DNA from: Acidimicrobiia bacterium
GTDB lineage: Bacteria; Actinomycetota; Acidimicrobiia; Acidimicrobiales; SZUA-35
Direction: 5' to 3'
Assembly (NCBI GenBank): GCA_029863385.1
Contig: JAOTVU010000002.1
Location: forward strand, 19-64,018
Length of the DNA: 64,000 nt
The notes under the pieces are model-generated. The model made no database searches and was not told the origin of the DNA. It saw nothing but the letters and a program-made list of their open reading frames with translations. A program made the position numbers and the translations under genes. Positions 1 to 64,000 of this stretch are shown piece after piece (position 1 is the stretch's first letter; each line of letters starts with the position of its first letter).

Positions 1-414
1 CGTCAGATAGGAGGGCGCGGCCACCAGCAGCGAGACGCCCGACTGGTTGAGCACATACTCCAACTCGTTGACCCGGTAGGCCGGGTTGACCGTGACGAGC
101 ACGGCCCCCATCCGGGCGGTGGCGTACTGGAGTATGGCCCACTCGGCGTAGTTGGGACTCCAGATGCCGACCCGGTCGCCCTTCTCGACCCCGGCCGCCA
201 TCAGCCCCTTGGCCAGCTCGTCGACCGCGGCGGCGAACTCGCGGTAGGTGTAGCGCTGATCCTGTTCCACGGAGACGAGGGCGTCGTTGTCGGGCCAGGT
301 CGCCACCGTGCGGGCCAGGTTGGCCGGGATCGTCTCGTCGAGGAGCGGGACGTCGGTCGGTCCGTGGTCGATCGACAGGGTGGGCGCCGATGAGGACGAG
401 GATGAGGGGCTCAT
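1..414 (-). CDS. AMP-dependent synthetase/ligase (acyl-CoA ligase), N-terminal part; continues beyond the window start
   Basis: Manual reverse translation from ATG at 414..412 gives MSPSSSSSSAPTLSIDHGPTDVPLLDETIPANLARTVATWPDNDALV...YTYREFAAAVDELAKGLMAAGVEKGDRVGIWSPNYAEWAILQYATARMGAVLVTVNPAYRVNELEYVLNQSG. This is a typical N-terminus of the ANL adenylating superfamily. It is absent from the ORF track because it is truncated by the window edge. Confidence 0.75.
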   Translation of the reverse strand, partial: MSPSSSSSSAPTLSIDHGPTDVPLLDETIPANLARTVATWPDNDALVSVEQDQRYTYREFAAAVDELAKGLMAAGVEKGDRVGIWSPNYAEWAILQYATARMGAVLVTVNPAYRVNELEYVLNQSGVSLLVAAPSYLT

Positions 415-416
415 AC

Positions 417-1451
417 TCAGATTGTGGCCGCCGAGCCGAGGATATGCCAGTGCTCCATTCCGGCGAACTCCTCCAGCATGGCGTAGGGGTAGTCCGGCAG
501 CCCGGGTGCCGAGACGGTGGTGAGGCGGGCGATGTCGTCGGCGCTGAGCGTGACGTCGGCCGCGCCGAGATTGTCGTCGAGCTGTTCGAGTGTGCGGGCG
601 CCGAGGAGAACCGAGCTCACCGTCGGTCGGGTCAGCAGCCACGTAATGGCGACCTGACCGGGTGAACAGCCGTGGTCGGATGCAATGGCGGTCACGGCGT
701 CGACGATGGCCCAGGTCCGGTCGGTATTGCGCTTGTCGTAGGCCTCGACACCCCGGTTCGGGTCCTCTCCCAGGCGGGTGGCGCCCTCCGGGCGTTTGTT
801 CCGCCGGTACTTGCCGGTCAGCCAGCCGCCTCCGAGCGGCGACCAGGCCTGGCTGGTGATACCGGTGTCGAGGCAGAAGGGGAGCAGTTCGTGTTCGATC
901 GTGCGGTCGAGCAGGTTGTACTGGAGTTGGATGACCTCGGGTCCGGCCAGGTCGCCCAGGCGGGCCGTGGTGACGATGGTGCCGAACTGGTAGCCGGTCA
1001 GGTTCGACCAGCCGACCCGGCCGATCTTGCCCGCCTCCACCAGCCCGGTCAGCGTCTCGAGTGTCTCCGCCACCGGGGTTTCCTGGTCCCAACCGTGCAC
1101 CAGGTAGAGGTCGATGTGGTCGATCCCGAGCCTGCTGAGGCTGGCGTCGACGGCGGCCTGCAGCGCGGGCCGGGAGGCTCCGGCCAGTCCCTCGGGTGGG
1201 GCGAACCGGCCTTTGGTGGCGATGAGCATGCCGTCGTCACCCCGGTCCGGTCGTCGATCGGCCAGCCATCGGCCGATGATCCGCTCCGACTCGCCGTCGC
1301 CGTAGACGTCCGCGGTGTCGATGTGGGTGCCACCGACCTCTCGGAAACGATCGAGCTGGGCGAAGGCGCCGCCCTCGTCGGTTTCGACGCCGAACGTCAT
1401 CGTGCCGAGAGCGAGCTGGTTGGTCCGTTTCGAGGGCTGGGTCGTGTCCAT
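417..1451 (-). CDS. aldo/keto reductase
   Basis: Track ORF 417..1583. The homologous part starts at the internal ATG 1451 (MDTTQPSKRTNQLALGTMTFG...). AKR hallmarks are present: GGTHIDTADVYGDGESE, LATKG, IDLYLVHGWD, LLGARTLEQLDDNL. Confidence 0.85.
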   Translation of the reverse strand: MDTTQPSKRTNQLALGTMTFGVETDEGGAFAQLDRFREVGGTHIDTADVYGDGESERIIGRWLADRRPDRGDDGMLIATKGRFAPPEGLAGASRPALQAAVDASLSRLGIDHIDLYLVHGWDQETPVAETLETLTGLVEAGKIGRVGWSNLTGYQFGTIVTTARLGDLAGPEVIQLQYNLLDRTIEHELLPFCLDTGITSQAWSPLGGGWLTGKYRRNKRPEGATRLGEDPNRGVEAYDKRNTDRTWAIVDAVTAIASDHGCSPGQVAITWLLTRPTVSSVLLGARTLEQLDDNLGAADVTLSADDIARLTTVSAPGLPDYPYAMLEEFAGMEHWHILGSAATI

Positions 1452-1573
1452 GAGCCCAGTCAACACCCTCGAGCGCCGTTCACGGCAAGGTCGTTCGCCG
1501 TATCCTGTGTGCCATGAGCTCTCGTCACGGTGTGACCGCTTGTTCTGGTGTGCGCAGTGATCGATAGCGATCG

Positions 1574-2917
1574 GTGGGTACACCAGAACCCCGGAGGGTC
1601 CTGGCGGTGACCGTCGGGCTGACCGATCACGAACAGGCGATGCTCGCCGGCGCCCGGGGCGAGGGGGTGGCCCTGGCCATGCGGCTGGTCGTCGGCCTGG
1701 CCGAGGCGATGAGGGCCGAGTCGCTGCTGCCCATCACCGGCGCCCACATCGACAGCTGCCTCTACCACGGGCGATCGAGCCTCGACTTCGCCGATCGGCT
1801 GGTCGGCGGCGGGGCCGAGGTGTTGGTGCCGACAACGTTGAACGTGTCGAGCCTCGACCTGTTGCACCCCGAGCTGTTCCGGGGCGACGATGAGACCCGG
1901 CGCGACGCCAAGAAGCTGATGGACGCGTATGTGGCGATGGGTTGCGAGCCGACGTGGACCTGCGCCCCCTACCAACGGCCCGACGACCGGCGGCCCGGTC
2001 TCGGCGACCACGTGGCCTGGGCCGAGTCGAACGCCATCGTCTTCGCCAACAGCGTGCTCGGCGCCCGCACCCACCGCTACAGCGACTTCATCGACATCGC
2101 CGCCGCCGTGACCGGCCGGGTCCCGGACGCCGGTCTGCACCGGAGCGAGAACCGACGGGCCTCCGTGGTCATCGATGTGAGCAACCTGCCGCCCGACCTG
2201 CTGGCCACCGATGCCGCCTACCCCGTGATCGGTTTCCTGGTCGGCCGGCTGTGCGGTTCGTCGATCCCGGCGATCGTCGGTCTGCCCGCCACCGTCGTCG
2301 AATACAACCTCAAGGCGCTGGGCGCGGCGGCCGCCTCGTCGGGCAGCCTGGCCATGTTCCACGCCGTTGGCATCACACCCGAGGCCCCGACCTTGGAAGC
2401 CGCTTGTGGTGGTGCCGTGCCGCCACCCGACGACGAGCGTCGCTACCGGGTGACCGCAGCGGACTGCCGCCGGGCTCGAGACGAGCTGAGCGTTTCGCTC
2501 GGCGGGGAGTCGAGCCCGCTGCTGTCCACGGTCAGCCTCGGCACCCCTCACTACTCGGTGGCGGAGATCAGGGTGCTGGCCGGGTTGCTGGCGGGGCGGA
2601 CCGTGCATCCGTCGGTCGATCTCTATGTGTCGACCGGGCGGGAGGTGCTGACCGAAGCGGGGTTGAGAGGCTGGGTCGAACCGCTGGTCGCCGCCGGCGT
2701 CACGTTCGTCACCGACACCTGCACCTACATAACGCCCATCGTCCGCAACACCGGCGGCCTGGCCATGACCGACTCGGCCAAGTGGGCCTACTACGCCCCG
2801 GGCAACATCGGGGTCGATGTGGTTTTCGGTAGCGTTGGCGAGTGCGTCGAGTCGGCCGTGGCCGGGCGACTCGTCCGCAACGAAGCGCTCTGGTCGGGAA
2901 GCGACGGGCCCGGATGA
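1574..2917 (+). CDS. aconitase X (AcnX) catalytic/large subunit, DUF521 family
   Basis: 447-aa ORF with a GTG start. LTDHEQAMLAGARGEG...ITGAHIDSCLYHG...WAESNAIVFANSVLGART...TDTCTY resembles DUF521/AcnX. The exact start is uncertain. Confidence 0.8.
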   Translation: MGTPEPRRVLAVTVGLTDHEQAMLAGARGEGVALAMRLVVGLAEAMRAESLLPITGAHIDSCLYHGRSSLDFADRLVGGGAEVLVPTTLNVSSLDLLHPELFRGDDETRRDAKKLMDAYVAMGCEPTWTCAPYQRPDDRRPGLGDHVAWAESNAIVFANSVLGARTHRYSDFIDIAAAVTGRVPDAGLHRSENRRASVVIDVSNLPPDLLATDAAYPVIGFLVGRLCGSSIPAIVGLPATVVEYNLKALGAAAASSGSLAMFHAVGITPEAPTLEAACGGAVPPPDDERRYRVTAADCRRARDELSVSLGGESSPLLSTVSLGTPHYSVAEIRVLAGLLAGRTVHPSVDLYVSTGREVLTEAGLRGWVEPLVAAGVTFVTDTCTYITPIVRNTGGLAMTDSAKWAYYAPGNIGVDVVFGSVGECVESAVAGRLVRNEALWSGSDGPG

Positions 2918-3342
2918 ACACGCATGTCACGGTGACACCGGTGGCGGGCGGTTCGGCCGATGGGCCCGCTCTGGTGTTCGACGAGCCGGTCAGTCTGTGG
3001 GGCGGCGTCGATCCGACCACGGCGACCGTCGTCGATCGGCTCCACCCCCAGCGCGGCGTCTCGCTGACCGGGGCGGTGGTGTTCATGCCATCCGGCCGCG
3101 GCTCGAGTTCGGCCTCGTCGATCCTCGTCGAGATGGTGCGGTTGGGAACAGCGCCCGCCGCCTTCGTGCTGCGCAGCCCGGACGAGATGCTCACCATCGG
3201 CTCGCTCGTGGCCGATGAACTCTACGGTCGGGTTGTGCCGATCGTGGTCCTCGACGACATCGGTGAGGCCGACGGGTTCGAGGTGCGGACCGGTGATTCG
3301 ATCCGGATCGACGGCGCTACTCTCCACGTCGAGCGTCGGTAG
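2914..3342 (+). CDS. aconitase X swivel-domain small subunit, DUF126 family
   Basis: ATG at 2914 overlaps the upstream stop (ATGA). MNTHVTVTPVAGGSADGPALVFDEPVSLWGGVDPTTATV...SGRGSSSASSILVEMVRLGTAPAAFV resembles DUF126. Confidence 0.8.
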   Translation: MNTHVTVTPVAGGSADGPALVFDEPVSLWGGVDPTTATVVDRLHPQRGVSLTGAVVFMPSGRGSSSASSILVEMVRLGTAPAAFVLRSPDEMLTIGSLVADELYGRVVPIVVLDDIGEADGFEVRTGDSIRIDGATLHVERR

Positions 3343-3356
3343 GGTCGATCGGGCCG

Positions 3357-3821
3357 ATGGCGAACCGCTCCCACCCCGAACCCAAGACCTGTTCCACCTG
3401 CGGCCGGACGATCGAGTGGCGGCGCAAGTGGGCGGACGACTGGGACCAGGTCCGCTACTGCAGTCAACGCTGCCGACGCTCCCGACCGGGGCCTGTCGAC
3501 CGGGCACTCGAGGCGGCCATCGTCGAGCTGCTGGCCGCCCGGCCCGCCTCGTCGACCGTCTGCCCCTCGGAGGCGGCCCGCCGGGTGGCCACCGCCGGTG
3601 ATGATGGGGCCGACGATGCTGATCGACACGGCAACGACGAGGGCTGGCGGGACGTGATGGAACCGGCCCGGGCGGCCGCCCGCCGCCTCGTGGCCGACGG
3701 CCAGGTGGTCATCAAGCAGCGGGGCCGGATGGTGGACCCTTCGACGGCCAAGGGCCCGATCCGCCTCGCCCCGGGGCCCGGCCTGGGACGACCGACCGAC
3801 CCGATACCGTCGGGGCAATGA
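3357..3821 (+). CDS. DUF2256 zinc-ribbon / DUF3253 fusion protein
   Basis: KTCSTCGRTIEWRRKWADDWDQVRYCSQRCR is the DUF2256 signature. VCPSEAARRVA...WRDVMEPARAAARRLVADGQVVIKQRGRMVDPSTAKGPIRL resembles DUF3253. Confidence 0.65.
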   Translation: MANRSHPEPKTCSTCGRTIEWRRKWADDWDQVRYCSQRCRRSRPGPVDRALEAAIVELLAARPASSTVCPSEAARRVATAGDDGADDADRHGNDEGWRDVMEPARAAARRLVADGQVVIKQRGRMVDPSTAKGPIRLAPGPGLGRPTDPIPSGQ

Positions 3822-4636
3822 GTGAATCCAGCCATACTGCGCCGGCAAGTCGTGCCGGGTCCGAGGCGCCCCGGGCAATCGTGACGGGTGCCTCGAGTGG
3901 GATCGGGGCCGCCGTCGCCGCCCGCCTTGCGATCGACGGCTACGAGGTGCACGCCGTGGCCCGCCGGGCCGAGCGGCTCGACGAACTCGCGGTCGATGCC
4001 GAGAGGTTCGGCGACGGCCCCGGGTCGATCGTGCCTCACGTGCTCGACGTGAGCGACTCGGCCGCTCTGCTGTCGCTCGTGGAGCACATAGAGGATCGCC
4101 ACGGTGCCGTCGACGTCCTGGTCAACAATGCCGGGCTCGGACTCACCCGCACACTGGCCGAGGCGTCCATCGACGACATAACCCGCCTCACCGACACCAA
4201 CGTCACCTCGCTCCTGGTGGCCACGAGGGCGGTGCTCCCGGCGATGATCGAGCGCCACCGGGGCCACGTCGTCAACATCGGGTCGATGGCCGGCCTCTAC
4301 CCGGTGTCGGCGGCCATCTACGGTGCGACCAAGGCCGCGGTCAACCGTCTGTCGACCAACCTGCGGCTCGAGCTCCGAGGCACCGGTGTCCGGGTCACCG
4401 AGATCAACCCCGGGCGGGTGACCACCGAGTTCTACGATGCGGCGGTCGGCGACCCGGAGGCGAGGGCCAGGGCCAAGGACTCCGGCGTCGAGGAGGTCAC
4501 CGCCGATGACGTGGCCGACGCCATCGCCTATGCCATCTCCGTCCCTCGCCACGTCAACATCAACCGCATCGAACTCCAGCCGACCGAGCAGACCTACGGC
4601 GGCGCCCAGTTCGATCGTGTGGAGGGCTGGTCGTGA
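3818..4636 (+). CDS. SDR family oxidoreductase
   Basis: TGASSGIG cofactor motif, NNAG, and a YxxxK region (IYGATKAA). ATGA overlap with the upstream gene. Confidence 0.85.
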   Translation: MSESSHTAPASRAGSEAPRAIVTGASSGIGAAVAARLAIDGYEVHAVARRAERLDELAVDAERFGDGPGSIVPHVLDVSDSAALLSLVEHIEDRHGAVDVLVNNAGLGLTRTLAEASIDDITRLTDTNVTSLLVATRAVLPAMIERHRGHVVNIGSMAGLYPVSAAIYGATKAAVNRLSTNLRLELRGTGVRVTEINPGRVTTEFYDAAVGDPEARARAKDSGVEEVTADDVADAIAYAISVPRHVNINRIELQPTEQTYGGAQFDRVEGWS

Positions 4637-5403
4637 CCGCAGTGCCGAGCGGTTCGTTCGGCAGCCGGGTCGTGGCCGTGACCGGGGCGGCGTCGGGTAT
4701 GGGCGCAGCCACCGTTCGGGAGTTCGCCCGCCTGGGGGCGACTCTGGTGCTGATCGACGTCAACGGCCCCGGCGCCGAGGCGGTGGCCCGCGACCTCGAT
4801 GGTCCGATGATGGTGATCGCCGGAGACGTCAGCGATTCGTCGTTCTGCACCGCCGCCGTCGACGGGATCGTCGAGCGCTTCGGTCGGATCGACGTGCTCG
4901 TCAACGCCGCCGGTACCATCCACCGGGCCGATGCGCTCGGCACCGGCGACGCCGACTGGCGACGGGTCATGAGCGTCAACGTCGACGGCATGTTCTACCT
5001 CTGCCGGGCCGCGCTGCGGCACATGACCGCCGCCGGGTCCGGCGTGATCGTCAACTTCGGCTCGATCTGGGGTGGCGTCGCTTCCGCCGGTGCCACCGCC
5101 TACTGCGTGTCGAAGGGGGCGGTCCACCAGCTGACCCGAGCACTGGCCCTCGACCACGTCGGCCACGGAATCCGGGTCAACGCCGTTGCCCCTGGCGAGG
5201 TGAACACGCCGATGCTGTCGTCCCAGCGGAAGCGTCCGCCCTCGGCTGCCGATCTGCAGGCCCTGGCCGACGCCACCATCCCGATGAAGCGGCTGGCCGA
5301 GCCGGAGGAGATCGCCCGGGTGGTGGTGTTCCTCGCCTCCGACGATGCCAGCTACATGACCGGCGAGATCGTCCACGTCGACGCCGGCTATACGGCTCGG
5401 TGA
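4633..5403 (+). CDS. SDR family oxidoreductase
   Basis: VTGAASGMG, NAAG, YCVSKGAV (YxxxK), PGEVNTPM. GTGA overlap with the upstream SDR. Confidence 0.85.
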   Translation: MTAVPSGSFGSRVVAVTGAASGMGAATVREFARLGATLVLIDVNGPGAEAVARDLDGPMMVIAGDVSDSSFCTAAVDGIVERFGRIDVLVNAAGTIHRADALGTGDADWRRVMSVNVDGMFYLCRAALRHMTAAGSGVIVNFGSIWGGVASAGATAYCVSKGAVHQLTRALALDHVGHGIRVNAVAPGEVNTPMLSSQRKRPPSAADLQALADATIPMKRLAEPEEIARVVVFLASDDASYMTGEIVHVDAGYTAR

Positions 5404-5404
5404 G

Positions 5405-6304
5405 ATGAACCGTTTTGGCTGGCTCGTGACTGTCGTCCTGACGATCGCGCTGGTCGGGTGCGGTGTCGCAGGGGACGACGAAGTCGCAAGGTCGACTCCC
5501 GACGCGACCGCGTCGCAGCCGACCTCCACTGCGACAGCGCCGGCCGCAGCCCCGGCTCCCCCTGCGTCCACGAGCCAGGAGCCGCCGACGGTCACCACGC
5601 CCCGGCCGAACTGGCTCGGGTTGCGCACCCTGCCGACCGACGGCGACGGTTTCGGTGTGGCCGACGAGACACCGGCCGAACTGGCCGACCGTCGGTTCGC
5701 CACCGTCGACACCCTGCCTCCACCGCCCGACGGCCGGTTCCACGCCACCGTCCAGACGTTGTCCGCCGTGCCCGAGGCGCTGGCCCGGTCGACCTGGGTC
5801 GAAGGTTGTCCCGTCCCGCCCGAGGAGCTGGCCTACGTCACCGTGTCGTTCCTCGGCTTCGACGGCCTCAACCACACGGGCGAGATCATCGTCGCCTCGT
5901 CCGTGGCCGACGACATCGTTTCGGTGTTCGAGACGCTGCATGCCGAACGGTTCCCGATCGAGGAGATGCGCATCGTCACGCAGGCCGATCTCGACGCCCC
6001 ACCCACCGGCGACACCAACAACACCACGGCGTTCGTCTGCCGGCCGGTCACCGGCGGAACCGCCTTCTCCGAACACGCCAAGGGTCTCGCCGTCGACGTC
6101 AACCCGTTCCTCAATCCCTACGTGAAGGGCGAACGGGTGCTGCCCGAGTTGGCCCTCGTCAACACCGACCGCGCACTCGAGCGGCCCGGGATGATCGAAC
6201 CGGGCGTCGTCGTCGTCGAAGCATTCGCCGACATCGGCTGGGCTTGGGGCGGTGACTGGACGAGCCTCAAGGACTACCAGCACTTCTCCGCCACCGGCGG
6301 CTGA
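5405..6304 (+). CDS. M15-family (VanY / D-Ala-D-Ala peptidase-like) metallopeptidase, predicted lipoprotein
   Basis: Signal plus lipobox-like LVGCG, then a Pro/Thr/Ala linker. The C-terminal part (SEHAKGLAVDVNP...GWAWGGDWTSLKDYQHF) resembles the Hedgehog/DD-peptidase zinc fold. Confidence 0.7.
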   Translation: MNRFGWLVTVVLTIALVGCGVAGDDEVARSTPDATASQPTSTATAPAAAPAPPASTSQEPPTVTTPRPNWLGLRTLPTDGDGFGVADETPAELADRRFATVDTLPPPPDGRFHATVQTLSAVPEALARSTWVEGCPVPPEELAYVTVSFLGFDGLNHTGEIIVASSVADDIVSVFETLHAERFPIEEMRIVTQADLDAPPTGDTNNTTAFVCRPVTGGTAFSEHAKGLAVDVNPFLNPYVKGERVLPELALVNTDRALERPGMIEPGVVVVEAFADIGWAWGGDWTSLKDYQHFSATGG

Positions 6305-6347
6305 CCCGGCACTCCGCTGAAAAAGTCGGTGAGGATCCGGCCGGAGA

Positions 6348-7382
6348 TCAGCGCTGGCGGAGGACGCCGAGGCCTCGCCGAAGGATCCGCCGGCGACCAC
6401 GTCGAGCCAGTTGCGCTTCACGGGCCACGATCATCAGGCCGGCGCCGACGATCAGCACCAGACCGATCCAGGTCGCCATGTCGGGCAGGGCACCGAAGAA
6501 CACCCACCCCCAAAGCACCGCCCACGGCAGGTACGTGTACTCGAAGGGCGTGACGAGGCTGGCCTCGGCCAGCCGGTAGGCCTGACTGAGCGCGAAGAAC
6601 CCGATTCCGGAGATCAGCCCGATGCCGATGAGCGGGAGCCAGTCTTCGTTCCCGGGCCACATCCAGTCCCGAAACAGGAACGCGACGCTGGGATGGGCCG
6701 ACGACGACTCGATCTGGGAGAACACCAGACCGAGGACCAACCCGGCGACGATGTAGAACAGGACGGCGACCAGCGTCATCGACCCGCCGTTGGAATGGGG
6801 CCCGAGTTTGCGGGTGAGGATGATCGAGGTGGCGTAGCTGATGGCGGCCAGCAGGGCCAGCACCATCGCCGGCTCGAACACGGCGGAACCAGGTCGAACG
6901 ATGATCAACACGCCGGCCAGGCCGATCGACACCGCAAGCCACCGGGGCCAGCCGATCTTCTCGCCCAGGAAGAACGGGGCGAAGATGGTCACGAAGATCG
7001 GGGTGGAGAAGGTGATGGCCGAGGTCTGGGCCAGGCCGATGGTGGCCAGAGCCATGTAGTAGACGAGGTAGCTGGTGAAGGCCGCTGCCGCCCGGCCCAG
7101 TTGCAGACCGATCGGTCCGATGCGTAGCTGCGACGAGCGGTTCTCCCATCGGACCGCAAGCGCGACGATCGGCAGGGCGAACACACCACGCATCACCACG
7201 ATCTGATGGACGGCGTAGGCATCGCTCAGGCTCTTGATGATCACGTCCTGAATCGGGAACAGCGTGGTCGCCAGCACCAGGAAGGCGATACCTGCCGCCG
7301 GGCGCGAGTGATGGTCGACCGACACCGGTTCCGGGCCGTCGGGCGAGGACAATCGAGTTCCGTCGTGGTGTGTGACGGACAT
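6348..7382 (-). CDS. DMT (EamA-like) family transporter
   Basis: 344 aa with about 10 hydrophobic segments arranged as two EamA-like repeats. Confidence 0.8.
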   Translation of the reverse strand: MSVTHHDGTRLSSPDGPEPVSVDHHSRPAAGIAFLVLATTLFPIQDVIIKSLSDAYAVHQIVVMRGVFALPIVALAVRWENRSSQLRIGPIGLQLGRAAAAFTSYLVYYMALATIGLAQTSAITFSTPIFVTIFAPFFLGEKIGWPRWLAVSIGLAGVLIIVRPGSAVFEPAMVLALLAAISYATSIILTRKLGPHSNGGSMTLVAVLFYIVAGLVLGLVFSQIESSSAHPSVAFLFRDWMWPGNEDWLPLIGIGLISGIGFFALSQAYRLAEASLVTPFEYTYLPWAVLWGWVFFGALPDMATWIGLVLIVGAGLMIVAREAQLARRGRRRILRRGLGVLRQR

Positions 7383-7475
7383 GAGGCGACCTCGATGATG
7401 TGAAGGGATCTCGGCGAAGGAACAGGTCCCCGATCGGGAACCCGGAAAGCAGTTGGCCGATCCGGTCAGGCGATG

Positions 7476-9104
7476 CTACAGCAGCTTACGTACGGTGTCG
7501 ATGGTGTCGGCGTCGTCTGCCGACTTATCGCTGCGGTAGCTCTTGACCCGGGCGAACCGGAGGGCGACACCGCCGGGATAGCGGGTGCTGCGCTGGGCTC
7601 CGTCGAGCGCGATCTCGACCACCATGTCGGGACGGATCATCACCGTATGCCGCCCCGGTTGCTCGCTCTCGCTGAGCTTGCGGGCCAGGAACTGTTCGGT
7701 TTGCCAGGCGAGCAACTCATCGGTCAATCCTTTGAACGTCTTGCCCACCATGACGAAGTCGCCGGTGTCGCCGTCACGTGCGCCGAGGTGCAGGTTCGAC
7801 AGCCGGCCTCGCCGTCGACCGTGCCCCCACTCGGCACCGAGCACCACGAGATCGAGGGTGTGAACCGGCTTGACCTTGCGCCACGACTTGCCTCGTCGTC
7901 CCGCCTCGTAGAGGCCGTCGGCGGCTTTGACCATGACCCCCTCGTGACCGGCGTCGAGCGCCGCATCGAGATGGGCCTGGGCGGCATCGGGGTCGCTGGT
8001 GAACACCTGGGGGATGAGCACATCGGACAGACCACTGGCCTCGGCCAGGTCCCGCAGCGCGGCCGAGCGTTCGCTCAACGGTCGATCGATCAGGCTCTCG
8101 CCGTCGAGATACATCAGATCGAAGAAGTAGGGCTGCAGCCCGCCACCGCCCCCGGAGCCCTCGCTGTCGTCCCCGCCCCTGGTGGCGAACACGCTGATCG
8201 TGTCCTGGAACCGGCCGGGCGACTCGTCGTCGCCGAAGAAGCCGAGCACCTCACCGTCGAGCACCGCCGAGTCGCAGGCCAGCTGCTCGACGACCGCCTG
8301 CACGACGCCCAACCGGTCGGTCACGCGGTTGAGGTTGCGGGTGTAGATCGAGACGGAGCGATCGCGGTTCGAGCCGCCCCCATGTCGACTGACGTGAACC
8401 TGGATGCGGGCGCCGTCGAACTTCCATTCAACCGCCGCCGCCTCCGGCCCCGTGGCGTCCAACGCCTCGGCCACATCGGCCGCGGTCGAGGCCAGCATCG
8501 GTTGGATCGGCCGCTGGACCTCGAGGTCGATGGCGTCCAATCCGTCGGCTCCGTCGACGATGGCGACGCGGATCGCCTCACCGAGGTCGCCCTGCAGCAT
8601 CGCCCCCCGACGCATCGCGGCCGCCTTGACCCCCGCCGCTTTGGCCCCCGCTTCGGTTACGACCCCGGCCAGCGCCCCCTGGCGGGCCTCGCCGATCAGG
8701 ACCCGCTTGACGAACTCCACCTCGTCGTCCTCGCACCCGGCTAAGAAACGGGTCAGCAGCTCCGACCGAGCACCGACCGAGCCGGATCCGGTGGTCGCCA
8801 GGATCTCCGACAGCAGGGCGTCGAGACCGAGCACCGTCGGCGGATAGGGGGACTCACCGCCGGTCGATCCGTCGTCGAGTCCGGCCTCGCCAATCTCGCC
8901 GAGCCCGGCGACGGTGGCCCAGCCGACGCCGATCGCGCCCTGCCGGGGTTTGGCCATGAGAAACCCGACTGCCGCCTCGATCTCCTCGGGTGCCAGGCGA
9001 CGGAGCAGGTCGGCGAGAAGCTCGGTCTTGGCCTTCCGGCTCGACGTGCGTCGAACGGCGTCGGTCGTGGTCGCCAAGTCCTGCAGTCGGGTCACCCACA
9101 CCAT
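7476..9104 (-). CDS. ATP-dependent DNA ligase (LigB-like, stand-alone)
   Basis: Adenylation motif EWKFDGARIQVH (KxDG), plus EGVMVK and WRKVKP. The likely start is the internal ATG at 9104 (MVWVTRLQDLATTTDAV), since the upstream extension is not ligase-like. No Ku or LigD polymerase/nuclease domains are adjacent. Confidence 0.85.
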   Translation of the reverse strand: MVWVTRLQDLATTTDAVRRTSSRKAKTELLADLLRRLAPEEIEAAVGFLMAKPRQGAIGVGWATVAGLGEIGEAGLDDGSTGGESPYPPTVLGLDALLSEILATTGSGSVGARSELLTRFLAGCEDDEVEFVKRVLIGEARQGALAGVVTEAGAKAAGVKAAAMRRGAMLQGDLGEAIRVAIVDGADGLDAIDLEVQRPIQPMLASTAADVAEALDATGPEAAAVEWKFDGARIQVHVSRHGGGSNRDRSVSIYTRNLNRVTDRLGVVQAVVEQLACDSAVLDGEVLGFFGDDESPGRFQDTISVFATRGGDDSEGSGGGGGLQPYFFDLMYLDGESLIDRPLSERSAALRDLAEASGLSDVLIPQVFTSDPDAAQAHLDAALDAGHEGVMVKAADGLYEAGRRGKSWRKVKPVHTLDLVVLGAEWGHGRRRGRLSNLHLGARDGDTGDFVMVGKTFKGLTDELLAWQTEQFLARKLSESEQPGRHTVMIRPDMVVEIALDGAQRSTRYPGGVALRFARVKSYRSDKSADDADTIDTVRKLL

Positions 9105-9115
9105 CGTATTGGCGC

Positions 9116-9146
9116 CCGGTTGGGTACGTCCGACACACCGGTTGGG
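9116..9146. promoter_or_regulatory. direct repeat CCGGTTGGG-N13-CCGGTTGGG in the divergent ligase / CDC-like promoter region
   Basis: Exact 9-mers at 9116..9124 and 9138..9146, with a 22-bp period, inside a 115-bp intergenic region. Confidence 0.3.
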
Positions 9147-9219
9147 AGTGCCTACACCCCCAACGAAGACACCAACAGGCACCATTCGGACGCGGCGCCG
9201 GATCGTTCAGAGTTGTGAC

Positions 9220-17836: not shown

Positions 17837-18871
17837 ATGCGCCAACTCCTGATCGCCGCCGTCATCGCCCTGGTCGCCGGCATGGCCTCGACCGGGCAAC
17901 TCACTGGAGAGTTCGACTCCATCGGTCCGACCGTGCAAACGCTCGAGGCACCGACCGGCCGCACCGTCGCCTATGTCGACGACGGCGACTCCGGAGACAC
18001 GCCGGTCGTGTTCTTTGGTGGATCGGGCACCAGTGTGCGGGTCATGAACCTGTTGGAGTTCGCCCACACCTTGCGAGGCGAACTCGGGCTGCGGCTCATT
18101 TCCGTCGAACGAAACGGCTTCGGTCAGACGGCGTTCGACCCGGCCCTCGGCTACACCGACTACGCCGAAGATGTGGAGGCCGTGCTCGATCATCTCGGTG
18201 TCGACGAGTTCATCGCCTTCGGCATCTCCGGCGGCTCGCCGTACCTGACCGAGTTCGTGTCCCGCAACGCCGATCGGGTGACGTCGATCCATCTGGCGTC
18301 GGCACTTTCCGAGGTTCCCGACGGTTCGTTCATCTGTGCGCTACCCGATGATCCCGCCACAGTTGCCTTCCTGGCTCAGAACCCGCAGGTGTGGTTCGCG
18401 TTCAGCCCCGACAGCCCGGTCCAGCAGGTGCCGGGCCTCCAGGACGAAGCCTATGACGACTCGGCCCGCACGTTCTTCATCGCCGGGCAGATGGGCTCAG
18501 CCGACCCGCTGATCCACGAGCTCGAGCTGTACTGCAACGAGCCCCTGGCCGACGTGTCGGGTGTCGACGCCCCGGTTCACCTCTACTACGGCGAAGACGA
18601 CACCACCACCCCGCCCGACTTCCACATCCCCGTCTGGCAGAATGCCTTCAGCAACGTGATCAACGTCCGCACCTATCCCGGGCTCGGCCACGACGCCCAG
18701 TACCGGCACTGGGACCAAATCATGGTCGACATGTCGACCCAGCGTACCGACCGGATTCTCGTGTGCCGGAAGGGCAAGACGAGCATCGTCGACGAGGCGA
18801 AGGCGGAGCGGCAACTGGCCGCCGGCGCCACCCTCGGGATGTGCGGCTGGGCGGGCGCAGGCGCCGGCTGA
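17837..18871 (+). CDS. secreted alpha/beta hydrolase
   Basis: Start at ATG 17837 after GAAGGGAAAAG. Signal-like MRQLLIAAVIALVAGMAS. Nucleophile elbow GISGGS. C-terminal GLGHD (His). Confidence 0.75.
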   Translation: MRQLLIAAVIALVAGMASTGQLTGEFDSIGPTVQTLEAPTGRTVAYVDDGDSGDTPVVFFGGSGTSVRVMNLLEFAHTLRGELGLRLISVERNGFGQTAFDPALGYTDYAEDVEAVLDHLGVDEFIAFGISGGSPYLTEFVSRNADRVTSIHLASALSEVPDGSFICALPDDPATVAFLAQNPQVWFAFSPDSPVQQVPGLQDEAYDDSARTFFIAGQMGSADPLIHELELYCNEPLADVSGVDAPVHLYYGEDDTTTPPDFHIPVWQNAFSNVINVRTYPGLGHDAQYRHWDQIMVDMSTQRTDRILVCRKGKTSIVDEAKAERQLAAGATLGMCGWAGAGAG

Positions 18872-18874
18872 CGG

Positions 18875-20338
18875 TTACCAGTCGGCGGCGATGTATTTGG
18901 TTTCGAGGAACTCGAGGAGGCCGTCGTGCGCCCCCTCCCGCCCCACACCCGACTGCTTGACGCCGCCGAACGGCGCCGCCGGATCGGAGATCAGACCCCG
19001 GTTGATGCCGACCATGCCGTACTCGATGGCCTCCGAGATCCGCATGGCCCGAGCCAGGTCGCCGGAGTAGACGTAGGAGGCGAGGCCGTAGATCGTGTCG
19101 TTGGCCAGCGCCACGGCGTCGTCGTCGGAGGCGAAGGTGGTGACGGGGGCGATCGGCCCGAAGATCTCCCGCCCCAGAACGGGATTGTCGGGGGCCACAC
19201 CGGTCAGGACCGTCGGCTCGAAGAAGAAGCCGGGGGAGCGGCCGGTGCCGCCGCCCGTACTCACCTGGGACCCGTTTCCGACGGCGACCTCGACCGATTC
19301 GGCCATGTCGTCCTGGGCGCGCTGATTGATCAGCGGACCGAGCTCCACACCCTCCTCGAGACCGGGACCGACCTTGAGGCCCTTCATCGCTTCGGTCAGT
19401 TGGCGGGTGAACTCGTCGGCCACCGCCTCATGGACCAGGAATCGGTTGGCGGCGATGCACGACTGCCCGCCATTACGTATCTTGGCGATCATGGCCCCTT
19501 CGATGGAGGCCTCGATGTCGGCGTCTTCACAGACGATGAACGGCGCGTTGCCGCCCAGTTCCATGGCCGTCTTGACCACCGTCTTGGCTGCTTCGCCGAG
19601 CAGGGTGCGACCTACCTCGGTCGACCCGGTGAACGAGACCATTCGGATCCGGTCGTCACCGAGGATGATGGGCACCACCTTTGACGACCGGTTCGACGGA
19701 AGAATGTTGAGCACGCCGTCGGGCAGTCCGGCCTCCGCCATCAGGCGCCCGAGCGCCAGCGCTGAAAGGGGCGTGTCCGACGCCGGCTTCAGGATCATGG
19801 TGCAGCCGGCTGCGATGGCGGGACCGATCTTGCGGGTGGCCATGGCCAGCGGGAAGTTCCAGGGCGTGATGAGCAGCGACGGGCCAACGGGCTGGTGAAT
19901 GGCGATGATGCGCTTGTCGCCACCGGGAGCGGTTGAGATCGATCCCAGGTTGCGCACCGCCTCACCGGCGTACCAGCGGTAGAACTCGGCGGCGTAGGCC
20001 ACCTCCCCGGCCGCCTCGCCGAGGGCTTTGCCCATCTCCTGGACGACCAGTTCGGCCAGTGTGTCCTTGCGTTCGATCATCAGGTTGAAGGCCCGCATCA
20101 GGATTTCGGCCCTCTCTCGGGGCGCGGTGGCCGCCCACGATTCCTGGGCTTCGGCGGCGGCGTCGACGGCCGCTTTGGCGTCGTCTTCTGCGCCACTCGC
20201 CACCGTCGCCAACGAATCGGCGGTCGACGGGTCCAGCACATCGATGCGGTTCCCGTCCGACGCTTCGCGCCACTCGCCACCGATGTACAACTGGGTGGCG
20301 CCGGAGTTGGTCAGCTCATCAAGCAGGCTCATGGGCAC
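18875..20338 (-). CDS. gabD: NAD(P)-dependent succinate-semialdehyde dehydrogenase (aldehyde dehydrogenase family)
   Basis: 487 aa with ALDH motifs: ITPWNFP, FTGSTEVG, MELGGNAP, GQSCIAANR, EEPFGP-like EIFGPIAP. Confidence 0.8.
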   Translation of the reverse strand: MPMSLLDELTNSGATQLYIGGEWREASDGNRIDVLDPSTADSLATVASGAEDDAKAAVDAAAEAQESWAATAPRERAEILMRAFNLMIERKDTLAELVVQEMGKALGEAAGEVAYAAEFYRWYAGEAVRNLGSISTAPGGDKRIIAIHQPVGPSLLITPWNFPLAMATRKIGPAIAAGCTMILKPASDTPLSALALGRLMAEAGLPDGVLNILPSNRSSKVVPIILGDDRIRMVSFTGSTEVGRTLLGEAAKTVVKTAMELGGNAPFIVCEDADIEASIEGAMIAKIRNGGQSCIAANRFLVHEAVADEFTRQLTEAMKGLKVGPGLEEGVELGPLINQRAQDDMAESVEVAVGNGSQVSTGGGTGRSPGFFFEPTVLTGVAPDNPVLGREIFGPIAPVTTFASDDDAVALANDTIYGLASYVYSGDLARAMRISEAIEYGMVGINRGLISDPAAPFGGVKQSGVGREGAHDGLLEFLETKYIAADW

Positions 20339-20394
20339 AACCGTACCCTGAAACCTGGGATCCGAACCATGGCCGGCGCAGTCGGCCTGCTCCC

Positions 20395-21873
20395 CTACTC
20401 GTAGCCCGGCGGCACCTGGTAGCCGCCGAGTTCACGCTCCATCAGCGCGGCGAAGGCGATGGCCGAGTAGTCCTGCAGGTGACCGGTCACGATCTGCAGC
20501 CCGCACGGCAGACCCGACGCCGTCAATCCCGCCGTGGCGACCGCGCCGGGTAGGTACACGCCACAGGACCAGCCCGCCCAGAACAGCTGATCGATGGTCG
20601 ACTCCCGGTCGCCGTTCACGGGAATCGTGCGGTCGGCCCTGTTGCCTTGTTGATCATGGGGGTAGGCGGCCGACGCCGCGGTCGGGCACAGGAGCATGTC
20701 GTAGTCGGTGAAGAACTCGGCCCAGGCGTGCTGTTGGTGCGTCCGCTCCCTATGCAGCGCGGCCCACTCCCAGTGCGACATCGTGATCGAGTGACCGACG
20801 ATGGCCTGGTAGTCGCGATCCCCGTCGGCATAGCGAGCGGCCGGGCGTTTCATCGCCTCGAACTTGTCGAGCGGGGACTCGGTGCCGGTGGCCGCTCGCA
20901 GCAACATGAGATAAACCTCGTGGCTGCGTTCGATGTCGATATCCGGCCGGCCGTCGTGGTCAACCTTCACACCGAGCGACGCCAGCGCCTCGACGGTGGC
21001 CGCCAGCTGATCGGTCAGCTCCTGGTCCTGCATCACGCACGGGCTCTCCAGCATCACAGCGGCCCGAATCTCCTCGGGTCGGGTCCAGGTCGGCTCCGGT
21101 AGGTCGAGTCGCCAACCGGCGGCGTCGAGCCCACCGGCCCCGGCCACGGTGTCGAGCCCGAGCCGCAGATCGGAGGCGGAGCGGGCGAGCGGCCCGCCGA
21201 CGCCTATGTCGAGCTCGGTCGGATCCCCCGGAGCGCCGTGACCCGCCGTCGGCACCAATCCGTAGGTCGGCTTGTGGCCGAACACGCCGCAGTAGTGGGC
21301 CGGGTTGCGGATCGAGGCGCCGATGTCGGACCCAACCTCCAGCGCCGTCATCCCGGTGGCCAGCGCCGCGGCCGAGCCGCCCGACGAGCCGCCGGGCATC
21401 CGATCGAGATCCCACGGGTTGTTGGTGGTGCCGTAGACCGGATTGAACGTCTGCCAGTCGGCCATGCCAACCGGGATGTTGGTCTTGCCGTAGATGATCG
21501 CTCCGGCGTCAAGGAGCCGATCGACCACCTCGCAGTTGCGCTCGGGACGCCAGTCGACTCGATCCTCGTAGCCCGACGTCGACGGCGTGCCGACCCAGTC
21601 CCACGGTTCCTTGATCGTGATCGGCACGCCGTGCAGCGGACCCCACGACTCGCCTCTGGCGGTCGCCTCATCGGCGGCCTGTGCCCTGGCCTCGGCCTCC
21701 TCGATGCGGGTCACGACAACGGCGTTGATCGCCGGGTTGAACCGGTGGTACCGGCCGATCACGGCGGCCAGCAGCTCGCGGGCCGAGATCTCACCGTTGC
21801 GGACGGCGGCCGCCTGATCGCCCGCGCTCCGCAGGGTGATGTCGAGTCGGTTCACGGTTGCCGGATCGGTCAT
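20395..21873 (-). CDS. amidase (amidase-signature family)
   Basis: Start at ATG 21873 (MTDPATVNRL...). GGSSGGSAAALA signature and GSDIGASIRNPA. Confidence 0.85.
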   Translation of the reverse strand: MTDPATVNRLDITLRSAGDQAAAVRNGEISARELLAAVIGRYHRFNPAINAVVVTRIEEAEARAQAADEATARGESWGPLHGVPITIKEPWDWVGTPSTSGYEDRVDWRPERNCEVVDRLLDAGAIIYGKTNIPVGMADWQTFNPVYGTTNNPWDLDRMPGGSSGGSAAALATGMTALEVGSDIGASIRNPAHYCGVFGHKPTYGLVPTAGHGAPGDPTELDIGVGGPLARSASDLRLGLDTVAGAGGLDAAGWRLDLPEPTWTRPEEIRAAVMLESPCVMQDQELTDQLAATVEALASLGVKVDHDGRPDIDIERSHEVYLMLLRAATGTESPLDKFEAMKRPAARYADGDRDYQAIVGHSITMSHWEWAALHRERTHQQHAWAEFFTDYDMLLCPTAASAAYPHDQQGNRADRTIPVNGDRESTIDQLFWAGWSCGVYLPGAVATAGLTASGLPCGLQIVTGHLQDYSAIAFAALMERELGGYQVPPGYE

Positions 21874-22048
21874 GCCACGAATCTTCCCGTCACCGGTCCC
21901 GATCGTCAAACCAGCGAAGCCTGCGGCCGTCACGACTGAGTATTTCAACTCACCGCGGGCACCGGACCGCCCGGGCACCTATCGTGGGGCGTGTCCACAT
22001 CCGGAGTGATGGTGGCGGAGGCGGGACGACCGGAAGAGGGAATCACCC

Positions 22049-23047
22049 ATGAAATTGTCAACGACCTTGAGGCGGGCGAGCGGCCTCACCGTGCTCGTGC
22101 TGCTGGTGCTCGGAGTTTCGGCCCAGGTTGCGGCCGCACCACCGGAAGCGCCGACCGTCACCGAGGTCATCAACTTCTCCACCGGTGATCCCGCCACCGA
22201 TCCCGGCACCGAGGGCATCGCCGTGGCGGCCGACGGCACCATCTACGTTTCGGCCAATACCGCCGACGGCGGTCAGATCTGGGCTGTCCCCCCGGGCGCC
22301 ACATCGCCGCAGGTCGTCGCCACCCTGATCCCTCCCACCGGCGGGGCCGGCTTCGGTGTGCTCGGTCTGCATCTCGATGGCGACGATCTCCTCGCCGCGG
22401 TCAACACGTTCGCCAATCCCGATCTCAACGGCGTGTGGCGGGTCGACACCGCATCGGGGGTGGCCACCCACATCCCCGGCACCGAGGCCATCGTCCTGCC
22501 CAACGACCTGACCACCTGGGCCGGCGACATCTATGTGACCGATTCGTTGAGTGGGGCGGTCTGGATCGTCACCGCTGATGGTTACGTCGAACCGTGGCTG
22601 CAGAGCGACCTCCTGGCCGGGCTCGGTCTGGCCATTCCCGGTGTGCCGATCGGGGCCAACGGCATCGACGCTTTCGGCGGCAAGCTCTACATCGCCAACC
22701 TCGAGAAGAGCCTCATCGTCGAGGTCCGTATCAACGGTCATGGGCAGGGAGCCGAGCCGACCGTACTGGCAACGGTGAACGGACTTCCCGACGGCCTGGA
22801 GGTCGACCATCGAGGCAGGCCTCACATCGTACTGCTCGACCAGGCCAAGCTGGTTCGCATCGGCGCCGACGGATCGTCGACCGTGCTGGCGGAAGGCGTG
22901 GACGTGTTCGACGCCCCATCCAGCCTGACGTTCGGTCAACGGCGGGATCACAAATCGATCTACGTGGTCAACTTCTCGATCGCTGAGATGTTCCCCGATG
23001 CGTTCCTGCAATCCGACCTCGGCCCGGGTGTCGTGGTCTACCGCTGA
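22049..23047 (+). CDS. secreted six-bladed beta-propeller protein (SMP-30/gluconolactonase/strictosidine-synthase-like)
   Basis: Signal peptide MKLSTTLRRASGLTVLVLLVLGVSAQVAAA. Repeated blade-like segments (EGIAVAADGTIYVS, GDIYVTDS, NGIDAFGGKLYIAN, PDGLEVDHRGRPHIV). Confidence 0.6.
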   Translation: MKLSTTLRRASGLTVLVLLVLGVSAQVAAAPPEAPTVTEVINFSTGDPATDPGTEGIAVAADGTIYVSANTADGGQIWAVPPGATSPQVVATLIPPTGGAGFGVLGLHLDGDDLLAAVNTFANPDLNGVWRVDTASGVATHIPGTEAIVLPNDLTTWAGDIYVTDSLSGAVWIVTADGYVEPWLQSDLLAGLGLAIPGVPIGANGIDAFGGKLYIANLEKSLIVEVRINGHGQGAEPTVLATVNGLPDGLEVDHRGRPHIVLLDQAKLVRIGADGSSTVLAEGVDVFDAPSSLTFGQRRDHKSIYVVNFSIAEMFPDAFLQSDLGPGVVVYR

Positions 23048-23068
23048 CGCTCGGCCGAGCCTGCGTCG

Positions 23069-24688
23069 TCAACCCACGTCCCGGCGGGTGAACATCACCA
23101 TGCCGCCGGCGAAGGTGGCCAACCCGATGGCCGTCAGCACCACAATCGCCGTCGCGCCCTGGTCGCCGCCGGGAAGGTGGGTGACGTGGCGCAGCGGCGA
23201 CACGTTGAGCGCCATGTCCGGCAGTCGGACCAGCTCACCGAAGAGAAAGACGAACGTGGTGACGGCGAACGCCAGCCAGACGCCGAGGGTGTACTCCTTG
23301 GCCAGTCCGTAGAGCAGCACGCCGACACCGGCCACCGCCCAAAGCGCCGGAGTGCGGGCGAGCGCCGCGCCGAGCACCCCACCGACGTCGGTCATCCGAC
23401 CGGTGATCGCCCCGTCGGCCGCCACCACCGACAACCCGGCGATCACCATGAACACCGGTGCCGCCACGATCGACAGGAGGAGATGGGCACCCAACCAGCG
23501 GGTGCGGGACACATGACCGGCCAGTACCGGTTCGGCCCGGCCGGCCAACTCCTCACCCCGGGGGCGGAGCATCGACTGGATGACGCCGGCCCCGGCGATC
23601 AACGCGATCATCGACAGAATGAGCGTGAGGAACCCGTCGCGGATGGCGTCACCACTCATGCCCATCTGTTCGAGCACGTCGCGCATGGACTCCATCTCCT
23701 CGACGAACGACTCGATCTCGCTCAGCACCGACCCGTAGGTGGCACTCATGAAGGCGATGCCGATACACCACCAGGCCAGCGTCGTGCGCTGTAGCCGCCA
23801 GGCCAGCCCGAAGGCGGAGAGCAGTGACGGGGCCGCGGCCGCCGGCCCCGGTCGCTGGTCGATCAGTCCGGCGCCGACGTCACGGCGCAGGACCAGCATG
23901 ATCGCGACGCCGAACGCAGCGGCGATGGCGGCGAGGAGCACGGCGAGCGGCCAGAACACGGTGTCGCCGAACGGGTTGATGGCTTGCGACCAACCGATCG
24001 GCGAGAAGTACGACAGTCCGTTCTCCTGGACGTCCCCCACCGCACGGAGCGCGAAGGCCACGGCGATCACCGCCAGCGACGCGCCGGTGGCGGCTCGTCC
24101 GTATTCGAAGACCTGCACCCAGATCAGCGCCACGGCGGCGAACACCATCCCGCACAGCCCGAGGGCCGCGCCGAACAGGAACGACCGACCGGGATCGAGC
24201 CCGTCGGCGCTGAACACAACGGTGGTGACGAGCGCGATGAGGAGGTTGGCGGCCACGGCGACGATGCCGACGGCGGCGATCGAACTCCACGGTCCGACCG
24301 ATGCGGCCCGCACCAGCTCGGCCCGCCCCGACTCCTCCTCGGCCCTGGTGTGACGGCCGATGAGCAGCACGTTCATCAGGCCGATGATGGCAAAGGTGAA
24401 CGCCCCGATCTCGAAGGCATAGCGTCCACCGAAGGTGTCGAGGGCGTCGGGTGGTCCCTGCAAGGCCACCGAAGCCCCGCTGTTTCCGACGAGCACCGCC
24501 TGTTGGGCGAGCACCACTTCCGGGGTCACACCCTGGGTTTCGGCCTCGGTGCTGGTCACCGCCCGCAACGAGATCGGTGTGATGACGATGAGGAAACAAA
24601 CACCGATCAGCCAGAGCGAGAGTTTGATCCGGTCGAGCCGCAGGATCAGCCGGATCAGTTCTCCCGTCCGGGCGAAGCCGCTTTTCAC
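23069..24688 (-). CDS. ABC-2-type exporter permease
   Basis: 539 aa with about 12 hydrophobic segments in two halves. ATGA-type overlap with the upstream ATPase gene. Confidence 0.7.
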   Translation of the reverse strand: MKSGFARTGELIRLILRLDRIKLSLWLIGVCFLIVITPISLRAVTSTEAETQGVTPEVVLAQQAVLVGNSGASVALQGPPDALDTFGGRYAFEIGAFTFAIIGLMNVLLIGRHTRAEEESGRAELVRAASVGPWSSIAAVGIVAVAANLLIALVTTVVFSADGLDPGRSFLFGAALGLCGMVFAAVALIWVQVFEYGRAATGASLAVIAVAFALRAVGDVQENGLSYFSPIGWSQAINPFGDTVFWPLAVLLAAIAAAFGVAIMLVLRRDVGAGLIDQRPGPAAAAPSLLSAFGLAWRLQRTTLAWWCIGIAFMSATYGSVLSEIESFVEEMESMRDVLEQMGMSGDAIRDGFLTLILSMIALIAGAGVIQSMLRPRGEELAGRAEPVLAGHVSRTRWLGAHLLLSIVAAPVFMVIAGLSVVAADGAITGRMTDVGGVLGAALARTPALWAVAGVGVLLYGLAKEYTLGVWLAFAVTTFVFLFGELVRLPDMALNVSPLRHVTHLPGGDQGATAIVVLTAIGLATFAGGMVMFTRRDVG

Positions 24689-25677
24689 AGCCCGGCCGCC
24701 GCTTCGTTCGACGCCCCGCCGCTCGGCAAGTCGATTTCAGAGGAGCCGCTTGGCGAGTCAATCGCATAGTGGCGCATGAAAAGCTCTTCGAGCGTGGGCG
24801 GCTGGCTCTCCAGAGCCTCGATACCGAGCTCGGACAGGGCCGACAGCACAGGGCCGAGGCTGTCGTTGGCCACCGAAAAGGACGCCCGATGGTGGTTGTG
24901 CCCGAGGAAGTCGGTCACACCCTCGTGATCGGCGATCGTCGCTATCGGTGTGGCGGTCGTGGCCCTGATCGACGTCCTCGTCAGATGCCGCAGCTCCGTC
25001 AGTGTCCCGGTCTCCACCGTTCGGCCGTCGCGGATGATGGTGACCCGATCGCACAGCGACTCAACTTCGGCCAGAATGTGGCTCGACAGCAGCACGGTCT
25101 TCCCGTCGTCGAGCTGCTCCCGCACGACGTCCTGAAACACCGATTCCATCAGGGGATCGAGACCTGCGGTCGGTTCGTCGAGGACGAAGAGCTCAGCGTT
25201 GCCGGCGAGTGCGGCGACCAGCGCCACCTTCTGTCGGTTGCCCTTCGAGTAGGTTCGGCCCTTCTTGGTGGGGTCGAGGTCGAACCGTTCGATCATCTCC
25301 GTCCGACGTTTCTGGTCGAGCCCCGACCCCAATCGTCCCAGCAGGTCGATCGTCTCACCACCGGAGAGTCCGGGCCACAGGTTCACATCACCCGGGACAT
25401 AGGCGATCCGACGGTGGAGTTCGACGGCGTCGGCCCACGGGTCGCCACCGAGGAGTTCGACGTGGCCGGCGTCCTGACGAAGCAGACCCATCAGGACCCG
25501 GATGGTGGTCGACTTGCCGGAGCCATTGGGCCCGAGGAATCCCATCACCTCGCCCCGTTCGACGTGCAGGTTCAGCCCGTCGAGCGCTCTCGTCGCCCCG
25601 AACGCCTTGTGCAGGTTCTCGATGTGGATGACGGATTGGTTGTTGCTGTTCATGCTGGAGCCCCTGGAGGTGTTCAT
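24685..25677 (-). CDS. ABC transporter ATP-binding protein
   Basis: Walker A GPNGSGKST, signature LSGGE-like YSKGNRQKV, Walker B LFVLDEPTAGLD, H-loop LLSSH. Confidence 0.9.
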   Translation of the reverse strand: MNTSRGSSMNSNNQSVIHIENLHKAFGATRALDGLNLHVERGEVMGFLGPNGSGKSTTIRVLMGLLRQDAGHVELLGGDPWADAVELHRRIAYVPGDVNLWPGLSGGETIDLLGRLGSGLDQKRRTEMIERFDLDPTKKGRTYSKGNRQKVALVAALAGNAELFVLDEPTAGLDPLMESVFQDVVREQLDDGKTVLLSSHILAEVESLCDRVTIIRDGRTVETGTLTELRHLTRTSIRATTATPIATIADHEGVTDFLGHNHHRASFSVANDSLGPVLSALSELGIEALESQPPTLEELFMRHYAIDSPSGSSEIDLPSGGASNEAAAGL

Positions 25678-25948
25678 CGTCGTTGATGCCCGCTCTCGAA
25701 CCCTCGAATGGCGGTCTCGAACGGTGCGTGGCCGACGTTTCCGATCCTAGTGTTGTGGTCGCATCCTGACCCGGCCGCCGCCGAACTGTGGCGCGAACAT
25801 CACCCGGAGGCGGCGTCGGATCCGAGGGCTGCCCGGACTGGCGCCGCGGTGCCCGACGCCACCACCAGGGCCGCTCCAGGGCCTGTCGGCCGTATGGGGT
25901 TGCCGGCGCCTCGTCTGCCGAACGCCGGTGGCTGGAACACCCGAGGGA

Positions 25949-26866
25949 TCAGCCAGCGGTGGCCAGAGCAGGAACCGGCTTGCGTGCTTGCGTCGGCTGG
26001 GTGGCCTCGGCCCAGGGGTTGCCGGAGAGGTACTTCCACCCGGCGTCGGGCAGCAGCATCACCGCCGTGCCACCGTGGTTCTGCAGATACTCGACGGCGG
26101 CGTGGATGATCGCGCCCGACGACGTGCCGACGAAGTGACCCTCGGTGTTCATCGTGATGAGCACCATGTCCTCGGCCGTCTTCTTCCGGATCTGGTGGCG
26201 CCGGTCGACCAGTGACAGGTCGGCGACCGGCGGCTGGAACGGATCCTCCTGGCTACGCATCCCGCCGATCGGATCGTCCATGAACTCCTCGACCGAGTGA
26301 ACCTGAATGTCGGGATGGAAACGCTTCATGGCCCGACTGTTGCCGGTGAGCGTGCCACCGGTGCCGTAGGCGCAGAAGAGGTGGTCGGGGGGAGCCTCGA
26401 GCGGCCAGTCGCGCTGGATCTCCAGCGAGGTCCCGAACTCATGGGACGCGGGGTTGGCCGGGTTGCCGTACTGGTAGCACATGTAGCCGTGGCCCTCGTC
26501 GACCAGGTGGCGGGCGTACGCGATGGCGTCGTTCGGTCCGCCGTCGACCTCGATGAGATCGGCCCCGTAGGCACGCAGCAACTGCTTGCGTTCCTCGGTG
26601 GACTTGGCCGGGAGGCAGATCGTCATCGGGTGCTTGTTGATGAGGGCGATGCGGGCCAGCCCGATGCCGGTGTTGCCCGATGTGGCCTCGATCAACGGCA
26701 TGCCCGGCAGGAGTTTGCCGTCGTCGACCGCCTGGTGGAACATGCGCCACGCCGGCCGGTCCTTGATCGATCCGGTGGGGTTGTACCATTCCAGCTTGGC
26801 GAACAGTCGGGTTCCTTTTGGCGCCAGCTCACGGAACTCGACGAGCGGTGTGTTTCCTGGCTTCAT
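25949..26866 (-). CDS. cysteine synthase family PLP enzyme (CysK/CysM-like)
   Basis: NPTGSIKDRPA (PLP lysine), TSGNTGIGLA, GTGGTLTG. Confidence 0.85.
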   Translation of the reverse strand: MKPGNTPLVEFRELAPKGTRLFAKLEWYNPTGSIKDRPAWRMFHQAVDDGKLLPGMPLIEATSGNTGIGLARIALINKHPMTICLPAKSTEERKQLLRAYGADLIEVDGGPNDAIAYARHLVDEGHGYMCYQYGNPANPASHEFGTSLEIQRDWPLEAPPDHLFCAYGTGGTLTGNSRAMKRFHPDIQVHSVEEFMDDPIGGMRSQEDPFQPPVADLSLVDRRHQIRKKTAEDMVLITMNTEGHFVGTSSGAIIHAAVEYLQNHGGTAVMLLPDAGWKYLSGNPWAEATQPTQARKPVPALATAG

Positions 26867-27240
26867 GGTGCAACCACGTCCTCATGTTGTTGTCGATCCG
26901 CCGTCTCGGCGGACGAATTATCGACAAAGTCCATATATCCGACCAGATTACTCATATTTTAACCCGGCACCCCACAACGTTGTTCCGTGACGTCAGACAC
27001 AGGCCGTTGGCCGGGTCAGCCGCCGGCAAAGTCGGACGCTCCGGTCACGACACCGAACCGAGGGCGGGGGTGCTGGGGGTGGGGGAACCGTGGTGCACCC
27101 CTGCCCTCGGCCGGTCGATCAGGTGGCCTCTTGTGTAAGGAGGGAGCGGGAAGGTTCGGAGATACGGGTGATTTCACCAAGCCGGTTCGTCGCTGACGGG
27201 ACGTCGGTTTTCGGCACCGGCGCTGCCATCGTTGGTTCCT

Positions 27241-28332
27241 ATGACCGCGCCCGCCCCCGACCTGCTCGACACGATGCCGCCGCCACCGCAGCGGTCCTTC
27301 GCCAGCGACAACGCCGCCGGGGCCCACCCGGCGGTCATGGATGCGGTGGTGGCGGCGAACGACGGTCATGCGCTGGCCTACGGTTCCGACGCTGCAACGG
27401 CCCGCTGTGAGGAGCTGTTCCGGGAGCTGTTCGACGCCGACGTCACCATCCGCCTCGCCTTCAACGGCACCGGAGCCAACATCGTGGCCCTGGCCACCAT
27501 GATGGCGTCGCGCCCAGGCCCCCACCAGGCGGTGATCTGTTCGGAGTGGGCCCACATCAACGTCGACGAGACGGGCGCTCCCGAACGCATCCTGGCCACG
27601 AAACTGATCGACCTGCCGAGCGCAGACGCCAAGCTCAGCCCGGAACAGATCCGCGAACAGGCTCATGTCCAGGGCGTCGTCCACCATGCCCAGCCCGGCA
27701 TCGTCAGCATCACCCAGCCCACGGAGCTCGGCACCCTGTACTCGGTCAAGGAGATTCGGGCGGTGTGCGACACAGCGCACGACATGGGGCTGCTGGTGCA
27801 CGTCGACGGTGCCCGTATCGCCAACGCCACCGCCGCGCTCGGCGGCACCCGGGAGGCGCTGCGGGCCATGACCATCGAGGCCGGTGTCGACGCCATCAGC
27901 TTCGGCGGAACCAAGATCGGTGCGCTGGGGGCGGAGGCCGTCGTCTTCCTCAACCCGACCGCCGCGACCGGCTCGGAGTTCATCCGCAAGCAGGTCACGC
28001 AGCTCGCGTCGAAGATGCGCTACCTGGCCGCCCAGTTCAACGCCCTGCTGGCCGACGACCTGTGGCTGCAGCTCGGTGTCCAGGCCAACGGTCTGGCCCG
28101 AACGCTCCACGCCCAGGTGGCGGGTCTGCCCGGTGTCGACGCCGGCCCCACCCCGGCCGTCAACAGCATCTTCCCCTGCCTGGCGCCCGAGCTGATCAAG
28201 CCGTTGCAGCAGTGGAGCTTCTTCTGGGACTGGGATCCGTCGATCAACCAGGTCCGCTGGATGACCGGCTGGGACACCACCCCGGACGACGTCGCCGCCT
28301 TCGCGGCCGGCGTCCGCCACCTCACCGGCTGA
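27241..28332 (+). CDS. threonine aldolase family (beta-eliminating lyase) PLP enzyme
   Basis: SFASDNAAGAHPAVMDAV...FNGTGANIVAL...DGARIANA...FGGTKIGA (PLP Lys). The track ORF starts at TTG 27232; ATG 27241 is preferred. Confidence 0.8.
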   Translation: MTAPAPDLLDTMPPPPQRSFASDNAAGAHPAVMDAVVAANDGHALAYGSDAATARCEELFRELFDADVTIRLAFNGTGANIVALATMMASRPGPHQAVICSEWAHINVDETGAPERILATKLIDLPSADAKLSPEQIREQAHVQGVVHHAQPGIVSITQPTELGTLYSVKEIRAVCDTAHDMGLLVHVDGARIANATAALGGTREALRAMTIEAGVDAISFGGTKIGALGAEAVVFLNPTAATGSEFIRKQVTQLASKMRYLAAQFNALLADDLWLQLGVQANGLARTLHAQVAGLPGVDAGPTPAVNSIFPCLAPELIKPLQQWSFFWDWDPSINQVRWMTGWDTTPDDVAAFAAGVRHLTG

Positions 28333-28433
28333 CTCTCCTGTCAGGCCGGATTCCGGCCGGCCCGGACGAGCCGTTGCGGCTCCACGTCCCGGGAGGGGGA
28401 CGCGGAGCCGCGGAAGCTTAGGCTGGGACGACT

Positions 28434-29240
28434 ATGGCAACCCTGGTTTGTTTCCACGCCCACCCCGATGACGAGGCCATTGCCACCGGTGGTCTGATGC
28501 TGAAGGCGTCACGGGCCGGGCACCGGGTTGTGCTGGTGTGCGCCACGAGGGGCGAGGTCGGTGAGCCGCAGGATGGAATCCTGGCCGACGGGGAGGCTCT
28601 GGCCGAACGTCGGGTCGTGGAGCTGGCCGAGGCCTGCAAGCTGTTGGGGGCCGACCCGCCCCGCTTTCTCGGCTATCACGACTCCGGCATGATGGGCGAG
28701 CCGACCAACGACAACCCCGAGTGCTTCTGGCAGGCCGATTTCGACGAGGCCGTCGACCGTCTGACCGCCATCCTCACCGAGGTCGAGGCCAACGTCGTCA
28801 CCATCTACGACGACAACGGCGGCTACGGTCACCCCGATCACATCCAGGTGCATCGGGTGGGCTTGGCCGCCGCCCGGGCGGTGGGCGTCGATCACATCTA
28901 CGAGGCCACGATCAACCGGACCCGAGCCATCGAGCAGATGCGGCAGGCGATCGAGTCCGGCGCGATCCCCGAGGAGGACGCCCGCGACTTCGAGGAGGAT
29001 CCCGACTTCGGTATGGAGGAACGGGACCTCAGTTACCTGCTCGACGTGAGCGACATGGCAGCCGAGAAGAAGGCGGCCATCGCCGTGCACCGCAGCCAGG
29101 TCAGTCCCGAGAGTTTCTTCCTCGCCATGCCCGACGAGGCCTTCGCCCAGTTCTTCGGTTTCGAGAGCTTCGCTCTGCCCGGTGTGCGCAACACCGGCGG
29201 ACCCGAGCAGGTCGCGATGCTGCCCGGCCTCGACGGCTGA
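28434..29240 (+). CDS. PIG-L (LmbE-like) family deacetylase
   Basis: FHAHPDDEAI motif and HPDH further on. Confidence 0.8.
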   Translation: MATLVCFHAHPDDEAIATGGLMLKASRAGHRVVLVCATRGEVGEPQDGILADGEALAERRVVELAEACKLLGADPPRFLGYHDSGMMGEPTNDNPECFWQADFDEAVDRLTAILTEVEANVVTIYDDNGGYGHPDHIQVHRVGLAAARAVGVDHIYEATINRTRAIEQMRQAIESGAIPEEDARDFEEDPDFGMEERDLSYLLDVSDMAAEKKAAIAVHRSQVSPESFFLAMPDEAFAQFFGFESFALPGVRNTGGPEQVAMLPGLDG

Positions 29241-29297
29241 TCGTCCCTGTTGCCGGAGCGGTTGCCTCAGGACGGCTTCCGCCCGGAAGCGGTTCGC

Positions 29298-29930
29298 TCA
29301 GGACGAAGGGGCGTCGGCGTAGCGAAGATAGGGCTTGAGTTCCTCGACGTTGTCGAACCGTTCACGGGCCTCGTCGGTCGTCATGGTGGGGGAGACGATG
29401 ACTCGATCACCGGGTCGCCAGTCGACCGGGGTGGAGATCGGATTGGCATCGGTCGCCTGCAGGGCGTCGACGACGCGCAGGATCTCGTCGAAATTGCGGC
29501 CAACCGACTTCGGATACGTGATGATTGTGCGGATCTTGTTCCGCGGGTCGATGAAGTAGACGGAGCGGACCGTCGACGTGTCGCCCTCGCCGGGATGGAT
29601 CATGTTGTAGAGCTCCGACACCCGATGGTCGGGATCGGCGATGATCGGGAAGGCCAGAGCGTGGCCCGTGACCTCGCCGATGTCGGGCGCCCAGGCACGG
29701 TGATCCTCCACCGGGTCCACCGATACGGCGATCATTTTCACCCCCCGTTTGGCGAACTCGTCATTGAGACCCGAGGCCCGTCCGAGTTCGGTGGTGCAGA
29801 CCGGGGTGAAGTCGGCGGGATGGCTGAAGAAGACCACCCACGAATCGCCCTTCCAATCGAGAAACCTGATCTCGCCGTCGGTCGTGTCGGCCGCGAAGTC
29901 CGGTGCGTCATCGCCAAGGCGCAGTGACAT
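29298..29930 (-). CDS. 1-Cys peroxiredoxin (Prx6-type)
   Basis: SHPADFTPVCTTEL peroxidatic Cys motif. 210 aa. Confidence 0.9.
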   Translation of the reverse strand: MSLRLGDDAPDFAADTTDGEIRFLDWKGDSWVVFFSHPADFTPVCTTELGRASGLNDEFAKRGVKMIAVSVDPVEDHRAWAPDIGEVTGHALAFPIIADPDHRVSELYNMIHPGEGDTSTVRSVYFIDPRNKIRTIITYPKSVGRNFDEILRVVDALQATDANPISTPVDWRPGDRVIVSPTMTTDEARERFDNVEELKPYLRYADAPSS

Positions 29931-30161
29931 GGCTGTCTCCTTGTTGTTTGTTGGCCCGATCGGTAAACCCTGGACAATCAGACGTTACGGTCACACTATT
30001 CAATCTCTTGTGCCGAGTCTACGGTCGTTGCCAGAGTCCTACGCGGCCAAGGACCGATGATGTCCCCCTCATTTCGGTTGCGTGCAACAAACGGGGGGAG
30101 ATGGTGGAGGCTCGTCGACGCCGGTCTGGTGCCGCACGATGGGATGTGTTACCAAAGGCGG

Positions 30162-31067
30162 ATGACCGATGGTGACGCGTCCTACCAGAACATCCTCTAC
30201 GAGGTGGACGACCCGGTGGCCGTGATCACCCTGAACCGGCCCGAGCACCTCAACGCGTGGACCGGCGCCATGGACGCCGAGGTGCGCGACGCCATGACCA
30301 GGGCCAACGGCGACCGGCGGGTGGTCGGCATCATCCTCACCGGCGCCGGGCGGGGTTTCTGCGCCGGGGCCGACATGAATGCGCTCGACGCACTCTCCTC
30401 CGGCGGCGGCGACATCGGTCGTGATGACTCCGGCCGGCAGCGGCGCGAACCGGGTGGACGATTCCCGCAGCGTAAGACGACGGCCGGCTCCACCGGTGAT
30501 TTCGACGGCAGGCTCACCTATCCGCTGGCCCTCGACAAACCGGTGATCGCCGCCGTCAACGGTGCTGTCGCCGGGATGGCCTACCCTTTGGCGCTGGCCT
30601 GCGACCTGCGGGTCGTCACCCCCGACGCACTGTTCGTGACCGCCTTCGCCCAGCGAGGGCTAATCGCCGAGTGGGGCCTCAGCTTCCTCCTGCCCCGTTT
30701 GGTCGGTCCGTCGGTGGCTCTCGATCTTCTGATGTCGTCGCGCCGTGTCGGCGGCGAGGAGGCGCTCCGGCTCGGTCTGGCCAACTACCTTGTCGAACCG
30801 GATGAGCTGCTCGACTTCTGCCGCCGGTACATCGAGGATCTGGCCGCCCGGTGTTCACCGTCGTCGATCGCGGTGATGAAGCGCCAGGTGCACGAGCAGT
30901 TCCACGCCGGCCTGGGCGATGCGGAACGGGAATCACAGAAACTGATGGTCGACAGCTTCCAGCGCCCGGACTTCGCCGAGGGCGTGCAGTCGTTCATCCG
31001 GAAACGGCCGCCCGAGTTCGCCCGCCTGCCGCTCGACGGTGATGGTGAGCAGGGCAACGTGTCATGA
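30162..31067 (+). CDS. enoyl-CoA hydratase/isomerase (crotonase) family protein
   Basis: Start at ATG 30162 after AAAGGCGG. VITLNRPEHLNAW...TGAGRGFCAGADM...AAVNGAVAGMAYPLALACDLRV. Contains a ~35-aa insertion after the oxyanion-hole motif. Confidence 0.85.
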   Translation: MTDGDASYQNILYEVDDPVAVITLNRPEHLNAWTGAMDAEVRDAMTRANGDRRVVGIILTGAGRGFCAGADMNALDALSSGGGDIGRDDSGRQRREPGGRFPQRKTTAGSTGDFDGRLTYPLALDKPVIAAVNGAVAGMAYPLALACDLRVVTPDALFVTAFAQRGLIAEWGLSFLLPRLVGPSVALDLLMSSRRVGGEEALRLGLANYLVEPDELLDFCRRYIEDLAARCSPSSIAVMKRQVHEQFHAGLGDAERESQKLMVDSFQRPDFAEGVQSFIRKRPPEFARLPLDGDGEQGNVS

Positions 31068-31489
31068 GCGCCATCGACGACGTGCTCGAACAGTGGCACC
31101 GCTACGTGGGAGGCGACCGCCGTGTCGACCTGGCCGACCTGATCCATCCCGACTGCGTCTTCCATTCGCCGGTCGTGTACACGCCCCAGGAGGGCCGGGC
31201 CATCACCGTCGCCTACCTGGAGGCCGCGGGGGCGGTGTTCGGCAGCGGTGAATCATCGGATGGGGGGTTCCGCTACCGGTCCCAGATCGTGGGCGGTGAC
31301 CAGGCGGTGCTGGAGTTCGAGTCGGAGCTCGACGGCATCTACATCAACGGCATCGACATGATCACCCTGGCCACCGACGGTGACCATGCCGGAACGATCA
31401 TCGAGTTCAAGGTGATGGTCCGGCCGCTGCAGGCGGTCAACAAACTCCATCAGCTCATGGCCTCCCAGCTCGAGTCGGACCGGAGCTGA
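31064..31489 (+). CDS. NTF2-like (SnoaL/DUF4440-type) small protein
   Basis: 141 aa. The pattern (LEQWHRYVGG...HPDCVFHSPVVYTPQEG) resembles SnoaL-like proteins. ATGA overlap with the upstream gene. Confidence 0.55.
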   Translation: MSAIDDVLEQWHRYVGGDRRVDLADLIHPDCVFHSPVVYTPQEGRAITVAYLEAAGAVFGSGESSDGGFRYRSQIVGGDQAVLEFESELDGIYINGIDMITLATDGDHAGTIIEFKVMVRPLQAVNKLHQLMASQLESDRS

Positions 31490-31492
31490 CCG

Positions 31493-32743
31493 ATGCGCAC
31501 GCTGATCACCAACGGCACCATGCTCGACGCCGGGTCGATGACCCTCGTCGGGGAACGGCACATCGTCTTGGAGGGTGATCGCATCGTCGACGTGAGCGAG
31601 GCCCGCCCTTCCGTGGACGTCGACGCCGTCATCGACGCCCGAGGCCGATTCGTGATGCCGGGGTTCGTCGACGCCCACGTCCATCACGTGATCACCTCGG
31701 TTGACTTCTCGAAGATGTTGCGGGCGAGTGCGGTGGAGCGTTCGCTGGCGATGGCCAAACTCGCCGGGGCGATGGTGAGGCGGGGGTTCACCACCGTGCG
31801 CGACGCCGCCGGCGACGTGAGCGGCCTGATCCGGGCCATCGATTCGGGTCTGTGTCTGGGCCCCCGCATCGCCACCGCCGGACGGTGCCTGTCACAAACC
31901 GGAGGGCATGGCGACATCACGCCCGCTGACCAGCGAAGCGGCGAGGGCATGTGCGCCTGTCACATCCACAGCAACGAGCTGAGTCACGTCGCCGACGGTC
32001 CCGATGCCGTGCGGCTGGCCGCCCGCCTCGAGCTGCGCGCCGGCAGCGACTTCATCAAGATCATGAGTTCGGGCGGAGTGGCGTCGCCGACCGATCCGTT
32101 CGACGCCGTCCAGTACACACCGGAGGAGATACGGGCGATCACCACCGAGACCGACCACCGCCACACCTACACCACCGCGCACGCCTATCAACCCGATGCG
32201 ATCTCCCAGGCCATCGAGAACGGTGTGCGCTGCATCGAGCACGGCAACCTCCTCGATGAGCCGACGGCCGTTCGCATGGCCGAGCTCGGGGTGACGATGG
32301 TGCCGACCCTCGTCACCTACCGGGTGATGCGGGAATCTGGCGCCAAGTTCGGCATGCCCGAACGCAACCTGGAGAAGAACCAGGGGGTGTTCGAGCACGG
32401 ACAGCACTCGATCGGTGTGGCCCGGGCCGCCGGGGTGCAGCTCGGGTTCGGCACCGATCTGCTCGGCGAACTCCAGACCGCACAGAACCAGGAGTTCGCC
32501 ATCCGGGCCGAACTGGAGCCGGCGGCCGACGTGTTGCGTTCGATGTACGACGTGAACGTTCGGCTCTGCCGGGCCGAGGGACACGTCGGACGCCTGGAGC
32601 CGGGCTACTCGGCCGACGTCGTGGTGTCGAATGTCGATCCACTCGCCAACCTGGCCGGATTGGCCGAGCCCGAGGCCGCACTGGCCGCCGTCGTCTGCCG
32701 CGGTGACATCGTGTTCGACAACACCGTCTTCGACCGCGTGTAG
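31493..32743 (+). CDS. amidohydrolase family metal-dependent hydrolase
   Basis: GFVDAHVHH metal-binding motif, later HAY and IEHG, and a C-terminal GTD. Confidence 0.8.
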   Translation: MRTLITNGTMLDAGSMTLVGERHIVLEGDRIVDVSEARPSVDVDAVIDARGRFVMPGFVDAHVHHVITSVDFSKMLRASAVERSLAMAKLAGAMVRRGFTTVRDAAGDVSGLIRAIDSGLCLGPRIATAGRCLSQTGGHGDITPADQRSGEGMCACHIHSNELSHVADGPDAVRLAARLELRAGSDFIKIMSSGGVASPTDPFDAVQYTPEEIRAITTETDHRHTYTTAHAYQPDAISQAIENGVRCIEHGNLLDEPTAVRMAELGVTMVPTLVTYRVMRESGAKFGMPERNLEKNQGVFEHGQHSIGVARAAGVQLGFGTDLLGELQTAQNQEFAIRAELEPAADVLRSMYDVNVRLCRAEGHVGRLEPGYSADVVVSNVDPLANLAGLAEPEAALAAVVCRGDIVFDNTVFDRV

Positions 32744-32746
32744 CCA

Positions 32747-33733
32747 GTGGCTGACCGGCCGCTCATCATCGACGGGTTGCAGTACGGCAACTGGTCGGAG
32801 GAGATCTTCGCCCAGATGCACACCGGTGGCGTCAGCGCCGTGCACGCCACCATCTGCTATCACGAGAACTTCCGGGAGACGGTGGCCAACATCGAGCGCT
32901 GGAACCGATGGTTCGAGCGCTACGCGCGCCACATCACGCCCGGCCGCACGGCCGCCGATGTTCGGCGCGCCCACGCCGAGGGTCGAACCGCCATCGTATT
33001 CGGCTTCCAGAACTGCTCGCCGATCGAGGATGACATCGGCCTGATCGAGATCGTCCATACGCTGGGCGCCCGGTTCATGCAGCTCTCCTACAACAACCAG
33101 AGTCTGCTGGCCACCGGCTGCTACGAGGCGGAGGATCCGGGCATCACCCGCTTCGGTCGTCAGGCCATCGCCGAGATGAACCGGGTCGGGCTGGTGATCG
33201 ACATGTCCCATTCAGCCGAACGGTCGACGCTGGAGGCCATCGAGCTGTCGGAGCGGCCGATCGCCATCACCCACGCCAACCCGGCGTCGTGGCACCCGGC
33301 CCGGCGCAACAAGTCCGACGACGTGCTGCGGGCGCTCGGCGAGTCGGGGGGCATGCTCGGCTTCAGCACCTACCCCCATCATCTGCGGGCCGGCGGGAAC
33401 TGCACGGTCGACGAGTTCTGCGCAATGATCGCCGATACGGCCGAACTGATGGGCATCGATCACATCGGGATCGGGTCGGATCTGTGCCAGAACCAGCCCG
33501 ACTCGGTGGTGGAGTGGATGCGGGTCGGCCGGTGGTCGAAGGAGGCCGACTACGGCGAGGGCTCGGCCGACAATCCCGGCTTCCCTCCCCAGCCGCCGTG
33601 GTTCGGCGACAACACCGACTTCGTGAATCTGATCGACGGCCTGACCGCCGCCGGGTTCGGTGCCGAGGAAACGGCCAAGGTGATGGGCGGCAACTGGCTC
33701 TCGTTCTTCGAGCGATCGTTCGGTCCGGTGTGA
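32747..33733 (+). CDS. membrane-dipeptidase (peptidase M19) family protein
   Basis: LIIDGLQYG..., NNQSLLATGC, GLVIDMSHS, ITHANP, IGIGSDL resemble the M19 renal-dipeptidase fold. GTG start. Confidence 0.8.
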   Translation: MADRPLIIDGLQYGNWSEEIFAQMHTGGVSAVHATICYHENFRETVANIERWNRWFERYARHITPGRTAADVRRAHAEGRTAIVFGFQNCSPIEDDIGLIEIVHTLGARFMQLSYNNQSLLATGCYEAEDPGITRFGRQAIAEMNRVGLVIDMSHSAERSTLEAIELSERPIAITHANPASWHPARRNKSDDVLRALGESGGMLGFSTYPHHLRAGGNCTVDEFCAMIADTAELMGIDHIGIGSDLCQNQPDSVVEWMRVGRWSKEADYGEGSADNPGFPPQPPWFGDNTDFVNLIDGLTAAGFGAEETAKVMGGNWLSFFERSFGPV

Positions 33734-35430
33734 CGCTGGTCGCGGTCCCTCTCCGTGCGCCGGAACAGGTGATGCGGCTGGAGCGGATGGGGTCGCGGTT
33801 TCAGACACGGTTGAGTTTCATGCGTTCGGTGCTGCGCCGCCTCGGCGGTGACGGGTGGACGATCGAGCGGACCCGCTGTGACTGGGACGACGACGGCTAC
33901 GGCACCGCCGTCTACGCCGCCCGAGGCCCGGAGCGGACCTACAGTCTGATCGCCTACTCGGCGCACCTCGATCCGGCCGACCGGTCGGATCGGGTCATCG
34001 CCGAACGGTGGGATGCCGCGTTCACGCTGTTCGACGGTGAGCCGGCCGACGACGACATCGCCCGCCTCGCCGCCAACGTGCCCCGGCAGGAGGCGGGACG
34101 CTGTTCCAGCCGGGAGCTGACCCTCAGTCGGGCCAACCGGAGCGTGCGGCTCTTCGACCATGTCGTCGAATCACTGGCCGCCGGGCGCCAACCGGACCGG
34201 GAGCTCGTCAACCGGATCGGCTATCTCATGCGGACCACCGCTGTGTACGGCAACGGTAAGTTCGGCCTGTCCGACCGGGACCGGGTGTGCCATCGGACGG
34301 AGCTGGCCGAGCCGTACCAGGCCGAGCTGCTCACCGTCTATCTGATCCGCTGCTTCACCCACGATCTCGTCGAGCACGTGGCTCGGCGCCGCAGCCCCGA
34401 CACGTTCGTGCCGTTGGAGCGCCCGATCCGGCGTCACCTCGGAATCGGCAACGCCACCGGTCTCGGCATGGCCCCGTTCCTCCACAACCATCCGATCCTG
34501 CTCAACAACTGGGTCGTGGCGCTCGAGTCGGCGTTGGCGGTGTGCCGATCCATCGACCGGGTCGACGCCGGCGACGTGGCTCGCTTCGCCGAGCTGGTGG
34601 CGGCCGCTCGCCGGTCGGTCGCCCAGTGGAACGTCGACGACGAACGGCAGATGACCAGGATCGTCGAGTTGCGGGCGGATCTGGCCCGGCTGGAACGGGC
34701 GGTGGCGGGAGCGGACGGCGTTAGCGGCCTGCTCGACAGTGAGACGGTCCGACCGTGGGACCGCCTGTACCGGTGGGCCGAGGAGCACCTGTCGATCGAG
34801 GGCCAGGAGATGGTCGTGGCCCTGATCATCGAGCTTCACGCCGAGGTCGTCGACCACCTGGCCCCGTCGATGGTGGCCGTCGAACCGCCACTTGTCGACC
34901 CGACGATGACGGTGGCCGACCTGCTCGACCTCGTCGAGGTTCGGTACCGGTGGGCCCTCGATCTCGACTTCGACGAACCCGCCACCAGCCATTACTTCTG
35001 GTACACCTCCGAGGAGAAGCTGGAACCGAGGCTGGGGGAGCGGCGTGGCGAACCCGGGGCCGACCTCGAGCATCCGCTTGCCGTGGCACGAGACGTCGGC
35101 CGGCTTTGCGCCACACTCGCCATGGCCGATCCGCAGATCACGATGGCCGAGTTCCTCCTGCGGCGACCGGAGCATCGCCACACCGTGCGCCGGGTGCAGA
35201 CCGCGGCCCTCCACCCCTACAGCGAGATCCGCGACAACCTGATCGGTCGGGACCTGATGGCGATCGACATGCTGCGCTTCAAACTGTCGGTGTTCGGAGC
35301 CACGAAGTTCGACCCAAAGTCGGACAAATGGACCCGTATCACGATGTATCAGGGAGCGCCGCTGCCCGACGAGCTCGGTGTGTCCGACAGCGACCGGTGG
35401 ATGCTGTTGCCCCACCTCGACGGAGCGTGA
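33730..35430 (+). CDS. hypothetical protein, no domain recognised (about 553-566 aa)
   Basis: The track ORF 33289..35430 overlaps the M19 gene out of frame. GTG 33730 overlaps the M19 stop (GTGA); the alternative start is ATG 33772. High GC3 throughout. Conserved-looking blocks: YGNGKFGLSDRD, HLGIGNATGLGMAPFLHNHPILLNNW. Confidence 0.6.
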   Translation: MTLVAVPLRAPEQVMRLERMGSRFQTRLSFMRSVLRRLGGDGWTIERTRCDWDDDGYGTAVYAARGPERTYSLIAYSAHLDPADRSDRVIAERWDAAFTLFDGEPADDDIARLAANVPRQEAGRCSSRELTLSRANRSVRLFDHVVESLAAGRQPDRELVNRIGYLMRTTAVYGNGKFGLSDRDRVCHRTELAEPYQAELLTVYLIRCFTHDLVEHVARRRSPDTFVPLERPIRRHLGIGNATGLGMAPFLHNHPILLNNWVVALESALAVCRSIDRVDAGDVARFAELVAAARRSVAQWNVDDERQMTRIVELRADLARLERAVAGADGVSGLLDSETVRPWDRLYRWAEEHLSIEGQEMVVALIIELHAEVVDHLAPSMVAVEPPLVDPTMTVADLLDLVEVRYRWALDLDFDEPATSHYFWYTSEEKLEPRLGERRGEPGADLEHPLAVARDVGRLCATLAMADPQITMAEFLLRRPEHRHTVRRVQTAALHPYSEIRDNLIGRDLMAIDMLRFKLSVFGATKFDPKSDKWTRITMYQGAPLPDELGVSDSDRWMLLPHLDGA

Positions 35431-35436
35431 TCCACG

Positions 35437-36180
35437 GTGATCATGTCCCTGAACGAGATCGCCGCCACGGCGGCCAAGGCGGTTCGGGGCCGTGGCCATC
35501 CCGAGGGCATCGCCGAGGAGATGGGCTTCGCTGTCCGCTGGTTGTGTGAGCGTGAGCTTCCCGGTGTTGCGATGCTCCTGTCGGCGCTCGACAAACGATC
35601 GATGGCGGAAGCTGCCGTGATCCCTGTCATCGATCGTGCCGACGGGGTGATTCGGCTCCGGTCCACCGGCGGCGATCCGCTGCCTGCGTTGCGGGTCGCC
35701 CCCTCCATGGCGGAACTGGCGGCGGTCGAACTGGATTGGACCGACGGGACATCTGCTGATGGCTCGTCGCCACGCTCACTCGAGGTCGACTCGCTGACCC
35801 ATCCGCTGCTGCTGGTCCCGTTCGTCGCTCGTCACGGTTCGAGTCGGTTGGCCGCCCGCTGGTCGACCCCGGACGGACCGGTGGCGATGGACCGGTCCGG
35901 TGACGGGTTGCGAATTCGGGCCGGGAGCGCCTCAGCACTGGGCGCAGGCGTCGGCCACGACGTGATCCTCGGAGTCGCTCCGGACGGCCGCAACGGCCCG
36001 CCGGATGTGATGACATCCGCCGAGCTGGAGGCGGCGTCGCAACGGTCTCTCACCAGCGGTTGCGCCGTCGACACCGCCGACTGGGATCGGCTCGCACGCT
36101 GGGCACGGCGAACCTACGTGCCCGTGAGCGAGGAGTCACGCTTGCGGGGCGCCGGGGCCGGTCTCACCGACAACGACTAA
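35437..36180 (+). CDS. DUF3726-like hypothetical protein
   Basis: SLNEIAATAAKAVRGRGHPEGIAEEMGFAVRWLCERELPG at the N-terminus and YVPVSEESRLRGAGAGLTDND at the C-terminus match my recollection of DUF3726 proteins. Start is GTG 35437 or ATG 35443. Confidence 0.5.
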   Translation: MIMSLNEIAATAAKAVRGRGHPEGIAEEMGFAVRWLCERELPGVAMLLSALDKRSMAEAAVIPVIDRADGVIRLRSTGGDPLPALRVAPSMAELAAVELDWTDGTSADGSSPRSLEVDSLTHPLLLVPFVARHGSSRLAARWSTPDGPVAMDRSGDGLRIRAGSASALGAGVGHDVILGVAPDGRNGPPDVMTSAELEAASQRSLTSGCAVDTADWDRLARWARRTYVPVSEESRLRGAGAGLTDND

Positions 36181-36335
36181 CCCATCCCTGGCAACTTTTC
36201 GGGGTTCTCGACCCACCCGTCGGGTCGACACCTCGCAGAAGCTGCTGCAAACGGGTCGTCGGCCCGGAAAAGTTCGCCTGGGTGGGTGGGGTTGTCGACG
36301 GTCTAGACCGGTACGATCCCAGTAGCATCGAGGCC

Positions 36336-36989
36336 ATGACCCAGCTCACCGCATCCGACGGCCATCAGCTCGACTCGTACGAGGTCCACCCCGACCGGGC
36401 CACCGCGGCGGTTGTCATCGTGCAGGAGATCTTCGGCGTCAACAGCCACGTCCGCTCCGTCGTCGACCGCTACGCCTCCTTCGGCTACCGCGCCATCGCC
36501 CCGGCGATGTTCGACCGGGTCGAGCGGGGCGTCGAACTCGACTACACCGCCGAGGGTGTCGAGCAGGGGCGGTCGCTGCGGCAGAAGCTGTCGTGGGACG
36601 ACTCGGTGCTCGACGTCGCCGCTGGGGTCGAGCACGTGTCCGGCACCGGCGCGGTGGCCGTCATCGGCTACTGCTACGGCGGCTCGATGGCCTGGCTGGC
36701 CGCGGCGTCGCTGCCGATCGCAGCGGCCGTCGGCTACTACGGCGGCCAGGTCATCGATTTCATCGACCGCACACCGCAGGTCCCGACGATGCTGCACTTC
36801 GGGGCGCTCGATCAGGCCATCCCCCTCGACGGCGTGCACACCGTGGCCGAACGCCACCCCGACGTGATCGTCCACGTCTACGACGACGCCGGTCACGGAT
36901 TCAACTGCGACGTGCGGGCCTCGTACCATGCCGACGCCGCGGCCCTGGCCGAGGAGCGGACCCGGGAGTTCCTCGCCCTCCACCTCTGA
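36336..36989 (+). CDS. dienelactone hydrolase family protein
   Basis: Start at ATG 36336 (MTQLTASDGHQLDSYEV...). VIVQEIFGVN, GYCYGG nucleophile motif, C-terminal GHGF. Confidence 0.85.
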   Translation: MTQLTASDGHQLDSYEVHPDRATAAVVIVQEIFGVNSHVRSVVDRYASFGYRAIAPAMFDRVERGVELDYTAEGVEQGRSLRQKLSWDDSVLDVAAGVEHVSGTGAVAVIGYCYGGSMAWLAAASLPIAAAVGYYGGQVIDFIDRTPQVPTMLHFGALDQAIPLDGVHTVAERHPDVIVHVYDDAGHGFNCDVRASYHADAAALAEERTREFLALHL

Positions 36990-37073
36990 CGCCCCCAATC
37001 GGTTCGGGCGGAAGCGCATTCCCCGGCGAGCGGCTGCGGGCGCCGTGCTATCGTCGGGCCCGGAGGTCGCCCC

Positions 37074-38015
37074 ATGGTCCATCGACCGGGAGCCCTGTCG
37101 GGCATTGGAAACACGCCGGTCGTGAAGCTGTCGTCGTTCCCCGGCGACGGTGCGGCCGACGTCTGGGTCAAACTGGAGGCGGCCAACCCCACCGGCTCCT
37201 ACAAGGACCGCATGGCGCTGGCCATGATCGAGGGGGCCGAGGCCCGAGGCGACCTGTCGCCGGGGCAGACCGTCGTCGAGTACACGGGCGGTTCCACCGG
37301 CACGTCGTTGGCCTTCGTCTGTGCGATCAAGGGCTACCCGCTGCGGATCGTGTCGTCCAACGTCTTCGCCGAGGAGAAGCTCAAGTCGATGCTGGCTTTC
37401 GGGGCCGAGCTGGAGATCGTCCACAGCGACCACGGAATCCATCCTCGCCTCGTACCGGAGATGCAGGAGCGGGCGGCGGAGATCGTGACCGAGACCGGAG
37501 GATTCGCCACCGACCAGTTCAACAACCTCGACACCCTCAACGGGTATATGGGTATCGGCACCGAGCTCCTCGAGCAGCTTGACGGCGAAATCCACGGTGC
37601 CGTCGCCTACGTCGGCGTCGGCGGTGCCTACACCGGTCTGACCCGTCCGATCCGCGACCGATGGCCGAACGTCGTGCGGACCGTTGTCGAGCCGGCCGAG
37701 TCGGCGGTTATCTCCGGACACCCACCCGGAACCCACCGGATCGAGGGCGGCGGTGTCGGGTTCGTGCCCCAGCTGATCACTCCCGACAGCCACGACCGGG
37801 TCGAGACCGTCAGCACGGACGAGGCGTTCGCCACCGCCCGTACGGTGGCCCGCACCGAGGGCGTCTGGACCGGCCCCAGCGGCGGGGCCAGCATCACGGC
37901 CGCCGTCCGACTGGCCCGGGAGCTGGGGCCCGGCCACCAGGTGGTCACCCTCCAACCCGACTCGGGCCTCAAATACCTGAGCGGCGATCTCTATGCGCAG
38001 GAGGTCCGCCAGTAG
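37074..38015 (+). CDS. cysteine synthase / PLP-dependent beta-substituting enzyme family protein
   Basis: GNTPVVKL...NPTGSYKDRMA (PLP Lys)...TGGSTGTSLA...GVGGAYTG. Confidence 0.8.
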   Translation: MVHRPGALSGIGNTPVVKLSSFPGDGAADVWVKLEAANPTGSYKDRMALAMIEGAEARGDLSPGQTVVEYTGGSTGTSLAFVCAIKGYPLRIVSSNVFAEEKLKSMLAFGAELEIVHSDHGIHPRLVPEMQERAAEIVTETGGFATDQFNNLDTLNGYMGIGTELLEQLDGEIHGAVAYVGVGGAYTGLTRPIRDRWPNVVRTVVEPAESAVISGHPPGTHRIEGGGVGFVPQLITPDSHDRVETVSTDEAFATARTVARTEGVWTGPSGGASITAAVRLARELGPGHQVVTLQPDSGLKYLSGDLYAQEVRQ

Positions 38016-38111
38016 GCTGACCTCCTCCGATCACATGGCTCTTCGGCAGGCGGTTTCCGCCCGGCCTCGATCGCAAGAACCTTGACCCGACAACTACCGG
38101 AGGCAGCGCCC

Positions 38112-39077
38112 ATGACCCGACTCGGCTACCAGATCCCCAACTTCACCTATCCCGACACGGCCAACGCCGATTTGTTCGGTGCCATCGTGGCCCAGGCCAA
38201 GGAGGCGGAGGAGGCCGGGTTCGACAGGGTCCTCGTCATGGACCACTTCTACCAGCTGCCCGGTATCGGCGCGCCCGACGAACCGATGTTGGAGTGCTAC
38301 ACGCTGCTCTCCGCGCTGGCCCAACACACCTCGTCGGTTCGCCTCTCAGCCCTGGTCACGGGCAACACCTACCGCAACCCGACGCTGCTGGCCAAGGAGA
38401 TCACCGCCCTCGACCACGTGTCCGGCGGACGGGCGACGCTTGGCATCGGGGCCGGCTGGTTCGAGCTGGAGCACCAGTCGCTCGGCTACGAGTTCGGCAC
38501 GTTCACCGACCGGTTCGAGAAGTTGGAGGAGGCGCTGCAGATCATCATCCCGATGCTTCGGGGTGAGAAGGTGTCACTCGACGGCAAGCACTACCAGGTG
38601 ACCGACGCCGTCAACTCCCCACCCCCCATCTCCCGGGTCCCGGTCATGATCGGTGGCAGCGGTGAGAAGAAGACCTTGCGCATGGTGGCCCAGTACGCCG
38701 ACGAGTCGAACCTGGTGAGCGTCGGACCCGACGACATCGGCCGCAAGTTCGACGCCCTCGCCGCCCACTGCGAGCGACTCGGACGCGATCGTTCGGAGAT
38801 CGCCGTCACCGCGATGACCATGTGCAATGTGGCCCCGACGATGGAGGAGGCCGACGCCGACCTGCGGGCGATGGCCGCCGTCAAGGGTTGGAACGACGAG
38901 GTCATCGACATGGTCAAGAGCGTGCTCATTCACGGTGATCCGGACACCGTCGGCGAGCGGTTGGAGGCCTTCATGGCCACCGGGCTCGACGGCCTCACCC
39001 TCAACGCGCCGGGCAACGGCCACATTCCGGGCCGGGTCGCCCTGTTGGGTGAGGTGGCCAACCGGGTCATTGGCTGA
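38112..39077 (+). CDS. LLM-class (luciferase-like) F420-dependent oxidoreductase
   Basis: ATG 38112 lies 8 nt after GGAGG. MTRLGYQIPNFTYP...DHFYQ...LGIGAGW...GGSGEKKTLRMVAQYAD is typical of TIGR03560-type LLMs. Confidence 0.8.
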   Translation: MTRLGYQIPNFTYPDTANADLFGAIVAQAKEAEEAGFDRVLVMDHFYQLPGIGAPDEPMLECYTLLSALAQHTSSVRLSALVTGNTYRNPTLLAKEITALDHVSGGRATLGIGAGWFELEHQSLGYEFGTFTDRFEKLEEALQIIIPMLRGEKVSLDGKHYQVTDAVNSPPPISRVPVMIGGSGEKKTLRMVAQYADESNLVSVGPDDIGRKFDALAAHCERLGRDRSEIAVTAMTMCNVAPTMEEADADLRAMAAVKGWNDEVIDMVKSVLIHGDPDTVGERLEAFMATGLDGLTLNAPGNGHIPGRVALLGEVANRVIG

Positions 39078-39102
39078 CCCGATCGGTCGACGGGGATCAC
39101 GT

Positions 39103-39633
39103 ATGGGCTTGGTTCGATGCCGACGTTCGATGCTCGTGGCGACGGTGGTCCTCGCCTTGGCGGCCGGCTGCGGTGACGGAGGCGGAGAGGACGGCAGCGG
39201 GTCGGGTACCCGGCATGGCGCCGAGGTGGCCGAGACGAACTGTCCCGACACGACCTGGCAACGGGTCGTGGCCAGTGCGTTCTCGTTCTCGGTGCCGGCG
39301 GACTTCGTCGACCAGGCCCCGCAGGGCGTCGACTCCGAGGTCGGGCAATGGTCCGGCGACAACGGCGTCGAGGTGTTCTACGACTACGGCTGGTATTCCG
39401 GGTCGATTGCCGGCTCACCCGGTGCCGTCGTCGAACCGATCGACTACAGCGGCGTCACCGGCACCCAAACCATCGTGACCGGCGACCCCAACCAGCTGCA
39501 GGTGTTCTTCGACGAGGTCGAAGTCGTCGATGGCCAGCCCAACCTGCTGGCCCTCAACGTCAATTACGAGGCGGCGGCCGACGACGAAATCGCCCGTTGC
39601 ATCGTCGGCTCGATCGACTGGAACCTGGATTGA
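39103..39633 (+). CDS. hypothetical lipoprotein
   Basis: MGLVRCRRSMLVATVVLALAAGCGDGGGEDGSGSG has a signal plus LAAGC lipobox. 176 aa. Confidence 0.6.
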   Translation: MGLVRCRRSMLVATVVLALAAGCGDGGGEDGSGSGTRHGAEVAETNCPDTTWQRVVASAFSFSVPADFVDQAPQGVDSEVGQWSGDNGVEVFYDYGWYSGSIAGSPGAVVEPIDYSGVTGTQTIVTGDPNQLQVFFDEVEVVDGQPNLLALNVNYEAAADDEIARCIVGSIDWNLD

Positions 39634-39652
39634 GGCGGCGGTCGGCAGCACC

Positions 39653-40849
39653 ATGACTCCCGTTCAGCTGGTGGAACTCCCCACCCCCACATATCACACG
39701 GAGCTGCGTGACTTCCTCACCGCCACCGAGCCCGAGCTGTGGCGGTGGTTCGCCGAGTCGAAGCAACTCAGCGCCCGAAGCGACGACGAGGCCGAACTCG
39801 AACTGCTGAAGTCGGCCATTCGGCTCGACGGGGGCGTGCACGATGTGCTGGTGGCCCACGCCACCCTACTGCGGGACGCGTTCGCCATCACCGAACCCGT
39901 GGCCCTCTATCAGGAGCTCGGTTCGAGCGAACGCAACGCCCACGTGTTCCGACTCAACGGGCAGGTCAACGTCGTGTTCGGCGGTGATCTGCTCGAACTG
40001 CTGGAACCGTCGGAGCAGCAGGTGATCCTCGCTCACGAGCTGGCCCACATCGCCTTGTGGCGCCGGTCCGATCGAGATTTCGAAGTGCTCGACCAGATGA
40101 TCCACCGGCTCGCCTCCGATCCGGGAGCCGACGACACCGTGATCGAGACGGCCCGCCGGCTGCGTCTCCACACCGAGGTCTGGGCCGACGCAGCGGCCGT
40201 TGCGGTGCTTGACGATCTCGAGACCTCAGTGGCGGCCATGGTGAAGGTCGGCTCGGGCCTCCGCCACGTCGATCCGGCGGCCTATCTCCGCCAAGCCGAG
40301 GACATCCTCGCCCTCGACTCCCGGGCCACAACCGCCTGGACCCATCCGGAACTCCACATCCGCGTGGCCTGCCTGGCGGCGTGCCAGGTGGCCGGGCAAC
40401 GGCACGCCGTCGAGGGCGTGCTGGCCACCCTGATCAACGGGCCCGACGATCTCGATCGACTCGACCTCCTCGGTCAGCGACGGTTGCGGACGTTGGCGGC
40501 CCGGGTGCTGGCCACGGCCACCGGCTCATCGGCCTCCGACACGGTGACGGACTACCTGGCCCACTATGTGGACCTTGCGGCAGACCGGGCCGATGGGGCC
40601 GAAGAGGGCAAACCGGTCGGCAACGGCGAGCTGGCCGAATTGTCGCCATCGGTGCGGTGGTTTGCGGCGTCGCTGCTCGTCGACCTTGCTCTGGTCGACG
40701 ACGAGGTCGATGACCTGGCCGACCTACGGGCCATGTCGGCCGAAGCCGAGCGGCAGGGGGTGGCCGAGGAGTTCGACAAGATCCTGGCCAGAGCCACCGA
40801 GCAGACCCGGTCCGAAGTGGCCGCACTTCGAGCGGACACCACGCCGTGA
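39653..40849 (+). CDS. soluble HExxH/ExxAD (M48-like gluzincin) metalloprotease-like protein
   Basis: ATG 39653. HELAH at 40034..40048 and EVWAD at 40175..40189. No hydrophobic TM segments. The helical, acidic C-terminal half is of unknown type. The stop overlaps the downstream GTG (GTGA, 40846..40849). Confidence 0.6.
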   Translation: MTPVQLVELPTPTYHTELRDFLTATEPELWRWFAESKQLSARSDDEAELELLKSAIRLDGGVHDVLVAHATLLRDAFAITEPVALYQELGSSERNAHVFRLNGQVNVVFGGDLLELLEPSEQQVILAHELAHIALWRRSDRDFEVLDQMIHRLASDPGADDTVIETARRLRLHTEVWADAAAVAVLDDLETSVAAMVKVGSGLRHVDPAAYLRQAEDILALDSRATTAWTHPELHIRVACLAACQVAGQRHAVEGVLATLINGPDDLDRLDLLGQRRLRTLAARVLATATGSSASDTVTDYLAHYVDLAADRADGAEEGKPVGNGELAELSPSVRWFAASLLVDLALVDDEVDDLADLRAMSAEAERQGVAEEFDKILARATEQTRSEVAALRADTTP

Positions 40850-43800
40850 CGTTCGCCCGGCTGCTGAGCGAGGCCACCGCGTCGGGCAGTCTGCCCCGCA
40901 CCGGCGACGTGCTGGCCGTCGGGCTCCCGCTGCTGCGCCAGATCGACCGGCTCCACCGTCAGGGTCTGGTCACCGGGGCGTCCGGGGTGTCTGCCGTCTC
41001 CTACGACGGTCGGGTGGTCAGCGTGACCAGCTCCCAGTCGGCCACCGAGCAGAACAACCGGCGGGCCGTCGACGCGATCGCCGCCCGGGCCGAGCAGGCC
41101 GGCGTGGCTGTCGCCGCCCATCGCCACATCGATCTCGACGCCGGCCCTGACAGCGCCGGTCCGTGGGGATCGGTCCGCAGCGAGGACGTGTTCGATCCCG
41201 GCGATCCGGCGTCGCCGCCCCACCCCGATCGGTCGATGTTCGTCGTCGGCTACCGGGCCTGGGAGCAGTTGCTCGGCCATCACGATCAGCTGACCGACGT
41301 GCACCTCGCCGGTCTCTGGCTGTGCAGCTACGCCTTCGGCCTCGATCTCGCCACGCCCGAGGGGATCGACGAGCTGGCTCTCCATCACCGCCACCCCCGC
41401 CGGCTGAACCCCGATCTGCATCCCGTGGTCCTGAACGTCTTGACCGACATGGTGCAGCCGATCCGGGCCAGGCGCCCGACCGATCTCGCTCATGTGGTCG
41501 CCCGTCTCGAACACCACCGGGATCTGCCCACTGACCTCGACCTCGGTCCTGCCTACGAGCCCCACGTCGACTGGCGACGCCAGGTCCTCACCATCCTGCG
41601 GGACCGGGTGTTCGACACGACCCGCCGCAATCGCCAGCTGTACTTCCGTCCGACCGGGTCCAGCGTGTCGCTCACCGAGGCGTCGGTGCCCCTGATGCTC
41701 AACGTCGACCGGATCAAGGCCGACGATCTGCTGACCTGGACCGATCCGAGCAACCGCCGCCTGCGTAGCGGCAAGTCGGTGGACCTGGCCCGGTGGTGCC
41801 GGTTCGAGGAGACCCCGTATCTGGCCCCGACGCTGAACAAGCTGATATCGGCCGAGCGGAAGGTACGGCTGGAGACCGGCCACAGCCGGCTCCGCCTCAT
41901 CGTCGCCTTCCTGCATTGGCTCGACCCGGAGACCGACGAGACGATCTCCTCGCCCCTGCTTCTGATGCCGGCCGAGCTGACCCGCAGGAAAGGGGTCACG
42001 GTTCGCTACCAGCTCGAGACCGACACCGAAGAGGCCACGGTCAACCCGATCCTGCGCCACGTGTTCAAGAGCCGCTTCGACATAGCGCTGCCGACCACGG
42101 TTGGGGCCGGGCCCGACGAGGTGGCCGGGTTCGTCGCCGATCTGGAGCGCCAGGTGCAGCGGACCGCGCCCGAGGTGTCGATCGAGCTCGTCGACAAACC
42201 CCGCATCGAGCTGCTGCGGCGCCAGGCCCGGTTACGGGTCGACAACTACCGTCGCCGCCGGGCCAAGACGCTGGCGACCTCCGGGCGATGGCGCCGTCAG
42301 GAGCACTCCTACGATCACGACGACTGGCGGCCGCTGGGCCTCGCGCTGTATCAGCGGTTCGTGCAGGCCTCCGAGCTGCCGATGCGGGAACTGGCCGGCG
42401 CCGCGCCCCGTCCTCGACGGCAGTCGGCCGTTGACCACGGGGTCCGGTCGGGTCCTGGTGTCGGGGCCGGGCCTGAACTCGGGCAGCGGACGAGCACCAC
42501 CTACAGCAGCCAGATGGCCGACGTGTCGGCCGAGCGGTGGGAGGTCGACCTCTGTTCGGTGACGCTGGCCATGCTCGGTTCCCGGCGAACCAGCCTGGCC
42601 CGCGACTACGACGAGGTGCTCGGCCGGTCCGCGATCGATACCACCGCGGCGCCGTTCACGGGTCCGTTCGAGGCGCTGTTCAGCCCGCATCGGTCGGCTC
42701 CGGTCGCAGCGTCGGCGGCGCCGACCGAGCCGCTGTCGCTGGCACAACGGATCGTGTTGCCGGCCGACGACGCCCAGGCTCGGGCCATGCAGCGGGCGGT
42801 GCGGGGTGATTCGTTCATCATCCAGGGCCCGCCGGGGACCGGCAAGAGCCAGACCATCACAAATGTGATCGCCGCGCTCGTCGCCGAGGGCAAGCGGGTG
42901 TTGTTCGTCTGCGAGAAGCGGGCGGCGATCGACGTTGTCGCCCAGCGGCTGCGCCAGGTCGGCCTCGGCGAGTTGACGGCCACCATCCACGACTCACAAC
43001 TCGACCGCAAGCAGTTCGTGAAGGAATTGGGCGCCACCTACCACCGGTGGCTGGAGGACGGCGTGGACGTCGATGCGGACGCCGCCGGCAACGGCGACGG
43101 CTCGGTGCGTGCCGATCCCGAGCAGCGGCGGGCCGAAATGCTGGCCGAGGCCGACCGGGTCACCCGACCGCTGGAGGCGATGACGGCCGAGCTCGGTCGC
43201 CCCGTGGACGATCGGATGCCGGTTGGGGAGGCGGTCGAGAGGCTGGCGCTGCTGGCCGCCTCCGACTCCGGGTCCGATGACCGGCCGCCCTCGACCGACG
43301 GGCATTCGGCCGCGGTGATGTCGGTCGAGGGCTTGTCGTCACAGCGGTGGCTCAGGCTCCGTCCGGCTCTCGATCGGGTGGCCGACCTGCTCTCGTCGGC
43401 GGGACCGCTCCGGGCTCTCGGTGAGCATGACCCGCTGCGGATCCGGCCGTCGGTGATCGCCGGCGGCGACGTTATCGCTGCCTGCCGACAGGTCGGGGGT
43501 GAACTCAGGGCGGCTGCTGAGGAGGTGATGGCCTCGCCGGGGTCGGCCATGGTCGGCGACGGGGACATCGGCGGTGCCCTTGCCTCCATGACCCGGGCCG
43601 AGCTCGACACCGTGGCTGATTTCGCCCCGGCGATCCGGGCCGTCCTCTCCGCCGGTTCGACCGCTGTCGCCGCCCTCGATCCTCGGTCACCGGCCCATCT
43701 CGATCTGCGGGCGGCCGCCGGGGAGCTGCAGGATCGCCGAGCCGCGGCCGCGTCGACGGCTGAGGTCCTCGACCGCTGGTCGGCGCCGCTCGGCCCCGCC

Positions 43801-46170
43801 GACACCGCCACCGGTCTGGCGCTGGCCCGGGCGAAGGAGGGATCGCTGTTCGCGTTCCTGAACGGGCGCTGGCGTTCACTGAAGCGGCTGGTGGTCGAGT
43901 CGTACCGGTTCGATCAGCACCAGGTTCCGCCGACGGTCACCGACGTGTTGACCGAGCTTGCCGCCCACCACGAAGCCAACGCCGCCGTGATGGCCGTCGA
44001 ACAGGAGGGGCTGCAACGCTACGGCACGGCCGACATCGCCGAGCTGCGTGACGTCGTCGATCGTCACCACGCCAGTCCGGCCTTCCGGTACTGCCTGGCC
44101 GCCGGCCCGGCGGTCGGCAACGCGCTCCAGCGGTTGTCCCGACTATCGGCCGCGGCGTCGGCCGTGCTCGTGGGGGAGCGGGCGACCACCGCCGATCTGG
44201 CCGCCATCGGTCGGAGCCTCGAGGGCACACCGGTGGCGATCGAGCCCGCTCTGGTCGGCTGGTCGGCCATCGCCGTCGAGCACGAACCCGACCTGACCAT
44301 CGTCCTCGACGCCGACGCATCCCTCGATGGCATCGAGGCCGCCGTCATCCGCCGCGAACTCGACGCCTGGGCCGCCACGATCGACCATGCATCGTTCACC
44401 GGGGCCCGACTCGACGAGGCCGTGGACCGGTTGGCCGGGATCCACCGTGCTCTACTCGACGCGAACGCCGCCGTGGCCCTGTCGAGGGCCCGGCGGACGT
44501 TCCTCGACCACGTCGCCCACTCGGAGGCGTCGATGGCGGGTCGCAGCGACGACGACAAGGCCCGCAAGAAGACCTACAACGCGGGCCGCCGGATCGTCGA
44601 GCGGGAGTACGACAAGAAGATGCGGTTCCGGTCGATCCGCGAGATGTCGAGTGGCGACAGCGGGGTGGTGGTGCGGGATCTGCGGCCGATCTGGCTGATG
44701 AGCCCGTTGTCGGTGTCCGACACCCTGCCGCTCACCGAGGCCCACTTCGATGCGGTGATCTTCGACGAGGCCAGTCAGATCCCGGTGGAGGACGCCGTGC
44801 CGACGGTTTTCCGGGCCCCGCAGGTCATCGTGGTCGGCGACCGGATGCAGATGCCGCCGACCCGGTTCTTCTCGTCAACCGACGACGACGAGTCCGATGT
44901 GATCGTGGACGACGAGGGGTTCCGCCTGTCGATCACCCTCGACGCCGACAGTTTCCTGACCCAGGCCGATCAGGCTCTCGACTCGGCCCTGCTGAACTGG
45001 CACTACCGCTCCCGATCGGAGTCGCTGATCGCCTACAGCAACCACGCTTTCTATCAGGGGCGGCTGGCCACGGTGCCCGACACCGCTCCCGGGTCCGCGG
45101 TTCGGCCGTCGATCATGGTGTCCGGTATCGATGGTCCCGATGGTGGCGTCGGGTTCGGCGTCGCTGAACTGCTCGCCCGCCCGATCTCCCATCACTTCTG
45201 TGAGCACGGCGAGTATCGGGATCGGCGCAACGGGCCGGAGGCCGATTACGTGGCCGAGCTGGTCCGCGGGCTGCTGCGACGAAACGGTGGCGAGCGGGGC
45301 GGGCCCACGATCGGTGTCGTGGCCTTCTCCGAGGCCCAGCAGTCGGCCATCGAGGACTCGCTCGACGAGCTGGCCACCATCGACTCGGATTTCGCCGAAC
45401 GCTACGAGCGGGAGCTGACCCGCACCGACGACGACGAGTTCGTCGGGCTCTTCGTCAAGAACCTCGAGAACGTCCAGGGCGACGAGCGCGACATCATCAT
45501 CATGAGCGTGTGTTACGGGCCGGCCTCCGACGGGCGGATCAAGATGAACTTCGGCCCGATCAACAACGCGGGCGGTGAGCGACGGCTGAACGTGATCTTC
45601 AGCCGGGCAAAGCGGCATATGGCGGTGGTGGCGTCGATGCGAGGGTCCGACGTCACCAACGTGCACAACGAAGGGGCCAATCATCTCGCCGGGTTCCTCC
45701 GCTACGCGGAAGCCGAGAGCGTCGGCGATCAGGCCACGGCCCAGGCCATCCTCGACGCCCAGGTCGCCGACCTCGACGGCGGCGGTCCGGCGGCCGCCCG
45801 ATCGGCATCGCCGGTGGCCGAGCAGGTGGCGGCGGCGTTGCGTCAGCGGGGCTTGTCGGCCGAGATCTCGGTAGGCCGTTCATCCTTCCGCATCGACGTT
45901 GCCGTGTCGGCCGCAGCAGATGGACCGGCCGCCGCCGATGGATCGGCCGGTGCCCCCGACTCGGCCGGCGGTGACGGCTCTGCTGCAACCGATCGCCGGC
46001 TTGGCCTCCTGCTCGAACCGACGCCGGGTTCGTCGGTCCACGCCCGCTTCGTGGCCGAGGCCGGGGTGCTCGATGCGTTCGGTTGGCGCATCCTGCGGGT
46101 CCCGCTGAGTGACTGGTACGCCGACCCGGCCCGGGTCGTCGACCGCATCGCAACCGCCCTCGGCCCGTAA
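40846..46170 (+). CDS. 1774-aa multidomain SF1 helicase: kinase-C-lobe-like N-terminus, DUF4011-type region, AAA_11/AAA_12 (Upf1/DNA2-like) helicase, Vsr/DUF559-like C-terminus
   Basis: Walker A IIQGPPGTGKSQT (~42823), motif II VIFDEASQ (~44761), VVGDRMQMPP, LNWHYRSRSESLIAY, GVVAFSEAQQ, VQGDERDIIIMS, GGERRLNVIFSRAKRHM. DUF4011-like NRQLYFRPTGSSVSL...LRLIVAFLHWLDPE...SPLLLMPAELTRRKG. The C-terminal part (GRSSFRIDVAV...LGLLLEP...GWRILRVPLSDW) resembles restriction-endonuclease/Vsr-like modules. Confidence 0.85.
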   Translation: MTFARLLSEATASGSLPRTGDVLAVGLPLLRQIDRLHRQGLVTGASGVSAVSYDGRVVSVTSSQSATEQNNRRAVDAIAARAEQAGVAVAAHRHIDLDAGPDSAGPWGSVRSEDVFDPGDPASPPHPDRSMFVVGYRAWEQLLGHHDQLTDVHLAGLWLCSYAFGLDLATPEGIDELALHHRHPRRLNPDLHPVVLNVLTDMVQPIRARRPTDLAHVVARLEHHRDLPTDLDLGPAYEPHVDWRRQVLTILRDRVFDTTRRNRQLYFRPTGSSVSLTEASVPLMLNVDRIKADDLLTWTDPSNRRLRSGKSVDLARWCRFEETPYLAPTLNKLISAERKVRLETGHSRLRLIVAFLHWLDPETDETISSPLLLMPAELTRRKGVTVRYQLETDTEEATVNPILRHVFKSRFDIALPTTVGAGPDEVAGFVADLERQVQRTAPEVSIELVDKPRIELLRRQARLRVDNYRRRRAKTLATSGRWRRQEHSYDHDDWRPLGLALYQRFVQASELPMRELAGAAPRPRRQSAVDHGVRSGPGVGAGPELGQRTSTTYSSQMADVSAERWEVDLCSVTLAMLGSRRTSLARDYDEVLGRSAIDTTAAPFTGPFEALFSPHRSAPVAASAAPTEPLSLAQRIVLPADDAQARAMQRAVRGDSFIIQGPPGTGKSQTITNVIAALVAEGKRVLFVCEKRAAIDVVAQRLRQVGLGELTATIHDSQLDRKQFVKELGATYHRWLEDGVDVDADAAGNGDGSVRADPEQRRAEMLAEADRVTRPLEAMTAELGRPVDDRMPVGEAVERLALLAASDSGSDDRPPSTDGHSAAVMSVEGLSSQRWLRLRPALDRVADLLSSAGPLRALGEHDPLRIRPSVIAGGDVIAACRQVGGELRAAAEEVMASPGSAMVGDGDIGGALASMTRAELDTVADFAPAIRAVLSAGSTAVAALDPRSPAHLDLRAAAGELQDRRAAAASTAEVLDRWSAPLGPADTATGLALARAKEGSLFAFLNGRWRSLKRLVVESYRFDQHQVPPTVTDVLTELAAHHEANAAVMAVEQEGLQRYGTADIAELRDVVDRHHASPAFRYCLAAGPAVGNALQRLSRLSAAASAVLVGERATTADLAAIGRSLEGTPVAIEPALVGWSAIAVEHEPDLTIVLDADASLDGIEAAVIRRELDAWAATIDHASFTGARLDEAVDRLAGIHRALLDANAAVALSRARRTFLDHVAHSEASMAGRSDDDKARKKTYNAGRRIVEREYDKKMRFRSIREMSSGDSGVVVRDLRPIWLMSPLSVSDTLPLTEAHFDAVIFDEASQIPVEDAVPTVFRAPQVIVVGDRMQMPPTRFFSSTDDDESDVIVDDEGFRLSITLDADSFLTQADQALDSALLNWHYRSRSESLIAYSNHAFYQGRLATVPDTAPGSAVRPSIMVSGIDGPDGGVGFGVAELLARPISHHFCEHGEYRDRRNGPEADYVAELVRGLLRRNGGERGGPTIGVVAFSEAQQSAIEDSLDELATIDSDFAERYERELTRTDDDEFVGLFVKNLENVQGDERDIIIMSVCYGPASDGRIKMNFGPINNAGGERRLNVIFSRAKRHMAVVASMRGSDVTNVHNEGANHLAGFLRYAEAESVGDQATAQAILDAQVADLDGGGPAAARSASPVAEQVAAALRQRGLSAEISVGRSSFRIDVAVSAAADGPAAADGSAGAPDSAGGDGSAATDRRLGLLLEPTPGSSVHARFVAEAGVLDAFGWRILRVPLSDWYADPARVVDRIATALGP

Positions 46171-46514
46171 TCTCTGGCCAGGACCCCGGAACCTCGGCCG
46201 CAACGTCGTCCCGCCACGCCGAAACAGGGGGGACGAGGGCTCTGACGCACCAAGACACGAGTCGCTGGCTTGCCCGACGCCGCGCCCGTGCTGCGCGCCA
46301 TGAAACGATCAACGTTCGTAGAGGCTCGGTCATGGACATGCTCGGCTTCCCGATGTTGCGCCTTGGTCACCGCTGACCGTCTCGGAACCTGTTCAAGACC
46401 TACCGGGTCGAGCTCCCCGCTCGTCACGTTCTGTCGTTCACGGACGAAGCTGCTACCTGCTGACCAGGGCCGGGGCCAGCCGGCCGATCCAGCAGGCGCG
46501 CCCCGCCCGGTCGG

Positions 46515-48122
46515 CTACTGGTAGCTGACGTAGACCGGTTGGGGGTCGACGGCGAGGGTTTGGGCGGGGGTGGCCATCGGGGCGTCCTCGTCGTAGAAGT
46601 TCTTCCAACCCCAGCGCCAGTGGCCGTCCTCCGTCCCACGGACCAGCGCGGCAAGTGTGCCGTACTTGGTGCCGAGCGGACCCTGGCCGTCCATCTGGAT
46701 CACGACCGACAGCTCCGGCCTCTCCTCGATGGCGGATCGGTTGGTCACCATCGACAGGTTGAACTGGTGGATCAGCAGCATCTTCTGGGGCAGGGCGTGT
46801 TGACGCACCAGGTCGGCCAGCCAGGCCGACACCTCGTTGATCTCGGCGGCGTCGACCGAACCGAGCTGGCGGAGGTGCCGCTGATCAGGGGCGAGTCGCC
46901 ACTCGGGGTCGAGGGCCAAGCCGACGTGGGGCTGGGTCAGCAACTCCTCATACCGTTTGGCCTGGGTCAGGAAGTCGGTGCGACCGGGTTGGAGATCGAG
47001 CAGCACGTAGACGCCGTTCTCCGCCGCGTGGTCGACGTAGGGACGGAGAGCGGCCACCGGGGTCTCGTTGGAGTAGTCGCCGTCGTCGCCGGCATCGGCG
47101 GCGGCGACGGTGGCGATCAACTCGAAGGTGGGGACCACAACGACCCCGTCATCGGTCTGATACTCGGTGAGCAGGGGTTGCATGCGGTCGAGGGTGGCCG
47201 CCGGATCCTGCTCGCCCAGCACGCCGAGCAGCGACGTGCCGGGCGCTCCGTAGAACGCGATGTAGCGTTTGTCCGGCCCGATCGTCAGGCCTCCCCCCGG
47301 CAATTCGGTCCCCGACCGGAGCGCCCCGAGCTGCCAGACGTCGGTGGCGGAGAACGAGCCGATGAGCTGCATTGATTCGGCCGCCCGCAGCCGGTCGACG
47401 ACCTCAGCGGCGATCTCGAACCAGTCGGGCGCCGTTGTCGACCCGGCCCGCGCGCCGAGTTCGACCACCGCGGCCCGGGCACGGGTGGCGGCCGGTGCCA
47501 GAAGGGCGGCCAGGTCCGGATCGGCCCCGTCGAGCGACCACAACACCGAGCCGTCGCCGTCAGGTGGAATCGGTGGCTGGGCCATGGGGTCGGCGGGTTG
47601 TTCGGTGAACTCCCAATCGCCGGTCAACGTCGCCGAGGTCGCCGGAGGGGCGCCGACGAGGAGTACCTCCTCGGGGGCGAGGCGGTTGAGTTCCGCCAGG
47701 AGCTGCGGATCGGGTTCGTCACCGGCCAGGAGGTACACAGCGTCGCTGTCGATCGCCGCCTGAGCGGCGGTCCAGCGGGCGGCCGGGTCGGTCCCGGCGA
47801 GCACCACCCGATCGGCGCAGGTGTTCAGCCGTCGACTGAGCTCGATCACGATCGTCGCCGGATCGGTGGCCGCGATGGGTTCGGTCGAGGTCGGAGGCTG
47901 GGGCGAGCAGTCCCTCGGCACTTCCGTCGAGCTGATGACGTTGCCGTCGGCTGCGTCGGCATCGGTCGAGTCGGCGGCCCCGAGCAGGGCCGACACGATG
48001 TCGTCGCCGTAGGCGACGGCCAGTATCGTCAGCGCTCCCGCCGACACCGACAACGCCAGTGCGAGCGCGACGAACCGAAACAGCGAACGGGTTCGCCCTC
48101 GGTTTTGTGTTCGCGCGACCAA
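46515..48122 (-). CDS. secreted/membrane-anchored hypothetical protein
   Basis: N-terminal anchor FRFVALALALSVSAGALTILAV. The C-terminal ~280 aa (YVLLDLQPGRTDFL...LIHQF...WGWKNFYDED...VYVSYQ) looks like a conserved actinobacterial extracellular domain, possibly a glycoside-hydrolase-like barrel. Function not recognised. Confidence 0.6.
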   Translation of the reverse strand: MVARTQNRGRTRSLFRFVALALALSVSAGALTILAVAYGDDIVSALLGAADSTDADAADGNVISSTEVPRDCSPQPPTSTEPIAATDPATIVIELSRRLNTCADRVVLAGTDPAARWTAAQAAIDSDAVYLLAGDEPDPQLLAELNRLAPEEVLLVGAPPATSATLTGDWEFTEQPADPMAQPPIPPDGDGSVLWSLDGADPDLAALLAPAATRARAAVVELGARAGSTTAPDWFEIAAEVVDRLRAAESMQLIGSFSATDVWQLGALRSGTELPGGGLTIGPDKRYIAFYGAPGTSLLGVLGEQDPAATLDRMQPLLTEYQTDDGVVVVPTFELIATVAAADAGDDGDYSNETPVAALRPYVDHAAENGVYVLLDLQPGRTDFLTQAKRYEELLTQPHVGLALDPEWRLAPDQRHLRQLGSVDAAEINEVSAWLADLVRQHALPQKMLLIHQFNLSMVTNRSAIEERPELSVVIQMDGQGPLGTKYGTLAALVRGTEDGHWRWGWKNFYDEDAPMATPAQTLAVDPQPVYVSYQ

Positions 48123-48246
48123 AGATTTCCTCCGCCAATGGATCCGAAGACGTCGCGACCCGCCTTGTCAGCCGAACCCTAGCAGTCCGGGTCGCAACCG
48201 CGCGGTCGCCCGAGAAGTCGCCACAAGGTTGGACGAATCCGCTCGT

Positions 48247-49644
48247 CTACGAATCAGTGCCCAGGGACGCGACGAGCTCCGACGCCGTCGCGCCGGGTGT
48301 GCCGGCCGCCGCCCGGATCGCTGCTGCGGCCGCCGGTGGATCGGGAAACAGGCCGCCGGTCACCCGGGCGAACTTGGCGTCGATCTGCGAAGCGGTCAGC
48401 GGTGCGTGCATCGAGCCGATCTGGCCGTGCACGGTCCGTTCCCGGACCGAGCCGTCGTCGAGGGTGATCCGAACCCGTCCGCCCATCTTCCAGGCGTAGG
48501 TGGCGTCGAACTCGGGGTGGGCGGTGACGCCGACCACCTTCGACTGAAGGGCTGCGATGGCCGGGTCGATGATGCGGTCCGGGGCGTAGGTGGCCGGGTC
48601 GCCGGGATCGGTGACGAGGGCCGCCGCGATGTTCCACTGGGCCGAGTACTGGGCGGCCATGACCGAGGTCGTGCCGTCGAGACTGTTCTGCTCGGCTGCC
48701 TTGGTCGGACCCTCGGCCTCGATCTTCGTGATGCGATCGACCGGGAGGCTGTCGGGCCCCGTTTCGTGGCGCAACTCGGTCGCGGCCTGGATCATGGGGT
48801 GGATGTCGCTGCATGCGGCGTAGGGCTTGACGGTGATCTCGTCGATCATCCATCGTTCACCCAGACTCTTGGTCAGCAACTCGACCCGGGGGGCGTCGGT
48901 GAAGACCCGGCAGAACCCGTACCGGCCGGCCAATCCGTCGTTTGCACCCTCGAACCCACCGACCGCCAGCAGCGCCGCGGTCACACCGCCCTCGGCGGCT
49001 CGCCCGGCATGCACCCGCTTGGCCATGCCACCGGACGCGGCGAACTCCATCGTGCCCGACGCGAACGTGGTCGCGATCCCGAACGCGTGGTTGAGGAGCG
49101 CTGCGTCGAACCCGAGGAGCCGTCCCGCTGCGGCGGCCGCGCCGAAGACACCTGACATCGACGTCGGGTGGAAGCCACCCAGCATGTGAGCGGCCGGACC
49201 GACGGCGATTCCCGCCCGTCCCATCGCCTCGTAGCCGATGACGATGGCCTCCAGTACATCGGCCGCCGTGGCATCGACCGATTGACCGACCGCCAACGCC
49301 GCCGGGACCACCACCGCTCCGGGATGGCTGATGGCCTCCTCGTGCACGTCGTCGAGTTCGAACGCATGGGCGGAGGCTCCGTTGGCGAGCGCGGCCATGG
49401 CGGGGGTGGTCGACGCCGCCGGATCGGATCCGACCACGGTGCACGGTCCGTCGGCGCCGGTGGCCAGGGCGTGACCGATCACCGCCTGCGACCACGGTTG
49501 CTGTGAACCGAACACGATGCAGCCGAGCGTGTCGACCAGATAGTCGGTGGCCGAAGCGGTGAGCCGGCCGTCGATGACGCCGGCAAGGCCGGTCAGGAAC
49601 TCGGCCAGTTCCCGGGAGGCCGTCGTCGCAGGGCTTTCAGGCAT
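48247..49644 (-). CDS. MmgE/PrpD family protein (2-methylcitrate dehydratase-like)
   Basis: 465 aa with the typical MmgE/PrpD N-terminus (ELAEFLTGL...DTLGCIVFG) and length. Overlaps the upstream Rieske gene by 8 nt. Confidence 0.8.
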   Translation of the reverse strand: MPESPATTASRELAEFLTGLAGVIDGRLTASATDYLVDTLGCIVFGSQQPWSQAVIGHALATGADGPCTVVGSDPAASTTPAMAALANGASAHAFELDDVHEEAISHPGAVVVPAALAVGQSVDATAADVLEAIVIGYEAMGRAGIAVGPAAHMLGGFHPTSMSGVFGAAAAAGRLLGFDAALLNHAFGIATTFASGTMEFAASGGMAKRVHAGRAAEGGVTAALLAVGGFEGANDGLAGRYGFCRVFTDAPRVELLTKSLGERWMIDEITVKPYAACSDIHPMIQAATELRHETGPDSLPVDRITKIEAEGPTKAAEQNSLDGTTSVMAAQYSAQWNIAAALVTDPGDPATYAPDRIIDPAIAALQSKVVGVTAHPEFDATYAWKMGGRVRITLDDGSVRERTVHGQIGSMHAPLTASQIDAKFARVTGGLFPDPPAAAAAIRAAAGTPGATASELVASLGTDS

Positions 49645-50713
49645 CGCCGAGTGCGGCCAAGGCCAGCGCCTGCAGATGGGGGACGGCGTTCTCGTGGTGG
49701 ACGTCGGCGGTACCGCTCGGATCGACGACGAGCGGCCCCGGTCGGTAGCCCCGACTCGACATGTTGTGCTGCACCGACTCCATCAGGTCGAAGTCCTCGG
49801 CCACCGTCGTCGTCCAGTCGAGTTCGATCGCTTTGCGTTGCTCATCGGTCGGCTCGGGTTGGTCGAACCACCACTCCCGGATCAACAGAGTGCGATCGAC
49901 CGCCAGCGGCACCCAGCGAAACGTGTTGAGGATCCGGCCCGGGTAGCACTGGATCGACGACACCGGCCACACGAAGAACGATCCATAGCCCGTGTCGTCC
50001 TCGTCGAGTTCATAGGGGCGACGGTCCGGCGGCGCCGCGGAGGCGGTGTGCCAGATCGTCTGCCCCTTCGGGGTGATGAGAAAGGTCTTCGGGTCGATCA
50101 CCCCGGTGGTGAACGAGCGGTGCACGTTGGGGCAGTGGTAACACTCGTTGTAGTTCTCGATCGCCAGTTTCCAGTTGGCGTTGAACTCATGCGTCAGGCG
50201 GGCCGTCAGCACCCGCTGCGGGGCCGCCGGGGCCAGGTCCAAGAGCGCCGCCTCGACCTCCGGGGCGGTGTCGGCCAGCGAGGCGGCGTCGGGATCAAGA
50301 TTCACGAAGACATACCCGGCGAGGATGTCGACCCGTACCTGCGGAACGCAGATGTCGCCGAGTGCGGAGGCCGGCAGACGCCGGGCCTTGAGGAGCCGTC
50401 CCGACAGGTCGTAGAGCCAGGCGTGATAGGGACACGAGATGTCGTCCATCGTGGCCCGATCCTCCAGAACCAGTTGGTGGCCCCGGTGCTGGCAGACGTT
50501 GTAGAAGGCGGTCAGCCCGGTGCCGTCGTTGGCCACCACGATCCGTTCCCGACCGACGGTGGCCGTGATCAGATCTCCTGCCCCGGCCAGTTGGGAGATG
50601 TGGCCGACCATCTGCCAGGTCCGGGCGAACACCACGTCGAGTTCGGTTTCGAAGATCGCCGGGTCGGTGTAGTAGCGACCGTCGATCGCCCGCCTGCCGG
50701 TCTCCGTCGTCAT
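49637..50713 (-). CDS. Rieske [2Fe-2S] non-heme-iron oxygenase, alpha subunit-like
   Basis: Start at ATG 50713 (ATGA overlap with the upstream gene). Rieske motifs CQHRGHQL...CPYHAW. The C-terminal catalytic domain has NYNECYHCPNVH. Confidence 0.85.
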   Translation of the reverse strand: MTTETGRRAIDGRYYTDPAIFETELDVVFARTWQMVGHISQLAGAGDLITATVGRERIVVANDGTGLTAFYNVCQHRGHQLVLEDRATMDDISCPYHAWLYDLSGRLLKARRLPASALGDICVPQVRVDILAGYVFVNLDPDAASLADTAPEVEAALLDLAPAAPQRVLTARLTHEFNANWKLAIENYNECYHCPNVHRSFTTGVIDPKTFLITPKGQTIWHTASAAPPDRRPYELDEDDTGYGSFFVWPVSSIQCYPGRILNTFRWVPLAVDRTLLIREWWFDQPEPTDEQRKAIELDWTTTVAEDFDLMESVQHNMSSRGYRPGPLVVDPSGTADVHHENAVPHLQALALAALGDA

Positions 50714-51834
50714 GGCAGGATGGCCAGTGCGGCCACCAGCTGATCCATCTTCTCCTTCACGTTGACGTCGCAGCGAAGGAAACGTTTGTCGAGACCCCGG
50801 AACGAGATCGAGCCGTCCTTGACGATCACGCCCCGCTCCAGGAGTCCCTCGAAGACCTTGGTCGAATCGGTGTCGAGGTCGAGGATCTCGACGAGGAAGA
50901 AGTTGGATCGGCTGTCGGGAACCATGCGGAAGCGGTCGAGGCCGGTCGCACCATCCTCGAACCGATCCTGCACATAGGCCCGGGAGGCGACGATGGTGTC
51001 GACGGTCCGGTTCACGTGCTCGTCGTCGTCCAATGCGGCAACCCCACCGGCGATCTGGAGCTGGCCCATGTTCCACGTCGTCTTGACGGCAAGCAGGGCG
51101 TCGATGACCGGCTTCGGCGCAACCCCGAAGCCGATCCGCAGCCCGGCCAACCCGAACGCCTTCGAGAAGGTGCGGAGCACGGTGAGGTGCTCGTAGTCGC
51201 GGGCCAGGTGGATGTAGCCGGCGGTATCGGAGTAGTGGACGTAGGCCTCGTCGAGGACAACGAGCGCGTGGGGTGCGGCCTCGACGATGCGGCGGACGTC
51301 GGCTTCGGTCATCCAGGTTCCCGACGGACTGTGGGGGTTGGTGATGAACACGATTCGGGTGTCGTCGGTGATGTGTTCGATGTAGCCGTCGACGTCCATC
51401 GCCATCGTGGTCCGATCGGTCGCCGCCTGGGCCAGAACCGGGACCCGACCTTCGGCCTCGGCGAACAGGTGGTAGATCGGGAAACACGGACCGGGCATCA
51501 GGATACGACCGCCCGGTTCGCAGAACGCCCGGATGATGAGCGAGATGATCTCGGTCTCTCCCGCACCACACACCACCTGCTCGGGGCTGTAGCCGTAGAC
51601 CTCGGCGACCTTTTCCCGGAGCGGCTCGGCGGTCCAGGTCGGGTAGAGGTGGAGGCGGTCCATGGCGTCGGCGACGGCGGCCTTGGCCTTCGGTGAGGCA
51701 CCAAAGGGGTTTTCAGCCGAGCCGAGCTTGGCGATTTGATCGGGATCGATGCCGTAACGTTGCGCCACGTAGTCGGTCGGCAGGCCGGGGACGTAGTACT
51801 CGGGATGGGCGAGTCCGGGGTGGGCGTACTGCAT
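50710..51834 (-). CDS. class-II aminotransferase, histidinol-phosphate aminotransferase-like
   Basis: LGSAENPFGASP, VCGAGETEIISL, NPHSPSGT, LRTFSKAFGLAGLRIG (PLP Lys). Confidence 0.85.
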   Translation of the reverse strand: MQYAHPGLAHPEYYVPGLPTDYVAQRYGIDPDQIAKLGSAENPFGASPKAKAAVADAMDRLHLYPTWTAEPLREKVAEVYGYSPEQVVCGAGETEIISLIIRAFCEPGGRILMPGPCFPIYHLFAEAEGRVPVLAQAATDRTTMAMDVDGYIEHITDDTRIVFITNPHSPSGTWMTEADVRRIVEAAPHALVVLDEAYVHYSDTAGYIHLARDYEHLTVLRTFSKAFGLAGLRIGFGVAPKPVIDALLAVKTTWNMGQLQIAGGVAALDDDEHVNRTVDTIVASRAYVQDRFEDGATGLDRFRMVPDSRSNFFLVEILDLDTDSTKVFEGLLERGVIVKDGSISFRGLDKRFLRCDVNVKEKMDQLVAALAILP

Positions 51835-51900
51835 GGGGTCGGCTCCTCAGGCGTGGTTCCGTTGTCGTTCGGTTGTGGTTCGGTTGTGATTCGGGCAGGT

Positions 51901-52812
51901 TCAGTCGTGGTAGATGCCGGCGGCCCGGCGGTTGTTGTGGAAGGTGTCGATGGCGGTGGCCACGTCGCCGGGCGACTCGGCCACGACGAAGGCCAGGAGC
52001 GTTTCGAGCAGAGCGGTGGCGGCGATGTTCGAGGAGAAGGGGAGTGGGGAGTCGTTGGGAATGACGAAGGCGTGCGTGGCCACCGGCACCAACGGTGAGC
52101 CGTGGCTGTCGGTGACGGCGATGATCGGGACGCCCCGCCGGTCGGCCAGCTTGACCGCCTCGACGATCTCGGTCCGGTAGGGACTGAAGGTCATGGCCAC
52201 GAGCACGTCGTCGGGGTTCATGCGGGCCACGTCGTCGATGGCCAGGCCGACGTTCGGTATGGCCGCCACGTTCCCGACCGCCATCGAGGCCACATAGGCG
52301 AAGTTGTCGGCCAGTGTCTTGGCCGTGCCGACCCCGAGGATGTTGGCTCGACGGGCGCCGTCGATCAGGTCGGCCGCCGCCTTGAGGTCGTCGGCGTCGA
52401 CGGTGGCGAACAACGCCTCGACGTTGGCCATCGCCGCGCCGGCCATGTCGGCCACCAGCGACCAGTGACTGCCGCCCTGGCTGATCGTCTGCAGGAATCG
52501 GGCCCGATCGGGGAACGACAGCGTGCCCTCGGCGGCGTACTGGCGGAACGGCTCGCGGAAATCCTCGTAGCCGTCGAACCCGACCGCGCGGGCCATCCGT
52601 ACCAGCGTGTTGGGTTTGACCCCGGCGGCGTCGGCCAGTGTTCGCATCGAGTTGACGGCGATCTCCCCCGGATTGTCGAGCACGTAGGTGGCGGCCCGCT
52701 CGACCTGGGGGGAGAGCTGATCGAGCGCGGCGGCCAGCGCGCTGAGAATGGCGTTGGGCCCATCGGGTGGGATGCCGGTCTTGCCGTTTCCGGTCGCCGC
52801 GTTGCCGGTCAT
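51901..52812 (-). CDS. MurR/RpiR family transcriptional regulator (HTH + SIS domain)
   Basis: Start at ATG 52812 (ATGA overlap with the M24 gene). HTH_6-like VNSMRTLADAAGVKPNTLVRMARAVGFDGYEDF. SIS domain ILGVGTAK...VAMTFSPYRTEIV. Confidence 0.85.
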   Translation of the reverse strand: MTGNAATGNGKTGIPPDGPNAILSALAAALDQLSPQVERAATYVLDNPGEIAVNSMRTLADAAGVKPNTLVRMARAVGFDGYEDFREPFRQYAAEGTLSFPDRARFLQTISQGGSHWSLVADMAGAAMANVEALFATVDADDLKAAADLIDGARRANILGVGTAKTLADNFAYVASMAVGNVAAIPNVGLAIDDVARMNPDDVLVAMTFSPYRTEIVEAVKLADRRGVPIIAVTDSHGSPLVPVATHAFVIPNDSPLPFSSNIAATALLETLLAFVVAESPGDVATAIDTFHNNRRAAGIYHD

Positions 52813-53999
52813 GACAGCAGGTCCTCCTCGAACGGGTACGACGACAGTCGCTCCGCCCCGGTGGTGGTGATCAGATACATGTCCTCCAGCTTGACGCCGG
52901 GCCCGCCGTGTTCCGAACCGACGAAGCTCTCCACCGAGATCACCGCGCCGGGCACGAGCTCGCCGTCGTAGCCGAGTTGTTCCCAGTCCTGGCGGTAGGC
53001 GATGCGGGGGTACTCGTCGGTCATCCCGACGCCGTGGGCGATACAGGCGTAGCGGTTGGCCACGAATTCGTCGGGTTGGCGGAAGGCCTTGTCGCTGAGT
53101 TCTCTGAAGGTGCGGCCCGGGCCGAGCAGCTGGGCGTTGTGGGTGATCTCGGCGTGTGCTCGCTGATAGCGATCCTTCACCATGGCCATGGAGCTCTCGG
53201 AGCGATCCACCGTTCTGGGGTTCCCCCGTCCCAGTTGCGGGGTCGGGGAACCCTGGAACGGGCCGTCGGCGGGGATCGGCCACGTACGGGAGATGTCGGC
53301 GCCGTAGCCGAACGGGCCGACCATGTCGGTGTCGACGGCCAGCAGGTCACCGGTCTCCATGCGCCGAGCCGAGGCCTCCTGGTACCAGGGGTTGGTGCGG
53401 GGTCCGCTGCACAGCATGCGGCCCTCGATCCAGTCGCCGTCGTTGGCGATGTTGGTCTGATGCAGCACGGCGAACACCTCGTTCTCGGTCACCCCCGGTC
53501 GGGCCGCCGCCCGCATGACGTCGAGGGCGGCCTCGGCGACGGCGATCGAGTGGCGGATGCAGACGAGTTCCCCGGTCGATTTCACGTACTTGGCCTGCTC
53601 CACGAGCGGAGCGGCGTCGACCACGATGAGCCCGGCCCGCTCCAGCGCCTGTACGGCGCTGGGGCTCATGGCCTCGACCGCCACCCGCATCGTGCCACCG
53701 GCCACTCGCCGCCGGACGTCGTGGGCAAACCGCCTGGCCCGTTCGGCCAGGTCCGCATCCGCCACGCCGCCGTCGAACACGTTGAGCCCGTGCGTCGGTC
53801 CGAACTCGTCGACAACGGGATGAACGGTGGCGTACGCGCCGTACAACATCAATGGCCCGTCGATCGGCACGAACAAGGTGTAGGTCTGGAGGTGGGACTG
53901 GAAGGTCTGATACTCCCGCCAGTCGGCGACGTACCGGAGGCTGACCGGATTGGTCAATACCGCCAGCGCCACGTCTCGGGCCGCCATCTGCTCCCGCAC
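52809..53999 (-). CDS. M24 family metallopeptidase/hydrolase (creatinase / Xaa-Pro peptidase-like)
   Basis: Creatinase-like N-domain plus a pita-bread domain (LLAVDTDMVGPFGYGADISRTW..., CIAHGVGM, VISVESF). The first canonical start is GTG 53999, but homologous-looking sequence (IDLEALRTYRLRR) continues upstream in frame. See findings. Confidence 0.8.
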   Translation of the reverse strand: MREQMAARDVALAVLTNPVSLRYVADWREYQTFQSHLQTYTLFVPIDGPLMLYGAYATVHPVVDEFGPTHGLNVFDGGVADADLAERARRFAHDVRRRVAGGTMRVAVEAMSPSAVQALERAGLIVVDAAPLVEQAKYVKSTGELVCIRHSIAVAEAALDVMRAAARPGVTENEVFAVLHQTNIANDGDWIEGRMLCSGPRTNPWYQEASARRMETGDLLAVDTDMVGPFGYGADISRTWPIPADGPFQGSPTPQLGRGNPRTVDRSESSMAMVKDRYQRAHAEITHNAQLLGPGRTFRELSDKAFRQPDEFVANRYACIAHGVGMTDEYPRIAYRQDWEQLGYDGELVPGAVISVESFVGSEHGGPGVKLEDMYLITTTGAERLSSYPFEEDLLS

Positions 54000-54033
54000 C
54001 CGCCGCAGCCGGTAGGTGCGTAGCGCCTCGAGA

Positions 54034-54516
54034 TCAATCTCCGGAGGTTCGAGGACAGGGACCTGATGAATGGTTCAACTGTACCAAATCAGATACAGAT
54101 TGGTACAGTCGTGTCTTGACAGGGGCGGCCCGTCTAGGCGGTGGTCTCGGCCGATGAACGTGAGGCGGGTTGGCCGATGGCGGCCCCCGGCGAAGCTCCC
54201 AGGCCATGACGCCGATCAGGCCGATGAGGAGCGTGACCCCGACTCGGAACACCCCGGTCTCGCTGGCCGTGGTGTGTTGGGCCGCCTGGAAGAACAGGAT
54301 CAACGAGGCGAGCTGGCAGATGACCAGTGGGAACCCGAACAGCAGGGGAGTGGCGGCGAGATGGATGACAATCCAGAAGGCACTCACGTGTTCGAGGTAC
54401 TGAGCGCCGTCGTCGTACAGCTCGGTGCTCCCGAACGGATGAATACCGAGGATGACCGGCGACGAGTCCCTGAACTCCACGATAGTCAACAGCGACGGTT
54501 GCTTCGAGCGCGTCAA
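54034..54516 (-). CDS. possible small membrane protein (uncertain)
   Basis: TTG-initiated 160-aa ORF. Residues ~45-115 form hydrophobic segments with high GC3. The 3-prime tail is low-GC, has poor codon bias and runs across the conserved operator at 54070..54113, so the true end or the reality of the gene is doubtful. Confidence 0.35.
   Translation of the reverse strand: MTRSKQPSLLTIVEFRDSSPVILGIHPFGSTELYDDGAQYLEHVSAFWIVIHLAATPLLFGFPLVICQLASLILFFQAAQHTTASETGVFRVGVTLLIGLIGVMAWELRRGPPSANPPHVHRPRPPPRRAAPVKTRLYQSVSDLVQLNHSSGPCPRTSGD
54070..54113. promoter_or_regulatory. operator block, copy 1: ATGGTTCA-AC-TGTACCA-N14-TGGTACA-GTCGTG
   Basis: Perfect 7-bp inverted repeat TGTACCA (54080..54086) / TGGTACA (54101..54107) with a 14-nt AT-rich spacer. 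The same architecture and flanks recur at 58616..58659. Confidence 0.5.
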
Positions 54517-54550
54517 GCAGAGGGGCTAGGCTCGGTGCGGTGACGCCGAC

Positions 54551-55684
54551 ATGACCGCCAACCCGACCGAGCCCCGCCCGTTCCGGTTCTACGACAACCG
54601 CCAGAAGTACCTGACGTTCGTCACCACCTGCGACGAGAAGTGGCAGGTGGCGGAGCGGGCCCGACGGGAACTCGACGGCCTTCGACCCCAGCCGCCGGCC
54701 TTCCGCCTGTTCGACGCCGGCATCGGCGACGGGACGGTGCTGGCCAACTTGTTGAGGGCGATGCACCAGCGGTTTCCCACCATCCCGTTCTTCGTCGCCG
54801 GCAAGGAGATCAGCCTCGAGGACATCCGCCTCACCCTCGACAAACTCCCCGATCGTCTCGTCGAACACCCGCAAACCGTGATCGCGCTCACCAACCTGCA
54901 CTACAACGAAGCTCCCGTGCTGTGGCCGAACACCACCGAGAAGCAGGAATCCCTCGTCTTCCGTCACATCGAACTCACTGGCACCGGTTCCCACGAGTTC
55001 GGTGACCAGCTTCGCAACCTCCACGACTTCCTGACCGAGAACTGGCAGGTACGGCCCAGCGAAAAGACCGGCAATCCGCTCTATGTCACCCCGACGGTGC
55101 TGGTCATCCATCGCACCGACCAACGGTTCGCGCTCGACGCCGTCATCCCCCGGCCCGGTGAACCCCGGGCCGAGTACGACCTCGTGATCGCCTCGCAACC
55201 CTGGCGGTCACGGGTCGAGGCCGAGTTCAAGGTCAAACGCATCCTGGCCCCGCTGAGCGGCAGCCTTCGCAGCCACGGGGTACTGCTCGGCATCCAGTCG
55301 ATGGGCCACGACCCGGGACTCGAGATCATCCACGAGATCTGGCCCGACGAGGATCCGTTCCCCGTCGACCGCCACGAGCTGATCAGTGCCCTCCGCGCCG
55401 AACTCGGCGACGAGGTTCGTGACTACGACCTGATGGCGCTTCCCGACGCTCAGTCCCAACTCCGGTACTCCATGCACACCCTGCCGACCGAGATCGGCAA
55501 CATCATCGGAACATCCACGTTGTTCGCGGCCTGGAACGCCGCCATCTACGTGGCCCAGATCGAGGACGAACGGGTCGAGAAGGTGGCCATCAGCGGCGAC
55601 TACCTCGACGCCACCACCGCCGTGCTCCAGCGCCACGGCGGACTGTGGTTCAACGACGAGACGTTCGTGGTCCGGCGCCATTGA
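54551..55684 (+). CDS. hypothetical protein with a class-I SAM-methyltransferase-like glycine motif
   Basis: 377 aa with high GC3. FRLFDAGIGDGTVL resembles methyltransferase motif I. Otherwise not recognised. Confidence 0.55.
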   Translation: MTANPTEPRPFRFYDNRQKYLTFVTTCDEKWQVAERARRELDGLRPQPPAFRLFDAGIGDGTVLANLLRAMHQRFPTIPFFVAGKEISLEDIRLTLDKLPDRLVEHPQTVIALTNLHYNEAPVLWPNTTEKQESLVFRHIELTGTGSHEFGDQLRNLHDFLTENWQVRPSEKTGNPLYVTPTVLVIHRTDQRFALDAVIPRPGEPRAEYDLVIASQPWRSRVEAEFKVKRILAPLSGSLRSHGVLLGIQSMGHDPGLEIIHEIWPDEDPFPVDRHELISALRAELGDEVRDYDLMALPDAQSQLRYSMHTLPTEIGNIIGTSTLFAAWNAAIYVAQIEDERVEKVAISGDYLDATTAVLQRHGGLWFNDETFVVRRH

Positions 55685-55704
55685 CGGATCCCGGGGGCTC
55701 GCCG

Positions 55705-56781
55705 ATGCCGATGCCGATGCCGGTGCCGATGCCATCGATTCCGCCGTCGACATCGGCCGGTTGGATGGGCTCGGACCTCACCGCGACCCCGGAGCGTTGG
55801 GCTCGGCGATGGACCGACGGCGAGCTCGAGGATCTGTTCAGCCTGACCGCCGACGTCCTCGCCGATCAGGACCTCGATCTCACCCGATTCGATCCGGCCG
55901 GACGCGTGCCGCCGTCGCTGCAGAAGCTGACCGACCAGATCCGAGCCGAGCTCATCGACGGCCTCGGCTTCACGCTGCTCCGGGGGTACCCGGTGGGTGA
56001 GATCGACCGCCGAACCGAGGCGGTCGGCTTTCTGTTGCTCGGACGGTTGCTCGGGCCGCTTCGGTCACAGAACGCCCAGGGCCATCTGCTCGGCCACGTG
56101 ACCGACCTCGGGCGGGATCCGGCCGATCCGACCACCCGCATCTACCAGACCAGCGACCGTCAGACGTTCCACACCGACTCGGTCGACGCCGCCGGGCTGC
56201 TGCGCCGGGTGACGGCGGCGTCCGGCGGTCGATCGTTGCTGGCCAGCGCCGAGACCGCTTACCGGCTGGTCGTCGAACGCCGCCCCGACCTCGCGCCGCA
56301 CCTGTTCGCCCCGATCGCCACCGACCGGCGGGGTGAGGTGCCCGAGGGCGCCGACCCCTGGTTCGAGATTCCCGTGTTGTCGTGGTACGACGACCGGTTG
56401 ACCGTGATCTACCAGCGCACCTACATCGACTCGGCGGCCCGCCTCGCCGGCGCGCCCCGCCCGTCCGCCGAGCAGATCGCCGCGCTCGACCTGTGGGACC
56501 GGATCCTCAACGAACCCGACGTTCACCTGGCGATGGATCTCGAACCCGGCGACATCCAGTTCGTCCACAACCACACCTTGCTGCACCACCGCACCGGCTT
56601 CGTCGACCACGTGGACCCGACCCGCCAAAGGCATCTGCTGCGACTCTGGGTGTCGCTGCCGGGTGACCGTCGACTGCCGCCGGTGTTCGCTCAGCGCTAC
56701 GGCTCGGTGACGGTCGGCGATCGGGGTGGGATCACCGTGACCGACACCGAGCCATGCGTGCCGCTATTCCCTCCCGAGTGA
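55705..56781 (+). CDS. TauD/TfdA family Fe(II)/2-oxoglutarate dioxygenase
   Basis: ATG 55705 after GGGGG. The HTDSVD (HxD) facial-triad motif, the distal HNHTLLHHR and the conserved R in QRHLLRLW fit the TauD fold. The N-terminus is MPMPMPVPMP. Confidence 0.75.
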   Translation: MPMPMPVPMPSIPPSTSAGWMGSDLTATPERWARRWTDGELEDLFSLTADVLADQDLDLTRFDPAGRVPPSLQKLTDQIRAELIDGLGFTLLRGYPVGEIDRRTEAVGFLLLGRLLGPLRSQNAQGHLLGHVTDLGRDPADPTTRIYQTSDRQTFHTDSVDAAGLLRRVTAASGGRSLLASAETAYRLVVERRPDLAPHLFAPIATDRRGEVPEGADPWFEIPVLSWYDDRLTVIYQRTYIDSAARLAGAPRPSAEQIAALDLWDRILNEPDVHLAMDLEPGDIQFVHNHTLLHHRTGFVDHVDPTRQRHLLRLWVSLPGDRRLPPVFAQRYGSVTVGDRGGITVTDTEPCVPLFPPE

Positions 56782-58425
56782 CTCCAGGAACCGCGGGACC
56801 ATGCGGGCGCCGCGCTGGGCCTCGAAGCCGGATCCCAGTTTGATCAAGGTCGGTTCGTCCCACTGGCGGCCCATGAACGTGAGACCGACCGGTAGACCGA
56901 ACGAATCGCCCATCGGCACGGTGATCAGCGGATAGCCGGCCATCGCCGCATACGACGATGTGCCGCCGAGGAAGTGGTCGCCGTTGACCAGGTCGGTCGG
57001 CCAGGCCGGCGAGCCCGTCGGCCCGACGATGGCGTCGAGATCGTGTTCGGCGAAGACGGCGTCGAGGCCCTCGGTTCGGGAGATGCGCCGGGAGTCGGCC
57101 AGCGCCTGGGCATAACCGGGGTCGTCGATGCCGCCCCGGCTCTCGGCCAGGTCGAAGATCTCCTGGCCGAACCACTTGAGTTCGGCGTCGGCGTTGGCGT
57201 TGTTGAAGGCGATCAGCTCGGCCAGCGTCTTCGGCCCGCCGTCGCGGGTCTCCAGATAGAGGGCCATGTCGGTCTTGAACTCGTACAGCAGCACGTCGAA
57301 CTCGGCCGACGACGAGCTGAACTCGTCGAACGACGGGAACTCCACCGGGTCGATCACCACGGCTCCGGCGGCCGATAGCGCTGCGACCGCGTCGTCGAAG
57401 ATGGCGGTAGTCTCCGGGCTGTTGAACAAGAGCTGTCGGGCCACCCCGATGCGGGCCCCGGCCAGGCCGTTCGAGTCGAGGAACTGGGTGTAGTCGGTGA
57501 AGAAGTTGCCGGCCGAGTCTGCGGTGGCGGCGTCACGGCCGTCGACGCCGGTCATGGCACCGAGCACGGCGGCGGCGTCGGCCACGGTTCGCCCCATCGG
57601 GCCGATGGTGTCCTGGGTGCGGGAGATCGGGACGACACCGGCCCGGCTGGTCAACCCGACAGTCGGCTTGATGCCGACGATGCCGTTGGCGGTCGCCGGG
57701 CACACGATCGATCCGTCGGTCTCGGTGCCGATGGCAACGGCGGTGAGGTTGGCCGACACCGCGGCCCCCGAGCCCGATGACGACCCGCACGGGTTCCGGT
57801 CGAGCACGTACGGGTTACGACACGCGCCGCGTCGGGCGCTCCAGCCACTCGAGCTCTGGAACCCGCGGAAGTTGGCCCACTCGGAGAGGTTGGCCTTGCC
57901 GAGGATCACGGCTCCGGCCTCTCGCAGTTTGGCCGCGACCGTGGCGTCGGCACCGGGACGGGAATCGACCAGGGCCAGCGAACCGGCGGTGGTGAGCGTC
58001 GAGTCGTCGGTGTCGATGTTGTCCTTCAGCAGGATCGGAATCCCGTGCAGGGGCCCGCGGACGTTCCCCTGCTTGCGCTCGCGATCGAGCGCCGTGGCGA
58101 TCTCGATCGCATCGGCGTTGACCTCGATCACCGAACGAAGATCGATGGGCCCGTTGTCGATCTTCTCGATCCGCTGGATGTAGGCCCGGACGAGTCGGGC
58201 GGCGCTGAGCTTGCCCGCCGCCATGGCGGCCTGCATCTCCGCCACGGTCAGCTCCTCGAGGTCGGAGTGAGGGCGGGATTTTCGACTGGACATGGGATGA
58301 GACGTTGTAGCAGCGACCGCAGGGCTCGCAGTTGACCCGACTGCCACCGCTGCGGCCGCGGCGGCACCGTGCTTGAGAAAGCTCCGACGGTCAATCGATG
58401 ATTCGGACGATTCCGTGGCGAACAT
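56764..58425 (-). CDS. Tat-exported amidase (amidase-signature family)
   Basis: Twin-arginine signal SIDRRSFLKHGAAAAAAVAVGS. GSSSGSGAAVSA signature and GTETDGSIVCPA. Its 3-prime end overlaps the convergent TauD-like gene by 18 nt. Confidence 0.85.
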   Translation of the reverse strand: MFATESSESSIDRRSFLKHGAAAAAAVAVGSTASPAVAATTSHPMSSRKSRPHSDLEELTVAEMQAAMAAGKLSAARLVRAYIQRIEKIDNGPIDLRSVIEVNADAIEIATALDRERKQGNVRGPLHGIPILLKDNIDTDDSTLTTAGSLALVDSRPGADATVAAKLREAGAVILGKANLSEWANFRGFQSSSGWSARRGACRNPYVLDRNPCGSSSGSGAAVSANLTAVAIGTETDGSIVCPATANGIVGIKPTVGLTSRAGVVPISRTQDTIGPMGRTVADAAAVLGAMTGVDGRDAATADSAGNFFTDYTQFLDSNGLAGARIGVARQLLFNSPETTAIFDDAVAALSAAGAVVIDPVEFPSFDEFSSSSAEFDVLLYEFKTDMALYLETRDGGPKTLAELIAFNNANADAELKWFGQEIFDLAESRGGIDDPGYAQALADSRRISRTEGLDAVFAEHDLDAIVGPTGSPAWPTDLVNGDHFLGGTSSYAAMAGYPLITVPMGDSFGLPVGLTFMGRQWDEPTLIKLGSGFEAQRGARMVPRFLESLGRE

Positions 58426-58615
58426 GTCAGCCGACTCCTCCGCCCACGCCGCGTGGCTTCAGGTGGTGTCATGTGCCGCTCGCACCCACCGCTCAATCTA
58501 GTCCGATCGAACCCTGCGATCGAATCGACGCCACCAATCCCATACCCAACCGTGCGCTCGTCGCCCGGGTTTCCGGGTCTGGGCCGCACAGTTGGGAAGC
58601 ACTGAGGGCGAGGAG

Positions 58616-58659
58616 ATGGTGCAGTTGTACCAATTACTGCTATAGATGGTACAGTCGTG
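58616..58659. promoter_or_regulatory. operator block, copy 2: ATGGTGCA-GT-TGTACCA-N14-TGGTACA-GTCGTG
   Basis: TGTACCA at 58626..58632 and TGGTACA at 58647..58653. The trailing GTCGTG contains the first possible start codon (GTG 58657) of the downstream flavoenzyme gene. Confidence 0.5.
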
Positions 58660-61206
58660 CGAATGGCTGTTCCTGATCGAGCTCGGGTCGTCATCGTCGG
58701 CGGTGGCATCACCGGAGCCAGCCTCCTCTACCACCTGGCCCATGAGGGCTGGACGGACACCCTGCTGGTCGAGAAAGCCGAGCTGACCTCGGGTTCCACC
58801 TGGCACGCCGCCGGGCAGGTCACCCACTCGGTGTCGAGCTACACCCTCGCCACGTTCCGCAAATACGCCTGCGAGCTCTACGCCTCGTTGGAGGCTGAGA
58901 CCGGGGTGGCCACCACCTGGCATCGCTGCGGCAGCTTCCGTGTCGCCTACGAACCGGTGGAGGTCGACTGGCTGCGAGGCCAGCTCGGCCTGGCCGACTA
59001 CGTTGGCAACGAGATGCACTGGGTCGACAAGGCGTTCATCGCCGAGAAGCACCCCTTCTACGACGTCGACCAGATCGTCGGCGCCGTGTTCACTCCGAAC
59101 GACGGTCACGTCGACCCGTCCGGCGCCACCAACGCCCTCGTCGCCGGGGCCCGGGCTCGGGGGGCGCGGGTCAGTCGCCGCAACCGGGTGCTCAACATCA
59201 GCCGCCGGCCCACCGCCGACGGAGGCGGCTTCGACGTGGTCACCGAGCAGGGCACCATCGAGGCCGAGCATGTGGTCAATGCGGCCGGCTGTTACGCCCA
59301 CCGGGTGGCGGCCATGGTCGGGCTGTCGGTACCGATGGCAAACGCCCTCCACACCTACCTCCTCACCACCCCGATCCCTGAGTTCGCCTCCCTCGACCAC
59401 GAGCTGCCGGTGATGCGGGACGACTACTTGTCGGGCTATGTCCGCCAGGAGCAGGAGTCCGGCCTCATCGGCATCTACGAGCAGGTCGACGCCGAGGCCG
59501 CCTGGGTCGGACCCGACCACCCCGAGGGTCCCGACTGGTCGCTCGAAAGCCCGCTGTTCCCGGCCGACTACGATCGCATCGGCTTCTGGTTGGAGCGGGC
59601 CTTCGAGCGGGTGCCGATCCTCGCCGAGCACGGGATCAAGCAGGTGATCCGCGGCGCCATCGCCCACACGCCCGACGGTGAGCCGCTGCTCGGTCCCTCC
59701 GGCGTGCCGAACTTCTGGCAGCTTGTCGGCGTGCAGGTCGGCATCGCCGACGGACCGGGCCTCGGCCGCGAGCTGGCCCGCTGGATGGTGCACGGCGAGA
59801 CCGGTGTGAGTCTGCGGGCCTACGACGCCCGCCGCTTCGGATTCGTTCCGCCCGACGACGCAGTCCGCTACGGCCGCATCAAGGGCACCGAGGACTACGA
59901 GTTCCGGCACCAGACCCCCATCCCCGGCCTCGAGCATCCGGCCGAGCGACCCTACCGGCCGACGCCGCTGGTGGAACGGTTCCGGGATCGGGGGGCGGTG
60001 TTCACCCAGGTCTACGGGTGGGAGCGACCCAAGTGGTATCCGACCGTGGCCGGTCTGCCGCAGACCGACGTGGTCGCCTTCCGCCACACCGACTGGTTCG
60101 AACCGGTCCGGGATGAGGTGCGGGCTGTCCGTGAGCGGGTCGGAATCCTCGATTCCACCGCCTTCGCCAAGTTCGAGCTGACCGGCCCCGACGCAGCCGA
60201 GGTGCTCGACCGGCTCACCACCAACACGCTTCCCGCCGTCGGCCGCATCGGCCTGACCTATCTGCTCACCCCGACCGGGCGGATCGAGGGCGAGATGACG
60301 GTGACCCGGCTCCCCGCCGATGACGGTGCCGATCACTTCTACCTGGTGTCGGCTGCCGTCGGCGAGCAGAAGGACCGGGAGTTCTTCGAGACCCACTGGC
60401 CCACGATCGACGGCCGGCCGGCCGGTGCCGAGCTGCGGGTCGTGTCCAGTGACTACGGCGTCATCACGGTGGCCGGGCCGGTGAGTCGGGAGTTGCTCGC
60501 CCGTTGTACGTCCGCTTCGCTGGACAACGACTCGTTCCGCTGGCTGGCGGCGCAGGTTATCGACGTGGCCGGTGTTCAGACCCGGGCACTGCGGGTCGGC
60601 TTCGTGGGTGAACTCGGCTGGGAGCTGCATGTGTCGACCGACCAGCTCGGCGTCGTCTACGACGCGTTGTGGTCAGCCGGTGAGGACCTCGGGGTGGCCA
60701 ACGTCGGGAACCACGCCCTCGACTCGCTCCGCATGGAGAAGGGCTACCGCATCAGTCGCGATCTCACCCACGACGTCGGTCCTGACGAGGCCGGGCTCGA
60801 CCTCTTCGTCAAGACCGATCACCCGGCCAAGGGCGACTTCGTCGGTCGGGATGCGCTGCTGGCTCGGCGAGCTGCGGCCTCCTCGGGCGAGTACCCCTAC
60901 CGGTGGCGGCTGGCCTACCTGGCGGTCGACACCGATGTCGCCGACGTGCACGGTTCCGACGCGGTGTATCGGGTGAATGGTGATGGGGTGAACGGTGACG
61001 GAGCGCCGACGGGCCGCCCGATCGGTCTCGTCACCACCGGCGCCTACGGCTACACCGTCGACCAAGGTCTGGCGTTCGCCTACCTCGCCCCGGAGCACTG
61101 CCGGCCGGGCACCGAGTTGTCGGTGCGGGTGATCGGCGAGCAACGCCCCGCCCGGGTCCTCGGCGAGGCGATCTACGACCCTGCCAGTTCTCGACTGCGC
61201 ATGTGA
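58657..61206 (+). CDS. FAD-dependent oxidoreductase fused to a GcvT-like aminomethyltransferase domain (dimethylglycine/sarcosine dehydrogenase family)
   Basis: VVIVGGGITGASLLYHLA dinucleotide-binding motif, STWHAAGQV (covalent-FAD His region), and a C-terminal folate-binding GcvT-like part (GELGWELH, RMEKGY). Start is GTG 58657 or ATG 58663. Confidence 0.85.
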   Translation: MRMAVPDRARVVIVGGGITGASLLYHLAHEGWTDTLLVEKAELTSGSTWHAAGQVTHSVSSYTLATFRKYACELYASLEAETGVATTWHRCGSFRVAYEPVEVDWLRGQLGLADYVGNEMHWVDKAFIAEKHPFYDVDQIVGAVFTPNDGHVDPSGATNALVAGARARGARVSRRNRVLNISRRPTADGGGFDVVTEQGTIEAEHVVNAAGCYAHRVAAMVGLSVPMANALHTYLLTTPIPEFASLDHELPVMRDDYLSGYVRQEQESGLIGIYEQVDAEAAWVGPDHPEGPDWSLESPLFPADYDRIGFWLERAFERVPILAEHGIKQVIRGAIAHTPDGEPLLGPSGVPNFWQLVGVQVGIADGPGLGRELARWMVHGETGVSLRAYDARRFGFVPPDDAVRYGRIKGTEDYEFRHQTPIPGLEHPAERPYRPTPLVERFRDRGAVFTQVYGWERPKWYPTVAGLPQTDVVAFRHTDWFEPVRDEVRAVRERVGILDSTAFAKFELTGPDAAEVLDRLTTNTLPAVGRIGLTYLLTPTGRIEGEMTVTRLPADDGADHFYLVSAAVGEQKDREFFETHWPTIDGRPAGAELRVVSSDYGVITVAGPVSRELLARCTSASLDNDSFRWLAAQVIDVAGVQTRALRVGFVGELGWELHVSTDQLGVVYDALWSAGEDLGVANVGNHALDSLRMEKGYRISRDLTHDVGPDEAGLDLFVKTDHPAKGDFVGRDALLARRAAASSGEYPYRWRLAYLAVDTDVADVHGSDAVYRVNGDGVNGDGAPTGRPIGLVTTGAYGYTVDQGLAFAYLAPEHCRPGTELSVRVIGEQRPARVLGEAIYDPASSRLRM

Positions 61207-61241
61207 TTGCGCACGTAATGGAGTATGTGAAGGTGACGCCA

Positions 61242-62063
61242 ATGGCAAGTTTCAACAGCAGGGTCCAACCGGTCCATCGTCGCTACCGGGCGTACGCCGG
61301 ATTCGTCACCACGCCTCAGTACTTCGACGACAGCCCACAACAGTTCCTGCAGGTGGCGCCGCCCGGGACGGGGATACTGCAGCGGGTCAATCACATTCCC
61401 GACTACGACTACGAGTTGGAGGAACGGGCCACGAACTTCGGTCTTCTCGAGGAGTCGGCCGTCTGCCTCGGGCGTTCGTTCTGTCAGGTGATCGGCCAGG
61501 TCGGCTCCAACTGGGTGCATTGCAACGGCACGTCACCGGCTGACATCGAACGGATCTGCGACGACATCTCGAATACCGCCGGTGCCCGTTTCCTCATGGC
61601 CGGTCACTGTCTGGTGGAGGGCCTCCGAGCCATCGGCGCCAGGTCGATCACCGTGGCCAACGGCTACTACCGGCCCGACTGGTCGGCCGGGATCAACGGC
61701 TACCTCGAGGCGGCCGGATTCGAGATCCTGTGGGCCGGCGATCTGATCGATCAGGGGCTGGTGGCCGATGAGGCCGCGAAGCTGGCCATTGAGGCCGCAA
61801 CCCTGTGGGACTACCCCAACCACCTGATGATCGCCGCTGCGGTTGGCGCGTGGGAGGCTGCGCCCGAGGCGGACGCCATCGTCCAGACCGGCGCCGGGTT
61901 CCGGATGTTGCAGGTGGTCGACACCATCGAAGGGCAGACCGGCACACCGGTCGTGGCGTCGGACTTCGCCCTCTACTGGGCCATGCTCCGGGAGCTTGGT
62001 CTGCCCGCCGCCCCCGGGTACGGATCGCTACTTGCCACGCTCGGCCCCGGCGGGGATCGGTAG
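61242..62063 (+). CDS. Asp/Glu racemase superfamily protein (maleate isomerase / arylmalonate decarboxylase-like)
   Basis: ATG 61242 after GAAGGTGA. The family call rests on overall length and on the blocks SITVANGYY and DAIVQTGAGFRML. Moderate confidence. Confidence 0.6.
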   Translation: MASFNSRVQPVHRRYRAYAGFVTTPQYFDDSPQQFLQVAPPGTGILQRVNHIPDYDYELEERATNFGLLEESAVCLGRSFCQVIGQVGSNWVHCNGTSPADIERICDDISNTAGARFLMAGHCLVEGLRAIGARSITVANGYYRPDWSAGINGYLEAAGFEILWAGDLIDQGLVADEAAKLAIEAATLWDYPNHLMIAAAVGAWEAAPEADAIVQTGAGFRMLQVVDTIEGQTGTPVVASDFALYWAMLRELGLPAAPGYGSLLATLGPGGDR

Positions 62064-62070
62064 GTGGCCG
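62049..62070. repeat. 22-bp perfect direct repeat, left copy (GGCGGGGATCGGTAGGTGGCCG)
   Basis: Identical to 62940..62961. The flanking bases differ on both sides. Contains the stop codon (TAG 62061..62063) of the racemase-like gene. Confidence 0.9.
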
Positions 62071-62113
62071 GTCTGGTGACGGTCGGGCCGCATGATCGCC
62101 GACGTCGCCGGCT

Positions 62114-62785
62114 TCACGGCAGTTCACCGATGGTGACGGACTGGAGCTCGTTGCCATCGGCGTCGAACGACGTGAGCTGCATTCTCCCCCGTTCACTCCG
62201 CCACATGACGAAGGCGAACCGGCCGTTCGGGATGATCGTGTACTCGGCACCGTCCTCAGTCACTCCGGTGACCGACGCGGTATCGTCGGTGACACCGATG
62301 TCCCAGCTCTGCCAGACTTGCGACACGGATCCGCCCATTTCCCGGAGTCCGATTTCGACTCCGGCGTCGGGACCGTCGCCGCAGCTGGAACTGCTGCCGT
62401 GGGGACCGGTTCTCATCGTGCACCAGGCGATTCCGGGCATCGCAGCGGAGCCCGTGAACTTGGCTTCGAAGAAGTCGACTCGACCACCGGGGGTGCGGAC
62501 CCATCCAACGTGGCGCGCCGATCCGGGCACCGGCTCGCCGCCGGCCGGATCGAACTCGACGATGCGATCCATGAGTTCCTCGCCGGTCAAATCGCCCGGC
62601 TGTATATCGAACTCGAACATCTCCGGCCAGGTCTGTTCGGGGCCTGGGTTCGGCTCAAGGGCGAAACCGCCTGGGGGATCGAGCACGGGCATGGCACCGT
62701 CGTCCTGGAGCCCGAGAGTCGAGCAGCCGGTCACCAGAATCGACGCAACGACGATCGCGGCAGTGGCCAGGAGAACCGACTTCAT
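62114..62785 (-). CDS. hypothetical lipoprotein
   Basis: MKSVLLATAAIVVASILVTGCS has a signal plus lipobox. 223 aa. It is the only gene inside the segment bracketed by the 22-bp repeats, and it lies on the opposite strand to its neighbours. Confidence 0.65.
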   Translation of the reverse strand: MKSVLLATAAIVVASILVTGCSTLGLQDDGAMPVLDPPGGFALEPNPGPEQTWPEMFEFDIQPGDLTGEELMDRIVEFDPAGGEPVPGSARHVGWVRTPGGRVDFFEAKFTGSAAMPGIAWCTMRTGPHGSSSSCGDGPDAGVEIGLREMGGSVSQVWQSWDIGVTDDTASVTGVTEDGAEYTIIPNGRFAFVMWRSERGRMQLTSFDADGNELQSVTIGELP

Positions 62786-62871
62786 TGCGGACCAACCACC
62801 CTACGCCCGATCAGCCCCATGGGCATCGCCTTTCGTGCCGCCGGGGTTCCCTCCTGGCTTGGTTCATCCAA

Positions 62872-62883
62872 CTGGTATACCAG
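62872..62883. promoter_or_regulatory. perfect 12-bp palindrome CTGGTATACCAG upstream of the lipoprotein gene
   Basis: Read directly at 62872..62883, 87 nt upstream of the minus-strand start at 62785. Confidence 0.35.
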
Positions 62884-62939
62884 GGTTTGCGCCGGGCTCA
62901 CGGTCGGATCGGACGGTTTTGAACGACACACCCCGAGCG

Positions 62940-62961
62940 GGCGGGGATCGGTAGGTGGCCG
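62940..62961. repeat. 22-bp perfect direct repeat, right copy
   Basis: Identical to 62049..62070. Contains TAG (62952..62954) immediately followed by the GTG start (62955) of the downstream gene. Confidence 0.9.
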
Positions 62962-63734
62962 TGCGAACGGGCGGGCTGCCGGCCGTCGAGCTGCCGACGC
63001 CGATCCTTGCGTTGTGGGCGGTGCCACGGTCAACCTCGACCGCCTTCGAGTGGATGATGCGCCAGCGAGGTGACATGACGTGTTTCCACGAGCCGTTCGG
63101 TGAGGTTTGGTATCAGGGCGATGAGCCGATGTGGCCCCGCTATGAACCAGGCGTGTCGGTGCGCACGCCGGGGCTCACCTTCGAGTCGCGATGGGCGGAG
63201 CTGACGTCGGCGGCGCAGGAGCGGCCGGTGTTCATCAAGGACTTCCCCCACTACATCGAGTCCTTCTGGAGCGACGGGTTTCTGGCCCATTTCACCCACT
63301 CGTTCCTGATCCGTGACCCGCTGAAGACGTTGCTGTCGATGGAGTCCAAGTGGCCCGACTTCCACTTCAAGGAGACCGGGTTTCCGGAGCAACGCCAGTT
63401 GTTCGACCGGCTGTGGGCCCAGAGCGGCTCGCCGCCTCCCGTCATCGACTCCGACGATCTCCTGGAGCAGCCGGATGCCGTGGTCGAGGCCTGGTGTGCC
63501 GCAGTCGGCATCCCGTTCCTGCCCGAGGCCTTGTGTTGGGAGCCGGGTCCTCGCGACGAGGTGAGCTGGTGGGACGACGGGGTGTTCCACTCCACGCTCC
63601 GCAACTCGGACGGGCTGAAGCCCCAACCGGGGCGTGAGGTGTCGCTCGACGAGGCGCCGGAGCGGGTGCGACATGTCTCTGCGATCGTCCGCCCGCACTA
63701 TGACGCCATGTGGGCGCACCGTATTGTGGTCTGA
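62955..63734 (+). CDS. sulfotransferase-like P-loop protein
   Basis: LWAVPRSTSTAFEWMMRQRGD resembles the PAPS 5-prime-phosphosulfate-binding loop region of bacterial sulfotransferase-family proteins. 259 aa. GTG start, exact position uncertain. Confidence 0.5.
   Translation: MAVRTGGLPAVELPTPILALWAVPRSTSTAFEWMMRQRGDMTCFHEPFGEVWYQGDEPMWPRYEPGVSVRTPGLTFESRWAELTSAAQERPVFIKDFPHYIESFWSDGFLAHFTHSFLIRDPLKTLLSMESKWPDFHFKETGFPEQRQLFDRLWAQSGSPPPVIDSDDLLEQPDAVVEAWCAAVGIPFLPEALCWEPGPRDEVSWWDDGVFHSTLRNSDGLKPQPGREVSLDEAPERVRHVSAIVRPHYDAMWAHRIVV

Positions 63735-64000: not shown

Follow-up and report, generated by a model that had tools for sequence, protein, structure and literature searches.

A mobile two-gene cassette pairing a predicted M48-like protease with a giant helicase-nuclease: a candidate conflict system

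Positions 39637..46505 of the 64,000-nucleotide stretch of Acidimicrobiia DNA analysed here (the window) constitute a self-contained, horizontally mobile cassette of two genes, encoding a predicted soluble zinc metalloprotease (A) and a predicted multidomain helicase-nuclease (B). A and B are translationally coupled and, across at least seven phyla, are near-exclusive partners that co-evolve, are gained and lost together and require no third gene. As the best explanation, to which we give an even chance, the pair may be an undescribed conflict system of the Hhe/ProA type in a two-gene form, sensing nucleic acid and with a candidate anti-phage or anti-mobile-element role.

39637..46505, + strand: accessory cassette, the exact segment missing from the otherwise syntenic relative L167
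39639..39646, + strand: left 8-bp direct repeat CGGTCGGC, cassette boundary
39653..40849, + strand: gene A, predicted soluble M48-like zinc metalloprotease (ATG start, 398 aa; N-terminal zincin core and C-terminal all-helical domain)
40034..40048, + strand: HELAH, putative zinc-binding/catalytic motif of A (residues 128-132: His128, Glu129, His132)
40172..40189, + strand: TEVWAD, which holds Asp179 and Glu175, the latter predicted to be the third zinc ligand in gluzincin fashion
40846..46170, + strand: gene B, predicted multidomain helicase-nuclease (1774 aa; its GTG start codon overlaps with the stop of A)
40846..41595, + strand: N-terminal domain of B resembling a protein-kinase C-lobe by Foldseek, predicted catalytically dead (residues 1-250)
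41611..42060, + strand: DUF4011 region (residues 256-405; Pfam PF13195, 48.6-52.4 bits)
42826..42849, + strand: Walker A GPPGTGKS of the Upf1-like SF1 helicase (residues 661-668; invariant in the alignment of homologues)
43018..44565, + strand: ~520-aa insertion that separates the Walker A part of the helicase core from the Walker B part and to which no domain could be assigned
44764..44778, + strand: Walker B / motif II DEASQ (residues 1307-1311; invariant)
44977..45639, + strand: helicase domain 2A (AAA_12; residues 1378-1598), holding the arginine-finger region GGERRLNV at 45571-45594
45793..46167, + strand: predicted C-terminal Vsr-like restriction-endonuclease-fold domain, MTES_1575 type (PF18741)
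46508..46515, + strand: right 8-bp direct repeat CGGTCGGC, cassette boundary

Coupling, co-occurrence and mobility of the pair

The start codon of B lies inside the stop codon of A (GTGA at 40846..40849), an overlap that the initial annotation had read as a sign of co-translation and that is kept, as a 4-nt NTGA stop/start overlap, in 28 of the 38 paired loci. The partnership holds from both sides: the protease gene is directly upstream in 38/42 loci with a full-length helicase homologue, in at least seven phyla, and the helicase is directly downstream in 59/60 loci with a protease homologue. The two proteins also co-vary, the pairwise identities of A following those of B (r = 0.92). No conserved third gene was found, no other gene family being common to the loci compared, and the protease gene never adjoins helicases that match B just C-terminally (Hhe/DUF3320-type). 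Chance adjacency of unrelated genes, for which the weak Pfam M48 match of A is the sole point, has a negligible probability and is ruled out by the reciprocal co-occurrence (~100 independent loci), the conserved overlap and the co-evolution.

In blastn comparisons, window 39480-39636 aligns with L167 13642-13798 and window 46506-49800 with L167 13799-17084; these blocks adjoin in L167 and the cassette flanks are therefore contiguous there. A second syntenic relative, L168, lacks window 39078-46513. The empty-site flanks in both are 85-86% identical to the window, equal to those of the pair-bearing L082. Among close relatives the cassette is present or absent as a single unit. Both genomes keep the gene order without exactly these two genes, and helicase homologues are not, as had been considered at the outset, usually partnerless residents of a conserved housekeeping synteny. 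The empty site of L167 holds a single diverged copy of the boundary repeat, CGACCGC; the repeat would fit a target-site duplication or a microhomology-mediated deletion and, being short and G+C-rich, might also have arisen by chance. Further afield, the pair (for example GRD98_20280/20285) occurs in 12-14 of 136 Ralstonia megaplasmids and travels there as a 6.8-kb unit, nothing but this cassette matches in R. syzygii, where it occupies a different site, the Citromicrobium copy adjoins an integrase and a DUF3987 gene, and the flanking genes differ from phylum to phylum. The G+C content of the pair follows each host (range 0.33-0.72) and the Acidimicrobiia homologues form a graded identity series (46-85%), which suggests long residence rather than rapid turnover.

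Such a unit could be an addiction (toxin-antitoxin-like) cassette of no benefit to the host, in which a toxic B would be restrained by a co-translated protease that cleaves or sequesters it, so stabilising the cassette. The order of the genes, small before large, with its conserved overlap points to coupled synthesis, the partnership is near-obligatory as seen from the protease, and the pair travels as a unit among unrelated sites, with no recognisable transposase seen beside it. We nevertheless consider addiction improbable: four of the 42 helicase loci (Chitinophaga L016, L024 and L043, plus L021) are protease-free, so the helicase is tolerated alone; full catalytic sites are retained in A and B over deep divergence; and the whole cassette was cleanly lost in close relatives.

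Predicted architecture of A and B

The initial annotation had described A as a gluzincin/M48-type protein on account of HELAH and of EVWAD 43 residues on. Both motifs were confirmed in the window ORF, where Glu175 follows His132 by 43 residues, and the Pfam Peptidase_M48 profile matches A above its cut-off (25.9 versus 20.3 bits) while covering just ~45 residues. HELAH shows no variation in 57 homologues, nor in 33 loci spanning several phyla, and Glu175 and Asp179 are both invariant in the same sets; the zincin active site is kept intact. A transmembrane segment, already judged absent, was not found in A (maximum Kyte-Doolittle 19-residue mean, 1.42), and AlphaFold models a soluble fold (pLDDT 91.5). 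Its best matches among PDB folds are BepA, ZMPSTE24, Ste24, BlaR1, HtpX, selecase and SPRTN, all weak (E at least 0.017). The core of A is thus predicted to be of the M48/minigluzincin type with invariant catalytic residues, and the non-protease fold once entertained for this protein did not emerge from profile searches. A resembles the M48 family (HtpX, Ste24/ZMPSTE24, BepA) in its HExxH followed by a downstream Glu, in a Pfam score exceeding the gathering score and in its top fold matches, which are M48 members, but it differs in being predicted cytoplasmic and soluble, in a C-terminal helical domain without family assignment and in that its own family (387 clusters at 50% identity) is dedicated to the helicase B type.

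The assignment of B to an Upf1-like SF1 helicase with a DUF4011 region and a Vsr-like tail was likewise upheld. AAA_11, AAA_12 and AAA_19 of Pfam are matched. In the homologue alignment neither of the two Walker motifs varies, nor does the arginine finger, and the SF1 ATPase site is preserved intact. The insertion gave no significant Pfam match and aligns only with ProA profile positions 651-1074. The MTES_1575 REase profile (PF18741) scores 34.9 bits against the whole protein and 40.8 bits against the tail alone, for a cut-off of 38.2; D1684 is invariant, an acidic residue at 1724 and a GW motif are conserved, and the tail is a predicted nuclease-fold domain with conserved acidic residues.

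The helicase core matches IGHMBP2, Upf1, Sen1 and Dna2 by sequence in the PDB. One might then picture RNA or ribonucleoprotein quality control, an Upf1-like RNA helicase acting alongside a protease whose task would be to remove stalled protein complexes, since IGHMBP2, Upf1, Sen1 and a 5'-3' RNA-helicase-like protein are the nearest solved cores and the Mokosh MkoA (101 bits) and MkoC models of PADLOC match B. We find this very improbable, given the DNA-endonuclease fold predicted for the C-terminal domain, the presence of Dna2 among the matches and an accessory distribution that speaks against housekeeping.

The kinase-like N-terminus claimed for B stood in part. The fold was recovered: when the AlphaFold model of residues 1-600 is compared with the PDB by Foldseek, its best 50 matches are all protein kinases (50/50), including AMPK, PknB and Wee1/Myt1 (E from 1.4e-4, probability ~1), and the invariant W139-E140, D151-x4-G156 and R225 of B correspond to the structural APE, DxWxxG and subdomain-XI residues of kinases. 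Only the C-lobe is represented, however, the HRD motif, the DFG motif and the N-lobe being absent, and the domain has no match among Pfam, NCBIfam or PADLOC profiles. We predict a clade-specific kinase C-lobe-like fold that is catalytically dead.

Comparison with described systems

B belongs, with ProA, Hhe and PDC-S37, to the DUF4011 / SF1-helicase / Vsr-nuclease superfamily, and its homology to these three starts at DUF4011 in the profile alignments. The pair itself, as first annotated, appears to be no named system, because B lies below the ProA and Hhe cut-offs, A has no match among PADLOC or NCBIfam models, and none of the models for ProA, Hhe and PDC-S37 contains an equivalent of the N-terminal 250 aa of B. 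Among NCBIfam models, ProA ('anti-phage protein ProA', NF058533) is the top-scoring named family at 594.9 bits and Hhe (NF042953) reaches 415.6 bits, far short of curated cut-offs of 1500 and 2000 respectively; all clade members tested likewise fall short for ProA. Homology to ProA spans DUF4011 to the helicase core and part of the large insertion, but the ~450 profile positions ahead of DUF4011 are unlike the kinase-like domain of B, and NCBIfam holds no model for the protease partner of B; ProA was compared here by profile alone. With Hhe (PDLC02194, 290.6 bits in PADLOC) B shares the DUF4011, Upf1-like SF1 helicase and Vsr-like nuclease chassis, whereas Hhe is a single-gene antiphage protein with a different N-terminal module and the B clade has a dedicated protease partner. 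The best PADLOC match, PDC-S37 (581.5 bits), is a candidate single-gene system, no PADLOC model matching protease A, and has no kinase-like domain, because DUF4011 begins near position 99 of its profile.

A precedent for a peptidase associated with the helicase/Vsr-REase chassis, as in A and B, is given by the MTES_1575-type giant proteins, which combine HEPN, a transglutaminase-like peptidase, an SF-I helicase, a Vsr REase and a wHTH and for which a part in modification-independent defence has been predicted, cleavage of proteins being an additional line (Anantharaman et al. 2013, PMC3710099). Their peptidase is a fused cysteine (transglutaminase-fold) domain, whereas A is a separate zinc metalloprotease, and their HEPN RNase has no equivalent in B, whose N-terminus is the predicted kinase-like lobe.

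Neighbourhood and proposed role

The 234 flanking proteins from 30 loci are mostly transporters, two-component regulators and metabolic enzymes. PADLOC matches among them are few (a retron type XIII with its SWIM partner, a PD-T4-6-like kinase and some Lhr/DpdF/BrxH-like helicases), and the defence islands that the initial annotation had envisaged elsewhere did not materialise, the pair showing no enrichment in this set. Searches of IMG/VR contigs and of GenBank phages turned up no phage-borne copy. Housekeeping neighbours and the lack of a phage copy are two results that argue against a defence role, and certain DUF4011 proteins belong to the core genome, such as the one beside the cDHS1 hotspot of P. 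aeruginosa (PMC10250203).

The main rival is genome maintenance, in which the helicase-nuclease would find stalled or protein-blocked DNA (crosslinks, trapped enzymes) and the protease would degrade the adduct, like eukaryotic SPRTN/Wss1. This is consistent with weak SprT-like (PF10263) matches in some protease homologues, with weak fold matches of A to SPRTN and to viral SprT-like proteins, with the mostly housekeeping neighbours and occasional Lhr-type repair helicases, and with long residence in Acidimicrobiia. Some family members also carry an added C-terminal WGR domain, and WGR domains occur in DNA-break-sensing proteins such as PARP. We judge it unlikely all the same: close relatives differ in carrying the pair and some do without it, unusual for a core repair function; the SprT/SPRTN similarity is not significant and is confined to the HExxH core; every named relative of B is an antiphage protein; and the uvrA gene next to the Ralstonia pair is a coincidental neighbour, being conserved in pair-free strains too.

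The defence module initially proposed stays a candidate. A conflict system is favoured by (i) the specific pairing, (ii) the intact active sites, (iii) the antiphage relatives, (iv) the unit-wise accessory mobility and (v) the MTES_1575 precedent; it is disfavoured by the missing island signal and phage copy, the long residence, the sub-cut-off ProA/Hhe scores and the core DUF4011 genes. In such a system A and B would form a complex, B would use ATP to travel on foreign or aberrant nucleic acid, or to remodel it, and its C-terminal nuclease would cut that nucleic acid, while the dead kinase lobe may serve as a protein-docking or sensing surface. Protease A could be a switch that cleaves B, activating or inactivating it, or a second effector degrading proteins on the nucleic acid tracked by B. 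Hachiman HamAB, described in PMC10925250 as a two-gene system whose helicase senses the state of nucleic acid and thereby governs a partner effector, offers a working analogy and not homology: the HamB helicase belongs to SF2 and HamA is a nuclease, whereas here a predicted SF1 helicase is fused to the nuclease and the partner is a protease.

A lipoprotein gene had been suspected of belonging to the same transcript. The gene does exist: it occupies 39103..39633, encodes a LAAGC lipobox and ends 19 nt short of A. It lies outside the module and is missing from L081, L168 and every distant locus.

Pairing of the protease and helicase-nuclease genes

The two genes at issue encode a soluble M48-like zinc protease (A) and a large helicase-nuclease (B), and lie among metabolic genes in a window of 68% G+C, which named homologues assign to Acidimicrobiia, near Ilumatobacter:

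39103..39633, lipoprotein gene with lipobox LAAGC, 19 nt before gene A
39653..40849, + strand, gene A, ATG start, 398 aa
40034..40048, HELAH motif in gene A
40846..46170, same strand as A, gene B, GTG start, 1774 aa

The window holds no tRNA gene, no promoter-like or terminator-like consensus sites and, on the flanks, no long repeats in either direct or inverted orientation, an 8-bp junction repeat being the only one found. The 335 nt that follow the helicase stop (46171-46505) are non-coding and lie within the cassette; they are not conserved in L081 and L082, two other loci that carry the pair with much shorter spacers, and may represent a remnant, a terminator or a small RNA.

Scanning species-representative genomes with the helicase alignment gave 80 loci, about 42 of them full-length, in Verrucomicrobiota, Planctomycetota, Bacteroidota, Alpha-, Beta- and Gammaproteobacteria, Actinomycetota and Victivallales. 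The initial annotation had described the two genes as coupled, and their co-occurrence across genomes is plain: (i), a protease gene lies immediately 5' of the full-length helicase in 38 of the 42 loci, and none was found beside C-terminal-only helicases of the Hhe/DUF3320 type; (ii), seen from the protease side, a helicase N-terminus follows directly in 59/60 metagenome loci whose downstream sequence spans at least 400 nt; (iii), the stop/start overlap, present in the window as GTGA with the B start codon overlapping the A stop codon, is kept as NTGA in 28 of the 38 loci; and (iv), pairwise identities of A and of B are correlated (r = 0.92, 33 loci). The pair is known from at least seven phyla. 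Bacillota is not counted among its hosts: contig WNWL01000003.1 (L020) bears the label Oceanobacillus sp. HTM 045, but its 72% G+C is incompatible with that genus, and the assembly is probably mislabelled or contaminated. The protease family itself comprises 387 clusters at 50% identity (E <= 1e-30, among 1.84 billion representatives), nearly all of about 400 aa. All-against-all clustering of flanking ORFs from 47 loci revealed no other shared family that could be a third component, the remaining large clusters being shadow ORFs inside the helicase gene.

Only four of the 42 helicases stand alone, three from Chitinophaga (L016, L024, L043) and L021; they keep the kinase-like N-terminus, and no protease gene lies within 8 kb of them. 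A substitute partner was sought in the genes upstream of them and rejected, since these encode transporters (ABC or MFS), a TonB receptor and isocitrate dehydrogenase. As natural B-alone variants, these loci would lend themselves to comparison.

Domains of the two proteins

Peptidase_M48 (PF01435) is the sole Pfam match of A, at 25.9 bits against a gathering score of 20.3, and spans about 45 residues around HExxH (profile positions 32-77 only). By sequence A has no match in PADLOC, NCBIfam or the PDB, and a profile of 57 homologues found HtpX only (E = 0.06). The AlphaFold model is confident (pLDDT 91.5, pTM 0.90) and has a three-stranded sheet and helices around HExxH, followed by an all-helical C-terminal half. 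Its best PDB fold matches are all zincins and all weak (E >= 0.017), namely BepA, ZMPSTE24, Ste24, BlaR1, HtpX, selecase and SPRTN, with the M48 structures BepA, ZMPSTE24, Ste24 and HtpX at the top of the ranking (E 0.017-0.44); neither profile nor fold searches assigned A to a non-protease fold. As in M48 peptidases, the downstream Glu ligand is conserved in the A family together with HExxH: neither 57 homologues nor 33 loci from several phyla show any change at H128, E129, H132, E175 or D179, and the 43 residues that separate His132 from Glu175 confirm the gluzincin-type arrangement noticed in the initial annotation. The predicted lack of a transmembrane segment was also borne out, the highest Kyte-Doolittle mean over 19 residues being 1.42. 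We read A as a probably active, cytoplasmic M48-like gluzincin with a helical domain of no assigned family.

The features that had been recognised in B, namely the Upf1-like SF1 motifs, DUF4011 and a Vsr-like tail, are all supported by Pfam and by invariant motifs. DUF4011 covers residues 256-405, AAA_11, AAA_19 and AAA_30 match around Walker A from residue 641, and AAA_12 covers residues 1378-1598; the interval of about 520 residues that separates Walker A from Walker B contains no assignable domain. Walker A (GPPGTGKS), motif II (DEASQ) and the arginine-finger region (GGERRLNV) are invariant across 14 divergent homologues. The C-terminus, scanned alone, matches the MTES_1575 REase domain at 40.8 bits (cut-off 38.2); D1684 never varies, an acidic residue at 1724 and a GW motif are conserved, and the tail is a putative nuclease of Vsr-like fold. 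Pfam finds no PLD domain in B or A. A subset of the helicases (L083 and L086 among them, with hosts that include Citromicrobium and Ralstonia, and many metagenome sequences) bears an extra WGR domain (PF05406), apparently at the C-terminus, since Pfam lists it after the nuclease tail.

The claim of a kinase-like N-terminus holds for the fold but not for sequence profiles or catalytic residues. Residues 1-250 of B gave nothing in profile searches of Pfam, NCBIfam, PADLOC or the PDB. When residues 1-600 were modelled with AlphaFold (pLDDT 76.8 overall, 80-94 across most of positions 1-60 and 110-220) and the model was compared with the PDB by Foldseek, protein kinases made up all of the 50 best matches, including AMPK, PknB and Wee1/Myt1, with E values from 1.4e-4, some 225-245 aligned columns and a probability of about 1. 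Kinase motifs were compared with the canonical ones by reading the sequence, not by superposing structures residue by residue. We take W139-E140, D151-x4-G156 and R225, all invariant, to be the structural residues of the APE, DxWxxG and subdomain-XI elements, and TGA, following LH37..G40.V42, presumably occupies the HRD position. No DFG motif is found in the N-terminus, and B begins at the helix that precedes the catalytic-loop position, leaving no room for an N-lobe. The kinase fold matches, with HRD, DFG and N-lobe all missing, point to a kinase C-lobe that would be catalytically dead. This predicted domain is specific to the clade of B; homology to the ProA, Hhe and PDC-S37 models starts only at DUF4011.

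Relation to named systems and mobility of the pair

B falls well below the NCBIfam equivalog cut-offs for the antiphage families ProA and Hhe, as do five further members of its clade (ProA 629-688 bits, Hhe 431-457 bits).

Scores of B against profiles of related systems
NCBIfam ProA: 594.9 bits (cut-off 1500)
NCBIfam Hhe: 415.6 bits (cut-off 2000)
PADLOC PDC-S37: 581.5 bits (no cut-off)
PADLOC Hhe: 290.6 bits (no cut-off)
PADLOC MkoA: 101 bits (no cut-off)

B has the architecture of Hhe, that is DUF4011, an SF1 helicase (AAA_11/AAA_12) and a Vsr-like nuclease, but Hhe is a single gene whereas this clade has a dedicated protease. The N-terminal module of ProA (profile positions 1 to about 450) is not matched by B, whose residues 1-250 give nothing and whose alignment starts at profile position 456. 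PDC-S37, a candidate single-gene system, is matched in three stretches of a 1550-position model, with the B N-terminus and the partner outside it. Mokosh shares the helicase core only (MkoA and MkoC models, 101 and 77 bits), B having no PLD. The nearest precedent for a peptidase on a helicase/Vsr chassis is the MTES_1575-type giant proteins, which fuse HEPN, a transglutaminase-like peptidase, SF-I helicase and Vsr REase, and for which protein cleavage was proposed as an additional line of defence (Anantharaman et al., 2013; PMC3710099). No paper on ProA, PDC-S37 or an M48-plus-DUF4011 pair was found in the literature searched, which may miss published work. The pair uses the chassis of Hhe, ProA and PDC-S37 and adds two features of its own, a predicted dead kinase lobe and a dedicated M48-like protease; none of the resources queried contains the two genes together.

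L081 and L082, whose helicases are 68% and 76% identical to B, have the gene order of the window (M19 peptidase, 560-aa protein, DUF3726, luciferase-like, pair, PrpD, Rieske, aminotransferase). Taken alone, this order would suggest housekeeping synteny, and for that reason we searched with the 560-aa protein as an anchor. The search gave L167 and L168, two loci that keep the flanking gene order of the window without the pair and whose flanks match the window as closely as the L082 flanks do.

DNA identity with the window over the luciferase gene
L167, pair absent: 86.0%
L168, pair absent: 84.9%
L082, pair present: 85.5%
L081, pair present: 82.7%

L167 connects window position 39636 straight to 46506, so that exactly 39637..46505 is missing (A, B and the 335 nt of 3' non-coding DNA). 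CGGTCGGC stands at both window junctions (39639-39646 and 46508-46515), and the empty site has one diverged copy, which fits a target-site duplication or a microhomology-mediated deletion; in DNA of 68% G+C, an 8-mer is only suggestive as junction evidence. In Ralstonia the pair is carried by 12-14 of 136 megaplasmids, and in strains without it flank homology begins directly past the end of the helicase gene; in R. syzygii the 6.8-kb cassette alone matches (91.9%), at another site. The Citromicrobium copy adjoins an integrase and a DUF3987 gene. The empty sites and the behaviour in Ralstonia and Citromicrobium therefore establish that the pair is an accessory unit, not a housekeeping gene. Its spread is patchy, with gain and loss as a unit; that it is an addiction cassette is a reading we find improbable.

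The upstream lipoprotein gene, for which the initial annotation had suggested a possible shared transcript, was rejected as a member of the module because it is not kept across loci: it is full length in the window and L082, reduced to a remnant in L167, and missing from L081, L168 and all distant loci. A 1945-aa uvrA paralogue beside the cassette in L086 (CP047139, 17684-23521) is found on Ralstonia, Burkholderia and Mycetohabitans megaplasmids with or without the pair, and a functional link in Ralstonia was rejected because this giant uvrA is kept in about 120 Ralstonia/Burkholderia records that lack it.

Other genes of the region deserve mention:

33742-35430, + strand, protein of about 560 aa without Pfam domain
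35437-36180, + strand, DUF3726 protein, following it
46515-48122, - strand, 535-aa protein without Pfam match

For the first, homologues at E <= 1e-30 number at least 8000, some of them from Alpha- and Gammaproteobacteria; an M19 dipeptidase always precedes it and a DUF3726 protein always follows, and with the latter it forms a very widespread, uncharacterised conserved gene pair. The 535-aa protein has the same position in L082, L167 and L168, and is replaced in L081 by an NRPS-like gene (AMP-binding, PP-binding, thioesterase).

Possible roles of the pair

We know of no mechanism for Hhe, ProA or the other candidates among the DUF4011 helicase-nucleases. A main role in nucleic-acid-triggered conflict or defence, with the protease as switch or second effector, has in our view about an even chance. 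The main rival, that the pair repairs DNA-protein roadblocks, we consider unlikely; RNA quality control seems slightly less probable still than the addiction cassette. If the protease is a switch or effector, proteolytic control would reach a large superfamily of helicase-based conflict systems. It is tempting, if doubtful, to go further and see here a protease-gated helicase-nuclease immune system, or else the first dedicated bacterial pairing of a DNA-protein-crosslink protease with a helicase. In the gated system the dead kinase lobe would serve as bait or docking surface, and once B stalled on nucleic acid that is foreign or damaged, the M48-like protease would either cleave B to turn on the nuclease or degrade proteins on that nucleic acid; such gating, if true, would be a mode of sensing and execution new to Hhe/ProA-type systems.

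The initial annotation had interpreted the pair as a candidate defence or surveillance module, and this interpretation is supported: no named system in the resources queried pairs a soluble protease with such a helicase. The check that it suggested for defence islands elsewhere gave no such signal. In 30 loci, housekeeping proteins (MFS transporters, two-component systems, DAHP synthases, tRNA synthetases) make up the majority of the 234 that flank the pair, and by raw count no enrichment beside known defence genes was seen, the PADLOC matches being a type XIII retron with its SWIM partner, a PD-T4-6-like kinase and a few Lhr/DpdF/BrxH-like helicases, thus mostly generic helicases. No phage-borne copy occurs in IMG/VR or GenBank phages, there was no significant viral fold match, and the G+C of the pair agrees with that of its host everywhere (0.33-0.72). 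A core DUF4011 gene is also known in P. aeruginosa (PMC10250203). These housekeeping flanks, few PADLOC matches, lack of viral copies, host-like G+C and core gene temper the defence reading.

The clade offers the DUF4011 field two directly testable features, a co-translated zinc protease and a putative dead kinase lobe, and the annotation pipelines PADLOC v2 and NCBIfam r20 miss the protease partner entirely. Phage-challenge and DNA-damage work is feasible because the cassette has clean boundaries and the pair occurs in culturable organisms, among them Ralstonia solanacearum phylotype II Po82 and UY031, Lysobacter antibioticus, Citromicrobium, Nocardioides and Cupriavidus necator.

The flanks of some loci contain further known or possible systems. 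The type XIII retron reverse transcriptase (E = 1.9e-130) and the SWIM partner (E = 1.1e-143), found among L001-L046, are assumed to come from one locus. Near the pair in L085, from Acidimicrobiia, a 1536-aa protein with HIT, PLD and DEAD/ResIII helicase domains (16318-20928) and a dynamin-like GTPase (21903-23606) could be another conflict system.
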